This document shows positions 1 to 64,000 of a stretch of DNA of 64,000 nt, one piece after another. The stretch is taken from the NCBI GenBank assembly GCA_000004985.1, contig GG738889.1. One strand, given 5' to 3'. A model generated the notes under the pieces. It was not told where the DNA came from. It saw only the letters and a program-made list of their open reading frames with translations, and ran no database searches. Numbering within the stretch: the first letter of the stretch is position 1; every line of letters starts with the position of its first letter. Source of the stretch: Naegleria gruberi. Lineage: Eukaryota. The position numbers and the translations under genes are program-made.

Positions 1-104
1 AAATGTTTGTTGGATCTAAGGAGTTGGCCAACTTTTTCAGTTTGGAAGATATCAAGGAAATTATTCCAAAGGCCGAAAATGTTATTATTGTAAAGGAATT
101 GTAA
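1..104 (+). CDS. 3' end of an unidentified upstream gene (partial; C-terminus ...MFVGSKELANFFSLEDIKEIIPKAENVIIVKEL*)
   Basis: Open frame enters the window at base 3 and stops at TAA 102-104. The composition is coding-like and it is followed by an AT-rich 3' flank. I recognise no homology. Confidence 0.3.
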   Translation, partial: MFVGSKELANFFSLEDIKEIIPKAENVIIVKEL

Positions 105-213
105 AGAAAATGTATTTATAAATTAAGATATTTACTTCTCACTTGTAAGTGGTTTATAATATTTAGAATATTAGATAACAAATGCATTTGGTAAGCCAGA
201 AATGGAATTTCTC

Positions 214-2905
214 TTATTGTTGGACTGGAGCTTGTTGTTGTTGTTGTGGAGGAGCTTGTTGCTGTTGTTGTTGAGGAGCTTGTTGCTGTTGTGGAATTTG
301 TAAATTCATACCATAGTTCATCATTGCATCCATGTAAGGATCTCCTAATGAAGTCTGACCAGGTTGACTTCCATATTGAGATGGTTGTGTTTGACCTGGG
401 TATCTACCATTAAACACCAAAGGTGAACCAGAAGTTGGAGAACCACCATTAATGGAAACGAAAGGTTGAGGGTTATTGTTATACGTTTGTTGTTGGTAAG
501 GATCATAACCACCTTGTCCATAACTTTGTGGATATTGTTGACCGTATCCTTGTTGAGGATATTGTTGACCATATCCTTGTTGAGGATATCCTTGTTGTGG
601 ATATTGTTGACCATATCCTTGTGAGGGTAACCTGTGNNNNNNNNNNNNNNNNNNNNNNNNNNNNNNNNNNNNNNNNNNNNNNNNNNGGTATGAGTGATGA
701 AATTTGTCCTTGATGTCATTTGCAATGGATTCCTTGTTGGTGAACTATCAATTTTTGGATACGAGTACTATATCAGAAATATTGAATAATTTGAATTTCT
801 TCTTGGATTATGCATTATCAGATGAAAATGTGAGAGTTTCAGTAGGTGTGGATACCTTACTTGATAATTGTATTGAATCTGCTTACAAATATATTAAGGA
901 TCGTCAATATGTCAACAATCAGACTTCAAACTCTTATTATTTACATGCTGCACTCAAGAAAATATCCATGCTTCAAGCAAGAAGCTCTGCAATTGGAAGT
1001 TCTGGAAAGAGTAAGAAGGGTCCTTTCTTTTCTTCTGTTTTACATAGGAATACTGTATATGATTTCCCAAAATCTATTATTGACCCTGTTACAGAATCTA
1101 AAATAGTATTCTATTCTGATTTCTTTTCATTTGCTACTTTAAGTTCAACGATTGTGAAGAAACCTTTCGTTTCAGTACTGACCGTTTCGGATGATGTGTT
1201 TTCACTGAATAGTAGACTGGAAATGACTCATATATCTGAAAGTCAAACCACGTATTCGAAACTTATTTCTAGAATTGTGTCTATTGATTTCTCAGAACTG
1301 CCAGTTCAAGTAAATGGGAGTAAGATTTCCTACATCATTCCTTATAACACTACTGACAAAGAAGAACCAGCTCAATTTGCCAATTTAGAGTTACTTGAAA
1401 AGAACACAACTGTCACTTGTGGAGATTTCAGAAATGGATCACCAACCATCTTGAGAAGTGATTGCACATTACAAACAAGAAATACCACTCATGTGGTTTG
1501 TACATGTGTTAGTTTTACAAATGTCTTTGTTGTAGAAACTACAGTTGTGACCTATCATTCCTATGTCTATGTGGTTGCCATTGTAGTTTCTTCCATTGTA
1601 GCTTGTGTTTTATTCTTGCTGATTGCTATTGGTGTACTCGTCTCGATCATTAAAATTAGGAGAAACAAAGGAACAACTGCCAACAAACCAGAAACAGTAA
1701 CAAATACTTCAACCTTCTCACTCAGAGTTCAGGAAGTTGAAATTGAAACATCATCCTATGGAAGGGGTCAAACNNNNNNNNNNNNNNNNNNNNNNNNNNN
1801 NNNNNNNNNNNNNNNNNNNNNNNCTGTTGACCATATCCTTGTTGTGGATATTGTTGAGAATATTGTTGAGGATATCCTTGTTGTTGAGGGTAACCTTGTT
1901 GTTGCATTTGTTGAGGATATCCTTGTTGTTGTGGATATTGTTGCATTCCTTGTTGAGGGTAACCTTGTTGTGGATATTGTTGAGCATAACCTTGTTGTTG
2001 TGGATTTCCCTGTTGATAGCCAGGATAACTAACACCAACTCCAGCATTTATCAATGGAACAGTTGTTTGACCTCCTTGTTGAGTAGCTTGACCATATTGA
2101 CCTTTAATTTGGGTCATGTATTGAGTAAGGGTCGAAATAGATTGTTGCAAGCTGCTCCAATTAGCTTGTTGAGTAGATGTAACCATACTAGCAACGAGAG
2201 GTGTAATTTTATCCTTAATGAGGGCTGCATCATCTTGATCCAACAATGAAGGATCTGCTGCCAACAATTTGAGATTAGTATCAATGGTATTTACAGCATT
2301 ACTAACAAGGGCACAAGGGGAAATTGTTGACTGAGAAACAGGTTGTTGGCTTACTCCTTGTTGAGTATTTGGTTGCATGCCACCTTGTTGTTGAGGATAA
2401 CCTTGTTGCATTTGTTGAGGATAACCTGTTGTTGCATATTAGGCTGCATTTGTTGCATTCCTTGTTGAGGACTTTGTTGCTTTACTCCTCTGGTAATTCT
2501 AGTTTGTCCAATTGGAGTTGGAGGAGCTTGACCTTGTGGAGCAGGTTGATTTGGATTGGAACTCATTTGAATAGTTGGCTGTTGTTGGGATTGTTGAGAT
2601 TGTTGAGAGAAACAATATTGACCCAATCTATTAATCATGGAAATTTGAGTATTAATATTGTTAACATAGACACCAAGCTTGTTACTACTGGATTGCTGTG
2701 GTTGTTGGGATTGTTGGGATTGTTGAGATTGTTGAGGTTGTTGTGGTTGTTGCGGTTGCTGAGGTGGCTGAGGTTGCTGAGATTGCGACGGTTGAGTAGC
2801 TGCTTGTGCATTTGCTGAGGCAGATGCATCCTGAGCATTCACAACACTCAAGGCAACTAGACATAACACGAGGGATAAGCCCAATATATACTTTGGAGTG
2901 ATCAT
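214..2905 (-). CDS. Secreted Q/G/Y/P-rich low-complexity protein (gene body interrupted by gaps and a foreign fragment; 1-nt frame break near 2410-2430)
   Basis: ATG at 2905 opens a classic signal peptide (MITPKYILGLSLVLCLVALSVVNA|QDASA). QQP/QQS CAA-repeat tracts and GYPQQ repeats follow, then a unique central domain (…VSQSTISPCALVSNAVNTIDTNLKLLAADPSLL…). The C-terminal frame is continuous from 636 down to the stop at 214 (…GYPQQGYGQQYP…RYPGQTQPSQYG…APVQQ*). ORF 2351..2905 and ORF 1722..2411 overlap in different frames, so there is a single-base frame break. Bases 637-1823 are two N-gaps bracketing a plus-strand fragment of another gene. Confidence 0.45.
637..686. other. Assembly gap (50 N)
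   Basis: Run of n in the sequence. Confidence 0.95.
687..1773 (+). repeat. Gap-flanked ~95%-identical copy of 19058..20143 (the 3' coding part of the EGF/TM gene); a paralog/pseudogene fragment or a mis-scaffolded contig
   Basis: The two segments align base for base. Example start: ggtatgagtgatgaaatttgtccttgatgtcatttgcaatgg versus ggtatgagtgatgaatatttgtccttgatgtcatttgcaatgg. Identity continues through the TM helix (VYVVAIVVSSIVACVLFLLIAIGVL) and ends with ...SSYGRGQ at the N-run. The copy has the same orientation as the original. Confidence 0.6.
1774..1823. other. Assembly gap (50 N)
   Basis: Run of n. Confidence 0.95.
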
Positions 2906-3064
2906 TTTGTTTTTTCAAATCATGGCGACTTCCATAAGCACATCTTGTTAATTTATATGGATTATGAAAATGGGTAATGAACTTTTATGGAAATAATCAC
3001 GAAAAGATAACATTTCTCAACATGGAACACTATCATGTATGTTCATTATCGTTATTTAGCTTCA

Positions 3065-5329
3065 CTACTTTGTTACTGCCGAATCGGTATTCATATTGAG
3101 AACTTTCCTGTAGTACAAAATTTGATAGAGTCCTCTTGTTCTGTACATTAAAATTATTCCACCAACAGCACCAAAACCACACAAGGTTGTGGTCAAGTAG
3201 AATGTTGTCTGATAGCACAGGGTACCGTAACATATCTTGGACATGTTATCTGTTGGAATATTACTTTCGTAGATTTTACCTGCCAATAAGGTAGCAAGTA
3301 GGAAACTTCCCAAACTCGATGCTAAACTACAAATGGACGAATTGACTGCAAAATATTTTGGACCGAATCTTTCACTCAAGAAACTAGGAACCATAACTGC
3401 AACTCCTCCAAAACTAACTCCCAACAATATTAAAATGAAATAGTAAACCCAAAGAGGTGAAACTAGAACAATCATTTGACAAATCAACATGAGCAATACT
3501 CCACCAGTAAGGAAGGTCGTTCTGGTAATGTATCTACTCAATGTATCACTCATTAATCCAAACATCAATCGTCCTAAAGCATTAGAACATGCAAAAATCA
3601 TAACCATCAAATGTTGTTGACCATCGTATCCACCAAATGAAATGACAATTGAGCCCAAATTATTGACAATAACTAATCCAGAACCCATCGTTGCAAAGTA
3701 CACATAAAACACCAAATAAAAATCGAGAGTGAAAAGCATTTGCAATGGATTGGCATCTGGAATTGGAGTTTTGGCAATTTTCCAAATCTTGTCGTATTTG
3801 CCTGCTATTTCCTGATCTGTTTCGATTGGACCTTTATCTAAATCGTCCTCAATTTCTTCAATTTCATCGACTTGCTCTTGCATTGCTTCTCCTCGTTCTT
3901 CCAAAATTAATTGTTGACTCAAATCAAATCCTTCCAAATCTTCTTCCTTATCTTCTATTTCAGAGTTGTCTTCAATCTTTCCAATTGGATTTTCCAATTT
4001 GATATTATCTGTGGTTTCCTCCTTTTTTACATTTGAATCTTGCTTAGTTGGTACTGTTTCAGTCTTATCCTGCTGGCTTCCAACCATTAGAAAATCATTG
4101 AATTGATCTTGATCCTCTTCCAAATCTTCATCATGGACGAAACTATTCACATCTTCTTCATCCTGAGCCACTTGAACATAGCCACCATTATTTGGCGATT
4201 TAGTTGAATCATTTGGCTGTATTCCAATCTGATTCATGAAGAAAGTTCCAATCACAGTTGCAACTCCACCAAAAACTCCTACAAAAAGCAAGTAATCTCC
4301 CAACTTTCTCTCAAATCCAACACTGTAAATGAAACTAAACACTGCACTACTGAGAGCGACACAACTTCCCATAAAACCAATGATTTTTCCTCTATGTCTA
4401 GGTTCAAAATTTTTAATATTGGTCGTAATGGCTGCTGCATAGGCACCTAATTTACAAAAATTGAAATTATTGTAAAATGTTTACAATAAAATTTCAAACA
4501 AAAACCTACCTGCAGATCCCTGACCCATAACTGCCATAAAACATGCAATGAAAATATAAGCATCAGTTCCAACCATGTCAATTGCCTTAATATACACCAA
4601 ATAAAACATAAAATATCCACAAAATAACAAAACTCCAGAAATGACACACGTAATTCTCGATCCCACAAAATCATTCAACATTGAAACAGGTAATGCAAAA
4701 TAAGTTCCAACATTTGCAGCTGTTCCAATTAAATTAACTTGAGTTTGTGAAAAATTCAAATCATTCTTAATGGTTGGTGAGATGGAAGAGTAGGCATAGT
4801 GAGTTCCACTTAGAAATGTTAGTAATGCACCGAATAGGAATGAAATCCATCGATTTCCAAATAAGATGAAATGTAAATTGGTTAAAAAAGTGGAAAATTT
4901 GGATTTTTGTGGAGGTGAAACATTATTAGAATCATTTGGATTGGAAGATGATGGTATAGAAGTGTTATCTTGTTGGTCATTATGTATTGATGGGTCAAAA
5001 TTGTTTCTTGAACGTATTTCTTGATTTATATGATCAGAAATATTATTCGAATCTTGTTGAAAGCTATCGGAATGGTTATCTAGTACTTCCTCTGATATAT
5101 GTGCATCTGCATCACCTTCCTCTCCTTGTTTATGTCCTCGAATAATTATTTTCACAGAAGGCAATGGTTGTTGAGCATTGTTGTCATCTCTCGACGTGTC
5201 ATTGGAAATTATCGATGAAGAAGAAGAATTAAATTCTTGTTGATTTTCAGTGGAAGAAGACGTTGTTTCCTGTTGAGCAACGGATGGTTGACCCTGTTGT
5301 GTGTTGGTGCTATCGAGATTATCATCCAT
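3065..5329 (-). CDS. Nodulin-like major-facilitator (MFS) membrane protein, 2 exons: complement(join(3065..4446,4510..5329)), 63-nt intron
   Basis: ATG at 5329. The N-terminal region is low-complexity and S/N/D-rich. A nodulin-like MFS N-domain follows (…WISFLFGALLTFLSGTHYAYSSISPTIKNDLNFSQTQVNLIGTAANVGTYF…). Donor G|GTAGGT at 4509, acceptor …aaattag| at 4447, phase 1. The junction gives …GQGSAG-AYAAAITTNIKNFEPRHRGKIIGFMGSCVALSS…. There is a long acidic central loop and 10-12 hydrophobic helices. Confidence 0.6.
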
Positions 5330-5337
5330 ATCTTTGA

Positions 5338-8300
5338 TTATGATATTTTTTTTAAAATGGTGACAGAATTTAATCGGAGTTCTTTAATGGTATCGGAAAC
5401 GGAAGTGTTTATTTGAAAATTGTAACTGATCTGATTACATTCTTNNNNNNNNNNNNNNNNNNNNNNNNNNNNNNNNNNNNNNNNNNNNNNNNNNNNNNNN
5501 NNNNNNNNNNNNNNNNNNNNNNNNNNNNNNNNNNNNNNNNNNNNNNNNNNNNNNNNNNNNNNNNNNNNNNNNNNNNNNNNNNCTGGTACCCAAGGTGCTG
5601 GTGGATTACATCCACCAATTGGTTCAATATCATCAGAGTGAGTAATTACGAGGGAATAATTTTGGTTCTTCAGCAATTTGTAAGCTGTTACTGAAACACC
5701 AACAAGTATGTCTTCATCAATTTCCTCAATTCTGACCTTTTCAACGTTATTTAAGTGATCACCGTCTGAGTTGTCATTTCCTGGATATCTAGTTGATCTT
5801 GTACTATTTTCTGAGAATACATAGGCATTCAAATCCAAATCTTGATAAAGCTCAAACTTGGTACTTGTGGCAGCCATGTCATACCAAGCAATTGTGGCAT
5901 ATAGGAATGTAGATCCAGAAGATGGTGATCTACCTGCAACTCTTCTAAAGCAATAGTTTTGTGTTTGACTTTGTGTGATGGTCTTTCTATCAACTGTGAA
6001 TAATTCAAAGGTTGAACCAACAAATTTAAGAACTGAAGACAAGGAAACGAGACCAAATCCAGTATAAGCATTTGGATAACCCATCTTTTTAAGGTCAGAC
6101 ATTGAGCCTCTTCCATCAAGTGACACCATACCCTTCAATGGTTGTGAGGAATGAACAAGGGTGGCTTTAAGCAATGGTCCAGATGGATTACTATGAACAG
6201 TACGAGTCATAAAATATTCACGAATGAGAGCTGTAACATGTTAATAAAAATTCAAATAATTCAATGATAACATACCCAAACTTGATGCAACTAGAGGTGT
6301 TGCCATGGAAGTTCCTCTGAGTGTCAATACAGATGCTTTGTTAGTTGGGGTTGGTCTTCCTGTTCCACATTGGAAAGTACTGAGACTACCATCAGAGTGC
6401 ATAGATTCAATTTCATAACCAGGAGCAACAAGATCAGGTTTGATTCTGTTACCAATTGCTGGTCCACGTCCAGAGAAGTAAGCTAAATTTTCCTTTGTAA
6501 AGTATTTCTTACTGTCAGAGTAAGTCTTCTTCATAAAAGTGCTGCAGCACAATGATTTAACAAGGTTGGTCTGGTCATCTGTTGTTCCCTTAAAGTTACA
6601 ACATTCCTCTTCTGATGAAACCTTGATGGCTTGGAAAATACTGGTAAAATCAACATGGTCAACTGCACTGATAAAACCGTCATTTGTAGTTTGAGAAGCA
6701 CCAACACTGATAACATTCTTTGAGGTGGTTGGACTACCAATATTACCAACATCAGATGTATGTCCTTCGTTACCAGCTGCAAATAAGACAACAAAATCAT
6801 CATGATCCCATGTGAATTTGTCGATATCTTGAGCTTTGGTATCATAGGTATTACAAATTTGGCAGCAAGATTTTCCAAACATTGTTTTACAGAAATCATT
6901 TGAAACAGTCTCTCCTGTTTTACCATAGTCTGTATCAATTGCCCATTTACAATTACAATTATATTTACAATTAAACACTGCAGAGAAAGAACATCCCCAA
7001 CTATTGGAATGGATTCTCACGTTTGCCTTTTGATATGGAATCTTGAACAAGTAATTGTACAAATCAGGTGGAATGAGAAGACTACTTCCTCCAGTTTTCA
7101 TAATGTCAGTAAAGAAGAGCTTGGCACCTGGTGCACCTCCATTATACTTTTTAAGATCTGAAAAAGTATCTGCACTTGTCAAAATGCTTCCAGCAATACT
7201 GCCAGCAACGTGAGTACCATGTCCATCACCACCATCTTGATCGTCTGACTTGTAAATATTTCCATACTTATCTTCGAGAGCCACAGTTTGATAAGAGACA
7301 ATCTTTCTGTGTTCCATATTGACAGTGTTGACTGGAACTTCATTATCAGGATCATGGAAGAAGCATTGGTCAGAATCAATACCAGTATCAGCTACACCAA
7401 CTACAACTCCCTTTCCTGTAATTCCATTCTCCCAAATGAATAAATTTGAGCTAGAATTGGCAGTGGTTGGAGTATCAGCATTAATTCCTTGCATAATAAT
7501 ATTTGGATAATAGTTCATGAGAGTGTATGGAAGTTGTCTTTCAACGCTTTGGATAGCATCATGTTTCATGATAATCTTCATGGCTTCAGAGGCAATCTTT
7601 GGAGAACAAGTGAACCCGATTCTATCTTGACCTTCCTTCTTGACTGAAAAGAATAGTGGTTCTTCATCCTTGGATAATTTGGCAATTTCGTTTGAGAACT
7701 TTTCTTGCAATTCCTTATTCAACTGAGAGACAATTGTTTCTGTTTCCTTTTCAATTGTTTCATCGAGAATGGCTCTCAAACTTGGAGTAATAGTGGCAAA
7801 AACTGAAATATGTGAAACAATAGATGATGCCACTGCACGAGTATGCCTATTTAGATTGGAATTTGCCGACTCGAATCTAGTTAATTTTTCAAGAGTTTCC
7901 TCCAATGTAGTTTCCTTAATTTCTGTTTGAGTCGTGGCAGCTTTGTTTTCCCACATTTCCTGCATCTTGGTAAAATCAAGATTGGATTTGAATTTAGAAT
8001 CAACTCTTCCAATCCACTCGATAGTGGATCCATACTCTGTTTCAATAGAGGCAAGTTTGGCCAACTCGGACATTTCGGATGGTGTTGCTCTAATAGCAAG
8101 GAGAACACCATTGGAAAGTGTTCCAATAATTGAATGCTCCAAAGCTTTTCCGAGTCTGTTGGCGGTAATTGCTACATTATTTACAGTATTAGTATTTACA
8201 GTCAATGCATTCAAGAGAGCACCATTAAACTTTGATAAATCCAAATTTGAGCTAGTTAATCTTACAAAGTATTGAATTGGTTCTTCTTTAGAATCTCTTG

Positions 8301-8571
8301 TATTTTTCGAAATTAATTGATCCAGTAAATTATTACTTGCTGACATTTCAAGCAATGCATCGTTGATCATAATAGTTGAAGTTACAATTTTTGGAGAAAA
8401 GTAGGAACGAAATCTTCCAACATTGAATGCACTCATCATTTGATTGTTTTGCACCAACAATACAATTGAAAGCACAAAAGCAATACAAACAACCACAAGA
8501 GTACCAACAGTAGATAACCTTCTCAATCCTCCTCCATCACCACTTTTCCGGATTGTATTATTTTGTATCAT
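5338..8571 (-). CDS. Subtilisin-like serine protease (peptidase S8) with N-terminal membrane anchor, 2 exons: complement(join(5338..6230,6276..8571)). The 3' end is uncertain because exon 2 spans the 138-N gap
   Basis: ATG at 8571. Type II anchor LSTVGTLVVVCIAFVLSIVLLV. Catalytic triad motifs GVADTGID (Asp), DGHGTHVAGSIAG (His), a VVLFAAGNEG (Asn) region and GTSMATPLVASSL (Ser). Donor GTATGT at 6275, acceptor …gttacag at 6231, a 45-nt intron, giving …SSLA-LIREYF…. A Cys-rich insert (CKYNCNCKW…CCQIC) lies between His and Asn. Frame continuity across the gap 5445-5582 is arbitrary. Confidence 0.72.
5445..5582. other. Assembly gap (138 N) inside the subtilisin 3' exon
   Basis: Run of n. Confidence 0.95.
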
Positions 8572-9037
8572 CTTTAAAAATCCAAATATCTAATAAATTA
8601 ACAATAACAAATCACTATATATTCAAACAATTAGTTCGAGTAGATTCTCAAGAGAATATTTAGATGCAACAATAAAAACAACTTGATGAAAAAAACTCAA
8701 AATAGGCCGTTCGATGTCTTGCGCCTATTTTTTGTGTTATTTTTATTCTTCTTGATGGGGTTTGATGTATTGTACGCTGGAGTGATGGATTTTGTTCTTC
8801 AATTAGATTCGGAATGGAATCGATAATATTATCGTCGGTTGCTCTTCAAGTTCTTGGATATTGATTGTAAGCTATTGTATTTGAGTCAAGTAGATTACGT
8901 TACTCAAAAAATCCTCTTAATTTGCGTCAATTGATTGCCTTAGAACTCGGAGTTCATTGTTCTATAAAAACAGTTTTTAATAAATTTAGATTTCGATATC
9001 AATAATTAAAAAATATAATTAAAAAATCATCACGAAT

Positions 9038-9670
9038 ATGTTTAGTGGAAAGGCATCGGAAATTATTCCTGGCCAATTGTATCTAGGTAAGAAGAAGTAA
9101 CTGAAATATAATTAATTTAATTAATTTAATTTAGGAAGTATGGCCTCCGCTAGAAGAGTATTAGATATGGAAACTCTTAATATCGGTTCGATTGTGAATT
9201 GTACTTGTGAGGTTCCGAATTATTATGAAAATCATGAAGAAATTGCTGTAAAATATATGAAAGTTGAAATTGATGATAATGCCTACCAGGATATTTCAAA
9301 ACACTTTGATGCTACATTTGAGTTTATTAGTAACAGTATTGAAAATGAAGGTAAAGCTGTTTTGGTTCATTGTCAGGCAGGTATTTCAAGAAGTTCAACA
9401 ATTGTAATTGCATATCTGATGAGGAAATTGGATATTTCTCTCAAAGATGGTAAGTAGTTCATCACCAGTTTTTTGGAATTTCATTTAGCTTTTGTTAAAG
9501 TTAGAAATTGTAGAAGTATAATCATGCCAAATATGGGATTTTACAAACAACTGTTAGAATATGAGATGAAATTGAGAGGAGTTCAATCTTTGGAAAGAAA
9601 TCAATATTATGAATTGAGTTTTATTGAAAATTCATTGTTTAATATTTATTCCAGTAATATACAGAATTAA
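9038..9670 (+). CDS. Dual-specificity protein phosphatase (DUSP), 3 exons: join(9038..9086,9135..9449,9489..9670)
   Basis: Exon 1 MFSGKASEIIPGQLYLG, donor GTAAGA at 9087, acceptor ttag at 9134. Exon 2 carries the catalytic loop VHCQAGISRS (HCxxGxxRS). Donor GTAAGT at 9450, acceptor catttag at 9488, a 39-nt intron. Exon 3 AFVKVRNCRSIIMPNMGFYKQLLEYE is the typical DUSP C-terminal helix. Both junctions are in phase. Confidence 0.75.
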
Positions 9671-9702
9671 ATTGGGATTTTACATGGGCTATGTTTGGAT
9701 AT

Positions 9703-11331
9703 TTAAAGAATAATTTTAAACACTTCAATTTCTTCAACTTTAAACATCTCACTTCCTGCCAAATAACTATTCGCTTCTGTTGTTCCTTTTTTGTATCCTT
9801 TGGGCAGTTCATAAGCGTTGCCAAAGTTTGATGATGAAAAGTAATTCAAGTTGCAATCATTGAAAATAGTAATATCATTGCTTACCAGGGTATAACCTCC
9901 AAATCCTGGCATAAAATCCTCAAGTAAAGAAATAGCATAACATCCTTTTTTGACTCTGAACTTTTTGAATTGATAATTGTTATTTGTTGAATCAATTTTG
10001 AAAATGAATGCCAAATCATCCGTAAAACTATCTTTCATCCAAGATTTTGAAGTAAATGCACCAAATATTTGGTTGTGTTCTGCTGATTTGATAATTGTTA
10101 ATGTTGGACCTTGATTACAACATTTTGAATGAAAATTTTCTGCTTTGAATCCATCTCTTGACCCTCTGTATAATAATTGAGGAATTGCTTTACTATTGGT
10201 ATGTGAGCTAATTTCTAACGAAATTGATTCACTATTAATAATATTAGAAATCAAGAAATGTGTAATATTTGTGCATTGAGTAAACAATACATCTGTAAAC
10301 TTGAAAGACTGGAAATCCTTTCCTGTTAGGTTCAGGGTAATATTTTGGAATTGAATATTTTTGATATTTTTGTTTGTAAATTGTTTTAAATTAATTAAGC
10401 ATGAATCAAATTTGCTTCCCTTAAATTTTGATAAATCCTTCAATTTTCCCAAATCTGAATTCTTAAATGTACAATTATTAAATAAAGTGGTTGATAAACT
10501 TGGTTCAATTAATTTGAAATCAATTTCTTCAAATATTGTTCCAGTGAAATCACATTCAATATATTTACAATTAATCAATCCATTATTCTTTTTAAAATGT
10601 GTTTTGATTTTACACTTTTCAAAAGTAATATCCTCAAATTTAGATCCATCAATAATTGAGTTTGTAAATATTACATTATCGAATTTAAATTGTTTGAAAC
10701 AAATGTTTGATAAATTACATCTTGAAAAATCAACCTTTTGAATCAACTCACAAACATCAATTTTAGCTCTTGACAAGTTACTTTTTGAAATATTAGTATT
10801 ATTCAAAATAGAATTACTGAGATTACATTCAATCATATCACATTCTATAAAATTAGCATTAGTTAAATTACAATTACTAAAATCACATCCTTTCAGTATT
10901 AGCATCTTGAAATTTGAACTTTCTAAATTCATTCCACTAAAATCACAAGCACTCAAATTATTAAAATTATAATATTTAAAATTCAATGACCTCTTTTGAA
11001 TTTTGTGTAAATTGACAAAGTTTTTCAAATTGAGTCTTGTTGACTCTTCATTTTCCAATTCATTAATAATATTTTTCAATTCAAACTTTTTACAGGTATT
11101 TAAAAGGGATCGTTTCACATCATTACTCAATTCAATTGCAATAGCTCCGTATTGTAACCACTCGAGAATATGTTTAAAAACAATTGGATCACAATCAATA
11201 AAATAAACTGGATCAGAGTTGAATGTCGAACATTGTGTTTGATAGCATGGATGTTGACCAGTGAACATTTTCTTGAATAAATTATCTGGCTCTCTTTCAT
11301 TATGAATAAAATCACCCAACGAAACTGTCAT
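9703..11331 (-). CDS. BTB/POZ (T1-type) + pentapeptide-repeat + TLDc domain protein (KCTD9-like architecture)
   Basis: ATG at 11331. N-terminal BTB/T1 (…FIDCDPIVFKHILEWLQYG…). Long run of pentapeptide repeats (CDFSGMNLESSNFKMLILKGCDFSNCNLTNANFIECDMIECNLSNS…). C-terminal TLDc (…LLYRGSRDGFKAENFHSKCCNQGPTLTIIKSAEHNQIFGAFTSKSW…). Single exon. Confidence 0.7.
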   Translation of the reverse strand: MTVSLGDFIHNEREPDNLFKKMFTGQHPCYQTQCSTFNSDPVYFIDCDPIVFKHILEWLQYGAIAIELSNDVKRSLLNTCKKFELKNIINELENEESTRLNLKNFVNLHKIQKRSLNFKYYNFNNLSACDFSGMNLESSNFKMLILKGCDFSNCNLTNANFIECDMIECNLSNSILNNTNISKSNLSRAKIDVCELIQKVDFSRCNLSNICFKQFKFDNVIFTNSIIDGSKFEDITFEKCKIKTHFKKNNGLINCKYIECDFTGTIFEEIDFKLIEPSLSTTLFNNCTFKNSDLGKLKDLSKFKGSKFDSCLINLKQFTNKNIKNIQFQNITLNLTGKDFQSFKFTDVLFTQCTNITHFLISNIINSESISLEISSHTNSKAIPQLLYRGSRDGFKAENFHSKCCNQGPTLTIIKSAEHNQIFGAFTSKSWMKDSFTDDLAFIFKIDSTNNNYQFKKFRVKKGCYAISLLEDFMPGFGGYTLVSNDITIFNDCNLNYFSSSNFGNAYELPKGYKKGTTEANSYLAGSEMFKVEEIEVFKIIL

Positions 11332-12104
11332 GATTTTTCCTCTAACATTTAAATGAATAGGTTTGTTACTTGCTTCTAATTTCTCTCATAATTTTTACAC
11401 ATGTCTTGAATTGACTGATGGTTCTGAACTCGATGCATTTCTAGACAAGCGTTACATTCCACTGATTTCCTGATGCATTGTTCTTTCTGATGTGATCGAC
11501 TGCTTTTTGTGCATGCACTGAAAAGAGAGCAAGAATGAATCAATAGATGAAATACGAAAAATTCTTAACATTTCAGAGCAATAAGCGATATGATACTTGT
11601 TGCAACCTATATTTTCTAGTAATAATGTACATAGAATGTCTTAATTGATTTCTGACCTTATTGTTGTAATACAGCAAAAATAGTATATTATCCATTTTAG
11701 TACATTAACAAATGTTTTGGAATAAGCAGCTTTTTTGGAAATGCCTACAACAGGCCTCTTTGGCTGCTGATTTTTTTCCATGGACCAATAATACAATAGC
11801 TCCTCTAACAAACAATATATTGAAAGTATTCTTCATTATCAATAAATCTTCAATTTTTCAATATCCATTCAACTCCCAAGCCAAAGTAAAATATTTTGTA
11901 ATCATCATTCCAGTTTTTCATCTTTCCAAGGACTCCGCATTATCAAGCTTTTGGCTTTGAGATGGGTGACTTGCATTTAGTCTTCATCATCTTGTTGCGT
12001 TGAAGGTTCGGCTACGTTTTTGGCTTTCATCCCTTCTTCGAGGACTTCTTGCAAAAAAATATTTGACAAACTCCAATATAAAACCTTCTTCTTTTGTTTA
12101 AAAA

Positions 12105-13819
12105 ATGATGAAGAAAATCGTTTCTGGTACCTCTGCTAGCAGACGTATCACTTCTGTTGAAACTGTAAAGAAGATGTTGTTCGCTCAACAAAGCAGATTT
12201 GAATCCAAAGTTTATTCATTCAATATTGATAAGGTAAGAATTGTCCGATATGTTGTTTCTATCATGATGTTTTCTGATGAATGATTTTTATATGTATTGT
12301 TATTTGATGTTGCTAAAACATGTTTGTTGTGGATTTGATGCACTTTTTGTATAATGTTGTGTTTTTGAAAATTGATTGGATTTTTTCGTCATCATGATTT
12401 TATTGGCTTATTGTTATAATACATTTCTACTATCATTATTGCTATCATATCATCAACAACTATATATGAATATATATTATATACAAAAAACATTCCTAAC
12501 AACAATTGATAATATCTATTATTAACGTTACCTAATATTATTATTGATAATAATACAACTATTAATTCATATTATAATCACATCATCATCCAACTAATAA
12601 CAATGAAATGATAATAGGAAAAGGCTTTCAAGTTCCATCTCCCAACCAAACATATGGAAGGTATTAACTGGGAAGGTCCAAAGTCTGAAGTTAAACTCAC
12701 TAAGGAAGAATTGATTGCCATGTACCGTATGATGGCTTTGATTAGAAGATTTGAATTGGTTTCTGACCAACAATACAAGGCTCGTAACATTCGTGGTTTC
12801 TGCCATTTGTACAGTGGTCAAGAAGCTATCTGTGTTGGTATTGAACATGCCACCAATCGTGCTGACTCTGTCATTACTGCTTATCGTGATCACGGTTTCC
12901 AATTGTGTAGAGGTGGTTCTGTTGAAAGCACCATGGCTGAACAATTAGGTCGTGCCACTGGTTGCTCAAAGGGTAAGGGTGGTTCTATGCACATGTACAA
13001 GATTGACCAAAACTTCTTTGGTGGTAACGGTATTGTCGGTGCTCAAGTCCCAGTTGGTGCTGGTCTTGCCTTTGCTCACTCCTATTTGGATAGATTGAAT
13101 AACAAGCAAACCAAGGATAAGAATGTTACTTTTGCTCTCTATGGTGATGGTGCTGCTAACGTAAGTTGTTTCAATATTAATGGTTTTAACACAAACAATT
13201 TGAATTTGCATTTTCACATAATTATTACATTTTTCAATATATATTTAAATAATAGCAAGGGCAAATCTATGAAGCTTTCAACATGGCCAAGTTGTGGCAC
13301 ATTCCAGTTATCTTTGTCTGTGAAAACAACAAGTATGGTATGGGTACTTCCATGCAACGTTCTTCTGCTTCTACTGATTACTACACTAGAGGTGATTTCA
13401 TTCCAGGTATTTGGGTTGATGGTATGGACATTATTGCTGTCTATGAAGCTGCTCGTTATGCTAAGGAATATTCTCAACAATTTGGTCCAATCGTTCTTGA
13501 ACCAGAAACTTACAGATATTATGGTCACTCCATGTCTGATCCTGGTATTTCTTACAGAACCAGAGATGAAGTCAATGAAGTCAGAAATACTAGAGATCCT
13601 ATTGCCAGATTGAAGGCTAGAATGATCGAACAAGGTATTGCTACTGAAGATGAATTGAAGGAAATTGATAACCAAGTTAAGGAAGAAGTTCAACAAGGTA
13701 CTGAAAAGGCTATTGCTGCTCCACTCCCACCTCTCCACGAACTCGTTGAAGATGTCATGGTTGGTCCACACGTTGTCAGAGGTAGAACTGTTGACGAAAT
13801 GTACTCATTCAGTAAATAA
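12105..13819 (+). CDS. pdhA: Pyruvate dehydrogenase E1 component alpha subunit, mitochondrial, 3 exons: join(12105..12233,12618..13160,13256..13819)
   Basis: Exon 1 encodes a presequence-like [43 protein letters not shown], donor GTAAGA at 12234. Acceptor tag| at 12617 gives a 384-nt intron; an alternative acceptor at 12632 is also in frame. Exon 2 carries hallmark E1-alpha motifs ([10 protein letters not shown]…[15 protein letters not shown]…YGDGAAN), donor GTAAGT at 13161. Acceptor aatag at 13255, then [33 protein letters not shown]…[10 protein letters not shown] (TPP and phosphorylation-site region). Stop TAA at 13817-13819. Confidence 0.87.
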
Positions 13820-13928
13820 ATTAATTTGCACTCTTTTCAATTTTCAACGATAAATTGTTTACTCTTTAGTTTATGCTTAATGATTCATCAAATGGAATTG
13901 AATAATGAAATAAGACTAATTGAAATAT

Positions 13929-14693
13929 TTATTTATTAAGCGAATTGAAACATTCATCAATTTCTTTCATATAATTACTCAATTTTCTATCTGCATTCTC
14001 CATAATATAATCTTTGGAAAGTTGTAATTTCGGATTGCTTCCGTGTTTGAGTTGATACAAGAGCAACAATTCCTCTGTTGTTCCAATGGATTGATAGAGT
14101 TTATCTCGTTCTACATTTTGTTTGGCTTGTTGAAGGAGTGATTTCCTTATGAATGGTAGCAGATTTTCACGTACAAATTTGTTGTGAAATGCTTGATGAA
14201 GAGATTCAACGTGACCTTCCAATCCTACTTGTTTCACCTTATTATTAGCAAGTATTCCTTCAATACTGACATCAGAGAGGGAATTCATTTTAGCTGACTG
14301 CAGAAAATTCCTACAAACAATCTGATACTGATTGAGGAAGGTTTTCAATTTTCTAATCTTTTTCAATTTCTTCTGTATTTGAACTTTTTGATTGGCACTT
14401 GTGGTATTCATTGAAGTGAGTGCATTCTCCATGATATCCAATTCTTTCAAATTACTTTCCACTTGATAATCACGAAATAGATAATCCTCCAAGGTTTGAT
14501 AGAGTGTTGGATAATTTTCCATCGATGATGACATTGATTGTTCTATTATATTTTCTTGTTCCGTTGCAACATTCGAATCTAATTGTTTAATTTCCTCCTT
14601 CTCCGATAATGTTGATGCTACTGCAGGTGTTTGTAAATCTAAAGAGGAAGCAATAGAAGGAAAATCTTCACTACTCATATCATTAATTTCCAT
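13929..14693 (-). CDS. Hypothetical coiled-coil protein (254 aa)
   Basis: ATG at 14693, single uninterrupted ORF with coding-like composition. I recognise no family. It starts only 63 nt downstream of the preceding same-strand gene. Confidence 0.45.
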   Translation of the reverse strand: MEINDMSSEDFPSIASSLDLQTPAVASTLSEKEEIKQLDSNVATEQENIIEQSMSSSMENYPTLYQTLEDYLFRDYQVESNLKELDIMENALTSMNTTSANQKVQIQKKLKKIRKLKTFLNQYQIVCRNFLQSAKMNSLSDVSIEGILANNKVKQVGLEGHVESLHQAFHNKFVRENLLPFIRKSLLQQAKQNVERDKLYQSIGTTEELLLLYQLKHGSNPKLQLSKDYIMENADRKLSNYMKEIDECFNSLNK

Positions 14694-14756
14694 CTTGTTT
14701 CATTTTTTTAAATTTTATTAATTTTTAATTACAATTACAATGAATTTTATTTACAA

Positions 14757-15395
14757 TTACTTTTCATCCGTATAGAAAGTTTCATAGAAAAAGTCAACTA
14801 CAGGTGCAAAGAAACCCCACGTTGTTGCATTATCCAATTTTCTAGTCTTGTTCTTAAAATCGATACTTTCATTGGAAAGAGTTTCAGTTTTATCCACTAG
14901 TAAATCCAACTCATCTGCTCTTACAATACATTTATCAATATTCGATATCATTACATTCTGAATTGCTTCAATTCTCTTTTTACATTTCTTAATTTGATCA
15001 CTCTGTGGATTATTATTATAATAATTCAATACTTCCTTAATTGAATTCTTAAATTCTTTATGAGGAATTGAATATGACTCTTTAGATTTATAGCAAGTAA
15101 ACCATCTATCCCGTATCCTCTCACAACACTTCTTTGAACAATATTTACTAAAGTTAATATCACACAGTAGGAGAATGGTAATTTCATCCTTGACTAGGAA
15201 GGGAATTAGCAATGATTCAAACATACTAATATTAAATGTATCGAGTGGAGGTATTCTATTGATCATACTCTCAATCACAAACCTCAAATCCTTTCCTAAT
15301 TTATTGGATGAATAGGTTGCTTCACTAAGAATTTGATTTCCCTTAGCAATTACACAGTGGAGAATTTTTGAATCTTCAAATCCTGGTGTTGTCAT
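14757..15395 (-). CDS. VAMP7: Longin-domain R-SNARE, VAMP7-like, apparently lacking a C-terminal transmembrane anchor
   Basis: ATG at 15395. Longin region HCVIAKGNQILSEAT… aligns with VAMP7 FAVVARGTTILAKHA. SNARE motif KRIEAIQNVMISNIDKCIVRADELDLLVDKTETLSNESIDFKNKTRKL aligns with VAMP7 …VRNIDLVAQRGERLELLIDKTENLVDSSVTFKTTSRNL, including the zero-layer Arg. The ORF then ends in …NATTWGFFAPVVDFFYETFYTDEK* with no TM helix in any frame. Confidence 0.65.
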   Translation of the reverse strand: MTTPGFEDSKILHCVIAKGNQILSEATYSSNKLGKDLRFVIESMINRIPPLDTFNISMFESLLIPFLVKDEITILLLCDINFSKYCSKKCCERIRDRWFTCYKSKESYSIPHKEFKNSIKEVLNYYNNNPQSDQIKKCKKRIEAIQNVMISNIDKCIVRADELDLLVDKTETLSNESIDFKNKTRKLDNATTWGFFAPVVDFFYETFYTDEK

Positions 15396-15935
15396 TGTTT
15401 GATGATATTATTTTGATTTGATGGTAATTTATATAATTTAATATTTAATATATATACTATTAATACTATTATTGATGTGATGATGGATATAATGATGATG
15501 ATGAATTATTCTTAATAATAATTATTATATTACTATTATATAATACAACTATCGCAATAGGAGATTTTCCTTAATATAAATTTGAATTAATAAATTAATC
15601 TTGATGTAACAATAATAATACTATGACAATAAACAATAAAATATTAATGTGAGAATTATAAATATTCCTCTCTTAATATTTCAAGTTGATATTAAGGATG
15701 ATATCAACTGTCAGAATGCGATAACGAATGGATTGTTCCTAATTTTTTTTTAACTAACTGTATTCATTGAATCAACACTGTGGTGGATATAAAAGAGAAA
15801 TACACACCAATTAAGGACCAGTTATCTTTTACAGTTCTATAAATATTTTCCCATCAAATCAATTAAATTATTAAAAATTAAATAATTTAATAAAATTAAT
15901 TCAATAACGAATATTAAATTTAATAATGAAAATAA

Positions 15936-16355
15936 TTATTCCGATAAATGTTTGATAGCAGCTGCATTTTCCTCCCAATTTTCACCATCAAACTTTTCCA
16001 CCTGATAATCCACCTTGCATTCATCCACAATACATCTCATATTGACACTCCAACCATCGGGATTACTTCTCGGCTTGTAGAAGGTACAAATTCCACACTT
16101 TGGACAAAAGTAGTGCTTTGCCACATGTGTCTGGAAGGTGTAGCAACCTAAATCACTCAATGATGAAGGACTTTTCAATACAAAATTACTCTCACTTACA
16201 ATGTGATGGAGGAAACCTTTCTTTTTGCATATGGAACAATTACAATCGAGAACTTGGAGGTTTTGAAGAGATTCGGGAGATTGTGCTGTTTCGCATTGCA
16301 TGAAACCACAATGGCATGAGAAGGTGAGTATTTGCATTTTTTTATTGTAAAACAT
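15936..16355 (-). CDS. GFA-family (glutathione-dependent formaldehyde-activating / CENP-V-like) zinc-binding protein
   Basis: ATGs at 16355 and 16337. Cys/His pattern SCHCGFMQC…CNCSIC…C…CPKCG…C is typical of the GFA/DUF636 fold. Single exon. Confidence 0.65.
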   Translation of the reverse strand: MFYNKKMQILTFSCHCGFMQCETAQSPESLQNLQVLDCNCSICKKKGFLHHIVSESNFVLKSPSSLSDLGCYTFQTHVAKHYFCPKCGICTFYKPRSNPDGWSVNMRCIVDECKVDYQVEKFDGENWEENAAAIKHLSE

Positions 16356-16706
16356 TTAACAATTTCAATATTGAAAAACCTTTAAATAGATTGAAAAAAT
16401 CTTGGAAAGATTCTCCTCGAGGAAGTATTATTATTCATTCTATTGTGAAGAACCATTCAACAGAAACTCTTTACCCAAAAATGTTCAACAGTAGTGTGTG
16501 AAATTTTTCAATTGTGTAACAACATCAAACTTTTCACACAAACAAGAGCTGCGAAGAAAGGAATAACATCTTAGCTTCTATTGGATGAATTCTTCCGAGG
16601 GTGTAAGGGTGAAAATTCAATTATCTCTCTTGATGATTTTCACTTTCAAAAAAGAATAAGCATGCTTAATATTTGCTTCATCTACGTTTAGCAATCTAAA
16701 AGCAAA

Positions 16707-19700
16707 ATGCCAATTTTCATAAGGAGAACTACTGGGAGAGAACATTGTTTATGTAATACTAATAGTGAGGGATTGAGTAGGAGCTTGAAATCATCGCATT
16801 CACCTCAATATAATATTAATATTTCACAAAACTCATCATCAATTACTTCATCAAAACCTGCTTCATCGATGGTGAGGAATAAGACTACTATTTATACATC
16901 GATATTTCATATATTAGTTGTATGTCTATTCTTCCTACCAACTTGGTTTGCAGTTGTACTTTATGTGAATGCCCAAAATCAACCTTTCACATGTGGTGGC
17001 TATCTACCTGACGATGATAGAGTTTGTAATTTTAGAAAGGGAATGTGTATTGGAGAGGATATATGTGTTTGTTCAAATGGATTTCAAGGAGATTCCTGTT
17101 CTATAACCACATGTTTTGGTATAAGGTCAGATTCAACAAGTGTTTGTTCTGGAAGTGGATATTGTGAATCGTTGAATAATTGTACTTGTACATTGGGTTG
17201 GAAAGGTATTGCGTGTAATGAAAGAGTTTCAGATAGGAATAATCAATACAGAGCTTTGGAATCAAATAATTCCACAATTTCAGAGAATGTTGACTTTATC
17301 GAGGCAGTAATTACAATGCCAAATGTCAACCAATTCAGTTCATGTGGAGCCATTTCAGTAGATGGTTCTTCAAGTCACTCAGCAGATGGGAGACCATTAA
17401 TATATTATTGGTTGTTATTTGATTCGAAAATGAATTTACTTGCAGATAACTTCCCTCACCAACCAATCATTACTCTAGAATCGAGTATTCCATCAGGATC
17501 TTATAGAGTGGGATTGATAGTTCAGAATACTGTCTTGAAAATCAATAGTTCTATAACTGTTTCTCCAATTTTCACAAAGGCAACTTCACCACTTCCAATG
17601 TTGACCATGTATAGGGGAGAAACAGTGATTGAAAAGTATTCGAATGAGTTTCCAATAACATTGAAGAAGATTGTGAGTGATTCTTCATGTAAATCCTCAC
17701 AAGATGTTCTCCATATTGAATGGACCCAATTGAGTGGACCTTTCATCAATCACACTATTGATACTTTCAATAATTTGCATATTCCAAAGTTGAAAGTCTT
17801 TGGAAATTACACATACCTATTTAGAGTTTCAACATTTTACAAAATAAGTGCTAAAGTTTCTTTGAATGTGACTTTGAGTACAAATTCACCAAAATTGGAA
17901 TTGAATATTTTACAAACTGAATCTACAAGTGAGTTGACCACTTTACAAATTGATTATGTAGATCCAGAAGCTTTATATAATGAAGAATCGACAGAAGTTT
18001 GGAAATGGACTTCATCCAATCAAAGTCCTCAACTCTTAACAATACAAAATTTGTCCAAATCAAAATCTTTACAATTTTCAATTTCTTCTAAATTATTGGA
18101 AACAAGGGCTGATTCCATTATTTTAACTTTGGAAATTAGAAAGAGTGATGGAAGAAGTGTTCAAAAATCAACAACCATCAACTTTAACAATATTCCTCCT
18201 CTTGTAAATATTGTAAATATTGAACCACCTTCAAATGTCATTTTACCAGGTCAGCTCATTCCGATTCAAACTTTGACAATTTCAAACTCTTCGAACACAA
18301 CATGGATTCTGAATGGTAAGATTGTTGATTCTTCTTCCATTATCCAACAAGCTTCTCCAGGAATGGAAACAAATACCATCCTAATTGACTCTTCAAATTT
18401 GGAAGAAGGATCAGTCAACTCTTTAACAATAATTACCTATGATACCAAGACTGGTCTGTCAACACAGAATAGCCATTCATTCCGAGTAGCACAAATTGTA
18501 AGACAATTGATAACAATATTGATTACAGATATGGTTTTATAGACGATAGATCTCAATCAAAGATTGTAATGTACAATTTGGGAGAAGTTTACTCAACCAA
18601 AATGCCATCTCCTTTTACTGGAACATCTGTCACTTGTTTCTTTGATATTGTGGACAAAACCACAGGCGCATTCTCAACAACCTATTCCAATGTCACCATT
18701 TACAAACCAATCATTCAAAACTTTGCTGATATCCAATCAATTGTCCAAAAATGGGAAGATCAATCCATTCCCTATTCCTTAGATGGTGATTTCAGTAAGA
18801 GCATCTACCAATCAGCTTCCACTTCAAGAACTGATGCAGTTTTATTGAAAGAGGCCATGTTATCCAATAGTAGAAGTCATAGCCGTAAAGTTTCTGTTAT
18901 ATGCCTTAATGGTGTTGAAGTTTCAGGCGAGTGCAAATGTAAGGATGGTTGGATGGGGCAACGTTGTGAAATTTCCATTGGGGACTTTTCAAATATTCAA
19001 GGAACAAAGCTTTCAATATTGAGAGATATGATGTTTGTGGTGAATAGAACATATGGTATGAGTGATGAATATTTGTCCTTGATGTCATTTGCAATGGATT
19101 CCTTGTTAGTGAACTATCAATTTTTGGATACGAGTACTATATCAGAAATATTGAATAATTTGAATTTAATCTTGGATTATGCATTATCAGATGAAAATGT
19201 GAGAGTTTCAGTAGGTGTGGATACCTTACTTGATAATTGTATTGAATCTGCTTACAAATATATTAAGGATCGTCAATATGTCAACAATCATACTTCAAAC
19301 TCTTATAACTTACATGCTGCACTCAAGAAAGTATCCATGCTTCAAGCAAGAAGCTCTGTAATTGGAAGTACAGGAAAGAGTAAGAAGGGACCTTTCTTTT
19401 CTTCTGTTTTACATAGGAATACTGTTTATGATTTCCTAAGATCTATTATTGATCCTATTTCAGAGTGTAAAATAGTATTCGATTCTTATTTCTTTTCATT
19501 TTCTACTTTAAGTTCAACGATTGTGAAGAAACCTTTCGTTTCGGTGCTGACAGTTTCAGATGATGTGTTTTCACTGAATAGCAGATTGGGAATGACTCAT
19601 AAATCTGAAAGTCAAATCACGTATTCGAAACTTATTTCTCGAATAGTGTCAATTGATTTCTCAGAGTTACCAGTTCAAGTACATGGGAGTAAGATTTCCT

Positions 19701-20320
19701 ACATCATTCCTTATAACATTACTGACAAAGAAGAACCAGCCCAATTTACCAATTTGGAGTTAGCTGAAAAGAACACAACTGTCAGTTGTGGAGATTTCAG
19801 AAGTGGATCACCAACCATCTTGAGAAGTGATTGCACATTACAAACAAGAAATACCACTCATGTGGTTTGTACATGTGTTAGTTTTACAAATGTCTTTGTT
19901 GTAGAAACGACAGTTGTGACCTATCATTCCTATGTCTATGTGCTTGCCATTGTAGTTTCTTCCATTGTAGCTTGTGTTTTATTCTTGCTGATTGCTATTG
20001 GTGTACTAGTCACTATCATCATTAAAATTAGGAGAAACAAAGGAACAACTGCCAACAAACCAGAAACAGTAACAAATACTTCAACCTTCTCACTCAGAGT
20101 TCAGGAAGTTGAAATTGAAACATCATCCTATGGAAGGGGTCAAACACCTCTTGGTGTTTACGATACCATTACTCCACAAGAAAAATCTAATAGCTTTGCA
20201 GTTCAATCTGTTTATCATATGAATCGTAAGAGATCACAAGTGATTCCTCTTCGTATCGACTTGTTAGATGAGAAGTATTGTGATAACTTGTCGAGTAACG
20301 GATCTGATTGCGAATTATAA
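16707..20320 (+). CDS. Large type-I membrane glycoprotein with EGF-like Cys repeats, long ectodomain, GPS-like Cys motif, one TM helix and a short tail; 2 exons: join(16707..18497,18563..20320)
   Basis: Signal/anchor MVRNKTTIYTSIFHILVVCLFFLPTWFAVVLYVNA; the first in-frame ATG is 16707 but the likely start is 16869. EGF-like modules (CGGYLPDDDRVCNFRKGMCIGEDICVCSNGFQGDSC…CTCTLGWKGIAC and CKCKDGWMGQRC). Donor GTAAGA at 18498, acceptor …caatcaaag at 18562, a 65-nt intron; this is the only splice that joins the two open frames. TM VYVLAIVVSSIVACVLFLLIAIGVLVTIII followed by KIRRNKG. A 3' part is duplicated at 687..1773. Confidence 0.6.
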
Positions 20321-20341
20321 ATAATTACATTTGTTTAACAT

Positions 20342-22602
20342 TTATTGACCTTCTTTGATAATCTTGAAAAGCGAACTAATATTATTATTCTTAATTGCCT
20401 TTCTACATTCTGAAACAACACGATTCTTTGGTTCTCCTATTCTTAATCTAGCAGCTTTTTGAATCATTTGGTTGACTTCTTTCAATGCAGTTAACAATTG
20501 ATCGTGGTTGGTACTTCTCTTCTTGTATTCACCGATCAATCCCTTGTTGACACTGTGGAGTTCATTATACATGGATCTTACAGATTTCATATCTGCAATC
20601 ACTCTGGAATCTTCTGCTTTAATGACGTAGGCCTTAATAAGCTGAGAGCTATCAGCCATTTCAGCAGTCATCTTTAATCTGTTAGAATTATATTCTTCGA
20701 CACTTTGTGTAATCTGTTCGAACTTTTCAAATTCAACTGGGAAGTCACACTTGGAATCTAATTCCTTGATAGACAAGAATGCACAAACATCTTGGAATAA
20801 ATCACCAGCAACTTCCATATCGTCAACGCTGATAGTCATCATTCCGTCCTTGTAGAGTAATCTGAGAGGAGATCCATCCCTCAGACTTGTAAACTTGGCA
20901 TCTATCACATCAGCCTCTCCTTCAAGCTTAAATACAATGTTAAAAGATTCATTCAACCACATAATAATTCTCTTAACTCTTTCACCTAGAACGAAATTGA
21001 GAACAGATTTTGGAGGTCTAGGATGTTCTCCTGGTATGTACATTGCAAATCTAGGAAGTGTATAACTCAAGTTGAAGATGTGGTATTTAGAACCCAAGTT
21101 GAAACCAACCATAACTTGAATTCTCATTTCCACTGCAATGTTCTTTTCCGGTCTCAAACTGACCTTAATTTCATTCGATGGATTCTTAGAGTAGACCATA
21201 CTGGTATCTGTTGGGAAGAGTTGTTCTGCGGTAATGATTGCTGATCTGATAATATTTTCCGCATCGGTTCTAAAAACAATATCAAGACAATTCTCTTGAA
21301 TATTAGGATTCAAGTTACATTTGACCTTAGAGTCTGATCTAATAAGAGAAGAGTCAATATCACCATTCTTGAGCTTTTTAAGATTTTCCTCGTAGTTTTT
21401 AAGCTCATTGGTCAATTCTTCTCTCTTTTGAATGAGTTTTTCAATTAGTTCATCGAGAGAGGAATCTTCCACTTGTTTTGTAAGATTTTCCTGAGCTGGT
21501 ACATAACCCTTAAGGTCACCACTAACAGAACAACAAATCAATTCATCATGACCATCCATTCTATAATCAGCTACTATTAAACCAGCGACAGATTCCTTGA
21601 GAGAATCTTTGTGAATTAATCTACCATCTTCTTGTTTTCTTACTTCAAGTTTTCCACTATTATAACCAACAATAATATCTGGAACTCCATCTTTAAGAAT
21701 GTCGTATCCAACCATACCATTAACGGCACTCTTAGACTTATTTTTCCAAATTCTATTTGATCCTTTGTATAATCCATAAGTATTACTAGATAAAGCATAT
21801 CCAAAACTTCCACCATTCAAATCGCAAAGCTCTGTAACAGCTGAGGTTTCTTTACATTCAGCAATAATTGATTCGTCTTGATAAATATATATTACATAAT
21901 CGTCAGATCCTACAAGTAATTCATTCTCATTATCACCATTAACATCAGCCAAGCATAAAGAGGTGACATCACCACCTGCAGTAGTCCAAAATTGTTCCTC
22001 ACCATCTCCATCATAACCTTGAATTGAGCAATTTCCACCAACAAAAACAAGTGGATTTGCATGTGATCCAAGCTTTCCGAAAATCATTCTATTTACACCA
22101 TCTTGAACATCTCTGTAGTAAATATCCGAGTTTGTATCAACATTATAGGCCATCAAATTGGTTTGAGTACCAATCATCAAGGTTTCTCTTCTGACTCCTT
22201 GTTTAAAGGCGCCAGAGGCAACACAATTAACGTCCTTATTGACATTCAAGAAGGTTACTATTTTGAAAGAATATTACTAATATTTCTTCAATATTGGATA
22301 CCTACATTGATTTCCTTGATTTGTTTCATGAGGATTGTGTACCATCACCTTACCCGAACTAGTACCAGCAGCAAGACAAGGTCTATTTCCATCGACTAGT
22401 TTTCATATACAAAATTCATACAATCCAACATTGAAATACAATTTAATCAATCCAATTCAGGTCCATCATTGACCAATAAATCAATGAATAGTAGCATTAT
22501 CGTTCCGTAACTTCTTTGATGAAAGCACTTACATTTTCCTACTGCTACAGTTCCCTTCGTGATGGGGTGTCCCAAATTTACTTGAAAGGTTGGATTCAAC
22601 AT
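20342..22602 (-). CDS. BBS2: Bardet-Biedl syndrome 2 protein (BBSome subunit), 3 exons: complement(join(20342..22257,22306..22395,22533..22602))
   Basis: Exon 1 [23 protein letters not shown] matches human [23 protein letters not shown], donor T|GTAAGT. Exon 2 [30 protein letters not shown] matches [28 protein letters not shown]. Donor GTAGGT at 22305, acceptor aaatag at 22258, a 48-nt intron. Exon 3 has collinear matches along the whole protein (…[28 protein letters not shown]…[19 protein letters not shown]…LLVGSDDY…[14 protein letters not shown]…[23 protein letters not shown]…ELKNYEEN…LPRFAMY…[20 protein letters not shown]…[31 protein letters not shown]). The ORF track's start at 22249 is a TTG inside exon 3. 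Confidence 0.85.
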
Positions 22603-22844
22603 TTTTTTCTTTCTGTAGAATTTGTTTGGCGCCAAAAGAAAACCTTTTAAAACTTTTCAAATTTCATTCATGATCTTTGAAGCATTTGCTTTCTCATTGA
22701 CATAAAATTGAAGATAAGATATTGAGAAATATTCATGCTGTGATAAGAGATGTTCCACTTGGTTGATTCTTAATATTGTTGTATGTCTGATAAGGCAGAT
22801 ACCAGTTTTGGCGCCAAAATTTTGTACAAATTTTCTAATAAAAA
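22603..22844. promoter_or_regulatory. Probable bidirectional promoter between divergent BBS2 and the coiled-coil gene
   Basis: 242-bp AT-rich segment between two divergently oriented start codons. Inferred from gene arrangement only. Confidence 0.3.
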
Positions 22845-24478
22845 ATGAGTCGACCAACTAGTGCACCAATCACCAAGGGTGATAAACAGGCTCGTGTGCT
22901 GTGGTTGAGCCAATATAAAGCGTTAAAAGCAAAGTAGGTTGAATAATTATGCGGAATATTCATGATCGTGTATTGTTGTCGAAATAAGGGAGGAAAATTT
23001 TAAGAGGGAAATTGCAAATCACTTTATCAATAATCCGAGAATGGGTGATATGAAAGATTTACTGAATGAAATGCAATCAACGGAAGGAATAAATAGACAA
23101 AAACAATTGGAGGAAAAGAAGGAATGCTTGGAGGATATTCAAGATGTCAGTAAGAGAGTTTTTGCCTTGAAAAGAATGACTCAGGAAAATAAATTAATAA
23201 ATGAGAATCTGTCAGAAGATCAGCGACAAGAGGCTCTCAGAAAGATCACATCCACAATGGAAAGGATTGAAAATCAGTGTATAGTATTTAAACAAACTAG
23301 GAGACAAATGTAAGTGGATGATATGAACTGATTTTGGATAGAATTAACAATTATAGTTTACAAACGCTTAATACCGAGGAAAAGATTTTAATGAAAGATA
23401 TAGCTTCGATAGAGGCTCTAATTGATGATCCGAATTGGTTGAAAGAGAAAGAGGAGGCAGAGAGTATTTTTGATAATCCAGAAAAGATGAAAGCTGTCAA
23501 GCAATATTTGGAGAAGAGAGAAAATTACAAAGTTCCACAAGAAGTTATTGACTTTGACGTAAGTTTATTTGCTCATAATTTTCATGTTCATTTCATTAGA
23601 ATTATGTATCTCAACATGGAGGGTTGACTGGAAATTGGGATGTTGAAGATCATTCACTCTTTTTAAAATTGAGGAGCAAGTTTACTGACCCACAATTATT
23701 TATATCGAAATGTGTTGAGGAAATTAAAACGAGAAGTATTATTGAAATACAGGAGCATGAGGAATTCTATCGACAATACGTCATTTTACTCAACCAGAAA
23801 AAGAATGCCATCCAAAAGTGGAAGGATGAAAAAACCAAAAAGAGAGACGAACAAATTGAAATCGAGGAAGAAAACAAGGTTAAACAATTAGAAAGGGAGG
23901 AAGAACAAAGAAAGAAAGATGCCAAACGACAACAAGTCTTGACCAAAATGAAATTAGAAGCTTGGAAGGTAGAAAGAGAGAATATGGAACGAGATCGAAA
24001 ACAGCAAGAAGAACGAGAGAAACTAGAACGAAAGCAAAAAGTCAGTGAAGAGGAAAAGAAGAAAAAGGAAGAAAAGAAAGACCAAATTGAAAAGTACAAA
24101 CAAATCAAGGAAGAAAAACAAAAGCTGAAACAGAAACACCTAGTGGAAGAATTGAGTAGAAAGGTAAGACCTCCATCTGCTGCAGAAGTTGCCAGAGTGA
24201 AGGAAAGAGAGGAACAATATCTCAAGAGAGCACAAGATTGGAAGCTTAAAAAGGAAAAGGAGGCTAAAGAGAAAGAGGAACGTCTTAATAAGCTCAAAGA
24301 AAAAGTTAAGGTAGATGTTGAACAAAATTCAGATCGATTATTCAAACCCACACAAGCACACATTAATAGAGAAGTTGAAATTAGGGAACAAATGGCACAA
24401 CCAAAATCTGATTCAAGGCCTCTAGCAATGGATGTGAGAATGATTTCACATAGAATAGTTCCGACCTGGCGGAAGTAA
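22845..24478 (+). CDS. E/K-rich coiled-coil protein, ~4 exons: join(22845..22934,23005..23309,23357..23558,23600..24478); exon 1 is tentative
   Basis: Four open frames are linked by in-phase GT..AG introns. These are GTAGGT…taag (70 nt, tentative), AT|GTAAGT…ttatag (47 nt) and GAC|GTAAGT…cattag (41 nt). The last exon encodes a long charged coiled coil (…EKTKKRDEQIEIEEENKVKQLEREEEQRKKDAKRQQ…). The gene could alternatively start at ATG 23041. Confidence 0.5.
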
Positions 24479-24515
24479 TAAATCTAGTTTTAATTAAGGT
24501 ACAAAATTAATTTTT

Positions 24516-25232
24516 TTAAAATTTGGATGATGTATTGGCTGATCCATTAGTATTATCTTCTTGCTCTTCCTTCTTTTCTTGTCTTAAGGCTCTAACATTA
24601 TAATTTTTGTAGCCATTAACTTTGAATCCGTAAACTTTAGGGATGTACACCTCCGTTGGAGGTTTTGGAATTAAAGTATCATATTGAATTAAAAATAGGT
24701 GAGGGAATGTTGTTCCCCAGTAGGCTCCATCAATGCCTCTGTGTCTACTTGATCTAGGGTAATAGATATCATTACATCTAGGACAATAGATTTTAACAGA
24801 AGATTCTCTTATTTTGTCAGATTGTCCAACTGGAAGAGCAGGTTGTCCTTGGCAATTTACACGTGGACATCTTCCAAAATGTACCTGTCGGTATTTTTCT
24901 TCCATTAGTGCCAATCCTCGGTTAGTGAGAATAAATCTGGCATGTATAAGTCCATAGAGAGTATCTGCTGCTGATTCAACTAATTGTTGTTGTTCATCTG
25001 TTAGTTCTTCATCCATTGGAGACTCTAAATCTAGAATCATGTCGAGGGCATAGTCGAAAAAAGGGACTTCATTCTGAAGACCACACAAATTAAAGTCGTC
25101 TTGGATATAATCTTCGTCTACTTCGCAAAAAAACTCATGTCCTTTGAGTGTACAAAACCAACTAATCCAAGAAATTTCTTCTTCCTCTTCTTCGAATTCT
25201 TCGTCTGAGACAGCTGCCCTTCTTTCACTCAT
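24516..25232 (-). CDS. CSNK2B: Casein kinase II regulatory (beta) subunit
   Basis: ATG at 25232. The full CK2-beta signature is present: acidic stretch [18 protein letters not shown], zinc-finger Cys pairs (…[17 protein letters not shown]…[10 protein letters not shown]), [18 protein letters not shown]. Single exon. Confidence 0.9.
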
Positions 25233-25553
25233 TATTTATATTTATGATGATGATGATGATGATGATGAATTAGAGAAAAATGAAAGTGGAGGTTAAACGA
25301 AAAACACCCGTGAACGCGAGAAGGTGGTTTTATCGTTGTATGTTTAAAATATTTTTTTTGAGTGTTTTCTGCTTTACAACTCCAGCCAAGGCGGTAAAAA
25401 ATTAATTGCAACAAGATCATTGATACAATTTTATTATCTAAACCATTCTGTTCTGCCGATGTTGTTTTTTGCTACAAATTAACAATATAATTTTTATGAC
25501 CATAAGAAGAAAATATAATGATCTTCTTGATGACCCAGAGTTGAGATTTATTG
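25233..25553. promoter_or_regulatory. Probable bidirectional promoter between divergent CK2-beta and the Maf-like gene
   Basis: 321-bp segment between divergent start codons. Inferred from gene arrangement. Confidence 0.3.
25248..25271. repeat. (GAT)8 microsatellite in the CK2-beta 5' leader / divergent promoter
   Basis: atgatgatgatgatgatgatgatg immediately upstream of the CK2-beta ATG. Confidence 0.8.
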
Positions 25554-26228
25554 ATGAAACTTCATATGAAACTCTTTGAAAAAATGCTCCGAAAACTTGT
25601 TGATAAATATCATGTAGTTTTGGCTTCTCAATCACCTCGTAGAAAGAAAATTCTGATAGAGAATGGAGGATTAGAATTTGAAAAGGATTTTGTTATCATT
25701 CCATCGACTTTTGATGAAAAATCGTTAGATAAAAGCAAGTTTGAAACACCAAACGATTTTGTGATGGAAAATTCGAGATTGAAGGCTGAACAAGTGTTCA
25801 ACTCTATGAAGGATTCGTTCGATAATTTAATAGTGATTGGAAGTGATAGTATTGTAGTGTATGGAAAGGAAATATTGGAAAAACCAGCAAGTACTGATGA
25901 AGCTCGGAATATGTTGAACATGTTGAGTGGAAATAAGCATAAGGTCATTTCTGGTGTTTCAATCTACATTAAAAACACGAGTAACTGTGCTTCTGAACCG
26001 AAACTTATTTCATTTGCTTCGGAAACTCTTGTTTTGTTTGATACACTCTCAGCAGAGCTCATTGAGGAATATATTGAAACAAAGGAACCAATGGATAAAG
26101 CTGGAGCATATGGTATTCAAGATATGGGATCTGCTTTTGTTTTATCCATTGAAGGAGATTATCATACAGTGATGGGATTACCTTATCAGAAAACATTTGC
26201 TGCCCTCAGACTAGCTCTTCATAAATAA
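25554..26228 (+). CDS. Maf-like nucleoside-triphosphate pyrophosphatase (Maf/ASMTL family)
   Basis: Real ATG is at 25554; the track start 25551 is TTG. Maf motifs VVLASQSPRRKKIL, …VIGSDSIVVY…, …KAGAYGIQD…. Single exon. Confidence 0.7.
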   Translation: MKLHMKLFEKMLRKLVDKYHVVLASQSPRRKKILIENGGLEFEKDFVIIPSTFDEKSLDKSKFETPNDFVMENSRLKAEQVFNSMKDSFDNLIVIGSDSIVVYGKEILEKPASTDEARNMLNMLSGNKHKVISGVSIYIKNTSNCASEPKLISFASETLVLFDTLSAELIEEYIETKEPMDKAGAYGIQDMGSAFVLSIEGDYHTVMGLPYQKTFAALRLALHK

Positions 26229-26400
26229 TAATAATAAGCAAAATTGATTATTATTAGTTATTGGATTCTTTCACTTTTAATGCAATCACAAAATGAACAA
26301 ATTCTCAGACAAGATCCATAAATTGTCTAAATAGTCTCAAACATTCACAATCCATATCGAATGTAATTAAAGAAGTTCAATTTCAGATGCGAATAAAAAA

Positions 26401-28536
26401 ATGGGAAATCAAACAGCAAGATCGTTCAAGAGTGTTACAAAATCCCAAAAGCAAAAAAATACACAACATAAAATGATCAGTGATACACCAACATCATCGA
26501 CCGAGGAACTCATCACTAATTTTACCAAAATTCCAGTGACTAGACCATCATCGAGTCCGATGAGTGATATGGTCTATAGATGTCATGTTGTAGAACAATT
26601 AAAAGATTTGCTAAATAATGAAAAGGCTTTGATGAAAAGAAATTTGGACTTTGTAGAAAATTTGAAGGATGTAATTCATAGAATTTCCAATACTATAGGA
26701 ATGAGGCAAAATAAGAATGATGTATTCAGATGTGGAGGGCTAAAGATGATTTGTCTATTATTTAATCAACTTGCTTCATATACATTTGATGATTTAACGG
26801 AAGGGTCTGTCAAGCAAAAACCTTGGAAAGAATTGGAAGAGACTATTTCTGATATTTCCTATATTTTGTACAAGATGGCTGAGCATACAAGGGCTAGAGC
26901 TGTTATGATCACAACTGGTGTCATTTATTCAATGTGGACTGTAGCTCAGAGATTTACTAATATTTTGGAGTTGTTTTTCACAGATAAAAGCACCAATACT
27001 ACTGAACGTCCAATTGCCAGATTTTATAGACTTAGATTGGAGGCAAACCAACAAATTGAAAGTGCTATTTATCACATGAATGAAATTATTGAATTATTGA
27101 GCTCTGAACTTTCACTCTCCTCAGATTTGACAGATTTATTTAAGAGTGCCAATAGACACTTGAATAGTGCAACAACTGATGAGGAAGAAGAAGTGGATAG
27201 TTTTGGGTTACAGTCTTGTGATGTATTTTTGGGTTTTGTTGATCTTCCACTTACTGAATGGTCACAAAAAGGTTTTGAAATGTTTTTAGAGAATAATACC
27301 AATCCAAGCCTCAATTTATCACTTTCCGACTTTGATTTGAATTTACACAGTTCAATCATTAATGCTAGAACAAATGAATTTTTAGATAGATTCTTTGTGA
27401 AATGGAATTTTGACAAATCTGAGAACCAAAAAGCTGGATTCTATCTATTGAAAAGAGACCAAGGTATTGGAAAGTTTGTTTTACAAAAGTTTTGCCAGCT
27501 CCTCTACTGTGACTCTCTTATTTTCACACAATCAGATATTCAACATCTGAAGGATGAGTGGAAAAGCGAGGTAGACAAACTTGCAAATGCTGGTGAGGAC
27601 ACCTCTGATATGGAGTTCTCAATTGACCAGACATTTGAAAAGGGTGGCATTAAAATTTTATTAGAATCCTTAAAGAATGCGAGTACAAAAACCAATATTG
27701 AAAGATTATTGAATTTTAAAGAAATAATAGTTCTGAATGCTGACACTTCACTCTTTGACGAGTTTGACGAAAATTTGTTAAAGCAAGAGATGGATTTCTT
27801 TTTCAAGGAAAATCAAGAAAGAGACAATGTTCAATTTTTCCATCACAAGAAGGATCAAATCAAAGAGCATGCTCGTCACACAGGAGGTTTAGAAGAAGAT
27901 TTTACAAATGTTTTTCAATCTATTGCAAGAGGAAAAACTGATGATTTTGATGTGTTGATGAGCACTGAAGGAAATGAGCTGGGTCAAGTCGATACAGAAG
28001 TTATGGGTGACGAGAAGTATGCTCTCCAATCATCATGGCTCATTAGCGCTCAAGAAATGGGAGGTATGGCCTGTCATAGATGTATTCTCTCGGCTAGAAG
28101 TGAGTACATGAGAAAGATTTTCAAATATGAAACTTCTCCAAAGTGCCTTGTCAAATGTGAAGATCTAAAGTGGACCAACGATATGGAACTTTTCAATAAG
28201 GAGGTCAAATCAATCCAAATTCCAAACTTATCTTACAGCACATTGAGTTTGATTCTTAGATTTATTTATTGTGGAGAAAATATTTTGAAGATTGATGCTA
28301 AATCTGAAGGAAGTGATAGTTATCAATTGATTCCTCAAACCTATGTTGAATGTTTGATTGCCTCCGATTTATTCTTACTGTATCCATTGAAGAAGTTTTG
28401 TGAATTGCAAATAATGTCCCAGTTGACTAGTATGGATGAGGTTGATCAAGAATTCGCCATTATGTTGCTCAATATCGCCTTAACTTATAATTGTAGTGAT
28501 GCTTTCAAACAAAAATGTAGTTCCTACATAAAGTAA
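26401..28536 (+). CDS. N-myristoylation-motif protein with C-terminal BTB/POZ domain
   Basis: MGNQTAR fits the myristoylation consensus. The C-terminal ~150 aa are BTB-like (…HRCILSARSEYMRKIF…IPNLSYSTLSLILRFIYCGE…LLYPLKKFCE…). Single ORF of 711 aa. Confidence 0.55.
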   Translation: MGNQTARSFKSVTKSQKQKNTQHKMISDTPTSSTEELITNFTKIPVTRPSSSPMSDMVYRCHVVEQLKDLLNNEKALMKRNLDFVENLKDVIHRISNTIGMRQNKNDVFRCGGLKMICLLFNQLASYTFDDLTEGSVKQKPWKELEETISDISYILYKMAEHTRARAVMITTGVIYSMWTVAQRFTNILELFFTDKSTNTTERPIARFYRLRLEANQQIESAIYHMNEIIELLSSELSLSSDLTDLFKSANRHLNSATTDEEEEVDSFGLQSCDVFLGFVDLPLTEWSQKGFEMFLENNTNPSLNLSLSDFDLNLHSSIINARTNEFLDRFFVKWNFDKSENQKAGFYLLKRDQGIGKFVLQKFCQLLYCDSLIFTQSDIQHLKDEWKSEVDKLANAGEDTSDMEFSIDQTFEKGGIKILLESLKNASTKTNIERLLNFKEIIVLNADTSLFDEFDENLLKQEMDFFFKENQERDNVQFFHHKKDQIKEHARHTGGLEEDFTNVFQSIARGKTDDFDVLMSTEGNELGQVDTEVMGDEKYALQSSWLISAQEMGGMACHRCILSARSEYMRKIFKYETSPKCLVKCEDLKWTNDMELFNKEVKSIQIPNLSYSTLSLILRFIYCGENILKIDAKSEGSDSYQLIPQTYVECLIASDLFLLYPLKKFCELQIMSQLTSMDEVDQEFAIMLLNIALTYNCSDAFKQKCSSYIK

Positions 28537-28543
28537 AATTATT

Positions 28544-31060
28544 CTATGCCACAATACAACCACCTGTATTATTATTATTTGGTGCCTCAAAACTTGTATT
28601 TGGCATCATAATATTTGGTACTTCTTGGGTACATTTTTTCTTGCACTCAACCATAAGTTCCTTCAATGAGCTTATTGTGGATGGATGAGGTACCATACTC
28701 AAATGAACAATACTTAAATTTGGGCATGCCAAAATAAATTCCAATAACTGATCATAGGTGAAATCTGCTTTAAAATCAACAGCAAAAGGTGCTGAAAATA
28801 TGAGAACATTCATGCTTTTACTACCTTTCAAAGCTTGAAGTATTGGAAAAAGTTTGACATTCTTCTCAAATTTCAAACAAACTTTTTGTAGAGTACTCTT
28901 GGCATTAAGGACCATCTCTGATATCTTTAAAACTTGACTATTGTTTTCAATTTTAGATCCAAGAAGTTTCAAAGAGGTCAAATAACAAGTACATCTACTA
29001 GATAATCCCAATAAAATATCCAAGTTAACATTCTTTTCAATTTCTAATTCTTTCAATTTAATTCCTCTTTCGTTGATAATATCCAACACACTTGGGTCAA
29101 TTATTTCCGCTACGTTAAGGGATAAAGACACTATTGCTGAATTATTTTCGAATAGTCTTACCACTGAATCATCCACAGTTCCATAGACATCCAAATGATG
29201 TAACGAAGATAATCGACATGATCTGCTAATATAGTTCATCATATCAATATAAATATCCTGAATGTTGACAGATTTAGGAAATAGCAGAGTATGTAACTTT
29301 CTCATCTCAACAGGCACGCCTCCATTCATTGAAACATTCAGTGAATTGGATGCAATAGATGAGCCTTTCATAATGACATATTCCAATGTATCACAACTAC
29401 AAATCATCAAGTTAACCAAATTACACACAGGAACATTATTGCAATTTTGAATGGCAATTGTTTTGATAACCAGAGAATGAAATAATTCTTGCTTCATATT
29501 CGGATTTTCAACATTAAGGAAATCGCAGTTTGTCATTCTGAGATAATTCAAACTCTTACAATTCCTCCCTATCAACAATAAAATGTGTGAATCCATCGAA
29601 CCTAGATTTTCAAATGTCAAAATCCTCAACTTGTCAAAGGATTGCGAAAAGATCTCTTTTGGGACTCCAAATCTATTTTTTCTTTTAGGTCTGTAGCCTG
29701 TAGTAACTATCAAATTTGAGAGCTCTGGTGGTGATGACCCCAATTGTAATTCAATAGTAGTATTATTGCAGTTCAACATGGTAGCAATTTCCAAACAATC
29801 CGATGGAGCATGAATTCTTTCAAGTAATCCTCCACTTTGAATTTTAGGAAGAATGTAATAAATCACTGCAGTGAGAGCATCATATTTACATTCCCTGTCC
29901 ATTTCATATTCTGACACTTCAATGTTCTTCATGTTGGGAAATAGGATTGGGAAATCTGAATTGTTTATATTCTCCAATAGTTCTTCTATTAATTCTTGTC
30001 TTTGGGCTGAAATTGCTATTTGTCTTTGGTGAGCCTCACTGGGTCTGTAAATGAGAGTTTCTAATTTTGTCTTACTAAACTTTTCAATTACCTTGTCATA
30101 ATCATCAAACTTGATATTAATATTTACTCCGCCTGTTCCTTCTACTTCATGATATTCGAAATACTTCAAATTTTCAAATGTTTCGAAAATATCAATCACT
30201 GAAAATAATCGAGTTGCTCTTGCTGGAACATTTATCAATGAAATGTGAGATAATTTCTCCCTTAAACTTTTTGGAGCTTCAAGGGGATTAATTTGGGTCG
30301 TATTCTTATTAAATTCCACACTAAATGAAATGTGTATCTTTTCCAAATTTTCCAAATTGTTAACAATTGAATTGATTTCATGTGGCGACGATCCAATATA
30401 TCCAGTCAGGTATAATTCTCTCAGTGATGAGAAACTATTTTTCAAATTTGAATTCATAAAGGCAAGCACATTCAAACAAGGGGAATCACTTTGAGTATAA
30501 TCAACTGTTGCTGGTCCACAATTAAGATATAATCTTACCAAATGGTTCAGTTTTTCAAGAGATGACAGAGATTTCTTCATAGTTTCACTCTTCAAATGAG
30601 AAAAATCAATATTCCACAAATTCAAAGATAGCGCTCTACCCCCGTCTTCAAATCTCGAATCATCTTCAATACTTTCCATCAGATATTTCATCATAATTCC
30701 CATAAGATTTGGTCCAAATTTCTCCAAACACTTTAAACCATCCAATTCTCCAATTGCTTGATATTCACCACTAGCAATTCTAATGAGATATGGAAAATTC
30801 GATCCATCATTAAACAATTCACTTTCAATTTGTTTCTTTTCATTCAACTTGGAAATATAAGAAAAGGAATTGGAAACTGCCAACTGATGAAAGTACCTTC
30901 CGATCATGTAATCATTCATCAGTAAATATCTACCAACCATGGCACAATATTTCTTATTCAATGCCGTAAAACCCCTCATCACATCAAGAATATTTAAATA
31001 TTCAAATATTTCAAATTGAATTTCGATCGGAAGTTGATCAACCACAATCAAATCATTCAT
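28544..31060 (-). CDS. F-box / leucine-rich-repeat protein
   Basis: ATG at 31060. N-terminal F-box (DQLPIEIQFEIFEYLNILDVMRGFTALNKKYCAMV) followed by ~20 irregular Cys-containing LRRs. Its stop lies only 7 nt from the stop of the convergent BTB gene. Confidence 0.65.
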   Translation of the reverse strand: MNDLIVVDQLPIEIQFEIFEYLNILDVMRGFTALNKKYCAMVGRYLLMNDYMIGRYFHQLAVSNSFSYISKLNEKKQIESELFNDGSNFPYLIRIASGEYQAIGELDGLKCLEKFGPNLMGIMMKYLMESIEDDSRFEDGGRALSLNLWNIDFSHLKSETMKKSLSSLEKLNHLVRLYLNCGPATVDYTQSDSPCLNVLAFMNSNLKNSFSSLRELYLTGYIGSSPHEINSIVNNLENLEKIHISFSVEFNKNTTQINPLEAPKSLREKLSHISLINVPARATRLFSVIDIFETFENLKYFEYHEVEGTGGVNINIKFDDYDKVIEKFSKTKLETLIYRPSEAHQRQIAISAQRQELIEELLENINNSDFPILFPNMKNIEVSEYEMDRECKYDALTAVIYYILPKIQSGGLLERIHAPSDCLEIATMLNCNNTTIELQLGSSPPELSNLIVTTGYRPKRKNRFGVPKEIFSQSFDKLRILTFENLGSMDSHILLLIGRNCKSLNYLRMTNCDFLNVENPNMKQELFHSLVIKTIAIQNCNNVPVCNLVNLMICSCDTLEYVIMKGSSIASNSLNVSMNGGVPVEMRKLHTLLFPKSVNIQDIYIDMMNYISRSCRLSSLHHLDVYGTVDDSVVRLFENNSAIVSLSLNVAEIIDPSVLDIINERGIKLKELEIEKNVNLDILLGLSSRCTCYLTSLKLLGSKIENNSQVLKISEMVLNAKSTLQKVCLKFEKNVKLFPILQALKGSKSMNVLIFSAPFAVDFKADFTYDQLLEFILACPNLSIVHLSMVPHPSTISSLKELMVECKKKCTQEVPNIMMPNTSFEAPNNNNTGGCIVA

Positions 31061-31428
31061 TTTCTAAACCTATCTATATATTCAAAATTCTTCTCTATCC
31101 TCACTTTTTATCTCCATAAAAAAAATTGAGAGATTCCGAATCAAAATTAATTTTCGTTTTTCTATTTTTTTTAAAAATTGTTTTAATTTTCTCTCCCACA
31201 CCAAATTTTATTTATTGTTTTTTTCATGTTGCGAACTTTGACGTCATTACTTACGTGTATAATCATTTTTAATGAAATAATTCATATGTTCATGAATTTT
31301 AGTCCTAATAATTGAACTCTTCTACATTGCAATGTAGCTCTCCAACACTTCCAAACAAGAGTCAACCTTTCATATTCTTCTCAGATCAGTAAATTCTTTT
31401 GGAAATCTAGAAGTAAATTTTGAAAAAA

Positions 31429-31971
31429 ATGGAAGGTTTTTGTTCGCTTCCTGCCGAGATTCAAATTGAAATATTTTCCTTTCTCTCACTCAAGCACTTG
31501 GCAACTATTCTCTCACTCAATAAATCAATTCATCACTTGGCTGATTCTAATACTTCATTTTGGCATGTAGTTTTAAGAAATTATTCAAAATTGATTCATC
31601 CAAAATCCAACACTTTGGAACAACAGATCAATCAAGCACTTTCCGATGTTGATCAAAATGTTTCATCATTAAATATTGAAAAGTATTCGACACTCTTACA
31701 AGAAATGATCAAAACAAAGAAAAGAAATGTGGAAGCTCTCACATGTGAAATAGAGGCAATAACCATGAAAATGAAGCTTTTTGGTGAAAAGATGAAACAA
31801 GTTGAGATGGAATTTACACAATTGTCCATGCATGCAGGTCAGAATGAGCTTTTTGAAGTGAGAATTGAACTTATGAAGGGAATGATGCAAAAAATCAATG
31901 GTGAATATCAAAGAATTGAGCAACAAGCTCAAGAATTGGAAATAGCTTTAGAAAGATTGAATATTGATTGA
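31429..31971 (+). CDS. Small F-box + coiled-coil protein
   Basis: ATG at 31429; the track start 31420 is TTG. F-box (FCSLPAEIQIEIFSFLSLKHLATILSLNKSIHHL), then a coiled-coil tail. Confidence 0.5.
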   Translation: MEGFCSLPAEIQIEIFSFLSLKHLATILSLNKSIHHLADSNTSFWHVVLRNYSKLIHPKSNTLEQQINQALSDVDQNVSSLNIEKYSTLLQEMIKTKKRNVEALTCEIEAITMKMKLFGEKMKQVEMEFTQLSMHAGQNELFEVRIELMKGMMQKINGEYQRIEQQAQELEIALERLNID

Positions 31972-32002
31972 AAAATAAAGATTTCGAATAAAGATTGTTT
32001 AT

Positions 32003-33676
32003 TTAATAATTAGTGGAAACACCCAATTTTGTGTTTAAAGCAGCAATGGCAGATTTGACTGCACCAACAGACCATGTACGTTCCAAATGGAATGCTTCAC
32101 CAACAAACACAATCTTTTCACCAGTAATCGGATTCAAAGCCCATTGTTGCTTTTGGTCAATTGAGAGAGTAGCACTAGGTTGTTCGAAATACCAAGCATC
32201 ATTCCACAATCTGTAGACCAATTCAACTGGAGTAGGAATAGTTGTGTTTGGATAAAGTTCCTTCAAATAATTCATAACAGTTGTTTGAACAAGTGCTGAT
32301 CCTCCCATTTCGTATAAATCATTCCATTCCTTAGCACAGTGACCATCAGCATAGGCAGCTCTGAAAGCATTGGTTTCCTTTCCTTGTGGAGAGAGTGGAA
32401 TTTCAAGATATTGTAAACAATTTGAATCAGTCCAGATTCTTCTTGCTGGGCTAACTTGTTCCCACCATCTTGAGGCGAATCTCAACAAGATTGTCACAAC
32501 TGGAACAGCTTTGGATTGTTTCAAGGCAGGAGAAGCGTTCAAAGCACTACCGAATTGACCAGTTACTTGTTTGAAAGCTTGTGGAGGAATGTTAATAATG
32601 ACATTCTTGGCATGAATGAATCTTAATGAAGTTCCAATCAAATATTTCTTGACACTTGAAGTTGAGAATGGAGAAAGATCAATTGACTTGACACTTTCAG
32701 ACATGAAGAAAGTAACTCTACCAGTTTGTTGAGCAGCAAGGGTCATCTTTCTAACAAATTCACCCATTCCACCAATTGGATAAAAGTTCAATGGGTCAAC
32801 TGAGTCAGCCAAAGCAAATTCAGCATAGGTCTTTCTATCAACTGCTTGGAAATCACCTCTAAATCTAAATGTTGACATGAAATAAGACATTTCCTCAGCA
32901 CTTCCCAATCCAGATTGAGTATATGAGAAGGTATCTTGAAGTGGTGAATTTTGGAAAGCAGCGCTTCCAGTATCAAGTAAAACATCCCATCCACTAACAG
33001 CACCACTTGCTAAAGGATAACCTTGAGCTCTGAGAATTTCCTTATCATCAGTTCTGACACCTCTGGAAACCATCAAGACATTACTTGGAATTCCCAAAGC
33101 TTGTGCTTCATATTTATCAACATAGTAACCACTGGTAAAGTTAATATTCAATTCAGCAGCAAGATTCTTCATGACAGTGTGTTGATTATTGACTCTGACA
33201 CCACCAAGGTCATACTTCTTCGAGTTGCCCAATGTGAAAGTTTCCAATCTTCCACCAAGTCTGCTAGTAGCTTCAACAACACAAATATTTTGTTTACCAG
33301 CTTTGGCAAGTTGATAAGCAGTGAACACACCAGCAATACCACCACCCAAAATGGCATAATCACATTGTGTTAAAGTTGCTGATTCGGCAGTTGCAGCAGA
33401 ATCTGTGGATGGAATTTCTGATTCTCTGAGTGAGAATAAAAGTGGAATTTGAGAGGAGAAACCAAGAGTAGTGATGGCTACTGTGGCAAGAATCAAAGAT
33501 GCCAATACCAAACCAAGTATAATGGCTGCTGTAGGCAATACTTTAGTTGTCTTGGTTGACTGTCCATACTCTAATAGATTTGTTAGTGGATCCAAAAGAT
33601 AACATTCAATACGTACCTTTAGATATTGGTTGTTCAATATCCAGAGTGTTTTCTGGTTTGGAAGTCAAAATGTCCA
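32003..33676 (-). CDS. Flavin-containing amine oxidase (L-amino-acid-oxidase-like) with N-terminal TM anchor, 2 exons: complement(join(32003..33570,33616..33676))
   Basis: The long ORF has no in-frame ATG (track start is TTG). The upstream micro-exon ATGGACATTTTGACTTCCAAACCAGAAAACACTCTGGATATTGAACAACCAATATCTAAAG (MDILTSKPENTLDIEQPISK) ends in a G|GTACGT donor at 33615. Acceptor …tattag at 33571 gives a 45-nt intron, in phase, and the frame continues as EYGQSTKTTKV…. TM AAIILGLVLASLILATVAITTLGF. Rossmann FAD motif YAILGGGIAGVFTAYQLAKAG…VVEATSRLGGR. Confidence 0.65.
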
Positions 33677-34732
33677 TTATGGCTTGTGTGAAATTTTTTT
33701 AATAAATGATAATATTAGATTTTAGGATGTCAGAATATTAATTGCCTGTTCGCCATGAACCCTTTGTTTGTTGAATGCTATAAATTACCAACAGCTTATT
33801 ATTTTGTGAATTAAATGCCAAAATAGAAAGAGGCTATTTCAATAAGTTACCTTCTATATTTTCATAGTTTACAAAGAATTGGTCTGTAAGATCTGACATT
33901 GAGTCTCATGAAGGAAGATTTCACAAACTGCTGCCGTACGTGTTACTTGAATGCGCTGTAGATGGAATTGTGAACTGATTTGAACTTGGTATTACCTATC
34001 CAATTTCTTTACAGTAAATTTTGCACAAACCTCCTTAACATTTTAAGCTCTCATCTCATTGAGGAAACTCATTGGATATGTTGGAGCAATATCATAAATT
34101 GGACGAACACATATGGGTCTTGGGTATTTGTTGACCTCTCTTATTGAAATACAATTGGTATCATTTAATAAGCTTATTAAGAACTTTGACTACATCAGAA
34201 AAAGGTCGTATGCTTTCATATTGTTTCACAACAGTTGAATTAACTTGATCTCAACATCTACAATATCAGGTCATTTAGTGATCCTATCAGGATCTAAATT
34301 TCCATTTTACCAACATGGTGATATTTTGAAACTAGTTGACCTAATAGAAAGTCCTACTCCATTGTAATGAGTACAAATTGGTCCAAATTGATTGTCTGAA
34401 ACACTTAATTTTTCAAATTCAAAATGTCCATTAGGGATTCTAATAGCACTTGTTCGCAAATCTACGTCCTCTCAATTCTTTCATTAAGTGTCCTCGTCAT
34501 AATGCTCATTCAATCAATCTCCCATTCTTTCGAATCAAATGATAAAGTGAGGAGTAATTTTCTCAAATTGTCCGTCTTTTAATCTCCTTCATCATCTCTG
34601 TAATAATTTCAATCAAAAAAACAAAAATCCAAACACATCATCTGTGCTATACTCTATTGCACAGTAGAAAAAGCTAATAATAACAATACTACAATTATAT
34701 AATTGGATTAGTATTAAATAATTAGAAGAAAA

Positions 34733-36949
34733 ATGTTGAGTAAATTGAGAGTGCTCGGAGTTGGTGCTAACAAACTTTCAAGGAATTTTCTATCGAATAG
34801 AAGTGTTTCCTTGTCTTCATCATCCTATTTATCAGCCAGATATTCACGATTCAGTTGTGCAATTCAAGTAAATAATGCAAAAGTCAATTCTTCACCATCA
34901 TTTAAATTTCCGAATTTAAATTATCAACATAATGAACAGAGAAATTATTCATCATCATCTTTTGATAATAACAATACTAATCAATCATCATCTTCTGGTG
35001 AAAAATCTAAATTCTCCTTCTTTAAATTGGTCAAGAAATTAGCCAAATATCTATTCCTATCAATCAGTGCAGTTTTAACATTGTTGGCAATTTGTATTCC
35101 ACCTGGTTTATTGGTAGATTTTGATGAGGAATCGAGACGTGATAAATCAGCACTATTCTTTTTGATTTTGGATTCCTATAATGATACTTGGAGTATTTTG
35201 AAGAGATTTGTCACTTCATGTATTTCAATTACACAAGTAGCTCAAGCTTATAGAGAAATGAATAAGAGATTTGAACAACAATTGAAGGATATTTCAACCA
35301 ACAAGTATACTGCTGAGGAGGAAGAGAAAATATTGATAGAATATATTAATGCAAGAAGAGAGACTAATTTGAAGGCAGCCAACTTGCTATTGGACTTGTG
35401 TTTGGTTAATGCTGGTGCCTATGTGAAAGCAGGTCAATATCTTGCCTCACTCAATTATGCCATTCCAAAGGAATTTACAGAAACACTTTCTGTTTTACAA
35501 GACAAGTGTCAACAACATGATTTTTCAGTGACTGAAAAGATTTTGAAGGAAGATTTTGATAAGGATTTCGAAGAAATATTTTCCTACTTTGAAAAAGAAC
35601 CAATTGCCAGCGCCAGTATTGCTCAAGTTCACAAGGCAGTATTGAGAGAATCTGGAAAGAAGGTTGCTGTCAAGGTACAACATCCAAACTTGGAGAAAAT
35701 GTTCAAATCTGATTTGAACACTATGAAATTCTTGATGTGGTCCACAAAGAAGTTTTTCGATTTCCCATTTTCATGGTGTTTACCTGAATTTGAAAAGTTT
35801 TTGATCAGTGAATTGGATTTTGTCAATGAAGCAGCCAATTGCACTCATTTCAAAACAATATTCAAGGATTATCCAAATGATCAAATTGATTCACCATATG
35901 TGCATTGGAATTTGACCAGTAAGAGAATTTTAACCATGGATTTTATTGAAGGAGTAAAATTGAACGACTTTGAAGGAATGAAAAAGTTGGGAATTGATGC
36001 TAAGGAAATAAGTCAATTGATTGTGGACAGTTATTCAATTCAGACATTTGTTCATGGATTTATTCACTCTGACATGCACAATGGTAACTTGCTTGTGAGA
36101 AGATCACCAAAAACAAACAGGGCACAAGTTGTCTACCTGGATCATGGATGTTACAAACACTTGGATGAAGAAACTAGAAAGGATTATTGTAATTTGTGGA
36201 AGGCAGCTATTTTCAGAGATCATGAAAATCTCAAACTCTACACTGAAAAGTTTGGAATTGATGGAAAGTACTATCCTCTCTTTGGTCTCTTCTTGACCTT
36301 CTCCAATTATATGGATAAGAGTTCAACAGCAATGGTCGATCAAAGAAAGAACATGTCAAAAGATGAAGTCAAGAAGATGTTCAACAATATTAGAGAAACC
36401 TTCTTCCCAGGCAGCAAACACAAAGCTCAAGATTTATTCAATATCATTGAAGAAATGTTCAAGAATATGAAATTAGATTTAATTCTTCTCATGAGAGCCA
36501 ATATTCAAATTAGATCCATCACCAAAGAATTGGGTAAACCAATCAATAGATTTGCAACAATGGTTGAATACTGTCTCAGAGGTTTGCACTATGAAAGAGA
36601 AAATTATGGAATGTTATGCAAACCACACAGAGAATCCGATTCCAAGACAGTTCTTGTCACTAAGGTTACACCAACTCCATTCTTCCACACTCTCACCTTT
36701 CAATTATTAAGATTCAAATGTGAATTACTAGCTCTGGAAGTTGTCTTTGTTTTGGCCAGAATGTCCATGAGAGTTTTGAACTTTTTCATGCCAGGTAACT
36801 TTGAATCTGAAGAAGCCATGTCTGATGAGAGAAGAGAAACTGAACATGTTAAGGCAAGAATTGAAGGAAGAAGAAAAATGGAACTTGAATCAAAGGAAGA
36901 CATGGAAGAATTATCTACTGAATCAACTACTCCTGCTCCTGCTCAATAA
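34733..36949 (+). CDS. ABC1/ADCK-family atypical protein kinase (aarF domain)
   Basis: ATG at 34733. Mito-like N-terminal extension and a TM segment. ABC1 signature …ASASIAQVHKAVLRESGKKVAVKVQHPNLEKMFKSDLNTMKFL… and kinase-like core (…HSDMHNGNLLV…DHG…). Single exon. Confidence 0.75.
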   Translation: MLSKLRVLGVGANKLSRNFLSNRSVSLSSSSYLSARYSRFSCAIQVNNAKVNSSPSFKFPNLNYQHNEQRNYSSSSFDNNNTNQSSSSGEKSKFSFFKLVKKLAKYLFLSISAVLTLLAICIPPGLLVDFDEESRRDKSALFFLILDSYNDTWSILKRFVTSCISITQVAQAYREMNKRFEQQLKDISTNKYTAEEEEKILIEYINARRETNLKAANLLLDLCLVNAGAYVKAGQYLASLNYAIPKEFTETLSVLQDKCQQHDFSVTEKILKEDFDKDFEEIFSYFEKEPIASASIAQVHKAVLRESGKKVAVKVQHPNLEKMFKSDLNTMKFLMWSTKKFFDFPFSWCLPEFEKFLISELDFVNEAANCTHFKTIFKDYPNDQIDSPYVHWNLTSKRILTMDFIEGVKLNDFEGMKKLGIDAKEISQLIVDSYSIQTFVHGFIHSDMHNGNLLVRRSPKTNRAQVVYLDHGCYKHLDEETRKDYCNLWKAAIFRDHENLKLYTEKFGIDGKYYPLFGLFLTFSNYMDKSSTAMVDQRKNMSKDEVKKMFNNIRETFFPGSKHKAQDLFNIIEEMFKNMKLDLILLMRANIQIRSITKELGKPINRFATMVEYCLRGLHYERENYGMLCKPHRESDSKTVLVTKVTPTPFFHTLTFQLLRFKCELLALEVVFVLARMSMRVLNFFMPGNFESEEAMSDERRETEHVKARIEGRRKMELESKEDMEELSTESTTPAPAQ

Positions 36950-37232
36950 TTTATAGATTTGGAAAATGGTGAATTGTAAATACAAATTGTAAATATTAAA
37001 TGTAAATGATTCAATATTAAATCAATAGTGTAACATTTATGTCTGTAATTAGCCATCAAATAATATTGTAATAGTGCAATAGATTGAATCATTCACTCCG
37101 TGCCAATCAATTAGACAAGGGCGTACGATTGTATGAGGGAAATAAATGGCGAAAAATTGGGATTACGGCTCAATTATGTTCTATTAATTGTTTTGGATAA
37201 TTTTAATACATAAACAATAAAAAACAAACAAA

Positions 37233-37385
37233 ATGAACTCAAACGGTGGATGTGGATGCTCTAATGGTGCTACTTGCAATTGTGGAAGCAATTGTGCATG
37301 CAGCGGATGTGGTAAGGTTGAAGAAAAGCCACAAGAACAATCATGCTGTTCTGGCGGTTCATGCAGCAGAAAGTAAATGTTGTAA
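37233..37385 (+). CDS. Metallothionein-like Cys-rich micro-ORF, not in the ORF track; contains an internal 1-nt frame offset
   Basis: ATG at 37233 gives MNSNGGCGCSNGATCNCGSNCACSGCGKV…. A second Cys cluster (SCCSGGSCSRK*, stop at 37375-37377) is in the +1 frame. Removing one g from ggttggaag (~37317-37322) yields a canonical two-cluster 47-aa MT: …CSGCGKVEEKPQEQSCCSGGSCSRK*. Confidence 0.45.
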
Positions 37386-37908
37386 ATTTAGTGTATAAAA
37401 TAGAAAAACAACAATTATTGAGTGTTTTGAATAATAAATACAATAGTGTTTATTTAGAAAATTATTATTTATATTTTTATTTTAAATGATTGAAAATTAT
37501 CGTTCCGAACTTGCATCAAACATGTGTCTCTGAAACGAGTCAACGATGAGAAATCATGTTATTTGAATTAATCTTGAAACCAATTAATTTGATGATATAA
37601 AGATATATTGCTTCTCCCTACAATGTTTATTTCTAATCTTCTTCATCTGAACATCATTTATCAAGTGAGGAACAAGTGAAAAGCATTTACAAAAACCAAT
37701 TGCACACTTTACAAAATGTTGATGAACCACCCAGTTGCAAACCAGAAATGAAGGCTTCATGTTGAGAACTTGTCTTATCGCTTGCTGATCAACCAGAAGT
37801 TTGCTGCCAGCAGAAGCAGGAACTTGCCAGCACAATCATTTTAAAAATAAAACACTTTAAAAAAAATTCCTATAACTCTTTTCACCACCACATACAAACA
37901 CAGTCAAA

Positions 37909-40900
37909 ATGTCCAACTTTGATGTGAATTCAATCATTGAAAAGGCTGATTCCAAGGATAAGGATATTCGTCATATGGCCCTCTATGACTTGAGTAACGA
38001 ATTACAAAAGGAAAATTTAAAGTTGNNNNNNNNNNNNNNNNNNNNNNNNNNNNNNNNNNNNNNNNNNNNNNNNNNAATTATTATCATTATTGATCACTTG
38101 AAATATTTTTAACTCTCTCTTCCATCAATTATGTAATATNTGTTTTATCACATTCTATGTGATTAATACAACAAATCTCTACATTGATCATCAACATTGT
38201 GCGATTCACAATTTAATTGTGATTCCTCGTGATGATAACAACAACAACAATAATACTTTTTGATCTTATATAGTTTGCCTCACCTTGTTAACAAGATGAG
38301 CAAGGTTCAAATTGAAAACAGTATTTCATCACTTAGTAGCAATATTCTCAAGGGTGAAGATGAAAAGAGAGACATTGCTGCTATTGCTTTAAAGACTGTC
38401 ATTTCTGAAATTCCAATGGAAAATGCTCAAGCTCCTATCAAGAAATGTATTACACCACTCCTCCAAGGTCTTTCAAGTGATAATCCAGAAATCAAGTTGG
38501 TTGCTCTTGATGTTTTGTCTGATTTATTGGCTCGTTTCGGCGCTATGGTTGCTGATGAACATGAAAAGTTACAAAGTGCCTTCTCTGCCGAATTAAAATC
38601 AAGCAGAGTTTCCGTTCGTAAAAGAGCTATTGCTTGTCTTGCTGCCTTGTCAGTTCATACTAGTGATAAATTATTTGATGCCTTGTTGACAAGTGTTGTC
38701 AATGGTATTGATAATGTTATCAAGACAATGAAGAAGCAAAAGGATAATAGCAAAGTTGAAGAACTTTCTACTTATATTCAATCTTGTAGTGCTATTTCAA
38801 AGACTGCTGGTCACAGATTTGGTAAATATTTGGCTAGAATTATTCCATTGTTCATGGATGCTGCTGAAATTATTGCAGGATCTTTGGATGAAGATGATGA
38901 AGAAATGGTTGATACTAATACTGAAATTAATGATGAAGTTCGTGAATATATTACTCAAGCTTTCGAAGCCTTTGTTACAAGATGTCCAGATGAAGTTGCC
39001 AGATATGTTGATTACGTCATTATTATTTGTAAGGAATACCTCGAATATGATCCAAACTATTCATATGATGATAGTGAAGATGAAGCTGAAGAAGCTGATG
39101 TAATGCAAGATGATGATGATGAAGATGGTTTGGGAGATGATCTTGATGAAGGTGGTTTATCTGAAGATGATGATGTTACATGGAAAGTTCGTAGATCTGC
39201 TGCTAAATGTTTAGGTTCATTGATTAGATCTAGACCAGAATTATTGGCATCTTTCTATACTGAATTGTGTTCTGAAGAAGATATTTCATTGATTCGTCGT
39301 TTCAAGGAAAGAGAAGAACCAGTTAAACTTGATATTTTCAATGTTTTCATTGATTTGTTGCATCAATCATACTCTACAAAGACTTCTCCAAGTGGTGAAG
39401 TTTCATACAAGCAACATGATGAAGTTAAATTTGTTGAACAAACAAAGGATGCTATCATGAAACGTATTAAGAAGCAATTGAAAGAAAAGTCAGAAAAGAC
39501 TAAAGTTGGTGTTTTCCAAATTTTAAAGTCTTTGGTTGTCACTATGCAAGGTGGTTTGTCTAAATATATTAAGGATTTAGTTCCTTCTGTTTGTTCCGCT
39601 TTAGCTGAAAAGGGAGAACAATCTTCATTGAAATTAGAAACTTTATCATTCTTGAAGACTTTCATTCAATTCCACAAGCCAGAAGAATTTAAACCACATT
39701 TGGAAACTTTAATGAAGGCTGTTTTCAATTGTGTTAATGATAAGTATTACAAGATTATCACTCAAGCTTTAAGAGTTTGCGGTGAATTGGTTTTGGTTGT
39801 CAAGACTTGTTCAAGTGATTCTAATTATGGTTCTCTTGTTACTCAATTACAAAATAACGTTTATGAAAAGTTGAAGATTCAAGATATTGATCAAGGTGTT
39901 AAAGAAAGTGCTATTACTACAACTGGTTTAATTGTTTCTCACTTGGCTGACAAGTTACCAAACTTGAAGGATACTTTAAATATTTTAAAGGAAAGATTAC
40001 AAAACGAAATTACTCGTCTCACCACTGTTAGAACTTTCACTGTTATTGCTCAACATAAGGTTGATATTTCATCTGTTTTGGTTGAAACTGTCAAGTTATT
40101 CTCTGATTTCTTGAGAAAGGATAACCGTGCTCTTAGACAAGCTGCTTTGGCTGGTTTGAGTCAATTCTCTGTTTCATACAGTGCTAAGATTGATTCTGGT
40201 TTGTTCAGTACTGTTATTGAAGAAGCTGCTGAAGTTATGAATGAAAAGAAGTCTGACTTGCATTTGGCTCATTTGGCTTTCAAGTTAGTTAAACAAATTG
40301 TTGATGCTAATCCATCAACTTTATCTTTGATTCAAAAGTTCGTTTTGCCAAAGATTTTGGAATTGTTGGCAAGTCCAACTTTGCAAGGTAACTGTTTAGA
40401 ATCTCTCTTGGTTGTTTTGGCTATGTTGGTTTCATCAGTTGGTTTTGATAACATTTTGAAACAAGTTTTGGCTATTCCAAAGGAATCTAAGCAAGTTTTC
40501 ACTAATATTGGTAAGGCTGTTGCTGCCATCTGTTCTGCTGGTTCTCAATCAAATAAGACTTCAACTATTGAAAAGTTTGCTAAGGATTTAAAGTCAAAGG
40601 ATGATTCTGCTAGAATGTTGGCCTTGTTCACTTTGGGTGAAATTGGTCGTACTATTGATTTATCTTCATCTGGTACTGTTAGTCAAGATATTGAAGCTTG
40701 TTTCGAAGAAGAAGGTTCTGAAGAATTGAAGAATGCTGCTTCATATGCTCTTGGTAATATTTCTGTTGGTAATTTGGCCAAGTTCTTACCACAAATCATT
40801 AAGGGTATTAGAGAAAGTCCAAAGAAGAAGTACTTGTTGATCCACTCTTTGAAGGAAGTTATTACTCAAGCTGATGCTAACAAGCTTAAGGAATTCATTC

Positions 40901-41793
40901 CTGAAATTACTCCATTGTTGTTCGATAACTCTCAAGAAGAAGAAGAAGGTGTTAGAAATGTTGTTTCTGAATGTTTGGGTAAGCTTGCTGTCAATGACTA
41001 CAATAATGTTGTTTCTCAACTCAAGGAAAAGTTGAATCAATCAGATGCCACCAAGTCAACTGTTATTGGTGCTATTAAGTATGCTATTACTGATGAAGCT
41101 TCACCAATTGATGACATGTTGAGAGCTGATCTCCCAATCTTCTTACAACAATTGAACAAGCAACAACCAGTTAGTGTTAGACGTGCTGTTGTTCTCTTGT
41201 TGAATAGTGCTGCTCACAATAAGCCAGAAATTTTGAATGATAGTTTAGAAAAGGTCTTACCATCTCTCTATGCTGAATGTGTCTTTGATGCCAATCTTGT
41301 TCGTATTATTCACTTGGGTCCATTCACTCACAAGATTGATGACGGTTTGGATTTGAGAAAGTCTGCTTTCGAATGTATGGATACTGTTTTGGATAACTAT
41401 AGATCAAGAATTGATCCAAACAAATTCATTGCTCAATTACCAGCTGGTTTGGATGATGAAAATGATGATATCAAGATGTTGACTCACTTGATTGTTCAAA
41501 AGTGTTGCGTCCAATTCCCAAGATCATTGTTGACTTCTGCTGATCAACTTGTTGTTCCATTCACTAATACTTTGAAGAAGAAGCTTAAGGAAAATGCTTT
41601 GCAACAAGAAAAGGAAAGATTCGACGAATTGTTGAAGAGTACATTGAAGGCTGTCCACGCTGTCAGATCTATTCCAGGTATTGAAGATTCTGCTCAATTC
41701 ACTGATATGTACAACAAGCAAATCGTTGCTAATGCCAAGTTGAAGCAAACCTATGATGAAATTGCTGAAACTCATGAAGATTTCGAATTTTAA
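37909..41793 (+). CDS. CAND1: Cullin-associated NEDD8-dissociated protein 1 (CAND1), HEAT-repeat protein; join(37909..>38025,38274..41793) with part of exon 1/intron lost in the gap
   Basis: N-terminus MSNFDVNSIIEKADSKDKDIRHMALYDLSNELQKENLKL matches CAND1 …[29 protein letters not shown]. After the gap and an AT-rich intron (acceptor tatatag at 38273), the exon continues collinearly (LPHLVNKMSKVQIENSI… vs LGPLVSKVKEYQVETIV…; WKVRRSAAKCLGSLI; FKEREEPVKLDIF; KNEITRLTTV; SAASYALGNISVGNL; NVRRAVVLLLNSAAHNKP; DDGLDLRKSAFECMDTVLD) to the stop at 41793. Confidence 0.85.
38026..38075. other. Assembly gap (50 N) inside CAND1
   Basis: Run of n. About 35 codons of CAND1 are missing here. Confidence 0.95.
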
Positions 41794-42063
41794 ATGTATC
41801 ATAAATTATTAAAAAAACATTCTCTTTTGTAAATTTATTGAGTTGCTAATATTAATATTTTGAAACATGGCAAATTTTAATTAAATAGAGATTACCATTC
41901 AACAACAAGGAACGTGTACCCCTGCGTCTTCAACTCATCTTCAATTTTTTTACGCTGGTAATAAAAGTCATAATAGCTAAGGGTTAAAGTCAATTGTTTG
42001 AATGAACCTTGTTTACAAAATACTAAGTATGAACTTGTATAAAACAAAAACATCTCAAAAAAA

Positions 42064-43390
42064 ATGTCTCAACTAAAGGATCTTCCAACCGAACTTGTTG
42101 GTACCATTTTGTCCTATTCAACTCTTCAAGATAGTTTTCTATGGAATACAGTCAGTAAACAATGGAATCAATTGCTACGTGAATATGTCTTTTCTCGTGT
42201 CTTTACCTATTGTGAATTGCATGCTAATAATGATTTTTCCTATTCCTCTAAAGAAATCAAGGAAATTACAAACCAGGATGATGCTGGTGATGATGATGAT
42301 GATGAATATGGTGGATATCAATCCTATCAATTGGAAAATATCTTGATGAGAAGAGGACATTCAGCAGTCAGTCTCGATGATGAATCTAAAATTTTGGTAT
42401 TTGGTGGATTTTGTGGAGATAGACATTGTAATGAATTGTTTGTTGTAGATATTGATAAAAAGACAGTTGAAAGAAAGGTTGAGAATAGAACTAGTGATAA
42501 AGATGTTTTAGATGAGAGTATCATGATGGGTAGATCTTTCCATCCAATGGTTTTAATTTCTGAAAACAAGTTTCTTGTAACTGGTGGATATTGTAATTAT
42601 ACTTTGGACAATTGTCCAAATTTGAGAGATACTTGGATTATTGAATTTAGTGAAAATGATTTCAAATTTACCAAACTTAATCAATCGGGAGATGTTCCAC
42701 CTCCAATGGAAAGTCACTCATTGGTTTATTACAATGGTTATTGCATCTCTTATGGTGGAAGTAGCTTTTTTGAAGATGATGATTTGGGAATGAAACATAA
42801 GGATGTCTATGCATTGAATGTTGAGAGTGGATCGTGGACGAAACTGAGAATTAAACAACAGGAAAGAGGACCTCCTGCCCTTACTGGCCATTCATGTCAT
42901 CTCATTGAGGGAACAAACAAGATGATTCTCTATGGTGGTTACGATCAGGAAAATTCCACTCACAATTCATTGTGGATGCTTCACATTGTTCTCCCAGATG
43001 AAACCAAATTCTTCAATGAGTTTAGTTACTGGGAAGAGATTATTCCACAAACCAATTCCTATGTTCCTGAACCAACATTGTATCATCGTTCTCTATTATT
43101 GCAGAATAGATTATTGGTTGTTTATGGAGGTGCATTGGATTGAGAGTTCCATTCACACTGATCAATTCTCTGTCTTTGATTTGGAAACTAGAAAGTGGAC
43201 TAATCTATTGAATGATGAATGTCTTTTGAAGAAAGATCCAGAAGAGGCTCCAATCAGAGTTTATGGACATACATTGACCTATTTACCAAAGAGTGGAAGA
43301 TTTGTGGTTTTGGGTGGATCCAGTTCTGATTCTGATTATTACAAAGGATTCTCTATGAGTGTTGGAATCTTCTCTCCATTTGTAAATTAG
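42064..43390 (+). CDS. F-box / kelch-repeat protein with a single-base frame break near 43130-43145 (assembly indel or pseudogene)
   Basis: ATG at 42064. F-box (LKDLPTELVGTILSYSTLQDSFLWNTVSKQWNQLL). Kelch-type blades (…ILVFGGF…, …FLVTGGY…, …CISYGGS…, …MILYGGYD…, …LLVVYGGALD*). The next blade and the C-terminus continue in the +1 frame (…WIESSIHTDQFSVFDLETRKWT…RFVVLGGSS…FSPFVN*, stop at 43390). No GT..AG intron fits. Confidence 0.6.
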
Positions 43391-43512
43391 TAAAATTAGT
43401 GTAAATGTATTGAACATGAAATAATTCCAACCAGTTCCCTTATTACTGGCAGTGAAAGAAGCAAGACGAGTAAAAGAATAAGAATATGTAATAGATAAAA
43501 TTTCATGTTATT

Positions 43513-44875
43513 TTAATCCTCTGATTCTTCATCAGTGTTGGCTTGAGCATTTTCATCTAGCTCATCATAATCAGATTTCATCTCATCAAAGTTAAATAGT
43601 ACCATTGGAAATTCTTCTGATTCCATTCCTTCTCCCACAAACCAGTGGCAAAAAGCTCGTTTGGTATAACTTGGCATGTATGCCTTTTGTATTTCAATAA
43701 AGGTATTCATGATGGCAGTCGTATTATGTGCAACATGAGCAGTATTGGAAAATTTGAAAGGATCATTATTAATGATTGGAGTTTTAGAGAGTGAAGAGCT
43801 GATACTAGTTTGGACATATTTGCTAAATATTGAAGAAGCATCAGGAGATCGGAAATATGAGCTCGTATCAATAATATTTCTCAAAGAGTATCCTGAACCT
43901 CTCCAAGAAACATTTAAGGCAAGTGTTTTACCTGATGCAAGGTCAATATTATTCATTCTATTCGAAGCAGATACTAATTCAGAAGGATTATATTTTCCAA
44001 TTTCTGTGAAATCCGAAAAGTGATTCGAAATAAAGTTGACTCTTTTGAATGGTACCAAATGTTCATAAATTGATTTCATTGATTTTCCACTACGTATTCC
44101 AAATCGTTGACTAGATGTAAGACTGGAAATTGCTTGAGCTATGAGAAAGTTAATATCCTTATATTGTGGATTTTCCAAGCCATGCATTTTGCTTAAATTA
44201 TACAGTGATGTGTTATCAAAGAAAAAGCTTGCATCCACTGCTTCTCTAATTGCAGAAATTGAGAGTAATACATTATAGGAGGCCACTACCTCATTGGCAT
44301 ATTTAGAACATGGCAAGACTGAAAAGGTACTCTTTGAAAATTCAGTAATTTTGCAAATAGTATCAAAAACATACTGTTGAAATTTTCGTTTCATTCGCCA
44401 ATTTTGTACATAATGATTCAGCCCATCCAGATCCTGTTCCTCCAGACAATGAATGTGTCATCATGACTCCCTGTGGCGAATCACATCTCTCCAATAATTT
44501 TCTCAATCTATTCTCGATATCATCACTCTTTTCTTTGTACATCCAATATTTTCCCCTCGAATAAATCGATGCAGCACTTTCCTTTCCTCTTATTAAATTA
44601 TCCTTCTTATGTATTTTTGAATAGGGTGAAGAGGAAACTCCCAATGAATCCAAAACCTCAGGATCCGAATCAACAAACAAACTTCTCGATGAGAAAACAC
44701 CCTCCGAATTTTCATCAAAAACCGATCCAATATTATTATTTTCAATACTATCCACCTCAGAGAGTTGCATCTTTCCATCAGGTCCAACCATGTGCTCTCT
44801 CGCCAACAATTCCCACAATTCCAAACCAATCTGAGAACCAGCGCCACCAACATGAAGGAAAATGAGTTCGTGCAT
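43513..44875 (-). CDS. Divergent tubulin-superfamily protein (delta/epsilon-like) with a single-base frame break at ~44385 in an A-run
   Basis: ATG at 44875. N-terminus MHELIFLHVGGAGSQIGLELWELLAREH is a degenerate GQCGNQIG box. Signature SLSGGTGSGWAESLC. After a 1-nt frame shift (…KLANETK | FQQYVFDTICKITEFSKSTFSVLPC…), the canonical C-terminal helix RAFCHWFVGEGMESEEF and an acidic tail follow. Deleting one a from cgaaaattt restores one 454-aa frame. Confidence 0.7.
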
Positions 44876-45006
44876 TTTTTTTGTATTTTTTCGAGTTGTT
44901 GTTGTTCGGTTGCAGGGAACTTAGTTGGAACTTGGTTGTAACAATAGGAACAAGTAATTATTACAGGATAGTATTATGTATTAATTTTGTTAATGTTTAA
45001 CATGAA

Positions 45007-45079
45007 GCCGACATAGCTCAGTTGGGAGAGCGTAAGACTGAAGATCTTAAGGTCCCTGGTTCGATCCCTGGTGTCGGCA
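45007..45079 (+). tRNA. tRNA-Phe(GAA): tRNA-Phe (anticodon GAA), 73 nt, no intron
   Basis: GCCGACATAGCTCAGTTGGGAGAGCGTAAGACTGAAGATCTTAAGGTCCCTGGTTCGATCCCTGGTGTCGGCA. It has a 7-bp acceptor stem, a D-arm GCTC/GAGC, an anticodon stem TAAGA/TCTTA with loop CTGAAGA, and a T-loop TTCGATC. It is nearly identical to eukaryotic tRNA-Phe. One T:T mismatch sits in the T-stem. An oligo-T tract lies downstream (45083-45086). Confidence 0.85.
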
Positions 45080-45415
45080 AATTTTATAGTTTCCATTTAT
45101 AATTTTCTTCAATCCAATATTTATGAAAATGCTTTTACATGAAACAAATTAGCTTTACTCTGCTCGTTGGCCGTTCAAATAAAATATCATGATTTTTTCC
45201 AAATCTTTTTCTACATGAAATTCATCTCGTTCTATCCAATTAAACATTTTGGCCAAAAAAGCAAACTTTCATCACCAATTTTCAACTTCCATCAACACAA
45301 AAAAAGCCGAAATCCAATAGGCTCTGAACCGTTTTCTTCTTCTACTGCAAGAAATTAGACTAAACTCATACAAAATCAATTCAAACTAAACAACAGTATT
45401 CAATATTGTTGGATA

Positions 45416-47686
45416 ATGAGTTATTCAATTCATCACAATCCGTTGGAAATTCATTCCTCCAACACTCATCATCCTATTAATTCCTCTACATCTTCAACTA
45501 TTCGAAACTCGGAGATTGATAGTATTCATGAAAATAGAAAAACAATTAGTATTGGTGTTAATCATCATTATCCGATTGAAATATTGATGAGTAATAATTC
45601 GAATAATGTTTCGAATAACATGATGATGGTGAATAACAAATTTACAAATTTTCAGGCATTCATGATGAATGGTCAGGCGAGGGCCGATTTGATGCATTAT
45701 TTACGATTGAGGGAGAATGATGAGAATATAGTATTCGTGAATGAAATGTTTCAGATGAGAGAAAGTATTAGAAAGGTTATTCGAATGTTTTTATATGAAT
45801 TAAAATTGACAAATCATGAAAATTTGAGGAAGAGTACTACTACCACTATTGGAACAGCCAATAGTACTGAGAATGAAGAAACAGCTCTCAGTTCACTTGT
45901 TTCTCAACTCATTACAATAATAGATACCATACATAGACATTACTTATTAGGAAATGTTGTAAGTGGTGGAATAATGCTCAATACAACAAGTGCCATCCTA
46001 GAGAAATCAAAGAAGGATTACTCGACCTTCACACGAATATTTAACAAATCTCCACATACAACTGCTACAATGGAAGATCATGAAATTCTGGATACAATTA
46101 ATAGATTTTGTAATTATCTCCTTTTTGAGAAGGATCACAAGATGCATGATAAGGATTTGGAAAAACTGAAAAAGATTTTAATATCAGACGAATGTACTTT
46201 GGAAACGTTGAGCTCACAAATTAATTTCAGTGAGGATTTGGATGAGTTATTGAAACATGAATTATTTGCTCAATTGAAATGGTATCCATTCAGGGATTTG
46301 ATGAATAATATTATGAATCAGATTCGTTTGGAATGTTTTGATTCGTATAAGAATACGGATGATTTTGAAAATTTTGTAAAGAAGAAAATTCAAGAATTGA
46401 CTTCAGAGCAAATGTACAAATTGTTTTGTCAGAATGTGGACATTCTGGAAGGAACTGCTAATGAAAATTTTGTTGGAGATTATGTCATGTCAAAGAAGAA
46501 GAAGAGAAGATCACTTGTGGATGTAATTTTGAGGAGGAGACCAACTGAGGAAAGTGAAGAACAACATTCGCACCATCATCACAGTGATGCAGAGGCCTCT
46601 CAGTTTCTAGGTCTAGATCCGCTGAATACTGATCTAAGAGAATGGTTCTATCCATTACCAATACCCAAATGGACTAGTCGACACGTTATAGTTTTTATAT
46701 CTCATTTCTGTAACTATGAAGATCAGGATTTGGAAATTTATTGTAAACGAATTGAAAAGAAGAATATTGTAGGATTGGATTTGATGTGTCTCCTATCGGT
46801 GAATAGTAGTACGTCTACTTCGATGGGATCAATCCTTTCAAAAGATCCCTCTCAACATTTATTTAAGGAAATGAAAATGAAGAATCACGATCATCAACAA
46901 CGATTCTTTAATAATTTGATCGATTTCAATAGGAAACGAACCTTGATGAAGAGGAGATCGAGTATTAATCTCCTTGCATCAAATCCAATCAATGAAAAGA
47001 TTCTTCCATCGACACTCCAGCACCAACATGTTAGTGTGAAGGATTTGTACATGCCACTTGTGAATGAAGATCATCTCATTATTAAGGTAATTTCCACTGG
47101 CACTGATGAGTCTAGAATTTTCTCAATTGACAGAAATATTCCATTGGAGAGTCTCTATTCTAGGATTGAGGATGAATTTAAAAATTCGAAATTAATTGAA
47201 TTAATGGAAGGTTCTCTCTTTGAATTGAAATCATTGTACACTGAGGATGGACATGCAATACGAGATCAATTTCACTTGGTGGAATATTTGAGTTCCAAAA
47301 GATTGTCATCCACATTAAGCACACCAAGAAAACAATTTCCACAAGAGGAAGTATTGCCGACAGACCCAAATCATTTACTAGTTGGAAGCTATAATAATAG
47401 GATTATTGGAAGTTCCTATTCGAAAGAGGATGAATCAATTCTGGTGGATAGAGCTTCATTTGAAAAATCACTTGGGGATGTATTTGGTATAGAAAATTCT
47501 GTTCATGACGAAAGTGAATGGATAGAAAAAGTGGAGCCATTCACCAATGAAACTATTCTCATTCCACAAGAAGTAGTTACAGAAATGAAACCTGAAACAA
47601 AACCCACAAATGATGATGGTTTTAAAAAGCTTTACATTCAACCTTCGTGTGATAAAAAATTTCAAAGAAGATCAGTCGTCTACTGA
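45416..47686 (+). CDS. Hypothetical 756-aa multi-domain protein (possible RGS-like, SAM-like and C-terminal PB1/ubiquitin-like regions; family not firmly recognised)
   Basis: ATG at 45416. Uninterrupted ORF with coding-like composition. His-rich stretches. A SAM-like segment (WTSRHVIVFISHFCNYEDQDLEIYCKRIEKKNIVGLDLMCLL). A beta-grasp-like C-terminal segment (LIIKVISTGTDESRIFSIDRNIPLESLYSRIEDEF…). Confidence 0.45.
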   Translation: MSYSIHHNPLEIHSSNTHHPINSSTSSTIRNSEIDSIHENRKTISIGVNHHYPIEILMSNNSNNVSNNMMMVNNKFTNFQAFMMNGQARADLMHYLRLRENDENIVFVNEMFQMRESIRKVIRMFLYELKLTNHENLRKSTTTTIGTANSTENEETALSSLVSQLITIIDTIHRHYLLGNVVSGGIMLNTTSAILEKSKKDYSTFTRIFNKSPHTTATMEDHEILDTINRFCNYLLFEKDHKMHDKDLEKLKKILISDECTLETLSSQINFSEDLDELLKHELFAQLKWYPFRDLMNNIMNQIRLECFDSYKNTDDFENFVKKKIQELTSEQMYKLFCQNVDILEGTANENFVGDYVMSKKKKRRSLVDVILRRRPTEESEEQHSHHHHSDAEASQFLGLDPLNTDLREWFYPLPIPKWTSRHVIVFISHFCNYEDQDLEIYCKRIEKKNIVGLDLMCLLSVNSSTSTSMGSILSKDPSQHLFKEMKMKNHDHQQRFFNNLIDFNRKRTLMKRRSSINLLASNPINEKILPSTLQHQHVSVKDLYMPLVNEDHLIIKVISTGTDESRIFSIDRNIPLESLYSRIEDEFKNSKLIELMEGSLFELKSLYTEDGHAIRDQFHLVEYLSSKRLSSTLSTPRKQFPQEEVLPTDPNHLLVGSYNNRIIGSSYSKEDESILVDRASFEKSLGDVFGIENSVHDESEWIEKVEPFTNETILIPQEVVTEMKPETKPTNDDGFKKLYIQPSCDKKFQRRSVVY

Positions 47687-47765
47687 ATACTTATAAATAT
47701 AAACAACAAAGATTTCATTTGAATCAACTTTATAGTTTCCTTATTTCACAGTGTTTGCAATTTAA

Positions 47766-49619
47766 TTAAACAGAGGCTTCACTAGCATTAATAGTATCAA
47801 TGCTAGTATTGTTTGGATTATTTACGAGTTCAATGCTATCTCTACTGGTATCTTGATCTTTGGCTGCTTTTTTGCTGCCTTTTGGACCCTTCTTCTTATC
47901 CTTATCCACTGATGCAATAAACACATCCAAGACAAGAAATGCCACTATACACAATAAGAATGTTCCAACCATTAATGATTGAATTGCAATTATTGGTGTA
48001 AAGGTAGGAATAATAAATCCAACTGCTGAACTATTTGCCTGAATAAATCTAAAACCAGAGAAGGCCTCAGAGGTATTTTTCTTCTTGTAGTAATTCTTAC
48101 TACCAAGGATGGAATAAATTGAATTGGTTAAGAAGGCATCACCTGCAGCAAATAATCCCATAGTTACAAAGTGTATCAGCAAGACCTCAAATGGGACTCC
48201 TTCAGTACCATTTGGTTTGTAAATATGACCCCAATAAATCATTTGGAATGAAAGGGCAATGGCTATTGCGTGAATGATCAATCCCATCACCATACTAATT
48301 CGTTTTCCAACCATGTCATTCAATTTTCCTGATAAAAGGGCAGCAATTACTTGAACAATACCAAACAGAATCATAACCCATCCTACCATGAGTTTACCAA
48401 TAATTGGAGGCAAGGTGCCATAGAAAAATCCTTGTGAATATCCAGAATATATACTGATAAAGGAAAAGATGATCATCTTTTTAGAAAATAATACCAATAC
48501 AGTTCCCTTAACAAGTGACAAGAATTCCTTTGCTTGTTCTTTCAACTTTTCAAAACCCTTCAATTCGGATACATTCTCAGTTTCATTGTTTTCGTTGGTG
48601 GAAACCAAGTATTTCTTATCGAGTGGTCTCAATCCAAACAATGTCAAGCAACCTAAAATGCAAATAATTCCCAAAATAATGAATATCAATGAATTTGAAA
48701 TTCCCATATTAAGCAAAATACCAGCCAACAAATTACCACCAATGTAATTTGCCTGGAAAAGGGCAAAGAAAATACCACTGTAGAAACCCAGTAATTCTCC
48801 ACCACTACCACCACTATTACTATTGCCTTCTTCATTTGTCTTGCCTTCTTCTGCTAGCATTGATTTCTTATCAGCCTGACTCTTGGTATCCCTGAGTTCA
48901 ATCTCATTGGATTCTTGTTGCTTTTCCAACTTTCTCCTTCTAACATTTTGTGAATAGGTTGCTGACATGGTTAACATGCTTGCTTGAGCTGTCCACAATA
49001 ATCCAGCACAAAATCCACCATAACCAGAGGCAAGATAGAGTAAGGCAGCACTATTCAAAGCAGCAGAAAACACAAAAAGCACATATCCTGTACTAGCAAT
49101 TAGCAATGAACCTTTTACACCAACAACCTTACAAAAAGATGGAGATAAAAAGCTAGCAAATGCAAACATTGCGTACAATATTGCCAATGCAACAAATCCT
49201 TCCTCCTCTCTAATGGTAGTCAAAAAGTTTTGAGTTGTCTCATAGGAGCAAAACATCAAAAAGAATGAAACTCCAAGATTTGTCACATTAAACAATCCCT
49301 TATCTATAAAATTCATCTTGTTAAATAATTTACCCAAATATTCAAATTTTGAATTTGTCTGTATTTCATTTCGTGTATTATCAAATTCATCAATGGAAGA
49401 AATAGTTCCAGCAGCATCGGAAACAACGTCATCTATGGACGAAACTGGAAACCGTTGAGATGCATTCAGCTGTTCCTCTTTTAAATGGTATTGACTCAGC
49501 TCTACACTAGTGCTAGTGCTACTCATCATACTACCCTCTCCGAGAGCTATACTACCACCCAAAATAAAGTCCTCCTTTCCATCCATTGTTTTATCAACCA
49601 TCATTGTCATGTTATTCAT
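47766..49619 (-). CDS. MFS-type membrane protein, UNC93-like
   Basis: ATG at 49619. ~11 hydrophobic helices. UNC93-like N-domain (…VTNLGVSFFLMFCSYETTQNFLTTI…LLYLASGYGGFCAGLLWTAQ…). A charged central loop with a G/S/N-rich insert. Confidence 0.5.
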   Translation of the reverse strand: MNNMTMMVDKTMDGKEDFILGGSIALGEGSMMSSTSTSVELSQYHLKEEQLNASQRFPVSSIDDVVSDAAGTISSIDEFDNTRNEIQTNSKFEYLGKLFNKMNFIDKGLFNVTNLGVSFFLMFCSYETTQNFLTTIREEEGFVALAILYAMFAFASFLSPSFCKVVGVKGSLLIASTGYVLFVFSAALNSAALLYLASGYGGFCAGLLWTAQASMLTMSATYSQNVRRRKLEKQQESNEIELRDTKSQADKKSMLAEEGKTNEEGNSNSGGSGGELLGFYSGIFFALFQANYIGGNLLAGILLNMGISNSLIFIILGIICILGCLTLFGLRPLDKKYLVSTNENNETENVSELKGFEKLKEQAKEFLSLVKGTVLVLFSKKMIIFSFISIYSGYSQGFFYGTLPPIIGKLMVGWVMILFGIVQVIAALLSGKLNDMVGKRISMVMGLIIHAIAIALSFQMIYWGHIYKPNGTEGVPFEVLLIHFVTMGLFAAGDAFLTNSIYSILGSKNYYKKKNTSEAFSGFRFIQANSSAVGFIIPTFTPIIAIQSLMVGTFLLCIVAFLVLDVFIASVDKDKKKGPKGSKKAAKDQDTSRDSIELVNNPNNTSIDTINASEASV

Positions 49620-50145
49620 TTCTCTTCAAAAAAACCAATTTTCTCTCTCTTCATAAATTTCTCAACCAACTCCCTTTTTCATACTTTTTTCAACAACAAG
49701 CCTTCAAGTTATAAGTTTGTTATTAATTTTCTCTCTCTTCTTTTACTGCGGTATAATAAAGCCTAGAGCGTTCGGTATTTTAAGCTCGTAAGAGTGGTTG
49801 TGTTTTTTTTTTGATTTTTTCAAAATGCACCTTTTATTAATAAATATGCGTTTTTTTTATATTCGGGTATTAGGAGTGCCAAGTTTGGTGGTTAGGTTTT
49901 GCATTTCTTGTGGTGATTGTAAAGTAAGTCAGTGCATGGTGAAAATGAAAGATTTTTTGTGAACTGCTTATGAGATTTTGTTAAGGAGAAATTTACAAGA
50001 TTGCTAAGGAAAAAACGCGAATTTTCCATAAGGAAATCTTGTAATCTGTAATCCAATTGAACTCTTACCAACAGCTGAAAACAACTCCCCAAAACTCCTT
50101 GAATTAATTTTCTTGAATCAATTTACAAAAATCTTTTTAAAAAAA

Positions 50146-50766
50146 ATGAGTTTTGTGCAAACTTCATCACTCGACTTGCTTTCCTTGTTGTTTTCCGTCA
50201 GCACTGCCGGATCATCATCAAATATTTTCCATGAACAATTATTACATAGTGAGGTGGATAAAATTTGTGGACATGGTCCTAGCGTTGATTTGAAGCAATA
50301 TTTGTCTTCCGAAGCTCAAGAACAACCATCAGTGGATTTTACAACTGTACAAAAGATTTTAACAGCTGTGGATGCTTTTATATTCCGAGTAATGTCTTTG
50401 GATTTGAGTAGAGAGAGTATTGTTGAGGAACTTTTGGCTTGTAAGCTTACTGCTGAACAAGCTGAAGTTTTTGTTAGAGTATTGGAAGGAAGAAGATCGG
50501 AGCTTGTTAGAGCAATGAAGTATAAATGTATTAGTGAAATTTCACACTCCTATCTTGAAGACTTTGATTGGAAATTAAACTTGGTCGTTGCCAGTGATAA
50601 GTGTTCAAACATTCGTGAACCAATTGTACTTTTGAATTTGTTTGTCAAATCAGAGAATGAACAAAAAGTGAGAGAAGTTTTGGTGGAATTGACAAAGAAG
50701 GATTTGGATAATATTTTGAGCGAATTTGGAAAGATTCAAAATCAATTACAAAAGATTTCAGTGTAA
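50146..50766 (+). CDS. COMM-domain-containing protein (COMMD family)
   Basis: ATG at 50146; the track start 50113 is TTG. C-terminal COMM domain (…SYLEDFDWKLNLVVASDKCSNIREPIVLLNLFVKSENEQKVREVLVELTKKDLDNILSEFGKIQNQL…). Confidence 0.55.
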   Translation: MSFVQTSSLDLLSLLFSVSTAGSSSNIFHEQLLHSEVDKICGHGPSVDLKQYLSSEAQEQPSVDFTTVQKILTAVDAFIFRVMSLDLSRESIVEELLACKLTAEQAEVFVRVLEGRRSELVRAMKYKCISEISHSYLEDFDWKLNLVVASDKCSNIREPIVLLNLFVKSENEQKVREVLVELTKKDLDNILSEFGKIQNQLQKISV

Positions 50767-51054
50767 AACAATAATTGTGTAAATATTAAACATATTGAAA
50801 TATTAATAATATTTTCACATACATTATTGTTCGATAACAATTTATTTAATATGTAAAATAGAAAATGATTGTAATAAGACAATTTATTGTTGTGTTTTAA
50901 TGAATTTCAAATTAGAGAAAATATTTACAAAGTTTGTTTTGATTATTTCACAATTGTGTATATTATTTTACAGGAAAAAGGTTCTCATATGGGTAGTGAA
51001 TTGTTACAGTCACAGTGCTCGATTTGGTTAAATTTCATCATCTAAAGTGTGGTG

Positions 51055-52545
51055 TTAAACACAAGTAGAAAGCTTGCTGCCACCATTGGTAGTGATGGTT
51101 GTGGCTCCTATTATTTGTTCTTGTTGTTGTGGAGCTTTCTTAGTTTGTTGTTGTGTAGGTGATGAAGCACTTGTTGATGATGATGAGGCACTTTCTGACA
51201 TTGATTCTCTCTTTGCCAAGACAGCCAAACCAACTTTGCTGTTATTTTCACGATTCAAGTATGTTGAAATGTAATCTCCTGCATCAATAAGTTTGTCCAA
51301 ATCGACTCCAGTATTAATACCCATTCCGTGTAACATATAGACAACATCTTCTGTACTGATATTGCCTGAAGCACCTTTGGCATATGGGCAACCTCCCAAA
51401 CCAGCAACAGATGAGTCTACAGTTTCAACTCCGAACTGTAAAGATGTTAAAATATTCGAGAGAGCTTGTCCATAAGTATTGTGGAAGTGGACTGCAATTT
51501 GTCCTGTTGGAATCTTTTTACACACTTGATGAAGAAGCATTGAAACACTACCTGGTGTTCCGACACCAATGGTATCGCCCAAGCTTACTTCATAACATCC
51601 CATTTTCAATAATCTATAACTGACTTGAGCAACAGTCTCCGGTGACACATACCCAGAGTATGGACAACCTGCAACGCAACTCACATATCCTCTAATTTTC
51701 AAATCATTTTTGATGGCTAGTTCCATAACTTGGTCATATCTTTTGAAGGATTCTTCTACTGTACAGTTAATATTTTTCATACTGAAGGCATCACTGGCTG
51801 CCAAGAAAATGGCAACTTCTTTCACTCCGGCTTCGAGAGCTTGTTCTAGACCTTTTACGTTTGGTGTGAGAACTGGATAGGCAGTACCTTCTCTTCTTTT
51901 AATACCTGTAAAGACATCAAAGTTATCACCCATTTGTGGTACCCATTTCTATTTTATCAAGCAAACAATCACAGTATGAGAATTATGGACATTGAAAAAT
52001 TATTTGATGATAATCAAATGGAGGAGTGCAGCATTTTTGTCACACAATCATCAAGTGAGGATTATCATCCGATAAGAAAGAAATGCAGGTCGTGTAGTGA
52101 ATTGCAATATTTTTGTGATGGTCAAGTTCATAATCGTTAGATTATTGCATAAATACTATCAAATACTTACTGGTGACACAAAACTGGTGACTTCTACTGA
52201 TGGCAAACCAGCTTCTGTTAATTTATCAATTAGGGAAATCTTGACATTGGTTGGGACAAGTTTCTTTTCATTTTGGAGACCATCTCTTGGACCAACCTCA
52301 ACAATTTTAACGAATGATGGCATATTTGACATATTGGAAGAGCCTGTACCAAAGTTTGCAAACATTTCATGATTATTTGAGGAGAAACATCTTGTTTGAT
52401 GCTTATTAAACGATATTAAACTTGCATTGGACTTTTGTGATGCTCCCGAAGAGTGTGAGTTCAATTTAATGGATGAGAATCTCTTGGCATAGCTTGACAC
52501 AACCTTTGCACTTGTCTGAATGCTCAAAACTGCTTGTTGATTCAT
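51055..52545 (-). CDS. HMGCL: Hydroxymethylglutaryl-CoA lyase, mitochondrial-type, 2 exons: complement(join(51055..51948,52171..52545)); 222-nt intron
   Basis: Start ATG at 52545 ([23 protein letters not shown]…, presequence-like); the track start 52641 is TTG. Exon 1 ends …[47 protein letters not shown]|GTAAGT. Exon 2 begins [13 protein letters not shown]… directly after acceptor aaatag. This is exactly the [13 protein letters not shown] junction of human HMGCL. Collinear identity continues through …[13 protein letters not shown]…[12 protein letters not shown]…[13 protein letters not shown]…[19 protein letters not shown]…. A 50-aa S/Q-rich C-terminal extension replaces the usual C-terminal tripeptide. 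Confidence 0.87.
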
Positions 52546-53854
52546 AGTTGTGTATCTTGTTAATAGTAAAGAGTGTGGCAGTTGTATGTGACTCTGTATT
52601 GAGAAAGAGGACAATGAAGGAGGTAGGTGGTTAGTTATCAAATATGATTCAAAGTTTCCAGAAGTGACTTTTTTTTCGTTCGATTATTTAAAAAAAGACA
52701 CTGAATAGGAGTTTTTCGACGGATATTGCTCTAGTTTCAATGTCCTTCAATGTGCGGATTTGCGCGTACGTTTTCTAACACGTTGTTTGGTGGTGGAGAT
52801 TGATTTGAGTGGCAAGACACGTCTCTCTCTACGTAGAGTATTATTATTATTTTGTAAGAATTATGATATTGAGGCGATCCTGTTTAAGATTCTCAATAAT
52901 TGTAGTAATGGTTTGCTGGTGGTGGTTGGTGGACTTTGAAAAAAGCAGCAAAATGAATCAGTTAAGAGAAAATGCTTTTCAGTTGTTTGATTGTTTTTTT
53001 GTGAGAGAGATGAAGATCCTTGTGATTCTCTAACTTCTTCAGTCAATGGATTGAATCGAGGCAATTGTTTGTACTTGGGTTTTGCCTCTATTATTAGAAT
53101 GAATGCAAAATTGGATTTTCGCGTTTTTGTATCTTGATCTCAATTGGAATGAATGACCAAAAAGTTCAAAGCCTTGTTGTTTTATAAAATTCAAAATACA
53201 AGAAGATGAAGAAATTGGAGAGAGATGCTTGTGAGATGAACTCGCGCAATGATACTGTTCTTGTTTTTTTTAAATTAGTAATGCATAGAATTGATAGATG
53301 GACTTTGATCAACTCAATGCAGTTTGATGCGGAGGATGGTGGACATTGAAATAACACTGGACATCAACAAAGAACCTAATAATAACCGTAAGAAAGATAA
53401 TACAAAAATCAAAAAAGGTTGATGGAAATAGGTGGTGATGGGTTTCATGGAAGGAGAAAGCCTGTTTAGGTCCTTTTGAATCTCAGGAGAGAATGTTGAG
53501 GAGTTACGCAATGAGGTCATTGAGGTAGTTTCTCAATGCTGAGGACGTCATAATAAACGAAACTATACAACTTACTGTGTTGCAACTTGGGGAAAGTACT
53601 AGCTCTCTTAATTTTCAATATTTTTATTGAATGGGAAAGAGGAGGACAATAAGGACTGATAGGAAAAAAGACCGCGGCTGAAGCGGAGATTGAGCTGAAT
53701 GAAATTGAGTTTACAATAAGTATTACTCCTTCCATGAAACTGCATATTACATCCAAGCATGAATCTATTCTGTACAGAGATTATTGAAATCTACCAACTT
53801 GGCAACATTTTGCAAATAAATTAAATATTTAATAAATTACATTTGAATGTTACA

Positions 53855-55207
53855 TTATTGAATTATGGAAATATCAGAGAGGAGGTTTTTTCTTGAGCAA
53901 TTCAACAAACTCTTGAAAAATCTTTGAACACCCACATTAGCTCTATCCAGATAAAGTACCAAACTATTTGGACCAGTTTTGTAGGTAACTGCTTGTGAGC
54001 TGAATTCCTTTTTCACATCAACAAAAAGGTCATTAACTAAACCTGATGAATTGTATGCATTTCCCTTCAATACTAAAATATCTCCGTCCAATAGGAATGC
54101 CAAATAATCTCTATTCAGTTCCATTGAAATAATTTCTACAGGGAATGGATTGACGATTTGCCTCACATTCAATGATTTGTTTGATGAAGGCAAACCGTAC
54201 TTGTCCTCAATTTCGCTCACTGGAATATTGTTCAGTTTAGGATAATAATCATTACTGGTAGCATATAAATGATAGAATCCATAGATGGATTTTAAGAGTA
54301 AACTATCTGATCCAGCAAATCCAATTGTTGATGCAAAAGCTGGATTGATCCTTCCCATTAATTCCTTTTCTTCAATGCATTGTCCATTAAATGTGCTTCC
54401 TCCTATTATTATTATCATTTGAATAAATATAATATGGTATCAGCAGTATTGACAAGATCATTTCAAATAATTACACTTACCTGTATAAAGAATACCATCC
54501 TGAGTTATTGCACAAACGTGGAAATTACCAGCACACATTTTCATTATTGGAGCATGTGTTCTGACAATGAAATCTGGCCAATTATGTTCGTTACCTCCTT
54601 GAAGCCAATTTTGACCAGTCATGTGTATGTCAGTATTGTTGACAACACAAGTTGAGAAGGAAAATGAACAAGCAATATGAGTGATCTGTCCTCCTGAAGC
54701 CAGTTCAACACCAGGATTGAAGACAGGAATTGGAAAATATGAAAATCTTTCATCTCCACATTCTCTCCGCACTACACTGTTATCAGCCAATTGTCTATAT
54801 TGATTAGTTCCCATTCCATACAATACAGTTTGCTTTTCTTCCACATGTTTAACAAGAAAAATTACTTGTTCAGTGTATGACGATATATCCAACACCTTCT
54901 TTTTAATACCATCAAACTCATCATAGGTTTTCACTAAATATCCAGCATCGGTATTGTTTTGTAGTATTGTGCACTTGTCGTGTCTACTACTATTGGAACC
55001 ATCTTTTTCAATGACAAATACTCTGCCGCTCTCCTCTACAATTCTGATCGTGTTTGGATTGCAATCAACGTGTCTGATCCGAGTAATCTGAGGTATATGA
55101 GCAGTGATCAAATTCAAACGACTAGCAGAGTTGCCAAGAAAATGTGGACCATCAATTGGCTTCTCCTCCTTCGGCGTACTGGCAGAGTAGAAGGCAAATT
55201 TGAGCAT
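53855..55207 (-). CDS. RCC1-repeat (regulator of chromosome condensation-like) protein, 2 exons: complement(join(53855..54402,54481..55207))
   Basis: ATG at 55207; the track start 55231 is GTG. Donor G|GTAAGT at 54480, acceptor aataatag at 54403, a 78-nt intron, in phase. The junction …HVCAITQDGILYTG-GSTFNGQCIEE… is an RCC1 blade signature; other blades include …VLYGMGTNQYRQL…. Confidence 0.5.
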
Positions 55208-55378
55208 TTTTTTTAAAATTTCCAAGTTCACTTTTCGATTTTTTTGATTTTAAGGAAAATATTGATTTAAGGAAGATATTGTTGTTAAGGAGAAACAGTC
55301 AACAACTGAAGAATTATGTCAGATGCCATACTGATAGCATTGTAAACTTTTATGTGTTAATTTAAAATTTTGAAAAAA

Positions 55379-56692
55379 ATGAAAACAATTCAACTTGCGA
55401 GAAGCAAACCATTTTTCGCTTCTAAAACTTGGCAATTAAAAACATCAAATGCTACTAGTATTATTCATCATCACCATCGTCATCATGAAGGAATAAATTC
55501 TTCATGGCGGGAATTTTCATCATCAATTTTATTAAAACAAGAAAAACAAGAGAAATTATCATCAGAAAGTGAAGTTGCTGCGGAAGATGATTCATCATTG
55601 GAATTTATTTCATCATCACAAATGATGAATAATTCCCAACAACAAGTGGTGAATTCTTTTGGTTTTATTACAAGTATGAATATTTTGGAGTTTTCTGATG
55701 ATTCCGAATTGGAGGAATGTAATAGAATTATTTCAACAACAATTTTGAGTGAAAATGGTGCTACTGTCACTGAGGAAAATTTAGTTTTCGGATGTAATGC
55801 ATTGTTGAAGAGAATTTATATTGAAATTTACTTTTTGAGAGATTATGAAAAGGCCAAACAAGATATTGTCTTGGTGAGGAATATAGTCGGAGATAAAATT
55901 ACAGAGGATTTGGATCGATTCCTATCACAATTGAATTCCCATGTCAATATCGAAATTTTGAATGAAAAGATTGCATTGGCCAATACAGAAGGAAATATCA
56001 AATTATTACTTCCACTGGTGGAGAAGAGATGTTTGGAATTGGCTAATGTTGGAAAATATAAACAAAGTTTGGAAGATTTAGATTTTAATATTCAATCCAT
56101 TGAAAAAAGATTGCAGAGTGAAAATGAGGAAGTTACCAAATTGCAAACTCAATTGTTGAACTTGTACAAGCAGAGAATGACTCTATTTGTGAATATTAAA
56201 TTGGAAATGGAAAGATTATTAGTTGTTGGGCAAGAATTATCAACTCTGTCTCATGATTCAAGTCAGGAGTCTGTTCATCTCTATTTCACAACCACCTCTC
56301 TCAATGATTCACGACACAAACTCAATGGTGGCAATATGGATCTCATCAGAGAATTTGAAAATATATTTTTAAAGGAAGAGGAAAAAGCTCGATTGTGGGA
56401 CATTTCACAGGCAAGAACATTCCAGAGAAATCTGTTACCTCTCTCAACAATTGTAGTTGAGAAATGTGTGCGTGAAATTAGGGCCAACCTGAGCAGAGCT
56501 GAACAATTACTCGACAAGACCAACCCATCCTATCACTTTACAGAAATCAAGGAAGCCATCGAGAATGACATTAAGAAACAAAAGACAGAACAAATCAACA
56601 AGTACATTATCTATTTCGGACTTGGTTTGAGTTTAATCTTTCTCATCCTGTCCAGTCCAAGAGTTGGAATTATCAAGATCAAACCACAATAA
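55379..56692 (+). CDS. Hypothetical coiled-coil protein with C-terminal (tail-anchor-like) TM segment
   Basis: ATG at 55379; the track start 55370 is TTG. His-rich N-terminus. Long coiled coil. C-terminal hydrophobic YIIYFGLGLSLIFLILSSP. Confidence 0.4.
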   Translation: MKTIQLARSKPFFASKTWQLKTSNATSIIHHHHRHHEGINSSWREFSSSILLKQEKQEKLSSESEVAAEDDSSLEFISSSQMMNNSQQQVVNSFGFITSMNILEFSDDSELEECNRIISTTILSENGATVTEENLVFGCNALLKRIYIEIYFLRDYEKAKQDIVLVRNIVGDKITEDLDRFLSQLNSHVNIEILNEKIALANTEGNIKLLLPLVEKRCLELANVGKYKQSLEDLDFNIQSIEKRLQSENEEVTKLQTQLLNLYKQRMTLFVNIKLEMERLLVVGQELSTLSHDSSQESVHLYFTTTSLNDSRHKLNGGNMDLIREFENIFLKEEEKARLWDISQARTFQRNLLPLSTIVVEKCVREIRANLSRAEQLLDKTNPSYHFTEIKEAIENDIKKQKTEQINKYIIYFGLGLSLIFLILSSPRVGIIKIKPQ

Positions 56693-56811
56693 ATCTTAAA
56701 GATTTCTATTGATGTCCTCCATTGGTTTCAGCTGATAATTCCAACTCATTTAATAATTGCCAATTTGGATTCTCATTTCGAACAGATTCCGTTTCAGATG
56801 AACTTTAAAAA

Positions 56812-58455
56812 ATGTCTCGAAAGAAGCAAGCACACAAACGATCATCTCAAAACAAAGAGCAAAAATCAACACACAAACAGCCAAAGAATGAAATTGATCA
56901 GAAGAGAGATTCGACACATAACAATGTGAAGGCACCATATGAGAGAAAAGAAAACAAATTCAATTGTTTACAAGTCCCCGAAGTGGTGATGAATATATTT
57001 TCATTTGCCATTCAACCTGCTGTGTTGTTTAGATATAATTTGGTGTGTCGGGTATGGAATCTAGTGGTAGACAGTGAAAACTTCTATAACAATTATATAA
57101 AGGAGCTGAAACCAGTGGAGGAAATGGATTTGATCGATAGAGTGTTCATGTGGACTGAATATTGCTCAATTTACGAGCCTATTCTGTATGAGCATTATTT
57201 GGATTTTAAGAGAAGAATGATAATAGCGTCTGAGAGTGATAAAAGAGATGTGCATTTAAAGTTAATCTCAAAAGATGAAGTTTTCTCATTCAAACTGAGT
57301 GCTAATAATGATTACACCGTTATTGAAATTGAATCTCTGCAACAACCTTCTTTTAAATTTGTGTCACACAAGTATTCTTATTATAGTCGAGTTGCAGACG
57401 AAATTTTAGAAGATTACTTGACTACCAACGAGAGATACTTGAGCAATTTCAAAGAAGCTCACTTTCCAAATGTTCCCAATAGTGGTTTTTATTCAATTCT
57501 TGAAAGTTTAGTGATGGGTAGATATTGTGAATTATGTTGGTTCTTGAGAGAATTGCAATCCTATACTTCCAGATCCCAAGCTATACAGAGCTATTATAAC
57601 TTCACCAATCCAGATAATAGCATATTGGAAAGAACTTTGGTTTATCAAGACTGGGAACTCACTAGTAAGCTAGTGAATAGAGGCCATTTCATTTCAAAGA
57701 GACAATTGGAAAATATGGTTTGTAGACTTCCGAACTCGAAGCCATTCGTTGCAAGATTTGTTATGACCTATTTGAAATTTAACAAATTGAATATTGAGGA
57801 CTATTTCAAAGCTCCATTAGAAACTCTATTCGATACTGGTACCTTTCATCCTGGAGAATTATGTAAAATTTTCATTGAAGAAGGAGGTGTCAAATGCCCA
57901 GAAGTTCTCATAGATATTGTGGGAGAAATAGGAAGTATGCAAGTCAATTATGAAGCGCTCGACTATCTGAAAAGTGTCTATCCATCACTGATATGTCCAC
58001 TCGATACCAGATCCATTAGAAAACAAAAGAAACCAAATTTACGTTTCATTTTCCAAGATGAACCTCAATATAAGAAAGAATATGATGTTCTATACCTATC
58101 AAAAAATATAGACAATATGTATCAATGTACTTTCCTTCCAAATAGATTTACATCTCTAAATTCTCAAGGACAACATTCCATATTGAAAGAAATGTGCAAT
58201 GGAATATTTGATGCGATTTTGTTTAGACCTGTAACATTTGATAAGGATTTTATAGAGACAATATTGAAAGAAATCAAAGAGGTGGCTCAATCTAAACCAG
58301 TTGCCTTGGTTTGTTTTTATTCGAAGTTGTGTGAACATCGTCAAATGTTGAGAGAATTATTCAAACTATTGAAAGATGTGTATTTAATCATTGAACAAGA
58401 ACCCTATCCAAGCTTTGCCCTTTACAATAACATCTTTCAACAAGACAATTATTGA
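56812..58455 (+). CDS. Lineage-specific F-box-like protein
   Basis: ATG at 56812. Basic N-terminus. F-box-like LQVPEVVMNIFSFAIQPAVLFRYNLVCRVWNLVVD. Single 547-aa ORF. Confidence 0.45.
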   Translation: MSRKKQAHKRSSQNKEQKSTHKQPKNEIDQKRDSTHNNVKAPYERKENKFNCLQVPEVVMNIFSFAIQPAVLFRYNLVCRVWNLVVDSENFYNNYIKELKPVEEMDLIDRVFMWTEYCSIYEPILYEHYLDFKRRMIIASESDKRDVHLKLISKDEVFSFKLSANNDYTVIEIESLQQPSFKFVSHKYSYYSRVADEILEDYLTTNERYLSNFKEAHFPNVPNSGFYSILESLVMGRYCELCWFLRELQSYTSRSQAIQSYYNFTNPDNSILERTLVYQDWELTSKLVNRGHFISKRQLENMVCRLPNSKPFVARFVMTYLKFNKLNIEDYFKAPLETLFDTGTFHPGELCKIFIEEGGVKCPEVLIDIVGEIGSMQVNYEALDYLKSVYPSLICPLDTRSIRKQKKPNLRFIFQDEPQYKKEYDVLYLSKNIDNMYQCTFLPNRFTSLNSQGQHSILKEMCNGIFDAILFRPVTFDKDFIETILKEIKEVAQSKPVALVCFYSKLCEHRQMLRELFKLLKDVYLIIEQEPYPSFALYNNIFQQDNY

Positions 58456-58635
58456 GTGTTCCATTCTTTGTAGCCAATTTGTTCTGAGAAATTAGTACTA
58501 TATTAAGATCTTCCATAAACTTTAATAAATTCAATTCTGAATTGAAATCTATTAAAATTACTTGTTGTAACTCGGTAAATTTCCAATTAGAACCTCCAAA
58601 ACACAATTTCAAAAATTATATATTAATCAAAAAAA

Positions 58636-60213
58636 ATGGCAAACTACAAACGACTGACCCGTGATGTTGAATACTTCATCAGAAAGGAATATCTGGAAAG
58701 ATTGAAGAAGATCGGAGGTGATTTTTCATTGCCCACACGATCACTAAATAATTCCAATAATTCCTTCATGCTAATTGTGAATCCAATGATCATTTCTCAA
58801 CATGTATTTTCTTACTTTGAAGCTTATTCATCTGATTGGACTCGATTCTTGTTGGTTTGTAAAGAATGGTTTGAATGTATTGTCATGCAGGACGATGGAT
58901 TGTTGTGGAGAGAATTGTACAGAAGCATGCTCAACGGAATGACTAAATATTATAAAGTCCTTTCGCCATTCAATTCATTGAATTATCAATTGGAAAGCTT
59001 TGATTCGATTCGCCAACAAGATGTGAATTCATATCGTGTGAATGAGGAAAATTGTAATGATGAGAAATTTAAGGAAATTCCAGACAAGACATGGAAGGAA
59101 AATTATGACGACATTCTGATTCATAGTTTGGGATTGAAGAAACTCGAGACTGAATTCGATTCCAAGACTACGAGATATATTGCCAGATGCTTCCTAGATG
59201 CTGAAGTCAAGTTTAGAAATAGAGGAGAATTAGCAAGTGTCAGAGAACTCTTCCTACACAAATTCCTATTTGATGCCATCTTTCCAATGATTTTAAAGAA
59301 TCGAGTTGAAAGTCAAAAATATGAAAATCCACTATTAAGAAGTGATTTGAAAATTTTGGAAAAGAAATTGTACTTTGTTGAGACATCATGGTGTATTGAT
59401 ACCCTTTTAAATATTATGGAAGTTAAAAAGGGACTCATGTTGAGAATTTCATACTTGTCGAGTGAGGATGGACTGGTTCACCACCAATTCTATGGAACCA
59501 CAGAGAATGATAGAAATTTGAAATTCTTAATTGATGTAGAGGAGAGCTCGATCATTCTAGATGCCATTCCTGTTGACATTCACCAAAATTTGAGACACAG
59601 CACAGAGTTCGAAACTATTCAATTAGCCACTGGAATGGATTCCATCATTCATGAAGAATTCACTCATTATCTTACAACTTTACAAGAATTACTTGAGAAA
59701 AAGTTTGGTAACATTCACTTGGCTGAATTATTCTGTAAATATTGGTACTGTATCAATCGAATTGAAGACCCAGTTTCGGTCTCTTTCTCTGATGAAAATC
59801 CATTCTGGTTCTTGGATATTCTCTCCAAAAAGGCAAAAACCTCAATCGAGAAGAAATTCTTAGATTCACTCTCAGTTTCATGTGTTTCAATTCTTACAAT
59901 GTGCAGACAAACTCAAAAAGATTGGATATCACTTTCATCCTTTCATCTTGGAATTGAAGATAAGAAGAAGAAGAAGAAGAAACAGGAAACCCAACCTGAA
60001 AGTAAGGATCTTACCCAGGTAAATTCGAAACTCGAAACCTTTAATCTCTCGGTGGACGATTGTTGGAATTGGCGAGGAATTTTGATAAGGCAGAAGGATA
60101 GTAGAGTTGTATTAGAAGGATTAATTACCAGTAGAGAGGGAATCCTTCTCTTTGGCTTGGATGTTTATAATGCTGAACAGGGTTGCTTCTTTACATTTAA
60201 AAAATTAAATTAA
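58636..60213 (+). CDS. Lineage-specific F-box-like protein (second of an adjacent pair)
   Basis: ATG at 58636. F-box-like NPMIISQHVFSYFEAYSSDWTRFLLVCKEWFECIV. A (AAG)n K-run near the C-terminus. Single 525-aa ORF. Confidence 0.45.
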   Translation: MANYKRLTRDVEYFIRKEYLERLKKIGGDFSLPTRSLNNSNNSFMLIVNPMIISQHVFSYFEAYSSDWTRFLLVCKEWFECIVMQDDGLLWRELYRSMLNGMTKYYKVLSPFNSLNYQLESFDSIRQQDVNSYRVNEENCNDEKFKEIPDKTWKENYDDILIHSLGLKKLETEFDSKTTRYIARCFLDAEVKFRNRGELASVRELFLHKFLFDAIFPMILKNRVESQKYENPLLRSDLKILEKKLYFVETSWCIDTLLNIMEVKKGLMLRISYLSSEDGLVHHQFYGTTENDRNLKFLIDVEESSIILDAIPVDIHQNLRHSTEFETIQLATGMDSIIHEEFTHYLTTLQELLEKKFGNIHLAELFCKYWYCINRIEDPVSVSFSDENPFWFLDILSKKAKTSIEKKFLDSLSVSCVSILTMCRQTQKDWISLSSFHLGIEDKKKKKKKQETQPESKDLTQVNSKLETFNLSVDDCWNWRGILIRQKDSRVVLEGLITSREGILLFGLDVYNAEQGCFFTFKKLN

Positions 60214-60878
60214 AAGAAGTTTAGTCTACTTTCTTCAACTTGATTTTTGAACATTTTGTTGCGAAAATTAATTTTTATCAAATTTTGTTGTCAGGTGAGT
60301 ATTAAATTGATTTGGTTTTCTATTAACCAATTTCGAATAGTGGCCGTCAGAAGTATTCTCTTTCCGATACTCGAGTAGATTTTGTTATCCAACACAACAC
60401 CAAGACGAATCTATTGTAATGTGTGAAAAATCGCACAGTTTGTGTTCAAGTCAACTTTGCACGTTGCCACTTTCAAAATATTCCCTCACCCAAACCGCAA
60501 GCAAGGTTAACACAAAAAAAAACTGTCACTTGCCAGTTGGTCTTTCCCTTGTACATTTTCGCATCCATTATCCAAAAAGGCAAGACACCTTCACACACAT
60601 TATTCTCTCAATAGTGTTGTCGTGCACGCAACAAACACACTCTTGGCTACCACTAAAATACCCAACAGAACAACAACGAGAGTAGAGTAGTATCAAAAGC
60701 GCGCCATAACAACCCATCACTGGACATTAACAATCTATCTTTCACAACACACAGTTTTCAACATCGATATTGTGTTTTTATTTCACTCTCAGATTGATAC
60801 CAACAACAATATTTATATTGAATCTTTTTTATACATCTATTTGCTTTGGAATTTACAAATTGAGAATTTTACCACTTT

Positions 60879-63110
60879 ATGTTGAATATTCACAATTTAC
60901 CAATCACAGCAACAATAACTCTACCTAAACCAACAACACTCAACAATAACTCTAATAACTTTTCAACAACAACTACTCTAAACATGTTACAAGCAGATTT
61001 GAGTATTCTATCCGGTAACAACACTTCCACCACTCAACAAGGAAGAGCTGGAGGTCTTATTCTTGGTAATGGCAATAACAACCTCTCCTCTTCTCCTTCA
61101 CCTTCTGGTGCTGCTACTTCTTCTTTATTGTCTTCCTCTCCACACTTGATGGGAAGTATTCATCATTTGGTATCTGATAATTCTAATATGAACATGAATA
61201 ATAGTAACAATAACAATTTGATGCCTGCTAATAATTTGGTGGGCGTTGGTGCTTCCTATTCATATTTATTGAATAATATGAATAGTAACAACAACAATAA
61301 TAATACTAATAATAATAATATGATTAATAATAATATGAATAATATGAATAATAATAATAATACTATTAATTCATCTACTAATGGTGGAATTAATAGTGGT
61401 AATAATAATAACTCTTATATGGAGTATCAACAATTGTTGTTTGAGAGACAGAGTTTGAGTCCTTTCCAACCAATCATTCCACTCACTATCAAATTATTAG
61501 ATGAACGTATTCAATATTATCAAAATTCATCCATTCTTTCTCAACAACAACAATCGAATACTGTTTCGAATAATCCATCTCCTAACCTAAATGCTCAACC
61601 TCCAAAGAAGAAACTTAACTCTCTCGTTGTTCACCAACCACCCATTCTCTACAATCAACAAACAACATCTCTTACAAGTCCAACTCTATTGAACAGTGGT
61701 ATCAATTCTAATAGCACTCCAACTCCAACTCTTGGTACTGCCTCCTTGTTGAGTGAATTGGTTGCTGCTTCAAATAATAACAGCAGCAGTACTGGTAGTA
61801 CTAATTCTACTGCTAGCACTACTCCAAATGCACAACAACAATTGACTACTTCTTCAAACAATGGTGGAAGTAGTGGAAATGTGAGTGCATCTTCATTGAT
61901 TGATGATGAATCTCCATTCAATTTATCAGCTTCTGCCAATGCTTCCTTTTCTCTATTCAAGAGTCCTAGTAATGCTGGTGGAAACTCAACTATTGGAGCC
62001 AATTTGCAAATTCTCAAGGGAAATTCCCAACAACAATTGAACATTAATAATAATGGAACCATGCCTCCTCCTCAGTCTCCTGCCATGAATATTCCAACCA
62101 ACAATAATAGTATTGCAGTCAATAATTCACAACAATCATCTAATAGTATTGTTGTCAATAACTCTGCCAATAATACTTCTACTACTCCTTCCGGAAATAA
62201 GGCAAGCATTGTTGTTGTGGCAAGTAATAATAATAGCAATAGCACATCAACAGCTCCTGGAGCTAAAAAGTTGCAAGATGGAACTACAAGTAAGATTATT
62301 TCTGCTCTCGATGTTGGTTCTTCAATCATGACTCCAAATAGCACAACTACACCATCCCCAACTGGTTCTACTCAATCATCAACTGCCTCTGATTCAATTG
62401 GTGGTAGTGATGAGTTTACCTTCCTTAGATATGAGAATGTGGACATTAAGCAAAAGATTGTCAATTCCTATACTGTTCTCTTGTTCATTCCTCAAGCAGA
62501 ATTCCCAGAGTACAACTTTATTGGACGTATTTTAGGTCCAAAGGGAAGTTATTTAGATCAAATTAGAAAGAATTCCAATTGTTTTATTAGAATTAGAGGT
62601 AGAGGATTGAACTTGAACAATGGAAGTCCAATTCCACAAATGCCACTCGTACAAAGCAATCCAACCAATGACAGTGATGTCTATGCATCATATCCACTCC
62701 ATGTCTTTATTGAAGGTAAGGGACAAGCAACCAACAAGAGAAAGAACTTGCAAAAGGGAATTCAACTCATGCTTCCTCTTCTTGTTCCAACTGAATATGA
62801 AAAGGACATTTTGAAGAGATGGCAATTACAACAATGGAGAAATGAAAAGAATTCAAATGGAGATAAGATGGTCTCACCTCCTCTCCCTCTTCCAAACTCA
62901 TTTAATTCAAGCAATGCTGACTTGATTTACTCGTCCTCTCCAACTAATATTGGAGGACAACCAGGTGGATACAAAGATTCAGGAAGTTACAGCTCTCTCT
63001 CTTACGATGATGATGAGGGCGATTTTGATAATGAGCTTTCTGAAGATAAATTGAGTCCAAACAGCACCAACTATTTGAACAGATATCACCCATATCGTTC
63101 TCATATTTAA
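60879..63110 (+). CDS. STAR/GSG-family KH-domain RNA-binding protein with long N/Q/S-rich N-terminal region
   Basis: ATG at 60879. GSG/KH core …VLLFIPQAEFPEYNFIGRILGPKGSYLDQIRKNSNCFIRIRGRG…YPLHVFIEGKGQ… parallels quaking/Sam68 …[36 protein letters not shown]…HLNMDLHVFIEVFG…. Tyr-rich C-terminus. Confidence 0.7.
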   Translation: MLNIHNLPITATITLPKPTTLNNNSNNFSTTTTLNMLQADLSILSGNNTSTTQQGRAGGLILGNGNNNLSSSPSPSGAATSSLLSSSPHLMGSIHHLVSDNSNMNMNNSNNNNLMPANNLVGVGASYSYLLNNMNSNNNNNNTNNNNMINNNMNNMNNNNNTINSSTNGGINSGNNNNSYMEYQQLLFERQSLSPFQPIIPLTIKLLDERIQYYQNSSILSQQQQSNTVSNNPSPNLNAQPPKKKLNSLVVHQPPILYNQQTTSLTSPTLLNSGINSNSTPTPTLGTASLLSELVAASNNNSSSTGSTNSTASTTPNAQQQLTTSSNNGGSSGNVSASSLIDDESPFNLSASANASFSLFKSPSNAGGNSTIGANLQILKGNSQQQLNINNNGTMPPPQSPAMNIPTNNNSIAVNNSQQSSNSIVVNNSANNTSTTPSGNKASIVVVASNNNSNSTSTAPGAKKLQDGTTSKIISALDVGSSIMTPNSTTTPSPTGSTQSSTASDSIGGSDEFTFLRYENVDIKQKIVNSYTVLLFIPQAEFPEYNFIGRILGPKGSYLDQIRKNSNCFIRIRGRGLNLNNGSPIPQMPLVQSNPTNDSDVYASYPLHVFIEGKGQATNKRKNLQKGIQLMLPLLVPTEYEKDILKRWQLQQWRNEKNSNGDKMVSPPLPLPNSFNSSNADLIYSSSPTNIGGQPGGYKDSGSYSSLSYDDDEGDFDNELSEDKLSPNSTNYLNRYHPYRSHI
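61279..61370. repeat. (AAT)n-rich microsatellite-like tract encoding poly-Asn inside the KH gene
   Basis: aataataataatactaataataataataatatgattaataataatatgaataatatgaataataataataat translates to NNNNNNTNNNNMINNNMNNMNNNNN. Confidence 0.7.
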
Positions 63111-63830
63111 TTATTAACCATTCACACAATTTTGACTGATACTCACTTTTTCTAAGGTCATTTTCTTTTTAATTGTACTAATTTTTTTCACTCACCACAC
63201 ATTACTTTTTCAAACTCTAAGCACGCTTATAAACACTTGTTATTTGCAAAGAATACATATTCAAATCTTGTGGATTTAGTTTTGTACAAAAATAGTTATC
63301 TTTTCAATAAGTATTCGAAGGAAAATATTAGTATAGAGCATTGTTTGTTTTAAAGCGAAATATTTAGATTTACTAATGCTGATTCACTAGGTTTCGTGAT
63401 GAACATGTTCATTGGTAATGAAACAAGTTTCCAAATCGACATTCAACAATTCAATAGATGTATCTAATTGTAGAGTTTCTTCATATCCAACCACTAAAGC
63501 TAGAAACTGTGCCAAGCATGACTAAAATCATTACAATAACCCTCGCCTTACTTAACATGGATAAAAACAATTTCAGTACGTTATAATGGTGCAAAGATAT
63601 ATATTAAGCCACTCCCACTATCAAGACAAATAAGTTGTCCTTTCCTCAATTCCCTCTCAATCACAAATATCACAAGTGCATCTCAATCGCAAAGTGCCCA
63701 GTTGGACTTCCTGAAATGGCTCATAATTTTATCTACAACAGACCAATTAGATTCGATGGCAATTTCAAGTTCCTTATTTGTGACTAACCCCACTACGCCT
63801 CGTAGTATATTTTCACACCTTAAAAAAAAC

Positions 63831-64000
63831 AATGCAAGTTGCACCTGCAAGAGACCTCAAGCCTTGGAGAACATGTCTAAAACGGCTTGATAATTCTCAA
63901 CTCGAAGCGCTCTATGCTTACTTTTCTGCTTACAAACAACACTCAACAAATACAGCTTCTACCTCTTCTACTCCACCACAACAGGATAATAGTATTGAAG
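63831..64000 (+). CDS. 5' end of an unidentified gene running off the window (MQVAPARDLKPWRTCLKRLDNSQLEALYAYFSAYKQHSTNTASTSSTPPQQDNSIE…)
   Basis: ATG at 63831 preceded by an A-run. Open to the window end. Not in the ORF track because there is no stop. No homology recognised. Confidence 0.35.

What the first reader, a model, noticed from the sequence alone, without database searches (positions are those of the whole stretch)
687..1773. Gap-bounded 1.09-kb near-identical copy of the EGF/TM gene's 3' region embedded in an unrelated Q-rich gene
Bases 687-1773 start exactly at the end of one 50-N run and stop exactly at the start of the next. They are a same-orientation, ~95%-identical copy of 19058-20143. 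That region encodes the membrane-proximal ectodomain, GPS-like Cys motif, TM helix and beginning of the tail of the EGF/TM gene. The copy lies in the middle of a minus-strand secreted Q/G/Y/P-repeat gene, whose frame is intact on both sides (2905..1824 and 636..214). The copy is either a recent segmental duplication that disrupted the Q-rich gene, or a paralog/alternative-haplotype contig mis-placed into a scaffold gap. The second option is favoured by the gap boundaries and the repeat-rich host. The ~5% divergence is too high for a simple collapsed duplicate.
Basis: seen in the sequence. Interest (0 to 1): 0.6.

Follow-up and report, generated by a model that had tools for sequence, protein, structure and literature searches.

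The report
Misplaced variant contig in assembly gap
The 1.09-kb "copy" is real sequence, but it is most likely a second version (probably the other allele) of part of a Naegleria gruberi surface-receptor gene that the scaffolder dropped into a repeat-caused gap 18 kb away, so it is an ordinary draft-assembly artefact and not a gene-disrupting duplication.

Summary
Bases 687-1773 lie exactly between two 50-N runs and match 19055-20145 on the same strand over their whole length (94.96% identity, 51 mismatches, 2 indels). The window is Naegleria gruberi NEG-M. The primary copy is the 3' part of NAEGRDRAFT_71256, and it encodes a GAIN domain with a GPS-like motif, one TM helix and the start of the tail. 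The fragment shows no breakpoints. Identity is 98-100% at both contig ends and 90-92% in the core. It keeps the reading frame except for a 1-nt deletion 15 nt from its end, and dN/dS is 0.31 (neutrality p=1.4e-4). Amino-acid changes are spread over both lineages. It therefore comes from a selected coding sequence and not from a decaying inserted fragment. Tandem repeats of the Q-rich host gene abut both gaps, which explains the original gap. This fits the known "duplicated contained contig" or heterotype false duplication of Sanger assemblies. The other allele is the most likely source, a collapsed recent paralogue is less likely, and a true insertion is unlikely. No read data were available, so this is not proven. 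Interest is low.

The parts
637..686 (.). 50-N scaffold gap (left boundary of the isolated contig)
687..1773 (+). Isolated 1,087-bp contig. It is a variant copy of the GAIN-domain/GPS/TM/tail-start coding part of NAEGRDRAFT_71256. The open frame runs from 704 to the contig end, with no start and no stop codon. There is a 1-nt deletion at about 701 and a 3-nt in-frame deletion at 1644.
1774..1823 (.). 50-N scaffold gap (right boundary of the isolated contig)
214..636 (-). 3' part of the secreted Q/G/Y/P-repeat gene (stop codon at 216-214). QQGYP-type tandem repeats at 526-622 run up to the gap. Two missing T's at about 621-634.
1824..2905 (-). 5' part of the same Q-rich gene (ATG at 2905, signal-peptide-like N-terminus). 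Tandem repeats at 1825-1997 start at the gap edge. 1-nt frameshift near 2427.
19055..20145 (+). Primary counterpart of the contig inside NAEGRDRAFT_71256
16707..20320 (+). NAEGRDRAFT_71256 (XP_002673629.1, 1174 aa): EGF-like repeats, a middle region, an EGF-like module, a GAIN domain, one TM helix and a tail
18454..18542 (+). 89-nt GT-AG 'intron' of the public gene model. It bridges a frame-disrupting deletion of about 26 codons plus 1 nt, relative to six paralogues.

Best explanation
The 1,087-bp piece is a separately assembled variant of bases 19055-20145. Most likely it is the second allele of the GAIN/TM-coding part of NAEGRDRAFT_71256 in the heterozygous N. gruberi NEG-M genome. The inferred sequence of events is as follows. 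Reads covering the 8-10% divergent core could not be merged with the primary haplotype, so they formed a contig about one to two Sanger reads long. Its mates pointed to this same scaffold, but its true position was already occupied. The scaffolder therefore put it into the nearest gap that could hold it, the gap caused by the QQGYP tandem repeats of the Q-rich gene. It padded each side with a minimal 50-N gap. The Q-rich gene is therefore not interrupted in the organism. What is shown: end-to-end containment, gap boundaries, the divergence profile, the selection signature and the repeats at the gap edges. What is inferred: the allelic origin and the scaffolder's behaviour.
For: (1) The contig is bounded by N runs on both sides and aligns over 100% of its length to a site 18.4 kb away on the same scaffold and strand. 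No junction with Q-rich sequence exists. (2) Per-100-column identity is 98, 98, 96, 92, 90, 91, 93, 95, 98, 94 and 100%. The ends therefore lie inside near-identical sequence, as expected when read ends set the contig ends and a biological breakpoint does not. (3) dN/dS is 0.31 (23 synonymous and 26 non-synonymous changes). Neutrality of both lineages is rejected at p=1.4e-4, and one neutral lineage at p=0.01-0.05. Only 5-8% of simulated sets of 51 random substitutions leave the frame stop-free. The larger indel is in-frame. (4) Polarised with paralogue P0110, 9 amino-acid changes are derived in the copy, 5 in the primary and 12 are ambiguous, so there is no one-sided decay. (5) No annotated protein is 90% or more identical to 71256, and the nearest paralogue is 65% identical. 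(6) Tandem repeats of period 15-45 abut both outer gap edges, and single-base indels occur near these contig ends, as expected for low-coverage contig ends. (7) N. gruberi is reported as heterozygous (PMC9928731, citing Fritz-Laylin 2010). Kelley & Salzberg describe this class: small contigs, mostly under 2 kb, contained in a nearby contig and placed close by through mate links (PMC2864568). Ko et al. list gaps between duplicate pairs, and elevated haplotype divergence, as hallmarks of false duplications; these were most frequent in the Sanger assemblies they examined (PMC9516828).
Against: No reads, depth or mate-pair data were available, so the misplacement is not directly shown. Overall divergence of 5% (8-10% in the core) is well above the median 98.1% identity of published false duplicates (PMC2864568). 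It is probably also above average allelic divergence in NEG-M (my recollection, not checked), although assemblers split out only the most divergent allelic segments. The 18-kb offset is not obviously matched to a standard insert size. The gene belongs to a lineage-specific family that has duplicated repeatedly, and it is absent from the syntenic site of a related Naegleria. That raises the prior for a recent paralogue over an allele.
Confidence: 0.58

Rival explanations
1. The contig belongs to a very recent, otherwise collapsed or unassembled paralogue of NAEGRDRAFT_71256, either nearby or elsewhere. Its less divergent parts were merged into the primary locus. Only the divergent core was assembled separately and then misplaced into the Q-rich gap. 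This is still an assembly artefact, but there is a real second gene copy.
For: The family has at least 7 members in N. gruberi, three of them on this scaffold. 71256 is absent from the syntenic position in a related Naegleria, so the family is dynamic. Divergence of 5-10% is more typical of young paralogues than of alleles. The purifying-selection signature fits a functional paralogue as well as it fits an allele.
Against: No annotated protein is 90% or more identical to 71256. A whole extra gene copy would have to be hidden in an ~8x (recalled, not checked) Sanger assembly apart from 1.09 kb. Placement on the same scaffold and strand needs the flanks to be collapsed into this locus. It requires one more locus than the allele explanation.
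Confidence: 0.25
2. The placement is correct. A segment of at least 1.09 kb of the GAIN/TM gene was duplicated and inserted, antisense, into the Q-rich gene on one or both haplotypes, and it disrupts that gene.
For: Only the scaffold order itself. The scaffolder had some linking evidence for putting the contig there.
Against: No junction sequence exists. Both contig ends are still inside homologous sequence that is 98-100% identical to the primary copy, so any insert would extend into gaps given as 50 N. A non-translated antisense fragment should evolve neutrally, but dN/dS is 0.31, the frame is stop-free and the larger indel is in-frame. The gap is independently explained by the tandem repeats.
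Confidence: 0.06
3. The contig stems from a chimeric clone, or from contaminating DNA of a closely related strain, and has no counterpart in the NEG-M genome.
For: None specific. The contig is small, is probably built from few reads and has an error-like 1-nt deletion near its end.
Against: NEG-M is a clonal axenic strain (established knowledge). A contaminant would not normally be linked by mate pairs into this scaffold. Heterozygosity explains the data more simply.
Confidence: 0.05

Closest known systems
Duplicated contained contig (DCC) / false segmental duplication from haplotype divergence (Kelley & Salzberg 2010, PMC2864568)
   Same: A small contig under 2 kb aligns over its full length inside a nearby contig of the same scaffold in the same orientation. 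It sits in a gap in a Sanger paired-end assembly of a heterozygous genome, and it creates apparent extra exons.
   Different: Identity is 94.96%, below the paper's median of 98.1% and just under its 95% screening cut-off. The mate-pair likelihood test that defines a 'mis-assembled DCC' could not be run.
Heterotype false duplication (Ko et al. 2022, PMC9516828)
   Same: The duplicate pair is on one scaffold and separated by gaps. It lies in a region where the two versions are more divergent than the surroundings. It affects a member of a multigene family. The assembly is Sanger-based.
   Different: Half-depth coverage, haplotype-specific k-mers and discordant read pairs, which are the diagnostic criteria, are untested here.
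GAIN domain with GPS motif of adhesion GPCRs and PKD1-like proteins (Arac et al. 2012, PMC3321182)
   Same: This concerns what the duplicated DNA encodes. It is a helical subdomain followed by a beta-sandwich that ends in a four-Cys C-x-C-x-x-L/F-T-N-x-F motif directly before a TM helix. The predicted fold matches the BAI2, BAI3, CELSR1, latrophilin, GPR110 and CD97 GAIN domains.
   Different: It is followed by one TM helix, not 7 or 11. The residue at -2 of the putative cleavage site is Ser, Arg, Lys or Gln and not His. Pfam GPS is not significant on single sequences. Autoproteolysis is untested.

Membership tests
Misplaced haplotype/variant contig (duplicated contained contig, false duplication) | The contig aligns over more than 93% of its length to nearby sequence on the same scaffold | tested here: met
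   100% of the 1,087 bp aligns to 19055-20145, 18.4 kb away, same strand
Misplaced haplotype/variant contig (duplicated contained contig, false duplication) | Identity above 95% (screening threshold in PMC2864568) | tested here: inconclusive
   94.96% overall. Identity is 98-100% in the terminal 200 columns on each side and 90-92% in the core. This is borderline against an arbitrary cut-off.
Misplaced haplotype/variant contig (duplicated contained contig, false duplication) | Gaps separate the duplicate from its surroundings, and no junction sequence exists | tested here: met
   50-N runs lie directly on both sides. The flank-to-flank comparison shows nothing else.
Misplaced haplotype/variant contig (duplicated contained contig, false duplication) | [quoted passage not shown] | not testable with these tools
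   No read placements or mate-pair data are available
Misplaced haplotype/variant contig (duplicated contained contig, false duplication) | Haploid (half) read depth on both versions, and haplotype-specific k-mers | not testable with these tools
   No reads are available. N. gruberi is not in the searchable contig collections.
Genuine segmental duplication / insertion | Sequenced junctions between the insert and the target gene | tested here: not met
   Both ends of the fragment abut N runs and are still homologous to the source
Genuine segmental duplication / insertion | Neutral decay of a non-functional, out-of-context fragment | tested here: not met
   dN/dS is 0.31, neutrality p=1.4e-4. 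The frame is stop-free, which has probability 0.05-0.08 under random substitution.
GAIN domain (encoded content) | Fold: an alpha-helical subdomain A followed by a beta-sandwich subdomain B | tested here: met
   AF2 model with pLDDT 80.8 and pTM 0.73, with five long helices and then about 14 strands. The top seven Foldseek PDB hits are all GAIN domains, E 2.3e-11 to 5.9e-6, TM about 0.5.
GAIN domain (encoded content) | GPS motif with four conserved Cys directly before the membrane | tested here: met
   C270, C285, C297 and C299 are invariant or nearly invariant in alignment A1. The family profile aligns to the ADGRL3 GPS ...C.C.HLTNFAVL, E 5.8e-7. The TM helix follows at model residues 319-354.
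GAIN domain (encoded content) | Canonical H-L|T/S cleavage triad and autoproteolysis | tested here: inconclusive
   L/F-T is conserved, but the -2 position is S in 71256 and K, R or Q in the paralogues. Cleavage cannot be tested computationally.
GAIN domain (encoded content) | Match to Pfam GPS (PF01825) above threshold | tested here: not met
   Best E-value is 0.15, in 4 of 11 members. There is no hit for 71256 at E<=10.

The most novel reading that the evidence does not exclude
The contig is a true second allele, and its 8-10% divergence over GAIN subdomain B is a maintained polymorphism of a lineage-specific, single-pass GAIN-domain surface receptor of Naegleria. That would make it a candidate recognition locus (self/non-self or mating), sitting in a gene family not previously described as GAIN-containing in Heterolobosea.
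Probability: 0.08. Interest if true: 0.45.

Novelty: not a real feature. Interest (0 to 1): 0.1.

Why it matters
The main use is as a caution. In the public N. gruberi NEG-M scaffold, this piece makes a secreted Q-rich gene look interrupted and suggests an extra partial copy of NAEGRDRAFT_71256. Both impressions would mislead gene counts, gene-family analyses and variant calling. If the piece is allelic, the 51 substitutions and 2 indels are a ready-made set of heterozygous markers for this locus. A side benefit is that the duplicated DNA turns out to encode a GAIN domain with a GPS-like motif and one TM helix. That identifies an N. gruberi family of at least 7 members currently annotated only as 'predicted protein'.

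Tried and rejected
(1) The word-index protein search with the C-terminal ORF returned nothing. This was a false negative, because the exhaustive HMMER search found the 100% identical annotated protein and its paralogues. I withdrew my interim conclusion that the gene was not annotated.

(2) Looking up the N. gruberi BBS2 protein to fetch the scaffold failed because it is not on record. The rest of the assembly could therefore not be searched for further copies.

(3) The Fritz-Laylin 2010 genome paper and the 2011 review are not held. The level of NEG-M heterozygosity could only be cited second-hand (PMC9928731), and other Naegleria papers added nothing.

(4) I considered a short 31-nt intron at 18498-18528 to join the two ORFs of 71256. 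I rejected it because its length is in the wrong phase. The public model instead uses an 89-nt GT-AG intron.

(5) I looked for an orthologue in a related Naegleria contig (L001) to polarise substitutions at the nucleotide level. None is present. I used paralogue P0110 at the protein level instead.

(6) I checked the other gaps in the window for overlap or duplicate artefacts and found none.

(7) The Rfam scan of 1-22500 gave no hits. There is no alternative ORF of note on the minus strand of the contig.

(8) Pfam gave no GPS, GAIN or REJ hit. The domain assignment rests on the fold search and the profile-versus-PDB match.

(9) Gene conversion from P0110 as the source of the divergent core was rejected. 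The copy is no closer to P0110 (63.9%) than the primary is (65.2%).

Full report
**1. Observation**

The window has N runs at 637-686, 1774-1823 and 38026-38075 (50 each), at 5445-5582 (138), and a single N at 38140. Bases 687-1773 are therefore an isolated 1,087-bp contig. BLASTN aligns the entire contig to 19055-20145 on the same strand, with 94.96% identity over 1,091 columns, 51 mismatches and 2 indels. Apart from the low-complexity Q-rich repeats, this is the only repeat pair in the 64-kb window.

**2. Source and genes**

The ORF at 20345-22249 (minus strand) is 100% identical to N. gruberi BBS2 (NAEGRDRAFT_71257), which lies on a 348,446-bp contig. The window is therefore from the N. gruberi NEG-M draft assembly.

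The primary copy lies in NAEGRDRAFT_71256 (XP_002673629.1, 1174 aa, annotated as 'predicted protein'). An exhaustive HMMER search found this protein. The word-index search had missed it.

The gene belongs to an N. gruberi family with at least seven members. The nearest member, NAEGRDRAFT_75960, is 65% identical. Two members, 71231 and 71188, are on the same scaffold.

**3. What the duplicated DNA encodes**

- A family alignment (A1) gave an AlphaFold model with pLDDT 80.8 and pTM 0.73. It has five long helices, then a beta-sandwich, then a TM helix.
- The seven best Foldseek PDB matches are all GAIN domains of adhesion GPCRs: BAI2, BAI3, CELSR1, latrophilin-1, GPR110 and CD97, with E from 2.3e-11 to 5.9e-6.
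- The family profile aligns its C-x-C-x-x-L-T-N-V-F motif to the HLT GPS site of ADGRL3, with E 5.8e-7.
- Pfam GPS is not significant, and the -2 residue is not His.

The contig covers the GAIN domain from its second helix onwards, the TM helix and about 40 tail codons. It has neither a start nor a stop codon.

**4. Nature of the differences**

- Differences are bell-shaped along the contig. Identity per 100 columns is 98, 98, 96, 92, 90, 91, 93, 95, 98, 94 and 100%, and the last 128 columns are identical. Both contig ends therefore lie within sequence nearly identical to the primary copy, and no duplication breakpoint is visible.
- There are 23 synonymous and 26 non-synonymous changes. dS is 0.10, dN is 0.032 and dN/dS is 0.31.
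- Neutral evolution of both lineages is rejected (binomial p=1.4e-4). One neutral lineage is disfavoured (p=0.01-0.05). Only 5-8% of simulations with 51 random substitutions leave the frame free of stops.
- One indel is an in-frame 3-nt deletion. The other is a 1-nt deletion 15 nt from the contig's 5' end, where read-end errors are expected.
- Polarising the amino-acid differences with paralogue P0110 gives 9 derived in the copy, 5 derived in the primary and 12 ambiguous. The copy and the primary are equally distant from P0110, at 63.9% and 65.2%.

The contig is thus a sample of a coding sequence that has stayed under selection. It is not a dead fragment evolving inside another gene on the opposite strand.

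**5. The host**

On the minus strand, 2905..1824 and 636..214 are parts of one gene. It has a signal-peptide-like N-terminus, Q-rich stretches, a non-repetitive middle and QQGYP-type repeats. Tandem repeats of period 15 to 45 run right up to both outer gap edges, at 526-622 and 1825-1997. That is sufficient reason for an assembly break.

The assembled sequence near these contig ends carries single-base losses. A missing T at about 2427 shifts the frame, and two more T's are missing at about 621-634. This is typical of thin coverage.

**6. Interpretation**

A small contig that is contained end to end in a nearby contig of the same scaffold, in the same orientation, bounded by gaps and more divergent in its middle than at its ends is a known kind of artefact.

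- It is the 'duplicated contained contig' of Kelley & Salzberg. These are mostly under 2 kb and are placed nearby because their mates fall in the shared surrounding region (PMC2864568).
- It is also the heterotype false duplication of Ko et al. Their hallmarks are gaps between duplicates, locally elevated haplotype divergence, and the highest frequency in Sanger assemblies (PMC9516828).
- Naegleria gruberi is reported to be heterozygous (PMC9928731, citing the genome paper).

I therefore take the contig to be the second allele of 19055-20145 that was put into the repeat-caused gap of the Q-rich gene (confidence about 0.58).

- The main rival is a recent paralogue whose less divergent parts were collapsed into this locus (about 0.25). 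It is favoured by the dynamic nature of the family and by the absence of 71256 from the syntenic site of a related Naegleria contig. It is disfavoured by the lack of any annotated protein 90% or more identical and by needing an extra hidden locus.
- Together these two give about 0.83 that the placement is an artefact.
- A genuine insertion into the Q-rich gene (about 0.06) has no junction evidence and conflicts with the selection signature.
- I read the two 50-N runs as minimum-size gaps, given that another gap in the window is 138 N. This is an inference.

**7. What could not be done**

The rest of the assembly and all reads were out of reach. Depth, mate-pair and long-read tests remain the decisive steps, and nanopore data for NEG-M exist (PMC12344493).

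**8. Verdict**

The sequence similarity is real, but the 'embedded duplication' is most likely not a feature of the genome. Interest is low.

Two side observations are worth keeping. First, this N. gruberi 'predicted protein' family encodes GAIN domains followed by a single TM helix. Second, 71256 itself lacks about 26 conserved codons plus 1 nt, and the public model hides this with an 89-nt intron.

Noticed in passing
window 18980-20095 (and paralogues P0110-P0119): The C-terminal module of NAEGRDRAFT_71256 and at least 6 N. gruberi paralogues is a GAIN domain with a GPS-like four-Cys motif, followed by a single TM helix. The residue at -2 of the putative cleavage site is not His. All are annotated only as 'predicted protein'. 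No paper in the library links GAIN domains to Naegleria.
   Followed up: partly
window 18454-18542 (around 18495): Compared with six paralogues, 71256 lacks about 26 conserved codons (...P-K/R-x-C-x-C...F-x-F-x-C) plus 1 nt between 'FRVAQ' and 'NCKT', which breaks the frame. The public gene model removes the area as an 89-nt GT-AG intron, although both of its ends encode paralogue-conserved residues. This could be a pseudogene, a haplotype-specific deletion or a local mis-assembly.
   Followed up: partly
window ~2427 and ~621-634: Single missing T's in T runs of the Q-rich gene's repeat units cause a frameshift at about 2427 and garbled codons next to the gap. They look like low-coverage consensus errors near contig ends.
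   Followed up: partly
L001 1-18172 versus window 13900-26200: A Logan contig from a related Naegleria (BBS2 80% identical) is syntenic for Maf, CK2-beta, two unnamed genes and BBS2. Downstream of BBS2 it carries a NUDIX gene and an 832-aa gene where N. gruberi has the synaptobrevin-like, GFA-like and 71256 genes. 71256 has no homologue on that contig.
   Followed up: partly
window 18569-20317 as query: The word-index protein search reported no hit at all for a query whose 100% identical annotated protein is in the collection. The exhaustive HMMER search found it. Negative results from the indexed search on S/T/N-rich queries should not be trusted.
   Followed up: yes
window 5445-5582: A 138-N gap falls inside a nodulin-like/MFS transporter gene (ORFs 4481-5329 and 5338-6210, minus strand), so that gene model is also incomplete.
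   Followed up: no
window 38026-38140: A 50-N gap is followed by 64 bases and then a single N, just upstream of the CAND1/TIP120 ORF (38260-41793). The 64-base piece has no duplicate nearby.
   Followed up: partly
window 15400-15930: A very AT-rich intergenic stretch (about 25% G+C over 15001-16000) with many short AT-rich direct repeats lies between the synaptobrevin-like and GFA-like genes.
   Followed up: no

Follow-up and report, generated by a model that had tools for sequence, protein, structure and literature searches.

An unannotated metallothionein-like gene in Naegleria with a predicted fungal-type copper-thionein box and a conserved cysteine-bearing tail

We analyzed a 64-kb stretch of Naegleria gruberi nuclear DNA (hereafter the window) in which the gene for a 738-aa ABC1/ADCK atypical kinase (34733..36949, plus strand; exact match to XP_002673634.1) is followed by a single unbroken open reading frame (ORF) on the same strand at 37233-37376. 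The ORF listing and translation resolve this frame into a 47-aa peptide, MNSNGGCGCSNGATCNCGSNCACSGCGKVEEKPQEQSCCSGGSCSRK, followed by TAA. The complete coding sequence (37233..37376, plus strand) is a single exon that begins with an ATG at 37233-37235, closes with the TAA stop at 37374-37376 and encodes a metallothionein (MT)-like protein; the kinase lies outside this small gene and provides an upstream neighbor and synteny anchor. The initial annotation had proposed an MT-like micro-gene with two cysteine clusters in different frames. Its Cys-rich start at 37233 (MNSNGGCGCSNGATCNCGSNCACSGCGKV) and its downstream SCCSGGSCSRK* cluster both stand, but the second cluster is not read in the +1 frame and does not end at 37377, as both belong to one continuous 47-aa ORF. 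The 50-codon ORF named in that description is a separate, overlapping frame at 37246-37398 with a GTG start in the +1 frame, apparently conflated with the MT ORF. The suggested correction, dropping one g from ggttggaag, has no target at the locus: its only two occurrences in the window, at 4077 and 42082, are on the minus strand, and the actual letters at the supposed frame break are ggtaaggttgaag (ggt aag gtt gaa gaa aag). The reported frame break was therefore a misreading that calls for no repair, and the 47-aa protein with the linker KVEEKPQEQ is encoded as the sequence stands.

Several features of the ORF are those of a protein-coding gene. An in-frame TAA five codons 5′ of the ATG (37218..37220, plus strand, from reading the sequence) means that the MT ORF is not extendable in the 5′ direction without splicing, and the A-rich start context caaaATG is like that of neighboring genes. 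GC content is 45% in the ORF versus 26% and 30% in its flanks, the MT frame has the best codon log-likelihood among the six possible frames (+9.0 bits), and codon usage is that of the genome. The encoded protein contains 10 Cys in 47 residues (21%), arranged as three CxC motifs, one CC and a CxxC-spaced pair (C23..C26), and has no Phe, Trp, Tyr or His; its deduced tryptic peptides include VEEKPQEQSCCSGGSCSR. No paralogue of the MT ORF was found within the 64-kb window, and no Rfam family was detected at the locus. Taken with the cross-species comparison that follows, which carries the decisive weight, these properties make the MT ORF almost certainly an intact, independent protein-coding gene, and we infer that it is transcribed and translated.

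We took the ABC1 kinase orthologues and their neighborhoods from N. lovaniensis (L242), N. fowleri (L245), Willaertia magna (L243) and Acrasis kona (L244). Analysis by tblastn reveals an uncalled MT ORF 200-290 bp 3′ of the kinase, and on the same strand as the kinase, in N. lovaniensis (MNSQNCGCCNGGACNCGSNCSCKGCGQEKVEEKKSCCSGGSCQRK; L242 12680-12817, corresponding to PYSW02000052.1:129726-129863; E=4e-20) and in N. fowleri (MNSQGCGCCNGGACNCGSSCSCKGCGQEKVEEKKSCCSGGSCQRK; L245 12815-12952, corresponding to VFQX01000052.1:512503-512640; E=1e-20). The gene is missing from the annotations of all three Naegleria species. In Willaertia and Acrasis, no MT homologue was found in the region searched, ±10 kb around the kinase orthologue. 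The N. lovaniensis and N. fowleri proteins are 45 aa long versus 47 in N. gruberi, retain 10 of the 10 N. gruberi cysteines and share an 11th (S10C), and in 3/3 Naegleria species aromatic residues and His are entirely lacking. Three indels separate the orthologues, each of whole codons and located in the N-terminus and linker, and 18 of the 29 differences between N. gruberi and N. lovaniensis fall at codon position 3. Pairwise dN/dS values (Nei-Gojobori) across the three species are 0.133, 0.147 and 0.098, at dS of 1.14, 0.91 and 0.29. Between N. lovaniensis and N. fowleri, the ORF is 93.5% identical and the 200-nt flanks are ~64% identical, a level approximately at background for their composition. 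The downstream neighbors of the MT ORF are not the same between species, and the MT ORF therefore travels with its own flanks. Together, these comparisons show that purifying selection acts on the MT gene in all three species.

Alignment of the N. gruberi, N. lovaniensis and N. fowleri proteins divides the sequence into three parts. Residues 7-26 (CGCSNGATCNCGSNCACSGC; 37251..37310, plus strand) form a seven-cysteine (7-Cys) box with the pattern [CXC]-X5-[CXC]-X3-[CXC]-X2-C, which the pattern itself and alignment to the Neurospora protein 1T2Y identify as a predicted Cu(I)-thiolate core. A back-translated scaffold of these seven cysteines matches once in the 64-kb window and in 0/100 shuffles, well above what chance would give. 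The box is followed by a Cys-free, hydrophilic and charged linker, residues 27-37, GKVEEKPQEQS (37311..37343, plus strand), and by a C-terminal CC-x4-C tail, residues 38-44, CCSGGSC (37344..37364, plus strand), within a segment SCCSGGSC that is identical in 3/3 Naegleria species. Stop-free 19-codon stretches with at least three Cys and without aromatics or His make up only 0.12% of those sampled here. The tail is part of the MT protein, since it is under the same purifying selection. A candidate splice donor, GGTAAG at 37311-37316, was rejected: the string is not kept in the other Naegleria species, and both halves of the ORF are in frame and under selection. The earlier label of a textbook two-domain MT overstates the case, because the second cluster has only three Cys, too few for an independent cluster, and the protein is better described as a 7-Cys box with a conserved Cys-bearing tail.

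Candidate regulatory elements flank the coding sequence. Upstream, a CCAAT-box-like motif, CCAATCAATT (37103..37112, plus strand), is a candidate promoter element, and a second motif, AAATGGCGAAAAATTG (37144..37159, plus strand), is a candidate promoter or regulatory element; both are kept in position in three species. Relative to the ATG, CCAATCAAT stands at -130 in N. gruberi, -133 in N. lovaniensis and -137 in N. fowleri, and AAATGGYGAAWAAT stands at -89, -93 and -100 in the same order. In a same-distance shuffle test 0/300 shuffles attained the observed value, and unrestricted local alignment of the upstream region was not significant (58/1000 shuffles). We found no animal MRE, yeast Mac1 CuRE or Ace1 motif upstream of the MT ORF. 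Both upstream motifs, conserved in sequence and spacing, may have a promoter or regulatory function and are candidates for the elements that regulate the gene in Naegleria. Downstream, an AATAAA at 37433..37438 (plus strand) is a candidate polyadenylation signal kept in all three species, 56 nt past the stop in N. gruberi, 53 nt in N. lovaniensis and 72 nt in N. fowleri.

The deduced protein has the sequence hallmarks of the MT superfamily: a size below 10 kDa (47 aa), 21% Cys (criterion ~15-30%), CxC, CC and CxxC motifs, and an absence of aromatics and His. An HMM search against MT families, the check proposed with the initial annotation, returned 0 Pfam families even at E≤10 when the peptide was scanned (PF00131, PF01439, PF02069, PF11403 and others). 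The N. crassa and Agaricus MTs also have no Pfam domain in precomputed assignments, and Pfam therefore appears not to model Family 8. A search of 177,635 PDB sequences gave a sole match, Neurospora Cu-MT 1T2Y. Its E value is just 0.03, a consequence of short sequences with a biased composition; residues 5-28 align without a gap, 15/24 positions are identical and 7/7 Cys are in register. A small profile search recovers the N. crassa 'copper metallothionein', MT_AGABI and Fusarium homologues, and the mature Fusarium MT (...GDCGCSGASSCNCGSSCSCSGCGK) is identical to the N. gruberi protein at 17/24 positions and shares its terminal CSGCGK. In 2,000,000 shuffles, random placement brought all seven Cys into register 5 times. 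When the Cys are held fixed, identity at the non-Cys positions is 10/17 for Fusarium (P=0.0005) and 8/17 for N. crassa (P=0.023). Against exemplars of five fungal MT families as printed in PMC4755600, Family 8 is the best match (z=5.9-7.1, P<1/2000), with z≤2.2 for the others and 1.9-3.8 for Cup1. The proposal of an unannotated MT-like micro-gene is thus upheld on two counts, by purifying selection in three Naegleria species and by the match of the N-terminal cluster to Neurospora, Agaricus and Fusarium Cu-MTs, and the protein is probably a metal-thiolate metallothionein.

Profile methods are almost blind to peptides of this kind, and broader searches recovered few relatives. A word-indexed search of 5.8 billion proteins returned only P0002, a 98%-identical peptide, and an exhaustive phmmer search of 1.84 billion representatives returned only P0002 and P0003. 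The latter, a 568-aa bacterial repeat protein that lacks the Cys-cluster pattern, was set aside as a composition artefact. Exact look-up of the peptide in 153 billion called genes gave no record, and the peptide is absent from nr. Scans of metagenome and genome contigs with a back-translated Family-8 signature gave at least 120 loci each, a yield uninformative on true distribution, because N positions in the signature permitted Cys codons and the scans were swamped by (TGC)n/(GCC)n repeats. Among the matches listed, the sole locus kept by a non-Cys-spacer filter, L128, was rejected as a chance bacterial match inside a 176-aa aromatic-rich frame. Without metal, metallothioneins are disordered, and they take on a fold only around bound ions. 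Metallothioneins are also notoriously prone to convergent evolution, and for that reason the likeness to Family 8 need not reflect common descent or the same metal preference.

Characterized relatives of the 7-Cys box provide a model for function. Seven thiolates bind 6 Cu(I) in the N. crassa MT and 5.8 in the Agaricus MT, and yeast Cup1 forms Cu8Cys10 (PMC13107397); 7-Cys boxes, as in the Cryptococcus neoformans MTs (CnMTs), form Cu5 clusters, and added 3-Cys segments bring in more Cu(I) (PMC4755600). By analogy with the fungal Family-8 Cu-thioneins, the Naegleria 7-Cys box would wrap a polynuclear Cu(I)-thiolate cluster of 5-6 Cu per box, and the CC-x4-C tail beyond the short linker would most likely fold back to supply three more thiolates or cap the cluster. 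The tail may thereby raise capacity, perhaps to the ~8 Cu(I) that Cup1 holds in Cu8Cys10, giving roughly 6-8 Cu(I) overall. A Cu-exporting ATPase has been described for N. fowleri in work on copper detoxification, and the Naegleria MT would work beside such a pump to sequester or buffer copper, and perhaps Zn or Cd, in the cytosol. We consider it probable that 37233-37376 is a genuine single-exon gene for a 47-residue MT that couples a Cu(I)-binding box to a ligand-adding tail in copper buffering. Among possible functions, Cu(I)-thiolate sequestration is the most likely by analogy, and a preference for copper over other metals is modestly favored, as the weakest link in this chain.

The alternative that survives best is a conserved Cys-rich peptide with a different main role, acting as a Zn/Cd-thionein, as a buffer of zinc or of thiol redox state, or as a metallochaperone-like donor, whose likeness to Family 8 arose by convergence. 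MT metal preference is not reliably readable from sequence, and the C-x-C-x5-C-x-C-x3-C-x-C-x2-C spacing also occurs in the N-terminal part of vertebrate beta-domains, which bind Zn/Cd. The 10-11 Cys available with the tail would suit an M(II)3Cys9-10 cluster, the upstream region has no copper-response motif, and copper detoxification in Naegleria has been ascribed to the Cu-ATPase. However, the non-Cys residues of the box also match those of fungal Cu-thioneins (P=0.0005 for Fusarium), and the characterized proteins with a 7-Cys box, among those cited here, are all Cu-thioneins. On balance we regard a main role other than copper sequestration as unlikely, though it retains an appreciable share of the probability.

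Considerably less probable is that the MT ORF belongs as an exon to a larger spliced gene, such as the ABC1 kinase, for which it could serve as an alternative 3′ exon. The ORF always lies downstream of the kinase, 200-290 bp away and in the same orientation, which fits such an arrangement, as does the donor-like GTAAG at 37312 in N. gruberi. Against this, the kinase ORF is closed by a stop in 3/3 species, and the MT ORF has its own ATG in an A-rich context with, in N. gruberi, an in-frame stop five codons upstream. Conserved promoter-like motifs lie between kinase and MT ORF, the GTAAG is not conserved, and the flanks of 26-30% GC carry stops in all frames. A chance ORF in intergenic or low-complexity TGY-rich DNA, encoding nothing, is more improbable still: the ORF is short, unannotated and without a Pfam match, and (TGC)n-type repeats yield many Cys-rich frames in large databases, but a dN/dS of 0.10-0.15 at near-saturated dS and the retention of every Cys in three species while the flanks are unalignable argue strongly against it, as do the scaffold's absence from 100 shuffles, the lack of a simple repeat and the genome-like codon usage.

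The remaining alternative concerns the assembly itself, as the initial annotation had explained the supposed frame change by systematic homopolymer indels. The near-identical peptide P0002 (98%, C39Y) is encoded by L001, an independently assembled ENA metagenome contig on which the gene order is the same. Over 2,629 bp, this contig from a 99%-identical environmental strain has 16 substitutions relative to the N. gruberi assembly, a single intergenic indel of 8 bp and zero 1-bp indels, and its MT ORF has the same frame as in the N. gruberi assembly. One of the substitutions, G37348A, produces the C39Y change in the tail; this is a polymorphism that the protein tolerates or else an error of assembly. 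Elsewhere in the window, nearby ORFs of 738-1177 aa are unbroken, and the frame change in a CAND1-like gene downstream falls at a 50-N scaffold gap and at an '...atatag' boundary that looks like an intron acceptor. For the ORFs at 42064-43143 and 42932-43390, 102 candidate GT..AG introns could join the two, and the choice among them is ambiguous. Naegleria is a eukaryote whose genes carry introns, and the apparent frame breaks in the window are best read as introns or scaffold gaps; with the MT ORF itself intact, the notion of systematic homopolymer indels finds no support. That the gene is broken by a 1-base homopolymer indel, or is an expressed frameshifted variant, is the least probable reading of all and has a negligible chance of being right: the overlapping +1-frame 50-aa GTG ORF at 37246-37398 is a possible source of the confusion, but the ORF is continuous, ggttggaag is not at the locus, L001 keeps the frame without a 1-bp indel, and two orthologues read both clusters in one frame.

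No MT has featured in the copper studies of these amoebae, and full-text literature searches gave no paper that describes one in Naegleria. A paper on copper metabolism in N. gruberi and N. fowleri has 0 occurrences of 'thionein', and a paper on copper detoxification in N. fowleri names MTs for other organisms only. Both studies report the Cu-ATPase and antioxidant responses and no MT, an omission explained by the absence of the gene from every annotation. In a review of microalgal MTs, the GenBank tally for Naegleria stands at two proteins with an MT label; these are not the present peptide, since it is absent from nr, and in the exhaustive phmmer search no Naegleria protein but P0002 resembled it. 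What appears to be new here is a Family-8-type Cu-thionein box outside fungi, joined to a conserved Cys-bearing extension.

The genome of N. gruberi serves as a reference for how eukaryotes evolved early on, and N. fowleri causes lethal brain infection. Adding the MT gene would complete the copper-handling inventory of Naegleria amoebae and would offer an obvious candidate effector for re-analysis of existing Cu-treatment transcriptomes and proteomes. The 'fungal' Family-8 box appears to extend to eukaryotes far removed from fungi, which is relevant to the long-standing question of whether short Cu-thioneins go back to a common ancestor or arose several times. A more speculative extension, which we put forward tentatively and consider doubtful, is that the 7-Cys box is not a fungal invention: it may have originated in early eukaryotes, spanning Discoba and Opisthokonta, and been overlooked because genes of 25-50 aa are not called, or it may have moved by horizontal transfer between fungi and Naegleria, and in N. 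fowleri it may form a hidden copper defense. If true, the N. fowleri MT would be a concealed part of copper defense in brain infection, comparable to the Cryptococcus virulence factors CMT1 and CMT2.

Comparison with known MTs places the Naegleria protein among several partial likenesses. The N-terminal part of the vertebrate MT beta-domain has the same spacing of its first seven Cys, a parallel long noted for the N. crassa MT. Vertebrate MTs differ from the Naegleria protein in having 20 Cys, two full domains and a preference for Zn/Cd, and the Naegleria peptide does not match PF00131. Saccharomyces cerevisiae Cup1 (Family 12) has a similar total of liganding Cys (Cu8Cys10), and its C-terminus, ...ETKKSCCSGK, resembles ...EEKKSCCSGG of N. 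fowleri and N. lovaniensis (8/9 identical, P about 0.005). Against N. gruberi the tail likeness is not significant (P=0.21), the whole protein scores z=1.9 and the core Cys pattern is mismatched, and we treat the resemblance to the Cup1 tail as a curiosity and not as homology.

The closest match to the box is Family 8 (fungi-I in the scheme of Binz & Kagi), defined by the Cys pattern X2-[CXC]-X5-[CXC]-X3-[CXC]-X2-C-X3 (PMC4755600), a pattern that fits all three Naegleria species. The Cys scaffold of its members from Neurospora crassa (P02807/1T2Y), Agaricus bisporus and Fusarium is identical to that of Naegleria residues 7-26, and these proteins share with N. gruberi the segments CGCS and CNCGS and the closing CSGCGK, small Gly/Ser/Asn/Ala spacers and a lack of aromatics. 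What we take to be the strict Family 8 signature, C-G-C-S-x(4)-C-x-C-x(3,4)-C-x-C-S-x-C, fits N. gruberi and does not fit N. lovaniensis or N. fowleri (CGCC..., ...CSCKGC), where the 11th Cys gives CGCC in place of CGCS. The fungal members recovered here are 25-26 aa long and end 1-2 residues past the seventh Cys (CG[SK]K); the Naegleria MT, unlike them, continues for 19-20 more residues that comprise the conserved linker and the CC-x4-C tail with its three extra Cys. The host ranges also differ, since Naegleria is a heterolobosean (Discoba) and Family 8 is found in non-yeast fungi. Gene structure differs too: the N. crassa MT gene is interrupted by an intron (read through in P0011), and the Naegleria ORF occupies one exon.

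In overall architecture, the Naegleria MT resembles CnMT1 and CnMT2 of Cryptococcus neoformans and TmMT of Tremella mesenterica, in which a 7-Cys box of the Neurospora type likewise occurs together with spacers that lack Cys and with smaller Cys segments. The 3-Cys segment of TmMT is thought to bind extra Cu, the Cryptococcus and Tremella MT genes were mis-annotated or overlooked by automatic pipelines, and the CnMTs are virulence factors of a brain pathogen (PMC4755600). CnMTs and TmMT carry 3-6 tandem boxes in 122-257 aa, with Pro-containing box variants and many exons, whereas the Naegleria MT consists of one box and a tail without tandem amplification.

The 47-aa metallothionein-like ORF of the N. 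gruberi window (37233–37376, plus strand) has syntenic orthologues of 45 aa in both N. lovaniensis (PYSW02000052.1:129726–129863; nucleotides 12680–12817 of extracted contig L242) and N. fowleri (VFQX01000052.1:512503–512640; 12815–12952 of L245). These 45-aa ORFs are likewise missing from the gene calls of their respective genomes, and each carries an eleventh cysteine through a CGCC motif in place of CGCS. Comparison with L001, an independent metagenome contig (ENA ERZ929261) from an N. gruberi-like environmental strain, reveals a single difference within the ORF, a G-to-A change at window position 37348 (L001 position 2519) that converts Cys39 to tyrosine and strikes the conserved CC doublet of the metallothionein tail. 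This substitution is either a tolerated polymorphism or an error of the metagenome assembly. Across the 2.6 kb compared, the sole indel between the two assemblies is an 8-bp insertion in the window (AATAGTGC, 37070–37077), which sits upstream of the metallothionein gene, in intergenic sequence, and creates a local tandem duplication.

The window contains 289 N in all, distributed over scaffold gaps at 637–686, 1774–1823, 5445–5582, 38026–38075 and 38140. The gap at 38026–38075 falls within the CAND1-like gene that lies a short way downstream of the metallothionein gene and, together with an intron, accounts for the apparent frame break of that gene. Two further 50-N gaps, the first two of these runs, flank the first copy of a dispersed direct repeat of ~1.1 kb (702–1773 and 19071–20145, 97–100% identical and 18.4 kb apart). 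The repeat, one frame of which reads as a Cys/Phe/Leu-rich ORF (YKCLCCRN.SCDLSFLCLC...), may represent either a repeat element or a duplication introduced by the assembly. A (TGT/TGC/TTG)n stretch at 227–300 translates as poly-Cys in one frame of the plus strand; its reverse complement is a CAA/CAG poly-Gln coding repeat, and it is ordinary low complexity with no relation to the metallothionein gene. Rfam and ARAGORN searches over the window returned a tRNA-Phe (GAA) gene at 45007–45079 on the plus strand and no other match.

Among the fungal Family-8 copper metallothioneins, genes are often mis-annotated in public entries (profile-search matches P0007 and P0009–P0012). The annotated N. tetrasperma protein (P0011) runs through an intron, and several Fusarium entries have spurious N-terminal extensions of 30–40 residues before MAGDCGCS..., faults that illustrate why the family is under-detected. 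The shared C-terminal tail of the N. lovaniensis and N. fowleri orthologues (...EEKKSCCSGG) matches the end of yeast Cup1 (...ETKKSCCSGK) at 8 of 9 positions (P about 0.005), whereas the corresponding N. gruberi tail (EQSCCSG; window 37323–37358) exhibits no significant likeness to Cup1.

What the first reader, a model, noticed from the sequence alone, without database searches (positions are those of the whole stretch)
44360..44400. Single-base frame break in a divergent (delta/epsilon-like) tubulin gene at an A homopolymer
The N-terminal 170 aa, which include GGTGSG, and the C-terminal 293 aa, which include the SVLPCSKY…ASYN and RAFCHWFVGEGMESEEF boxes, are both tubulin-like but offset by one base around gaaacgaaaatttcaac. 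Removing one a gives a continuous 454-aa protein. The gene is clearly not alpha/beta/gamma: it has GGAGSQIG instead of GQCGNQIG and an acidic tail. It is probably a centriolar delta/epsilon/zeta-class tubulin, consistent with the BBS2 gene nearby.
Basis: partly seen in the sequence, partly recalled or inferred. Interest (0 to 1): 0.5.

Follow-up and report, generated by a model that had tools for sequence, protein, structure and literature searches.

The report
Short intron in annotated Naegleria tubulin
The apparent one-base frame break is an ordinary 43-base intron in a Naegleria gruberi gene that public databases already annotate as a very divergent alpha-type tubulin, not a sequencing error and not a delta/epsilon tubulin.

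Summary
The window is Naegleria gruberi NEG-M genomic DNA. The two tubulin-like ORFs on the minus strand are real: 170 aa at 44363..44875 and 293 aa at 43513..44394, offset by one base. The offset comes from a 43-nt GT-AG intron at 44332..44374 (GTATGT...TTACTGAA...AAAG), not from a lost base. Removing it gives a 439-aa protein identical, residue for residue, to the annotated EFC40969.1 / XP_002673713.1 / UniProt D2VQL5 "alpha-tubulin [Naegleria gruberi]". The spliced product keeps the canonical tubulin spacing between GGTGSG and strand S5. An independent metagenome contig, 99% identical, has the same sequence across the break, so a sequencing error is excluded. Similar short introns (45 and 63 nt) occur elsewhere in the window and are supported by domain homology. 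The delta/epsilon assignment fails. Class profiles score alpha 266, beta 245, epsilon 124 and delta 114 bits. Neighbour-joining trees put the gene on the alpha side in 93-95% of bootstraps, next to two other divergent N. gruberi "alpha-tubulin" paralogues, and with epsilon in 0%. The finding is already known and ordinary. No transcript evidence could be retrieved.

The parts
44375..44875 (-). Exon 1 of the divergent alpha-like tubulin gene (codons 1-167, MHELIFLHVGGAGSQIG ... ANETKIST), ending in phase 0 at ACA
   Evidence: The spliced product is an exact match to EFC40969.1.
44332..44374 (-). 43-nt GT-AG spliceosomal intron: GTATGTTTTTGATACTATTTGCAAAATTACTGAATTTTCAAAG. It has a GTATGT 5' site, a branch-like TTACTGAA ending 10 nt before the 3' AG, and an in-frame TGA at its fourth codon.
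   Evidence: Removing it reproduces the annotated protein and the canonical tubulin spacing. The sequence is identical in the independent contig L001.
43513..44331 (-). Exon 2 (codons 168-439 plus stop, STFSVLPCSKY ... DEESED*)
   Evidence: In the representative search, tubulin homologues start aligning at residues 19-23 of the 293-aa ORF, which is the 3' splice site at residue 22.
44376..44392 (-). It is the ordinary last 17 nt of exon 1, encoding (N)ETKIST, and is not a lesion.
   Evidence: Identical in L001.
44363..44365 (-). TGA that ends the 170-aa ORF. It lies inside the intron, so an unspliced message would give a truncated product.
44825..44848 (-). T1 loop motif GGAGSQIG (alpha-type GQAGVQIG with Q to G and V to S)
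44426..44443 (-). T4 tubulin signature GGTGSG
44047..44100 (-). T7-loop/H8 equivalent GIRSGKSMKSIYEHLVPF. The conserved N-x-D-x-x-E/K (alpha N249, D251, E254) is replaced by G, S and S.
43711..43725 (-). Alpha-type NTTAI motif (NSTAI in the beta sequences, NNTAI in the epsilon sequence)
43513..43572 (-). Acidic C-terminal tail DYDELDENAQANTDEESED plus stop

Best explanation
The locus is the annotated Naegleria gruberi NEG-M gene for a highly divergent alpha-like tubulin (EFC40969.1 / XP_002673713.1 / UniProt D2VQL5, 439 aa). Its coding sequence is complement(join(43513..44331, 44375..44875)). The two exons are separated by a 43-nt U2-type GT-AG intron at 44332..44374. Because 43 is one more than a multiple of three, the exons look as if they were offset by a single base.

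Inferred mechanism: the spliceosome removes GUAUGU...UUACUGAA...AAAG and joins codon 167 (ACA, Thr) to AGU (Ser) in phase 0. An unspliced message would terminate at the intron's in-frame UGA.

The protein belongs, with at least two other N. gruberi paralogues (D2V7X5 and D2V982), to the set of 'bonus' highly divergent alpha-tubulins already described for this genome. It keeps the nucleotide-binding signature GGTGSG and the base-contacting N206, Y224 and N228 equivalents. It has lost the T7-loop residues N249, D251 and E254, which in alpha-tubulin complete the GTPase site of the neighbouring beta subunit. It is therefore unlikely to act as a standard polymerising alpha subunit. That functional point is inference only.
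For: Organism: five ORFs of the window are exact matches to N. gruberi proteins on one 348,446-bp scaffold.

Intron:
- GTATGT at 44374 and an AG 43 nt downstream. This is the only nearby GT..AG removal that restores the frame without deleting strand S5.
- The spliced 439-aa product is found, residue for residue, as EFC40969.1 / XP_002673713.1 / D2VQL5 'alpha-tubulin [Naegleria gruberi]'.
- Pfam Tubulin scores 148.7 bits for the spliced model against 133.7 bits for the delete-one-A model.
- The alignment to PDB alpha-tubulin crosses the junction with a single one-residue gap. The multiple alignment shows the GGTGSG-to-S5 distance within one residue of alpha and beta tubulin.
- In a search of 1.84 billion representative proteins, the 150 best-scoring tubulin hits that are listed (of 2037 in all) mostly begin aligning at residues 19-23 of the 293-aa ORF, which is the 3' splice site. 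They do not cover the 21 residues read from intron and out-of-frame exon.
- An independent contig, 99.0% identical, has the identical break region and intron.
- Control introns of 45 nt (6231..6275, GTATGT..ACAG) and 63 nt (4447..4509) in the same window extend the Peptidase_S8 match (137 to 155 bits) and the Nodulin-like match (46 to 75 bits) when removed.
- N. gruberi genes average 1.7 exons (PMC8296547).

Class:
- The top 57 PDB hits are alpha-tubulins, whereas bona fide epsilon and delta queries hit beta first.
- Class HMM scores are alpha 265.9, beta 245.2, epsilon 124.3 and delta 114.0 bits.
- In NJ bootstraps the gene falls on the alpha side in 93/100 and 95/100 replicates, with paralogue D2V7X5 in 99 and 97, and with epsilon in 0.
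- Alpha-type motifs are present: GKESAAS..SRG, SSLTSSQRF, NTTAI and KRAFCHWFVGEGME.

Literature: N. gruberi has 13 alpha and 9 beta genes, some highly divergent (PMC9036621). It has seven 'bonus' divergent alpha-tubulins plus single conserved gamma, delta and epsilon genes (PMC9081340).
Against: - No transcript or cDNA evidence for the splice could be retrieved. The exact 439-aa product is not on record in the index of called genes. Neither the spliced nor the unspliced junction occurs in the JGI metagenome collection.
- At 43 nt the intron is much shorter than the genome's reported mean of 203 bp.
- The public gene model is itself a prediction, so agreeing with it is not independent proof of splicing.
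- The trees are distance-based (NJ) on very long branches, contain no gamma or zeta/eta references, and place the gene outside the canonical alpha clade.
- Pfam Tubulin_C is not detected at E <= 0.01, and the T7 loop is degenerate. A decaying gene is therefore not formally excluded.
Confidence: 0.93

Rival explanations
1. Single-base insertion or sequencing error at the AAAA run. The true gene would be one continuous 453-aa ORF.
For: Deleting one A does give an open 453-aa frame. The window is a draft assembly with N gaps. The neighbouring Kelch gene differs by a 2-bp indel from another strain.
Against: - An independently assembled contig from a different strain has the identical sequence at the break.
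- The 14 extra residues have no counterpart in any tubulin hit, and the model scores 15 bits lower against Pfam.
- The A run is only four bases long.
- A canonical GTATGT..AG intron explains the offset exactly and matches the public annotation.
Confidence: 0.01
2. A genuine frameshift in a decaying tubulin pseudogene, with the GT..AG pair a coincidence exploited by the gene predictor.
For: - The protein is extremely divergent: at most 33-35% identity to anything else among 1.84 billion representatives.
- It lacks the T7 residues and a detectable Tubulin_C match.
- No transcript evidence was found.
- Three of the four codon differences between the two strains are non-synonymous.
Against: - After splicing, the ORF is intact over 439 codons in two strains, with no further stops or indels.
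- Splicing restores the canonical spacing to within one residue, which a random frameshift would not do.
- The extended 5' site GTATGT matches another homology-supported intron in the window.
- Indels between the strains fall in the flanks, not in the coding sequence.
- Many alpha-type motifs are still conserved.
Confidence: 0.04
3. Programmed +1 ribosomal frameshift at the slippery stop UUU UGA U that ends the 170-aa ORF (formally like prfB CUU UGA C). It would read into the 293-aa frame without splicing.
For: At the end of the first ORF the sequence is TGT TTT TGA T. A tRNA-Phe could re-pair one base downstream, and the next codon, GAT, is in the second ORF's frame (the comparison with prfB is from my own knowledge).
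Against: The product would carry a 13-14-residue insertion with no homology in tubulins. No stimulatory element was examined or is known here. The slippery site lies inside a perfectly good intron. The public annotation uses splicing.
Confidence: 0.01
4. The protein is a centriolar delta/epsilon/zeta-class tubulin.
For: It is not a canonical alpha, beta or gamma tubulin. Naegleria builds basal bodies, and BBS2 is in the window. Zeta/eta and gamma references were not available for the trees.
Against: - Class HMM scores are epsilon 124 and delta 114 bits, against alpha 266 and beta 245.
- Identity is 23.5% to epsilon and 20.9% to delta, against 31.8% to alpha.
- Epsilon is monophyletic without the query in 100/100 bootstraps.
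- True epsilon tubulins are about 50% identical from ciliates to vertebrates to the heterolobosean Willaertia.
- N. gruberi already has single conserved delta and epsilon genes (PMC9081340).
- The epsilon and delta sequences recovered here carry GQCGNQ[VTL]G, not G-x-A-G.
Confidence: 0.03

Closest known systems
EFC40969.1 / XP_002673713.1 / UniProt D2VQL5, 'alpha-tubulin [Naegleria gruberi]' (NEG-M genome annotation, Fritz-Laylin et al. 2010)
   Same: Identical. The 439-aa product of complement(join(43513..44331, 44375..44875)) matches it residue for residue.
   Different: Nothing. The window is this locus.
Other highly divergent N. gruberi 'alpha-tubulin' paralogues: D2V7X5 (XP_002679827.1, 437 aa) and D2V982 (XP_002679287.1, 446 aa)
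   Same: They are the nearest relatives in the trees (97-99% and 81-88% bootstrap). They share G-x-x-G-x-x-IG variants (GGAGCQIG in D2V982), a degenerate T7 loop, and the NTTAI/NTTSI and KRAFVHW motifs.
   Different: Identity is only about 33%. The D2V982 counterpart in the metagenome is a single uninterrupted ORF without an intron. D2V7X5 has a 13-aa insertion at the intron position.
Canonical alpha-tubulin (for example PDB 6s8m_A, 9eok_A, 1jff_A)
   Same: Full-length alignment at 213 bits. Alpha-type T3, H7, NTTAI and KRAFxHWxVGEGME motifs, an S9-S10 loop longer than in beta, and an acidic tail.
   Different: Identity is about 32%. Q11 is G. T7 residues N249, D251 and E254 are lost, E183 is A, and the T3 NN is SI. 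Pfam Tubulin_C is not detected. The gene lies outside the canonical alpha clade.
Naegleria mitotic alpha-tubulins (alpha6; JGI 58607 and 55745)
   Same: Also divergent, Naegleria-lineage alpha paralogues (PMC9036621).
   Different: [quoted passage not shown] This gene is about 32% identical to alpha-tubulins and has no relative above about 35% anywhere.
Epsilon- and delta-tubulins
   Same: Tubulin fold and GGTGSG.
   Different: See the membership tests. Profile scores are far lower and phylogenetic support is 0%.

Membership tests
U2-type GT-AG spliceosomal intron | GT at the 5' end and AG at the 3' end, with an extended 5' site like other introns of the same genome | tested here: met
   The intron reads GTATGT...AAAG. 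A 45-nt GTATGT..ACAG intron and a 63-nt GTAGGT..TTAG intron in the same window are supported by domain extension.
U2-type GT-AG spliceosomal intron | Removal restores one reading frame and uninterrupted homology to the protein family | tested here: met
   The result is a 439-aa ORF. Pfam scores 148.7 against 133.7 bits. There is a one-residue gap against alpha-tubulin at the junction, and homologues start aligning at the 3' splice site.
U2-type GT-AG spliceosomal intron | Branch-point-like motif upstream of the 3' AG | tested here: inconclusive
   TTACTGAA ends 10 nt before the AG. It resembles the yeast TACTAAC consensus (my own knowledge), but no Naegleria consensus was available.
U2-type GT-AG spliceosomal intron | Spliced mRNA observed | not testable with these tools
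   No record of the exact product among called genes. Neither the spliced nor the unspliced junction is in the JGI metagenome collection.
Tubulin/FtsZ superfamily, eukaryotic tubulin | Tubulin GTPase domain with the GGTGSG signature | tested here: met
   PF00091 at E = 3.2e-43 over profile positions 1-189 of 190. GGTGSG at residues 145-150.
Alpha-tubulin | Groups with alpha rather than beta, epsilon or delta in profile scores and phylogeny | tested here: met
   HMM scores are alpha 265.9, beta 245.2, epsilon 124.3 and delta 114.0 bits. NJ places it on the alpha side in 93/100 and 95/100 bootstraps. It sits outside the canonical alpha clade, and there were no gamma or zeta references.
Alpha-tubulin | Alpha-type sequence signatures (GQAGVQIG, GKEDAANNYARG, SSITASLRF, NTTAI, KRAFVHWYVGEGMEE, long S9-S10 loop) | tested here: met
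   The gene has GGAGSQIG, GKESAASIYSRG, SSLTSSQRF, NTTAI and KRAFCHWFVGEGMES. Its S9-S10 loop is 5 residues longer than in beta.
Alpha-tubulin | T7 loop N249-x-D251-x-x-E254, which activates GTP hydrolysis on the adjacent beta subunit | tested here: not met
   The aligned segment is GIRSGKSMKSIYEHLVPF, with N to G, D to S and E to S.
Alpha-tubulin | Tubulin C-terminal domain recognisable (PF03953) | tested here: not met
   No PF03953 hit at E <= 0.01, although full-length alignment to PDB alpha-tubulins extends to about residue 435.
Alpha-tubulin | Forms a heterodimer with beta-tubulin and assembles into microtubules | not testable with these tools
   Requires biochemistry. Fulton (PMC9081340) considers the 'bonus' divergent set unlikely to assemble by themselves.
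Epsilon-tubulin | Clusters with the conserved epsilon family (about 50% identity across eukaryotes) | tested here: not met
   Mean identity is 23.5%. Epsilon is monophyletic without the query in 100/100 bootstraps and the query falls with epsilon in 0/100. The epsilon HMM scores 124 bits for the query against 769 bits for Willaertia epsilon.
Delta-tubulin | Clusters with or scores best against delta-tubulins | tested here: not met
   The delta HMM scores 114 bits and mean identity is 20.9%. Only five delta references were used, four of them molluscan.
Zeta/eta-tubulin and gamma-tubulin | Phylogenetic grouping with the class | not tested
The 57 best PDB hits are alpha and the remaining three listed are beta, with no gamma-tubulin among the 60 shown.
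Misato | Misato segment II / Tubulin_3 domains | tested here: not met
   Only PF00091 and a sub-threshold PF13809 hit were found. No misato families appear at E <= 0.01.
Frameshifted pseudogene or sequencing error | The frame break is absent from independent sequence of the same locus, or is accompanied by other disabling lesions | tested here: not met
   The break is identical in the 99%-identical contig L001. There are no other stops or indels in the coding sequence of either strain.

The most novel reading that the evidence does not exclude
The gene, with D2V7X5 and D2V982, represents a Naegleria gruberi-restricted clade of alpha-derived tubulins. These keep the nucleotide-binding core but have lost the T7 catalytic loop, and this gene has no relative above about 35% identity among 1.84 billion representative proteins. 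If expressed, such proteins could act as non-hydrolysing caps, as assembly regulators, or in a structure other than microtubules. None of this has been characterised.
Probability: 0.25. Interest if true: 0.35.

Novelty: already known. Interest (0 to 1): 0.08.

Why it matters
It matters mainly as a caution. In intron-poor protist genomes, a very short intron whose length is not a multiple of three looks exactly like a one-base frameshift when the sequence is read by eye. Here the public annotation already resolves it.

The biology that remains open is not the frame break. It is the function of Naegleria's highly divergent 'bonus' tubulins, which the literature notes but has not studied.

Tried and rejected
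The 293-aa window ORF was used instead.
- Looking up contigs that encode the exact 439-aa product, as a route to transcript evidence, found nothing on record. The same was true for paralogue D2V7X5.
- Exact-match scans of the JGI metagenome collection for the spliced and the unspliced junction both found nothing, so they are uninformative.
- Full-text and supplement searches for XP_002673713, EFC40969, D2VQL5 and sequence fragments of the protein found nothing. The gene could not be mapped to a JGI ID in the tree files of Velle et al., so published expression data could not be linked to it.
- The Cell 2010 genome paper is not held in the library.
- PDB holds no delta or epsilon tubulin structures that would serve as references.
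- An alternative 85-nt GT..AG removal also restores the frame, but it deletes the conserved S5 strand STFSVLPCSKYANE. It was rejected.
- A +1 ribosomal frameshift at UUU UGA U was considered and rejected (see rival explanations).
- dN/dS between the two strains cannot be estimated, because there are only four codon differences.

Full report
**What the window is.** Five long ORFs of the window are exact, full-length matches to Naegleria gruberi proteins (EFC40961, EFC40888, EFC40890, EFC40893 and EFC40970), all on one 348,446-bp scaffold. The composition, 28-38% G+C, and the dense, mostly uninterrupted ORFs fit that genome. A published table gives N. gruberi NEG-M 33% GC, 1.7 exons per gene and a mean intron length of 203 bp (PMC8296547).

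**The observation.**
- The minus strand carries a 170-aa ORF (44363..44875), beginning MHELIFLHVGGAGSQIG and containing GGTGSG.
- It also carries a 293-aa ORF (43513..44394), containing SVLPCSKYANEVVASYN and RAFCHWFVGEGMESEEF and ending in an acidic tail. The two ORFs overlap in different frames.
- Deleting one A gives a 453-aa continuous product, which is 454 codons with the stop.

So the description of the sequence is accurate.

**What causes the offset.** This is a canonical GTATGT 5' splice site, a TTACTGAA element 10 nt from the end, and a 3' AG, 43 nt in all (44332..44374). Because 43 = 3 x 14 + 1, removing it shifts the frame by exactly one base. Codon 167 (ACA) is then joined to AGT in phase 0, giving a 439-aa protein. 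Five lines of evidence favour this over a lost base:

1. The 439-aa product is found residue for residue in the public protein collection as EFC40969.1 / XP_002673713.1 / UniProt D2VQL5, 'alpha-tubulin [Naegleria gruberi]'. The genome annotators used exactly this intron.
2. The spliced product fits the family better.
   - Pfam Tubulin scores 148.7 bits for it, against 133.7 bits for the delete-one-A model.
   - The alignment to solved alpha-tubulins crosses the junction with only a one-residue gap: lane.tkiststfsvlp against LNMEyGKKSNLQFSVYP.
- In a multiple alignment the distance from GGTGSG to strand S5 is within one residue of alpha and beta tubulins.
3. The 293-aa ORF was searched against 1.84 billion representative proteins and found 2037 tubulin hits. 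Among the best 150, which are the ones listed, alignments mostly start at residues 19-23 of the ORF. That is the predicted 3' splice site at residue 22, so the first 21 residues have no homologue.
4. An independently assembled metagenome contig (ENA ERZ929261, k127_81020, 3018 bp) comes from a different strain. It is 99.0% identical, with 20 mismatches and 5 indels elsewhere. It has the same two ORFs and an identical sequence through the motif and intron. A sequencing error in NEG-M is thereby excluded.
5. Short introns of this kind are normal in this window.
   - A 45-nt GTATGT...ACAG intron at 6231..6275 splits the subtilase catalytic-serine motif GTSMATPLVASSL|ALIREYF. Removing it raises the Peptidase_S8 match from 137.1 to 154.9 bits.
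   - Removing a 63-nt intron at 4447..4509 raises the Nodulin-like match from 46.4 to 75.1 bits.

The only other frame-restoring GT..AG removal nearby is 85 nt long and would delete the conserved S5 strand.

**Is the gene intact?** Between the two strains the coding sequence differs at four codons: M36I, S43T and D71S, all in the variable H1-S2 loop, plus one synonymous change. There are no indels or stops. The indels between the strains lie in the flanks. That is too little variation for a dN/dS estimate, but it gives no sign of decay.

- GQCGNQ[IVLT]G is the motif of the beta, epsilon and delta sequences recovered here. Alpha-tubulins have GQAGVQ[IM]G, from which the query differs at two positions.
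- The 57 best PDB hits are all alpha-tubulins, at 213 bits, and beta starts at 198 bits. A bona fide epsilon (P0052) and a delta (P0058) both hit beta-tubulins first.
- Profiles built here from named or signature-bearing sequences score the query at alpha 265.9, beta 245.2, epsilon 124.3 and delta 114.0 bits. A real heterolobosean epsilon (Willaertia) scores 768.6 bits on the epsilon profile.
- Mean identities are 31.8% to alpha, 27.7% to beta, 23.5% to epsilon and 20.9% to delta.
- Two neighbour-joining analyses were run, with 63 and 55 sequences, about 430 columns and 100 bootstraps each. They put the query on the alpha side of the alpha/beta split in 93 and 95 replicates. It fell with beta in 0 and with epsilon in 0, and epsilon was monophyletic without it in 100.
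- Its nearest neighbours are two other N. gruberi proteins annotated as alpha-tubulin, D2V7X5 (bootstrap 99 and 97) and D2V982 (all three together 81 and 88).
- Alpha-type motifs are visible throughout: GKESAAS-YSRG, SSLTSSQRF, NTTAI, KRAFCHWFVGEGME, an S9-S10 loop longer than in beta, and an acidic tail.
- No misato families were hit.
- Caveats: the trees are distance-based on long branches, and no gamma or zeta/eta references were available.

**What the literature says.**
[quoted passage not shown] The same survey found single conserved gamma, delta and epsilon genes (PMC9081340).

This gene fits the 'bonus' alpha set, and the delta and epsilon slots are already filled by other genes. I could not map it to a JGI identifier in the published trees or expression tables.

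**Likely function (inference).**
- Retained: GGTGSG, and the equivalents of N206, Y224 and N228, which contact the guanine base.
- Changed: Q11 to G, the T3 NN to SI, and E183 to A.
- Lost: the whole T7 motif. Alpha N249, D251 and E254 are replaced by G, S and S. The two paralogues have lost it as well.

In alpha-tubulin, E254 completes the GTPase site of the beta subunit below it (established knowledge). A protein without it is therefore unlikely to be a standard polymerising alpha subunit. No relative above about 35% identity exists among 1.84 billion cluster representatives, so this is a lineage-restricted, fast-evolving paralogue. Whether it is expressed is unknown.

**Context.** BBS2 is indeed in the window, at 20342..22249 on the minus strand, but it is 22 kb away. 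The genes between them and around the tubulin gene are unrelated: Maf, a BTB protein, amine oxidase, ABC1 kinase, CAND1/TIP120, an F-box/Kelch protein, an UNC-93/MFS transporter and an HMGL-like enzyme. Proximity carries no functional meaning here.

**Verdict.** The sequence observation is accurate, but both interpretations fail. The 'frame break' is a 43-nt intron that the public annotation already models. The gene is a known, highly divergent alpha-like tubulin paralogue of N. gruberi, not a delta/epsilon tubulin. The missing piece is direct transcript evidence, which these tools could not supply.

Noticed in passing
window 43130..43150 (+), within the F-box/Kelch gene at 42064..43390: NEG-M reads GATTGAGAG where the 99%-identical metagenome contig L001 reads GATTGGGAGAG. 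The 2-bp difference creates the TGA that ends the annotated 359-aa protein EFC40892.1. L001 encodes a continuous 442-aa Kelch protein, and the Kelch homology continues in another frame of the window (ORF 42932..43390). This is a better candidate for a real frameshift or assembly error than the tubulin gene.
   Followed up: partly
N. gruberi paralogue D2V7X5 (P0082), residues about 160-175; not in the window: Its model carries a 13-aa insertion (HEFQLPMVSKYGHDIVDTM) exactly where the window gene has its 43-nt intron. RefSeq flags the model as a 'LOW QUALITY PROTEIN'. It could be an unspliced in-frame intron at a shared position. The DNA could not be retrieved.
   Followed up: partly
window 44360..44374 (-): The 170-aa ORF ends TGT TTT TGA T. 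This is formally a +1 slippery stop that leads into the second ORF's frame. It lies inside the intron and is most likely a coincidence.
   Followed up: partly
window 6231..6275, 4447..4509 and 54403..54480 (all -): Other short GT-AG introns of 45, 63 and 78 nt, in a subtilase gene, a Nodulin-like/MFS gene and an RCC1-like gene. The first two are supported by extension of the Pfam domain match.
   Followed up: yes
window 45007..45079 (+): A tRNA-Phe(GAA) gene lies about 130 nt upstream of the tubulin start codon, in the divergent intergenic region.
   Followed up: no
window 637..686, 1774..1823, 5445..5582, 38026..38075, 38140: Runs of N (assembly gaps). One interrupts the C-terminal part of the subtilase gene.
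   Followed up: no
window 20342..22249 (-): The BBS2 ORF starts at position 50 of the BBS2_N profile, so its first exon probably lies upstream of another short intron.
   Followed up: no
L002 (ENA ERZ929261, contig k127_241011), 987..2327: The same metagenome sample also contains the counterpart of paralogue D2V982 as a single uninterrupted 446-aa ORF. A close relative of N. gruberi is therefore present in that sample, and that paralogue has no intron.
   Followed up: partly
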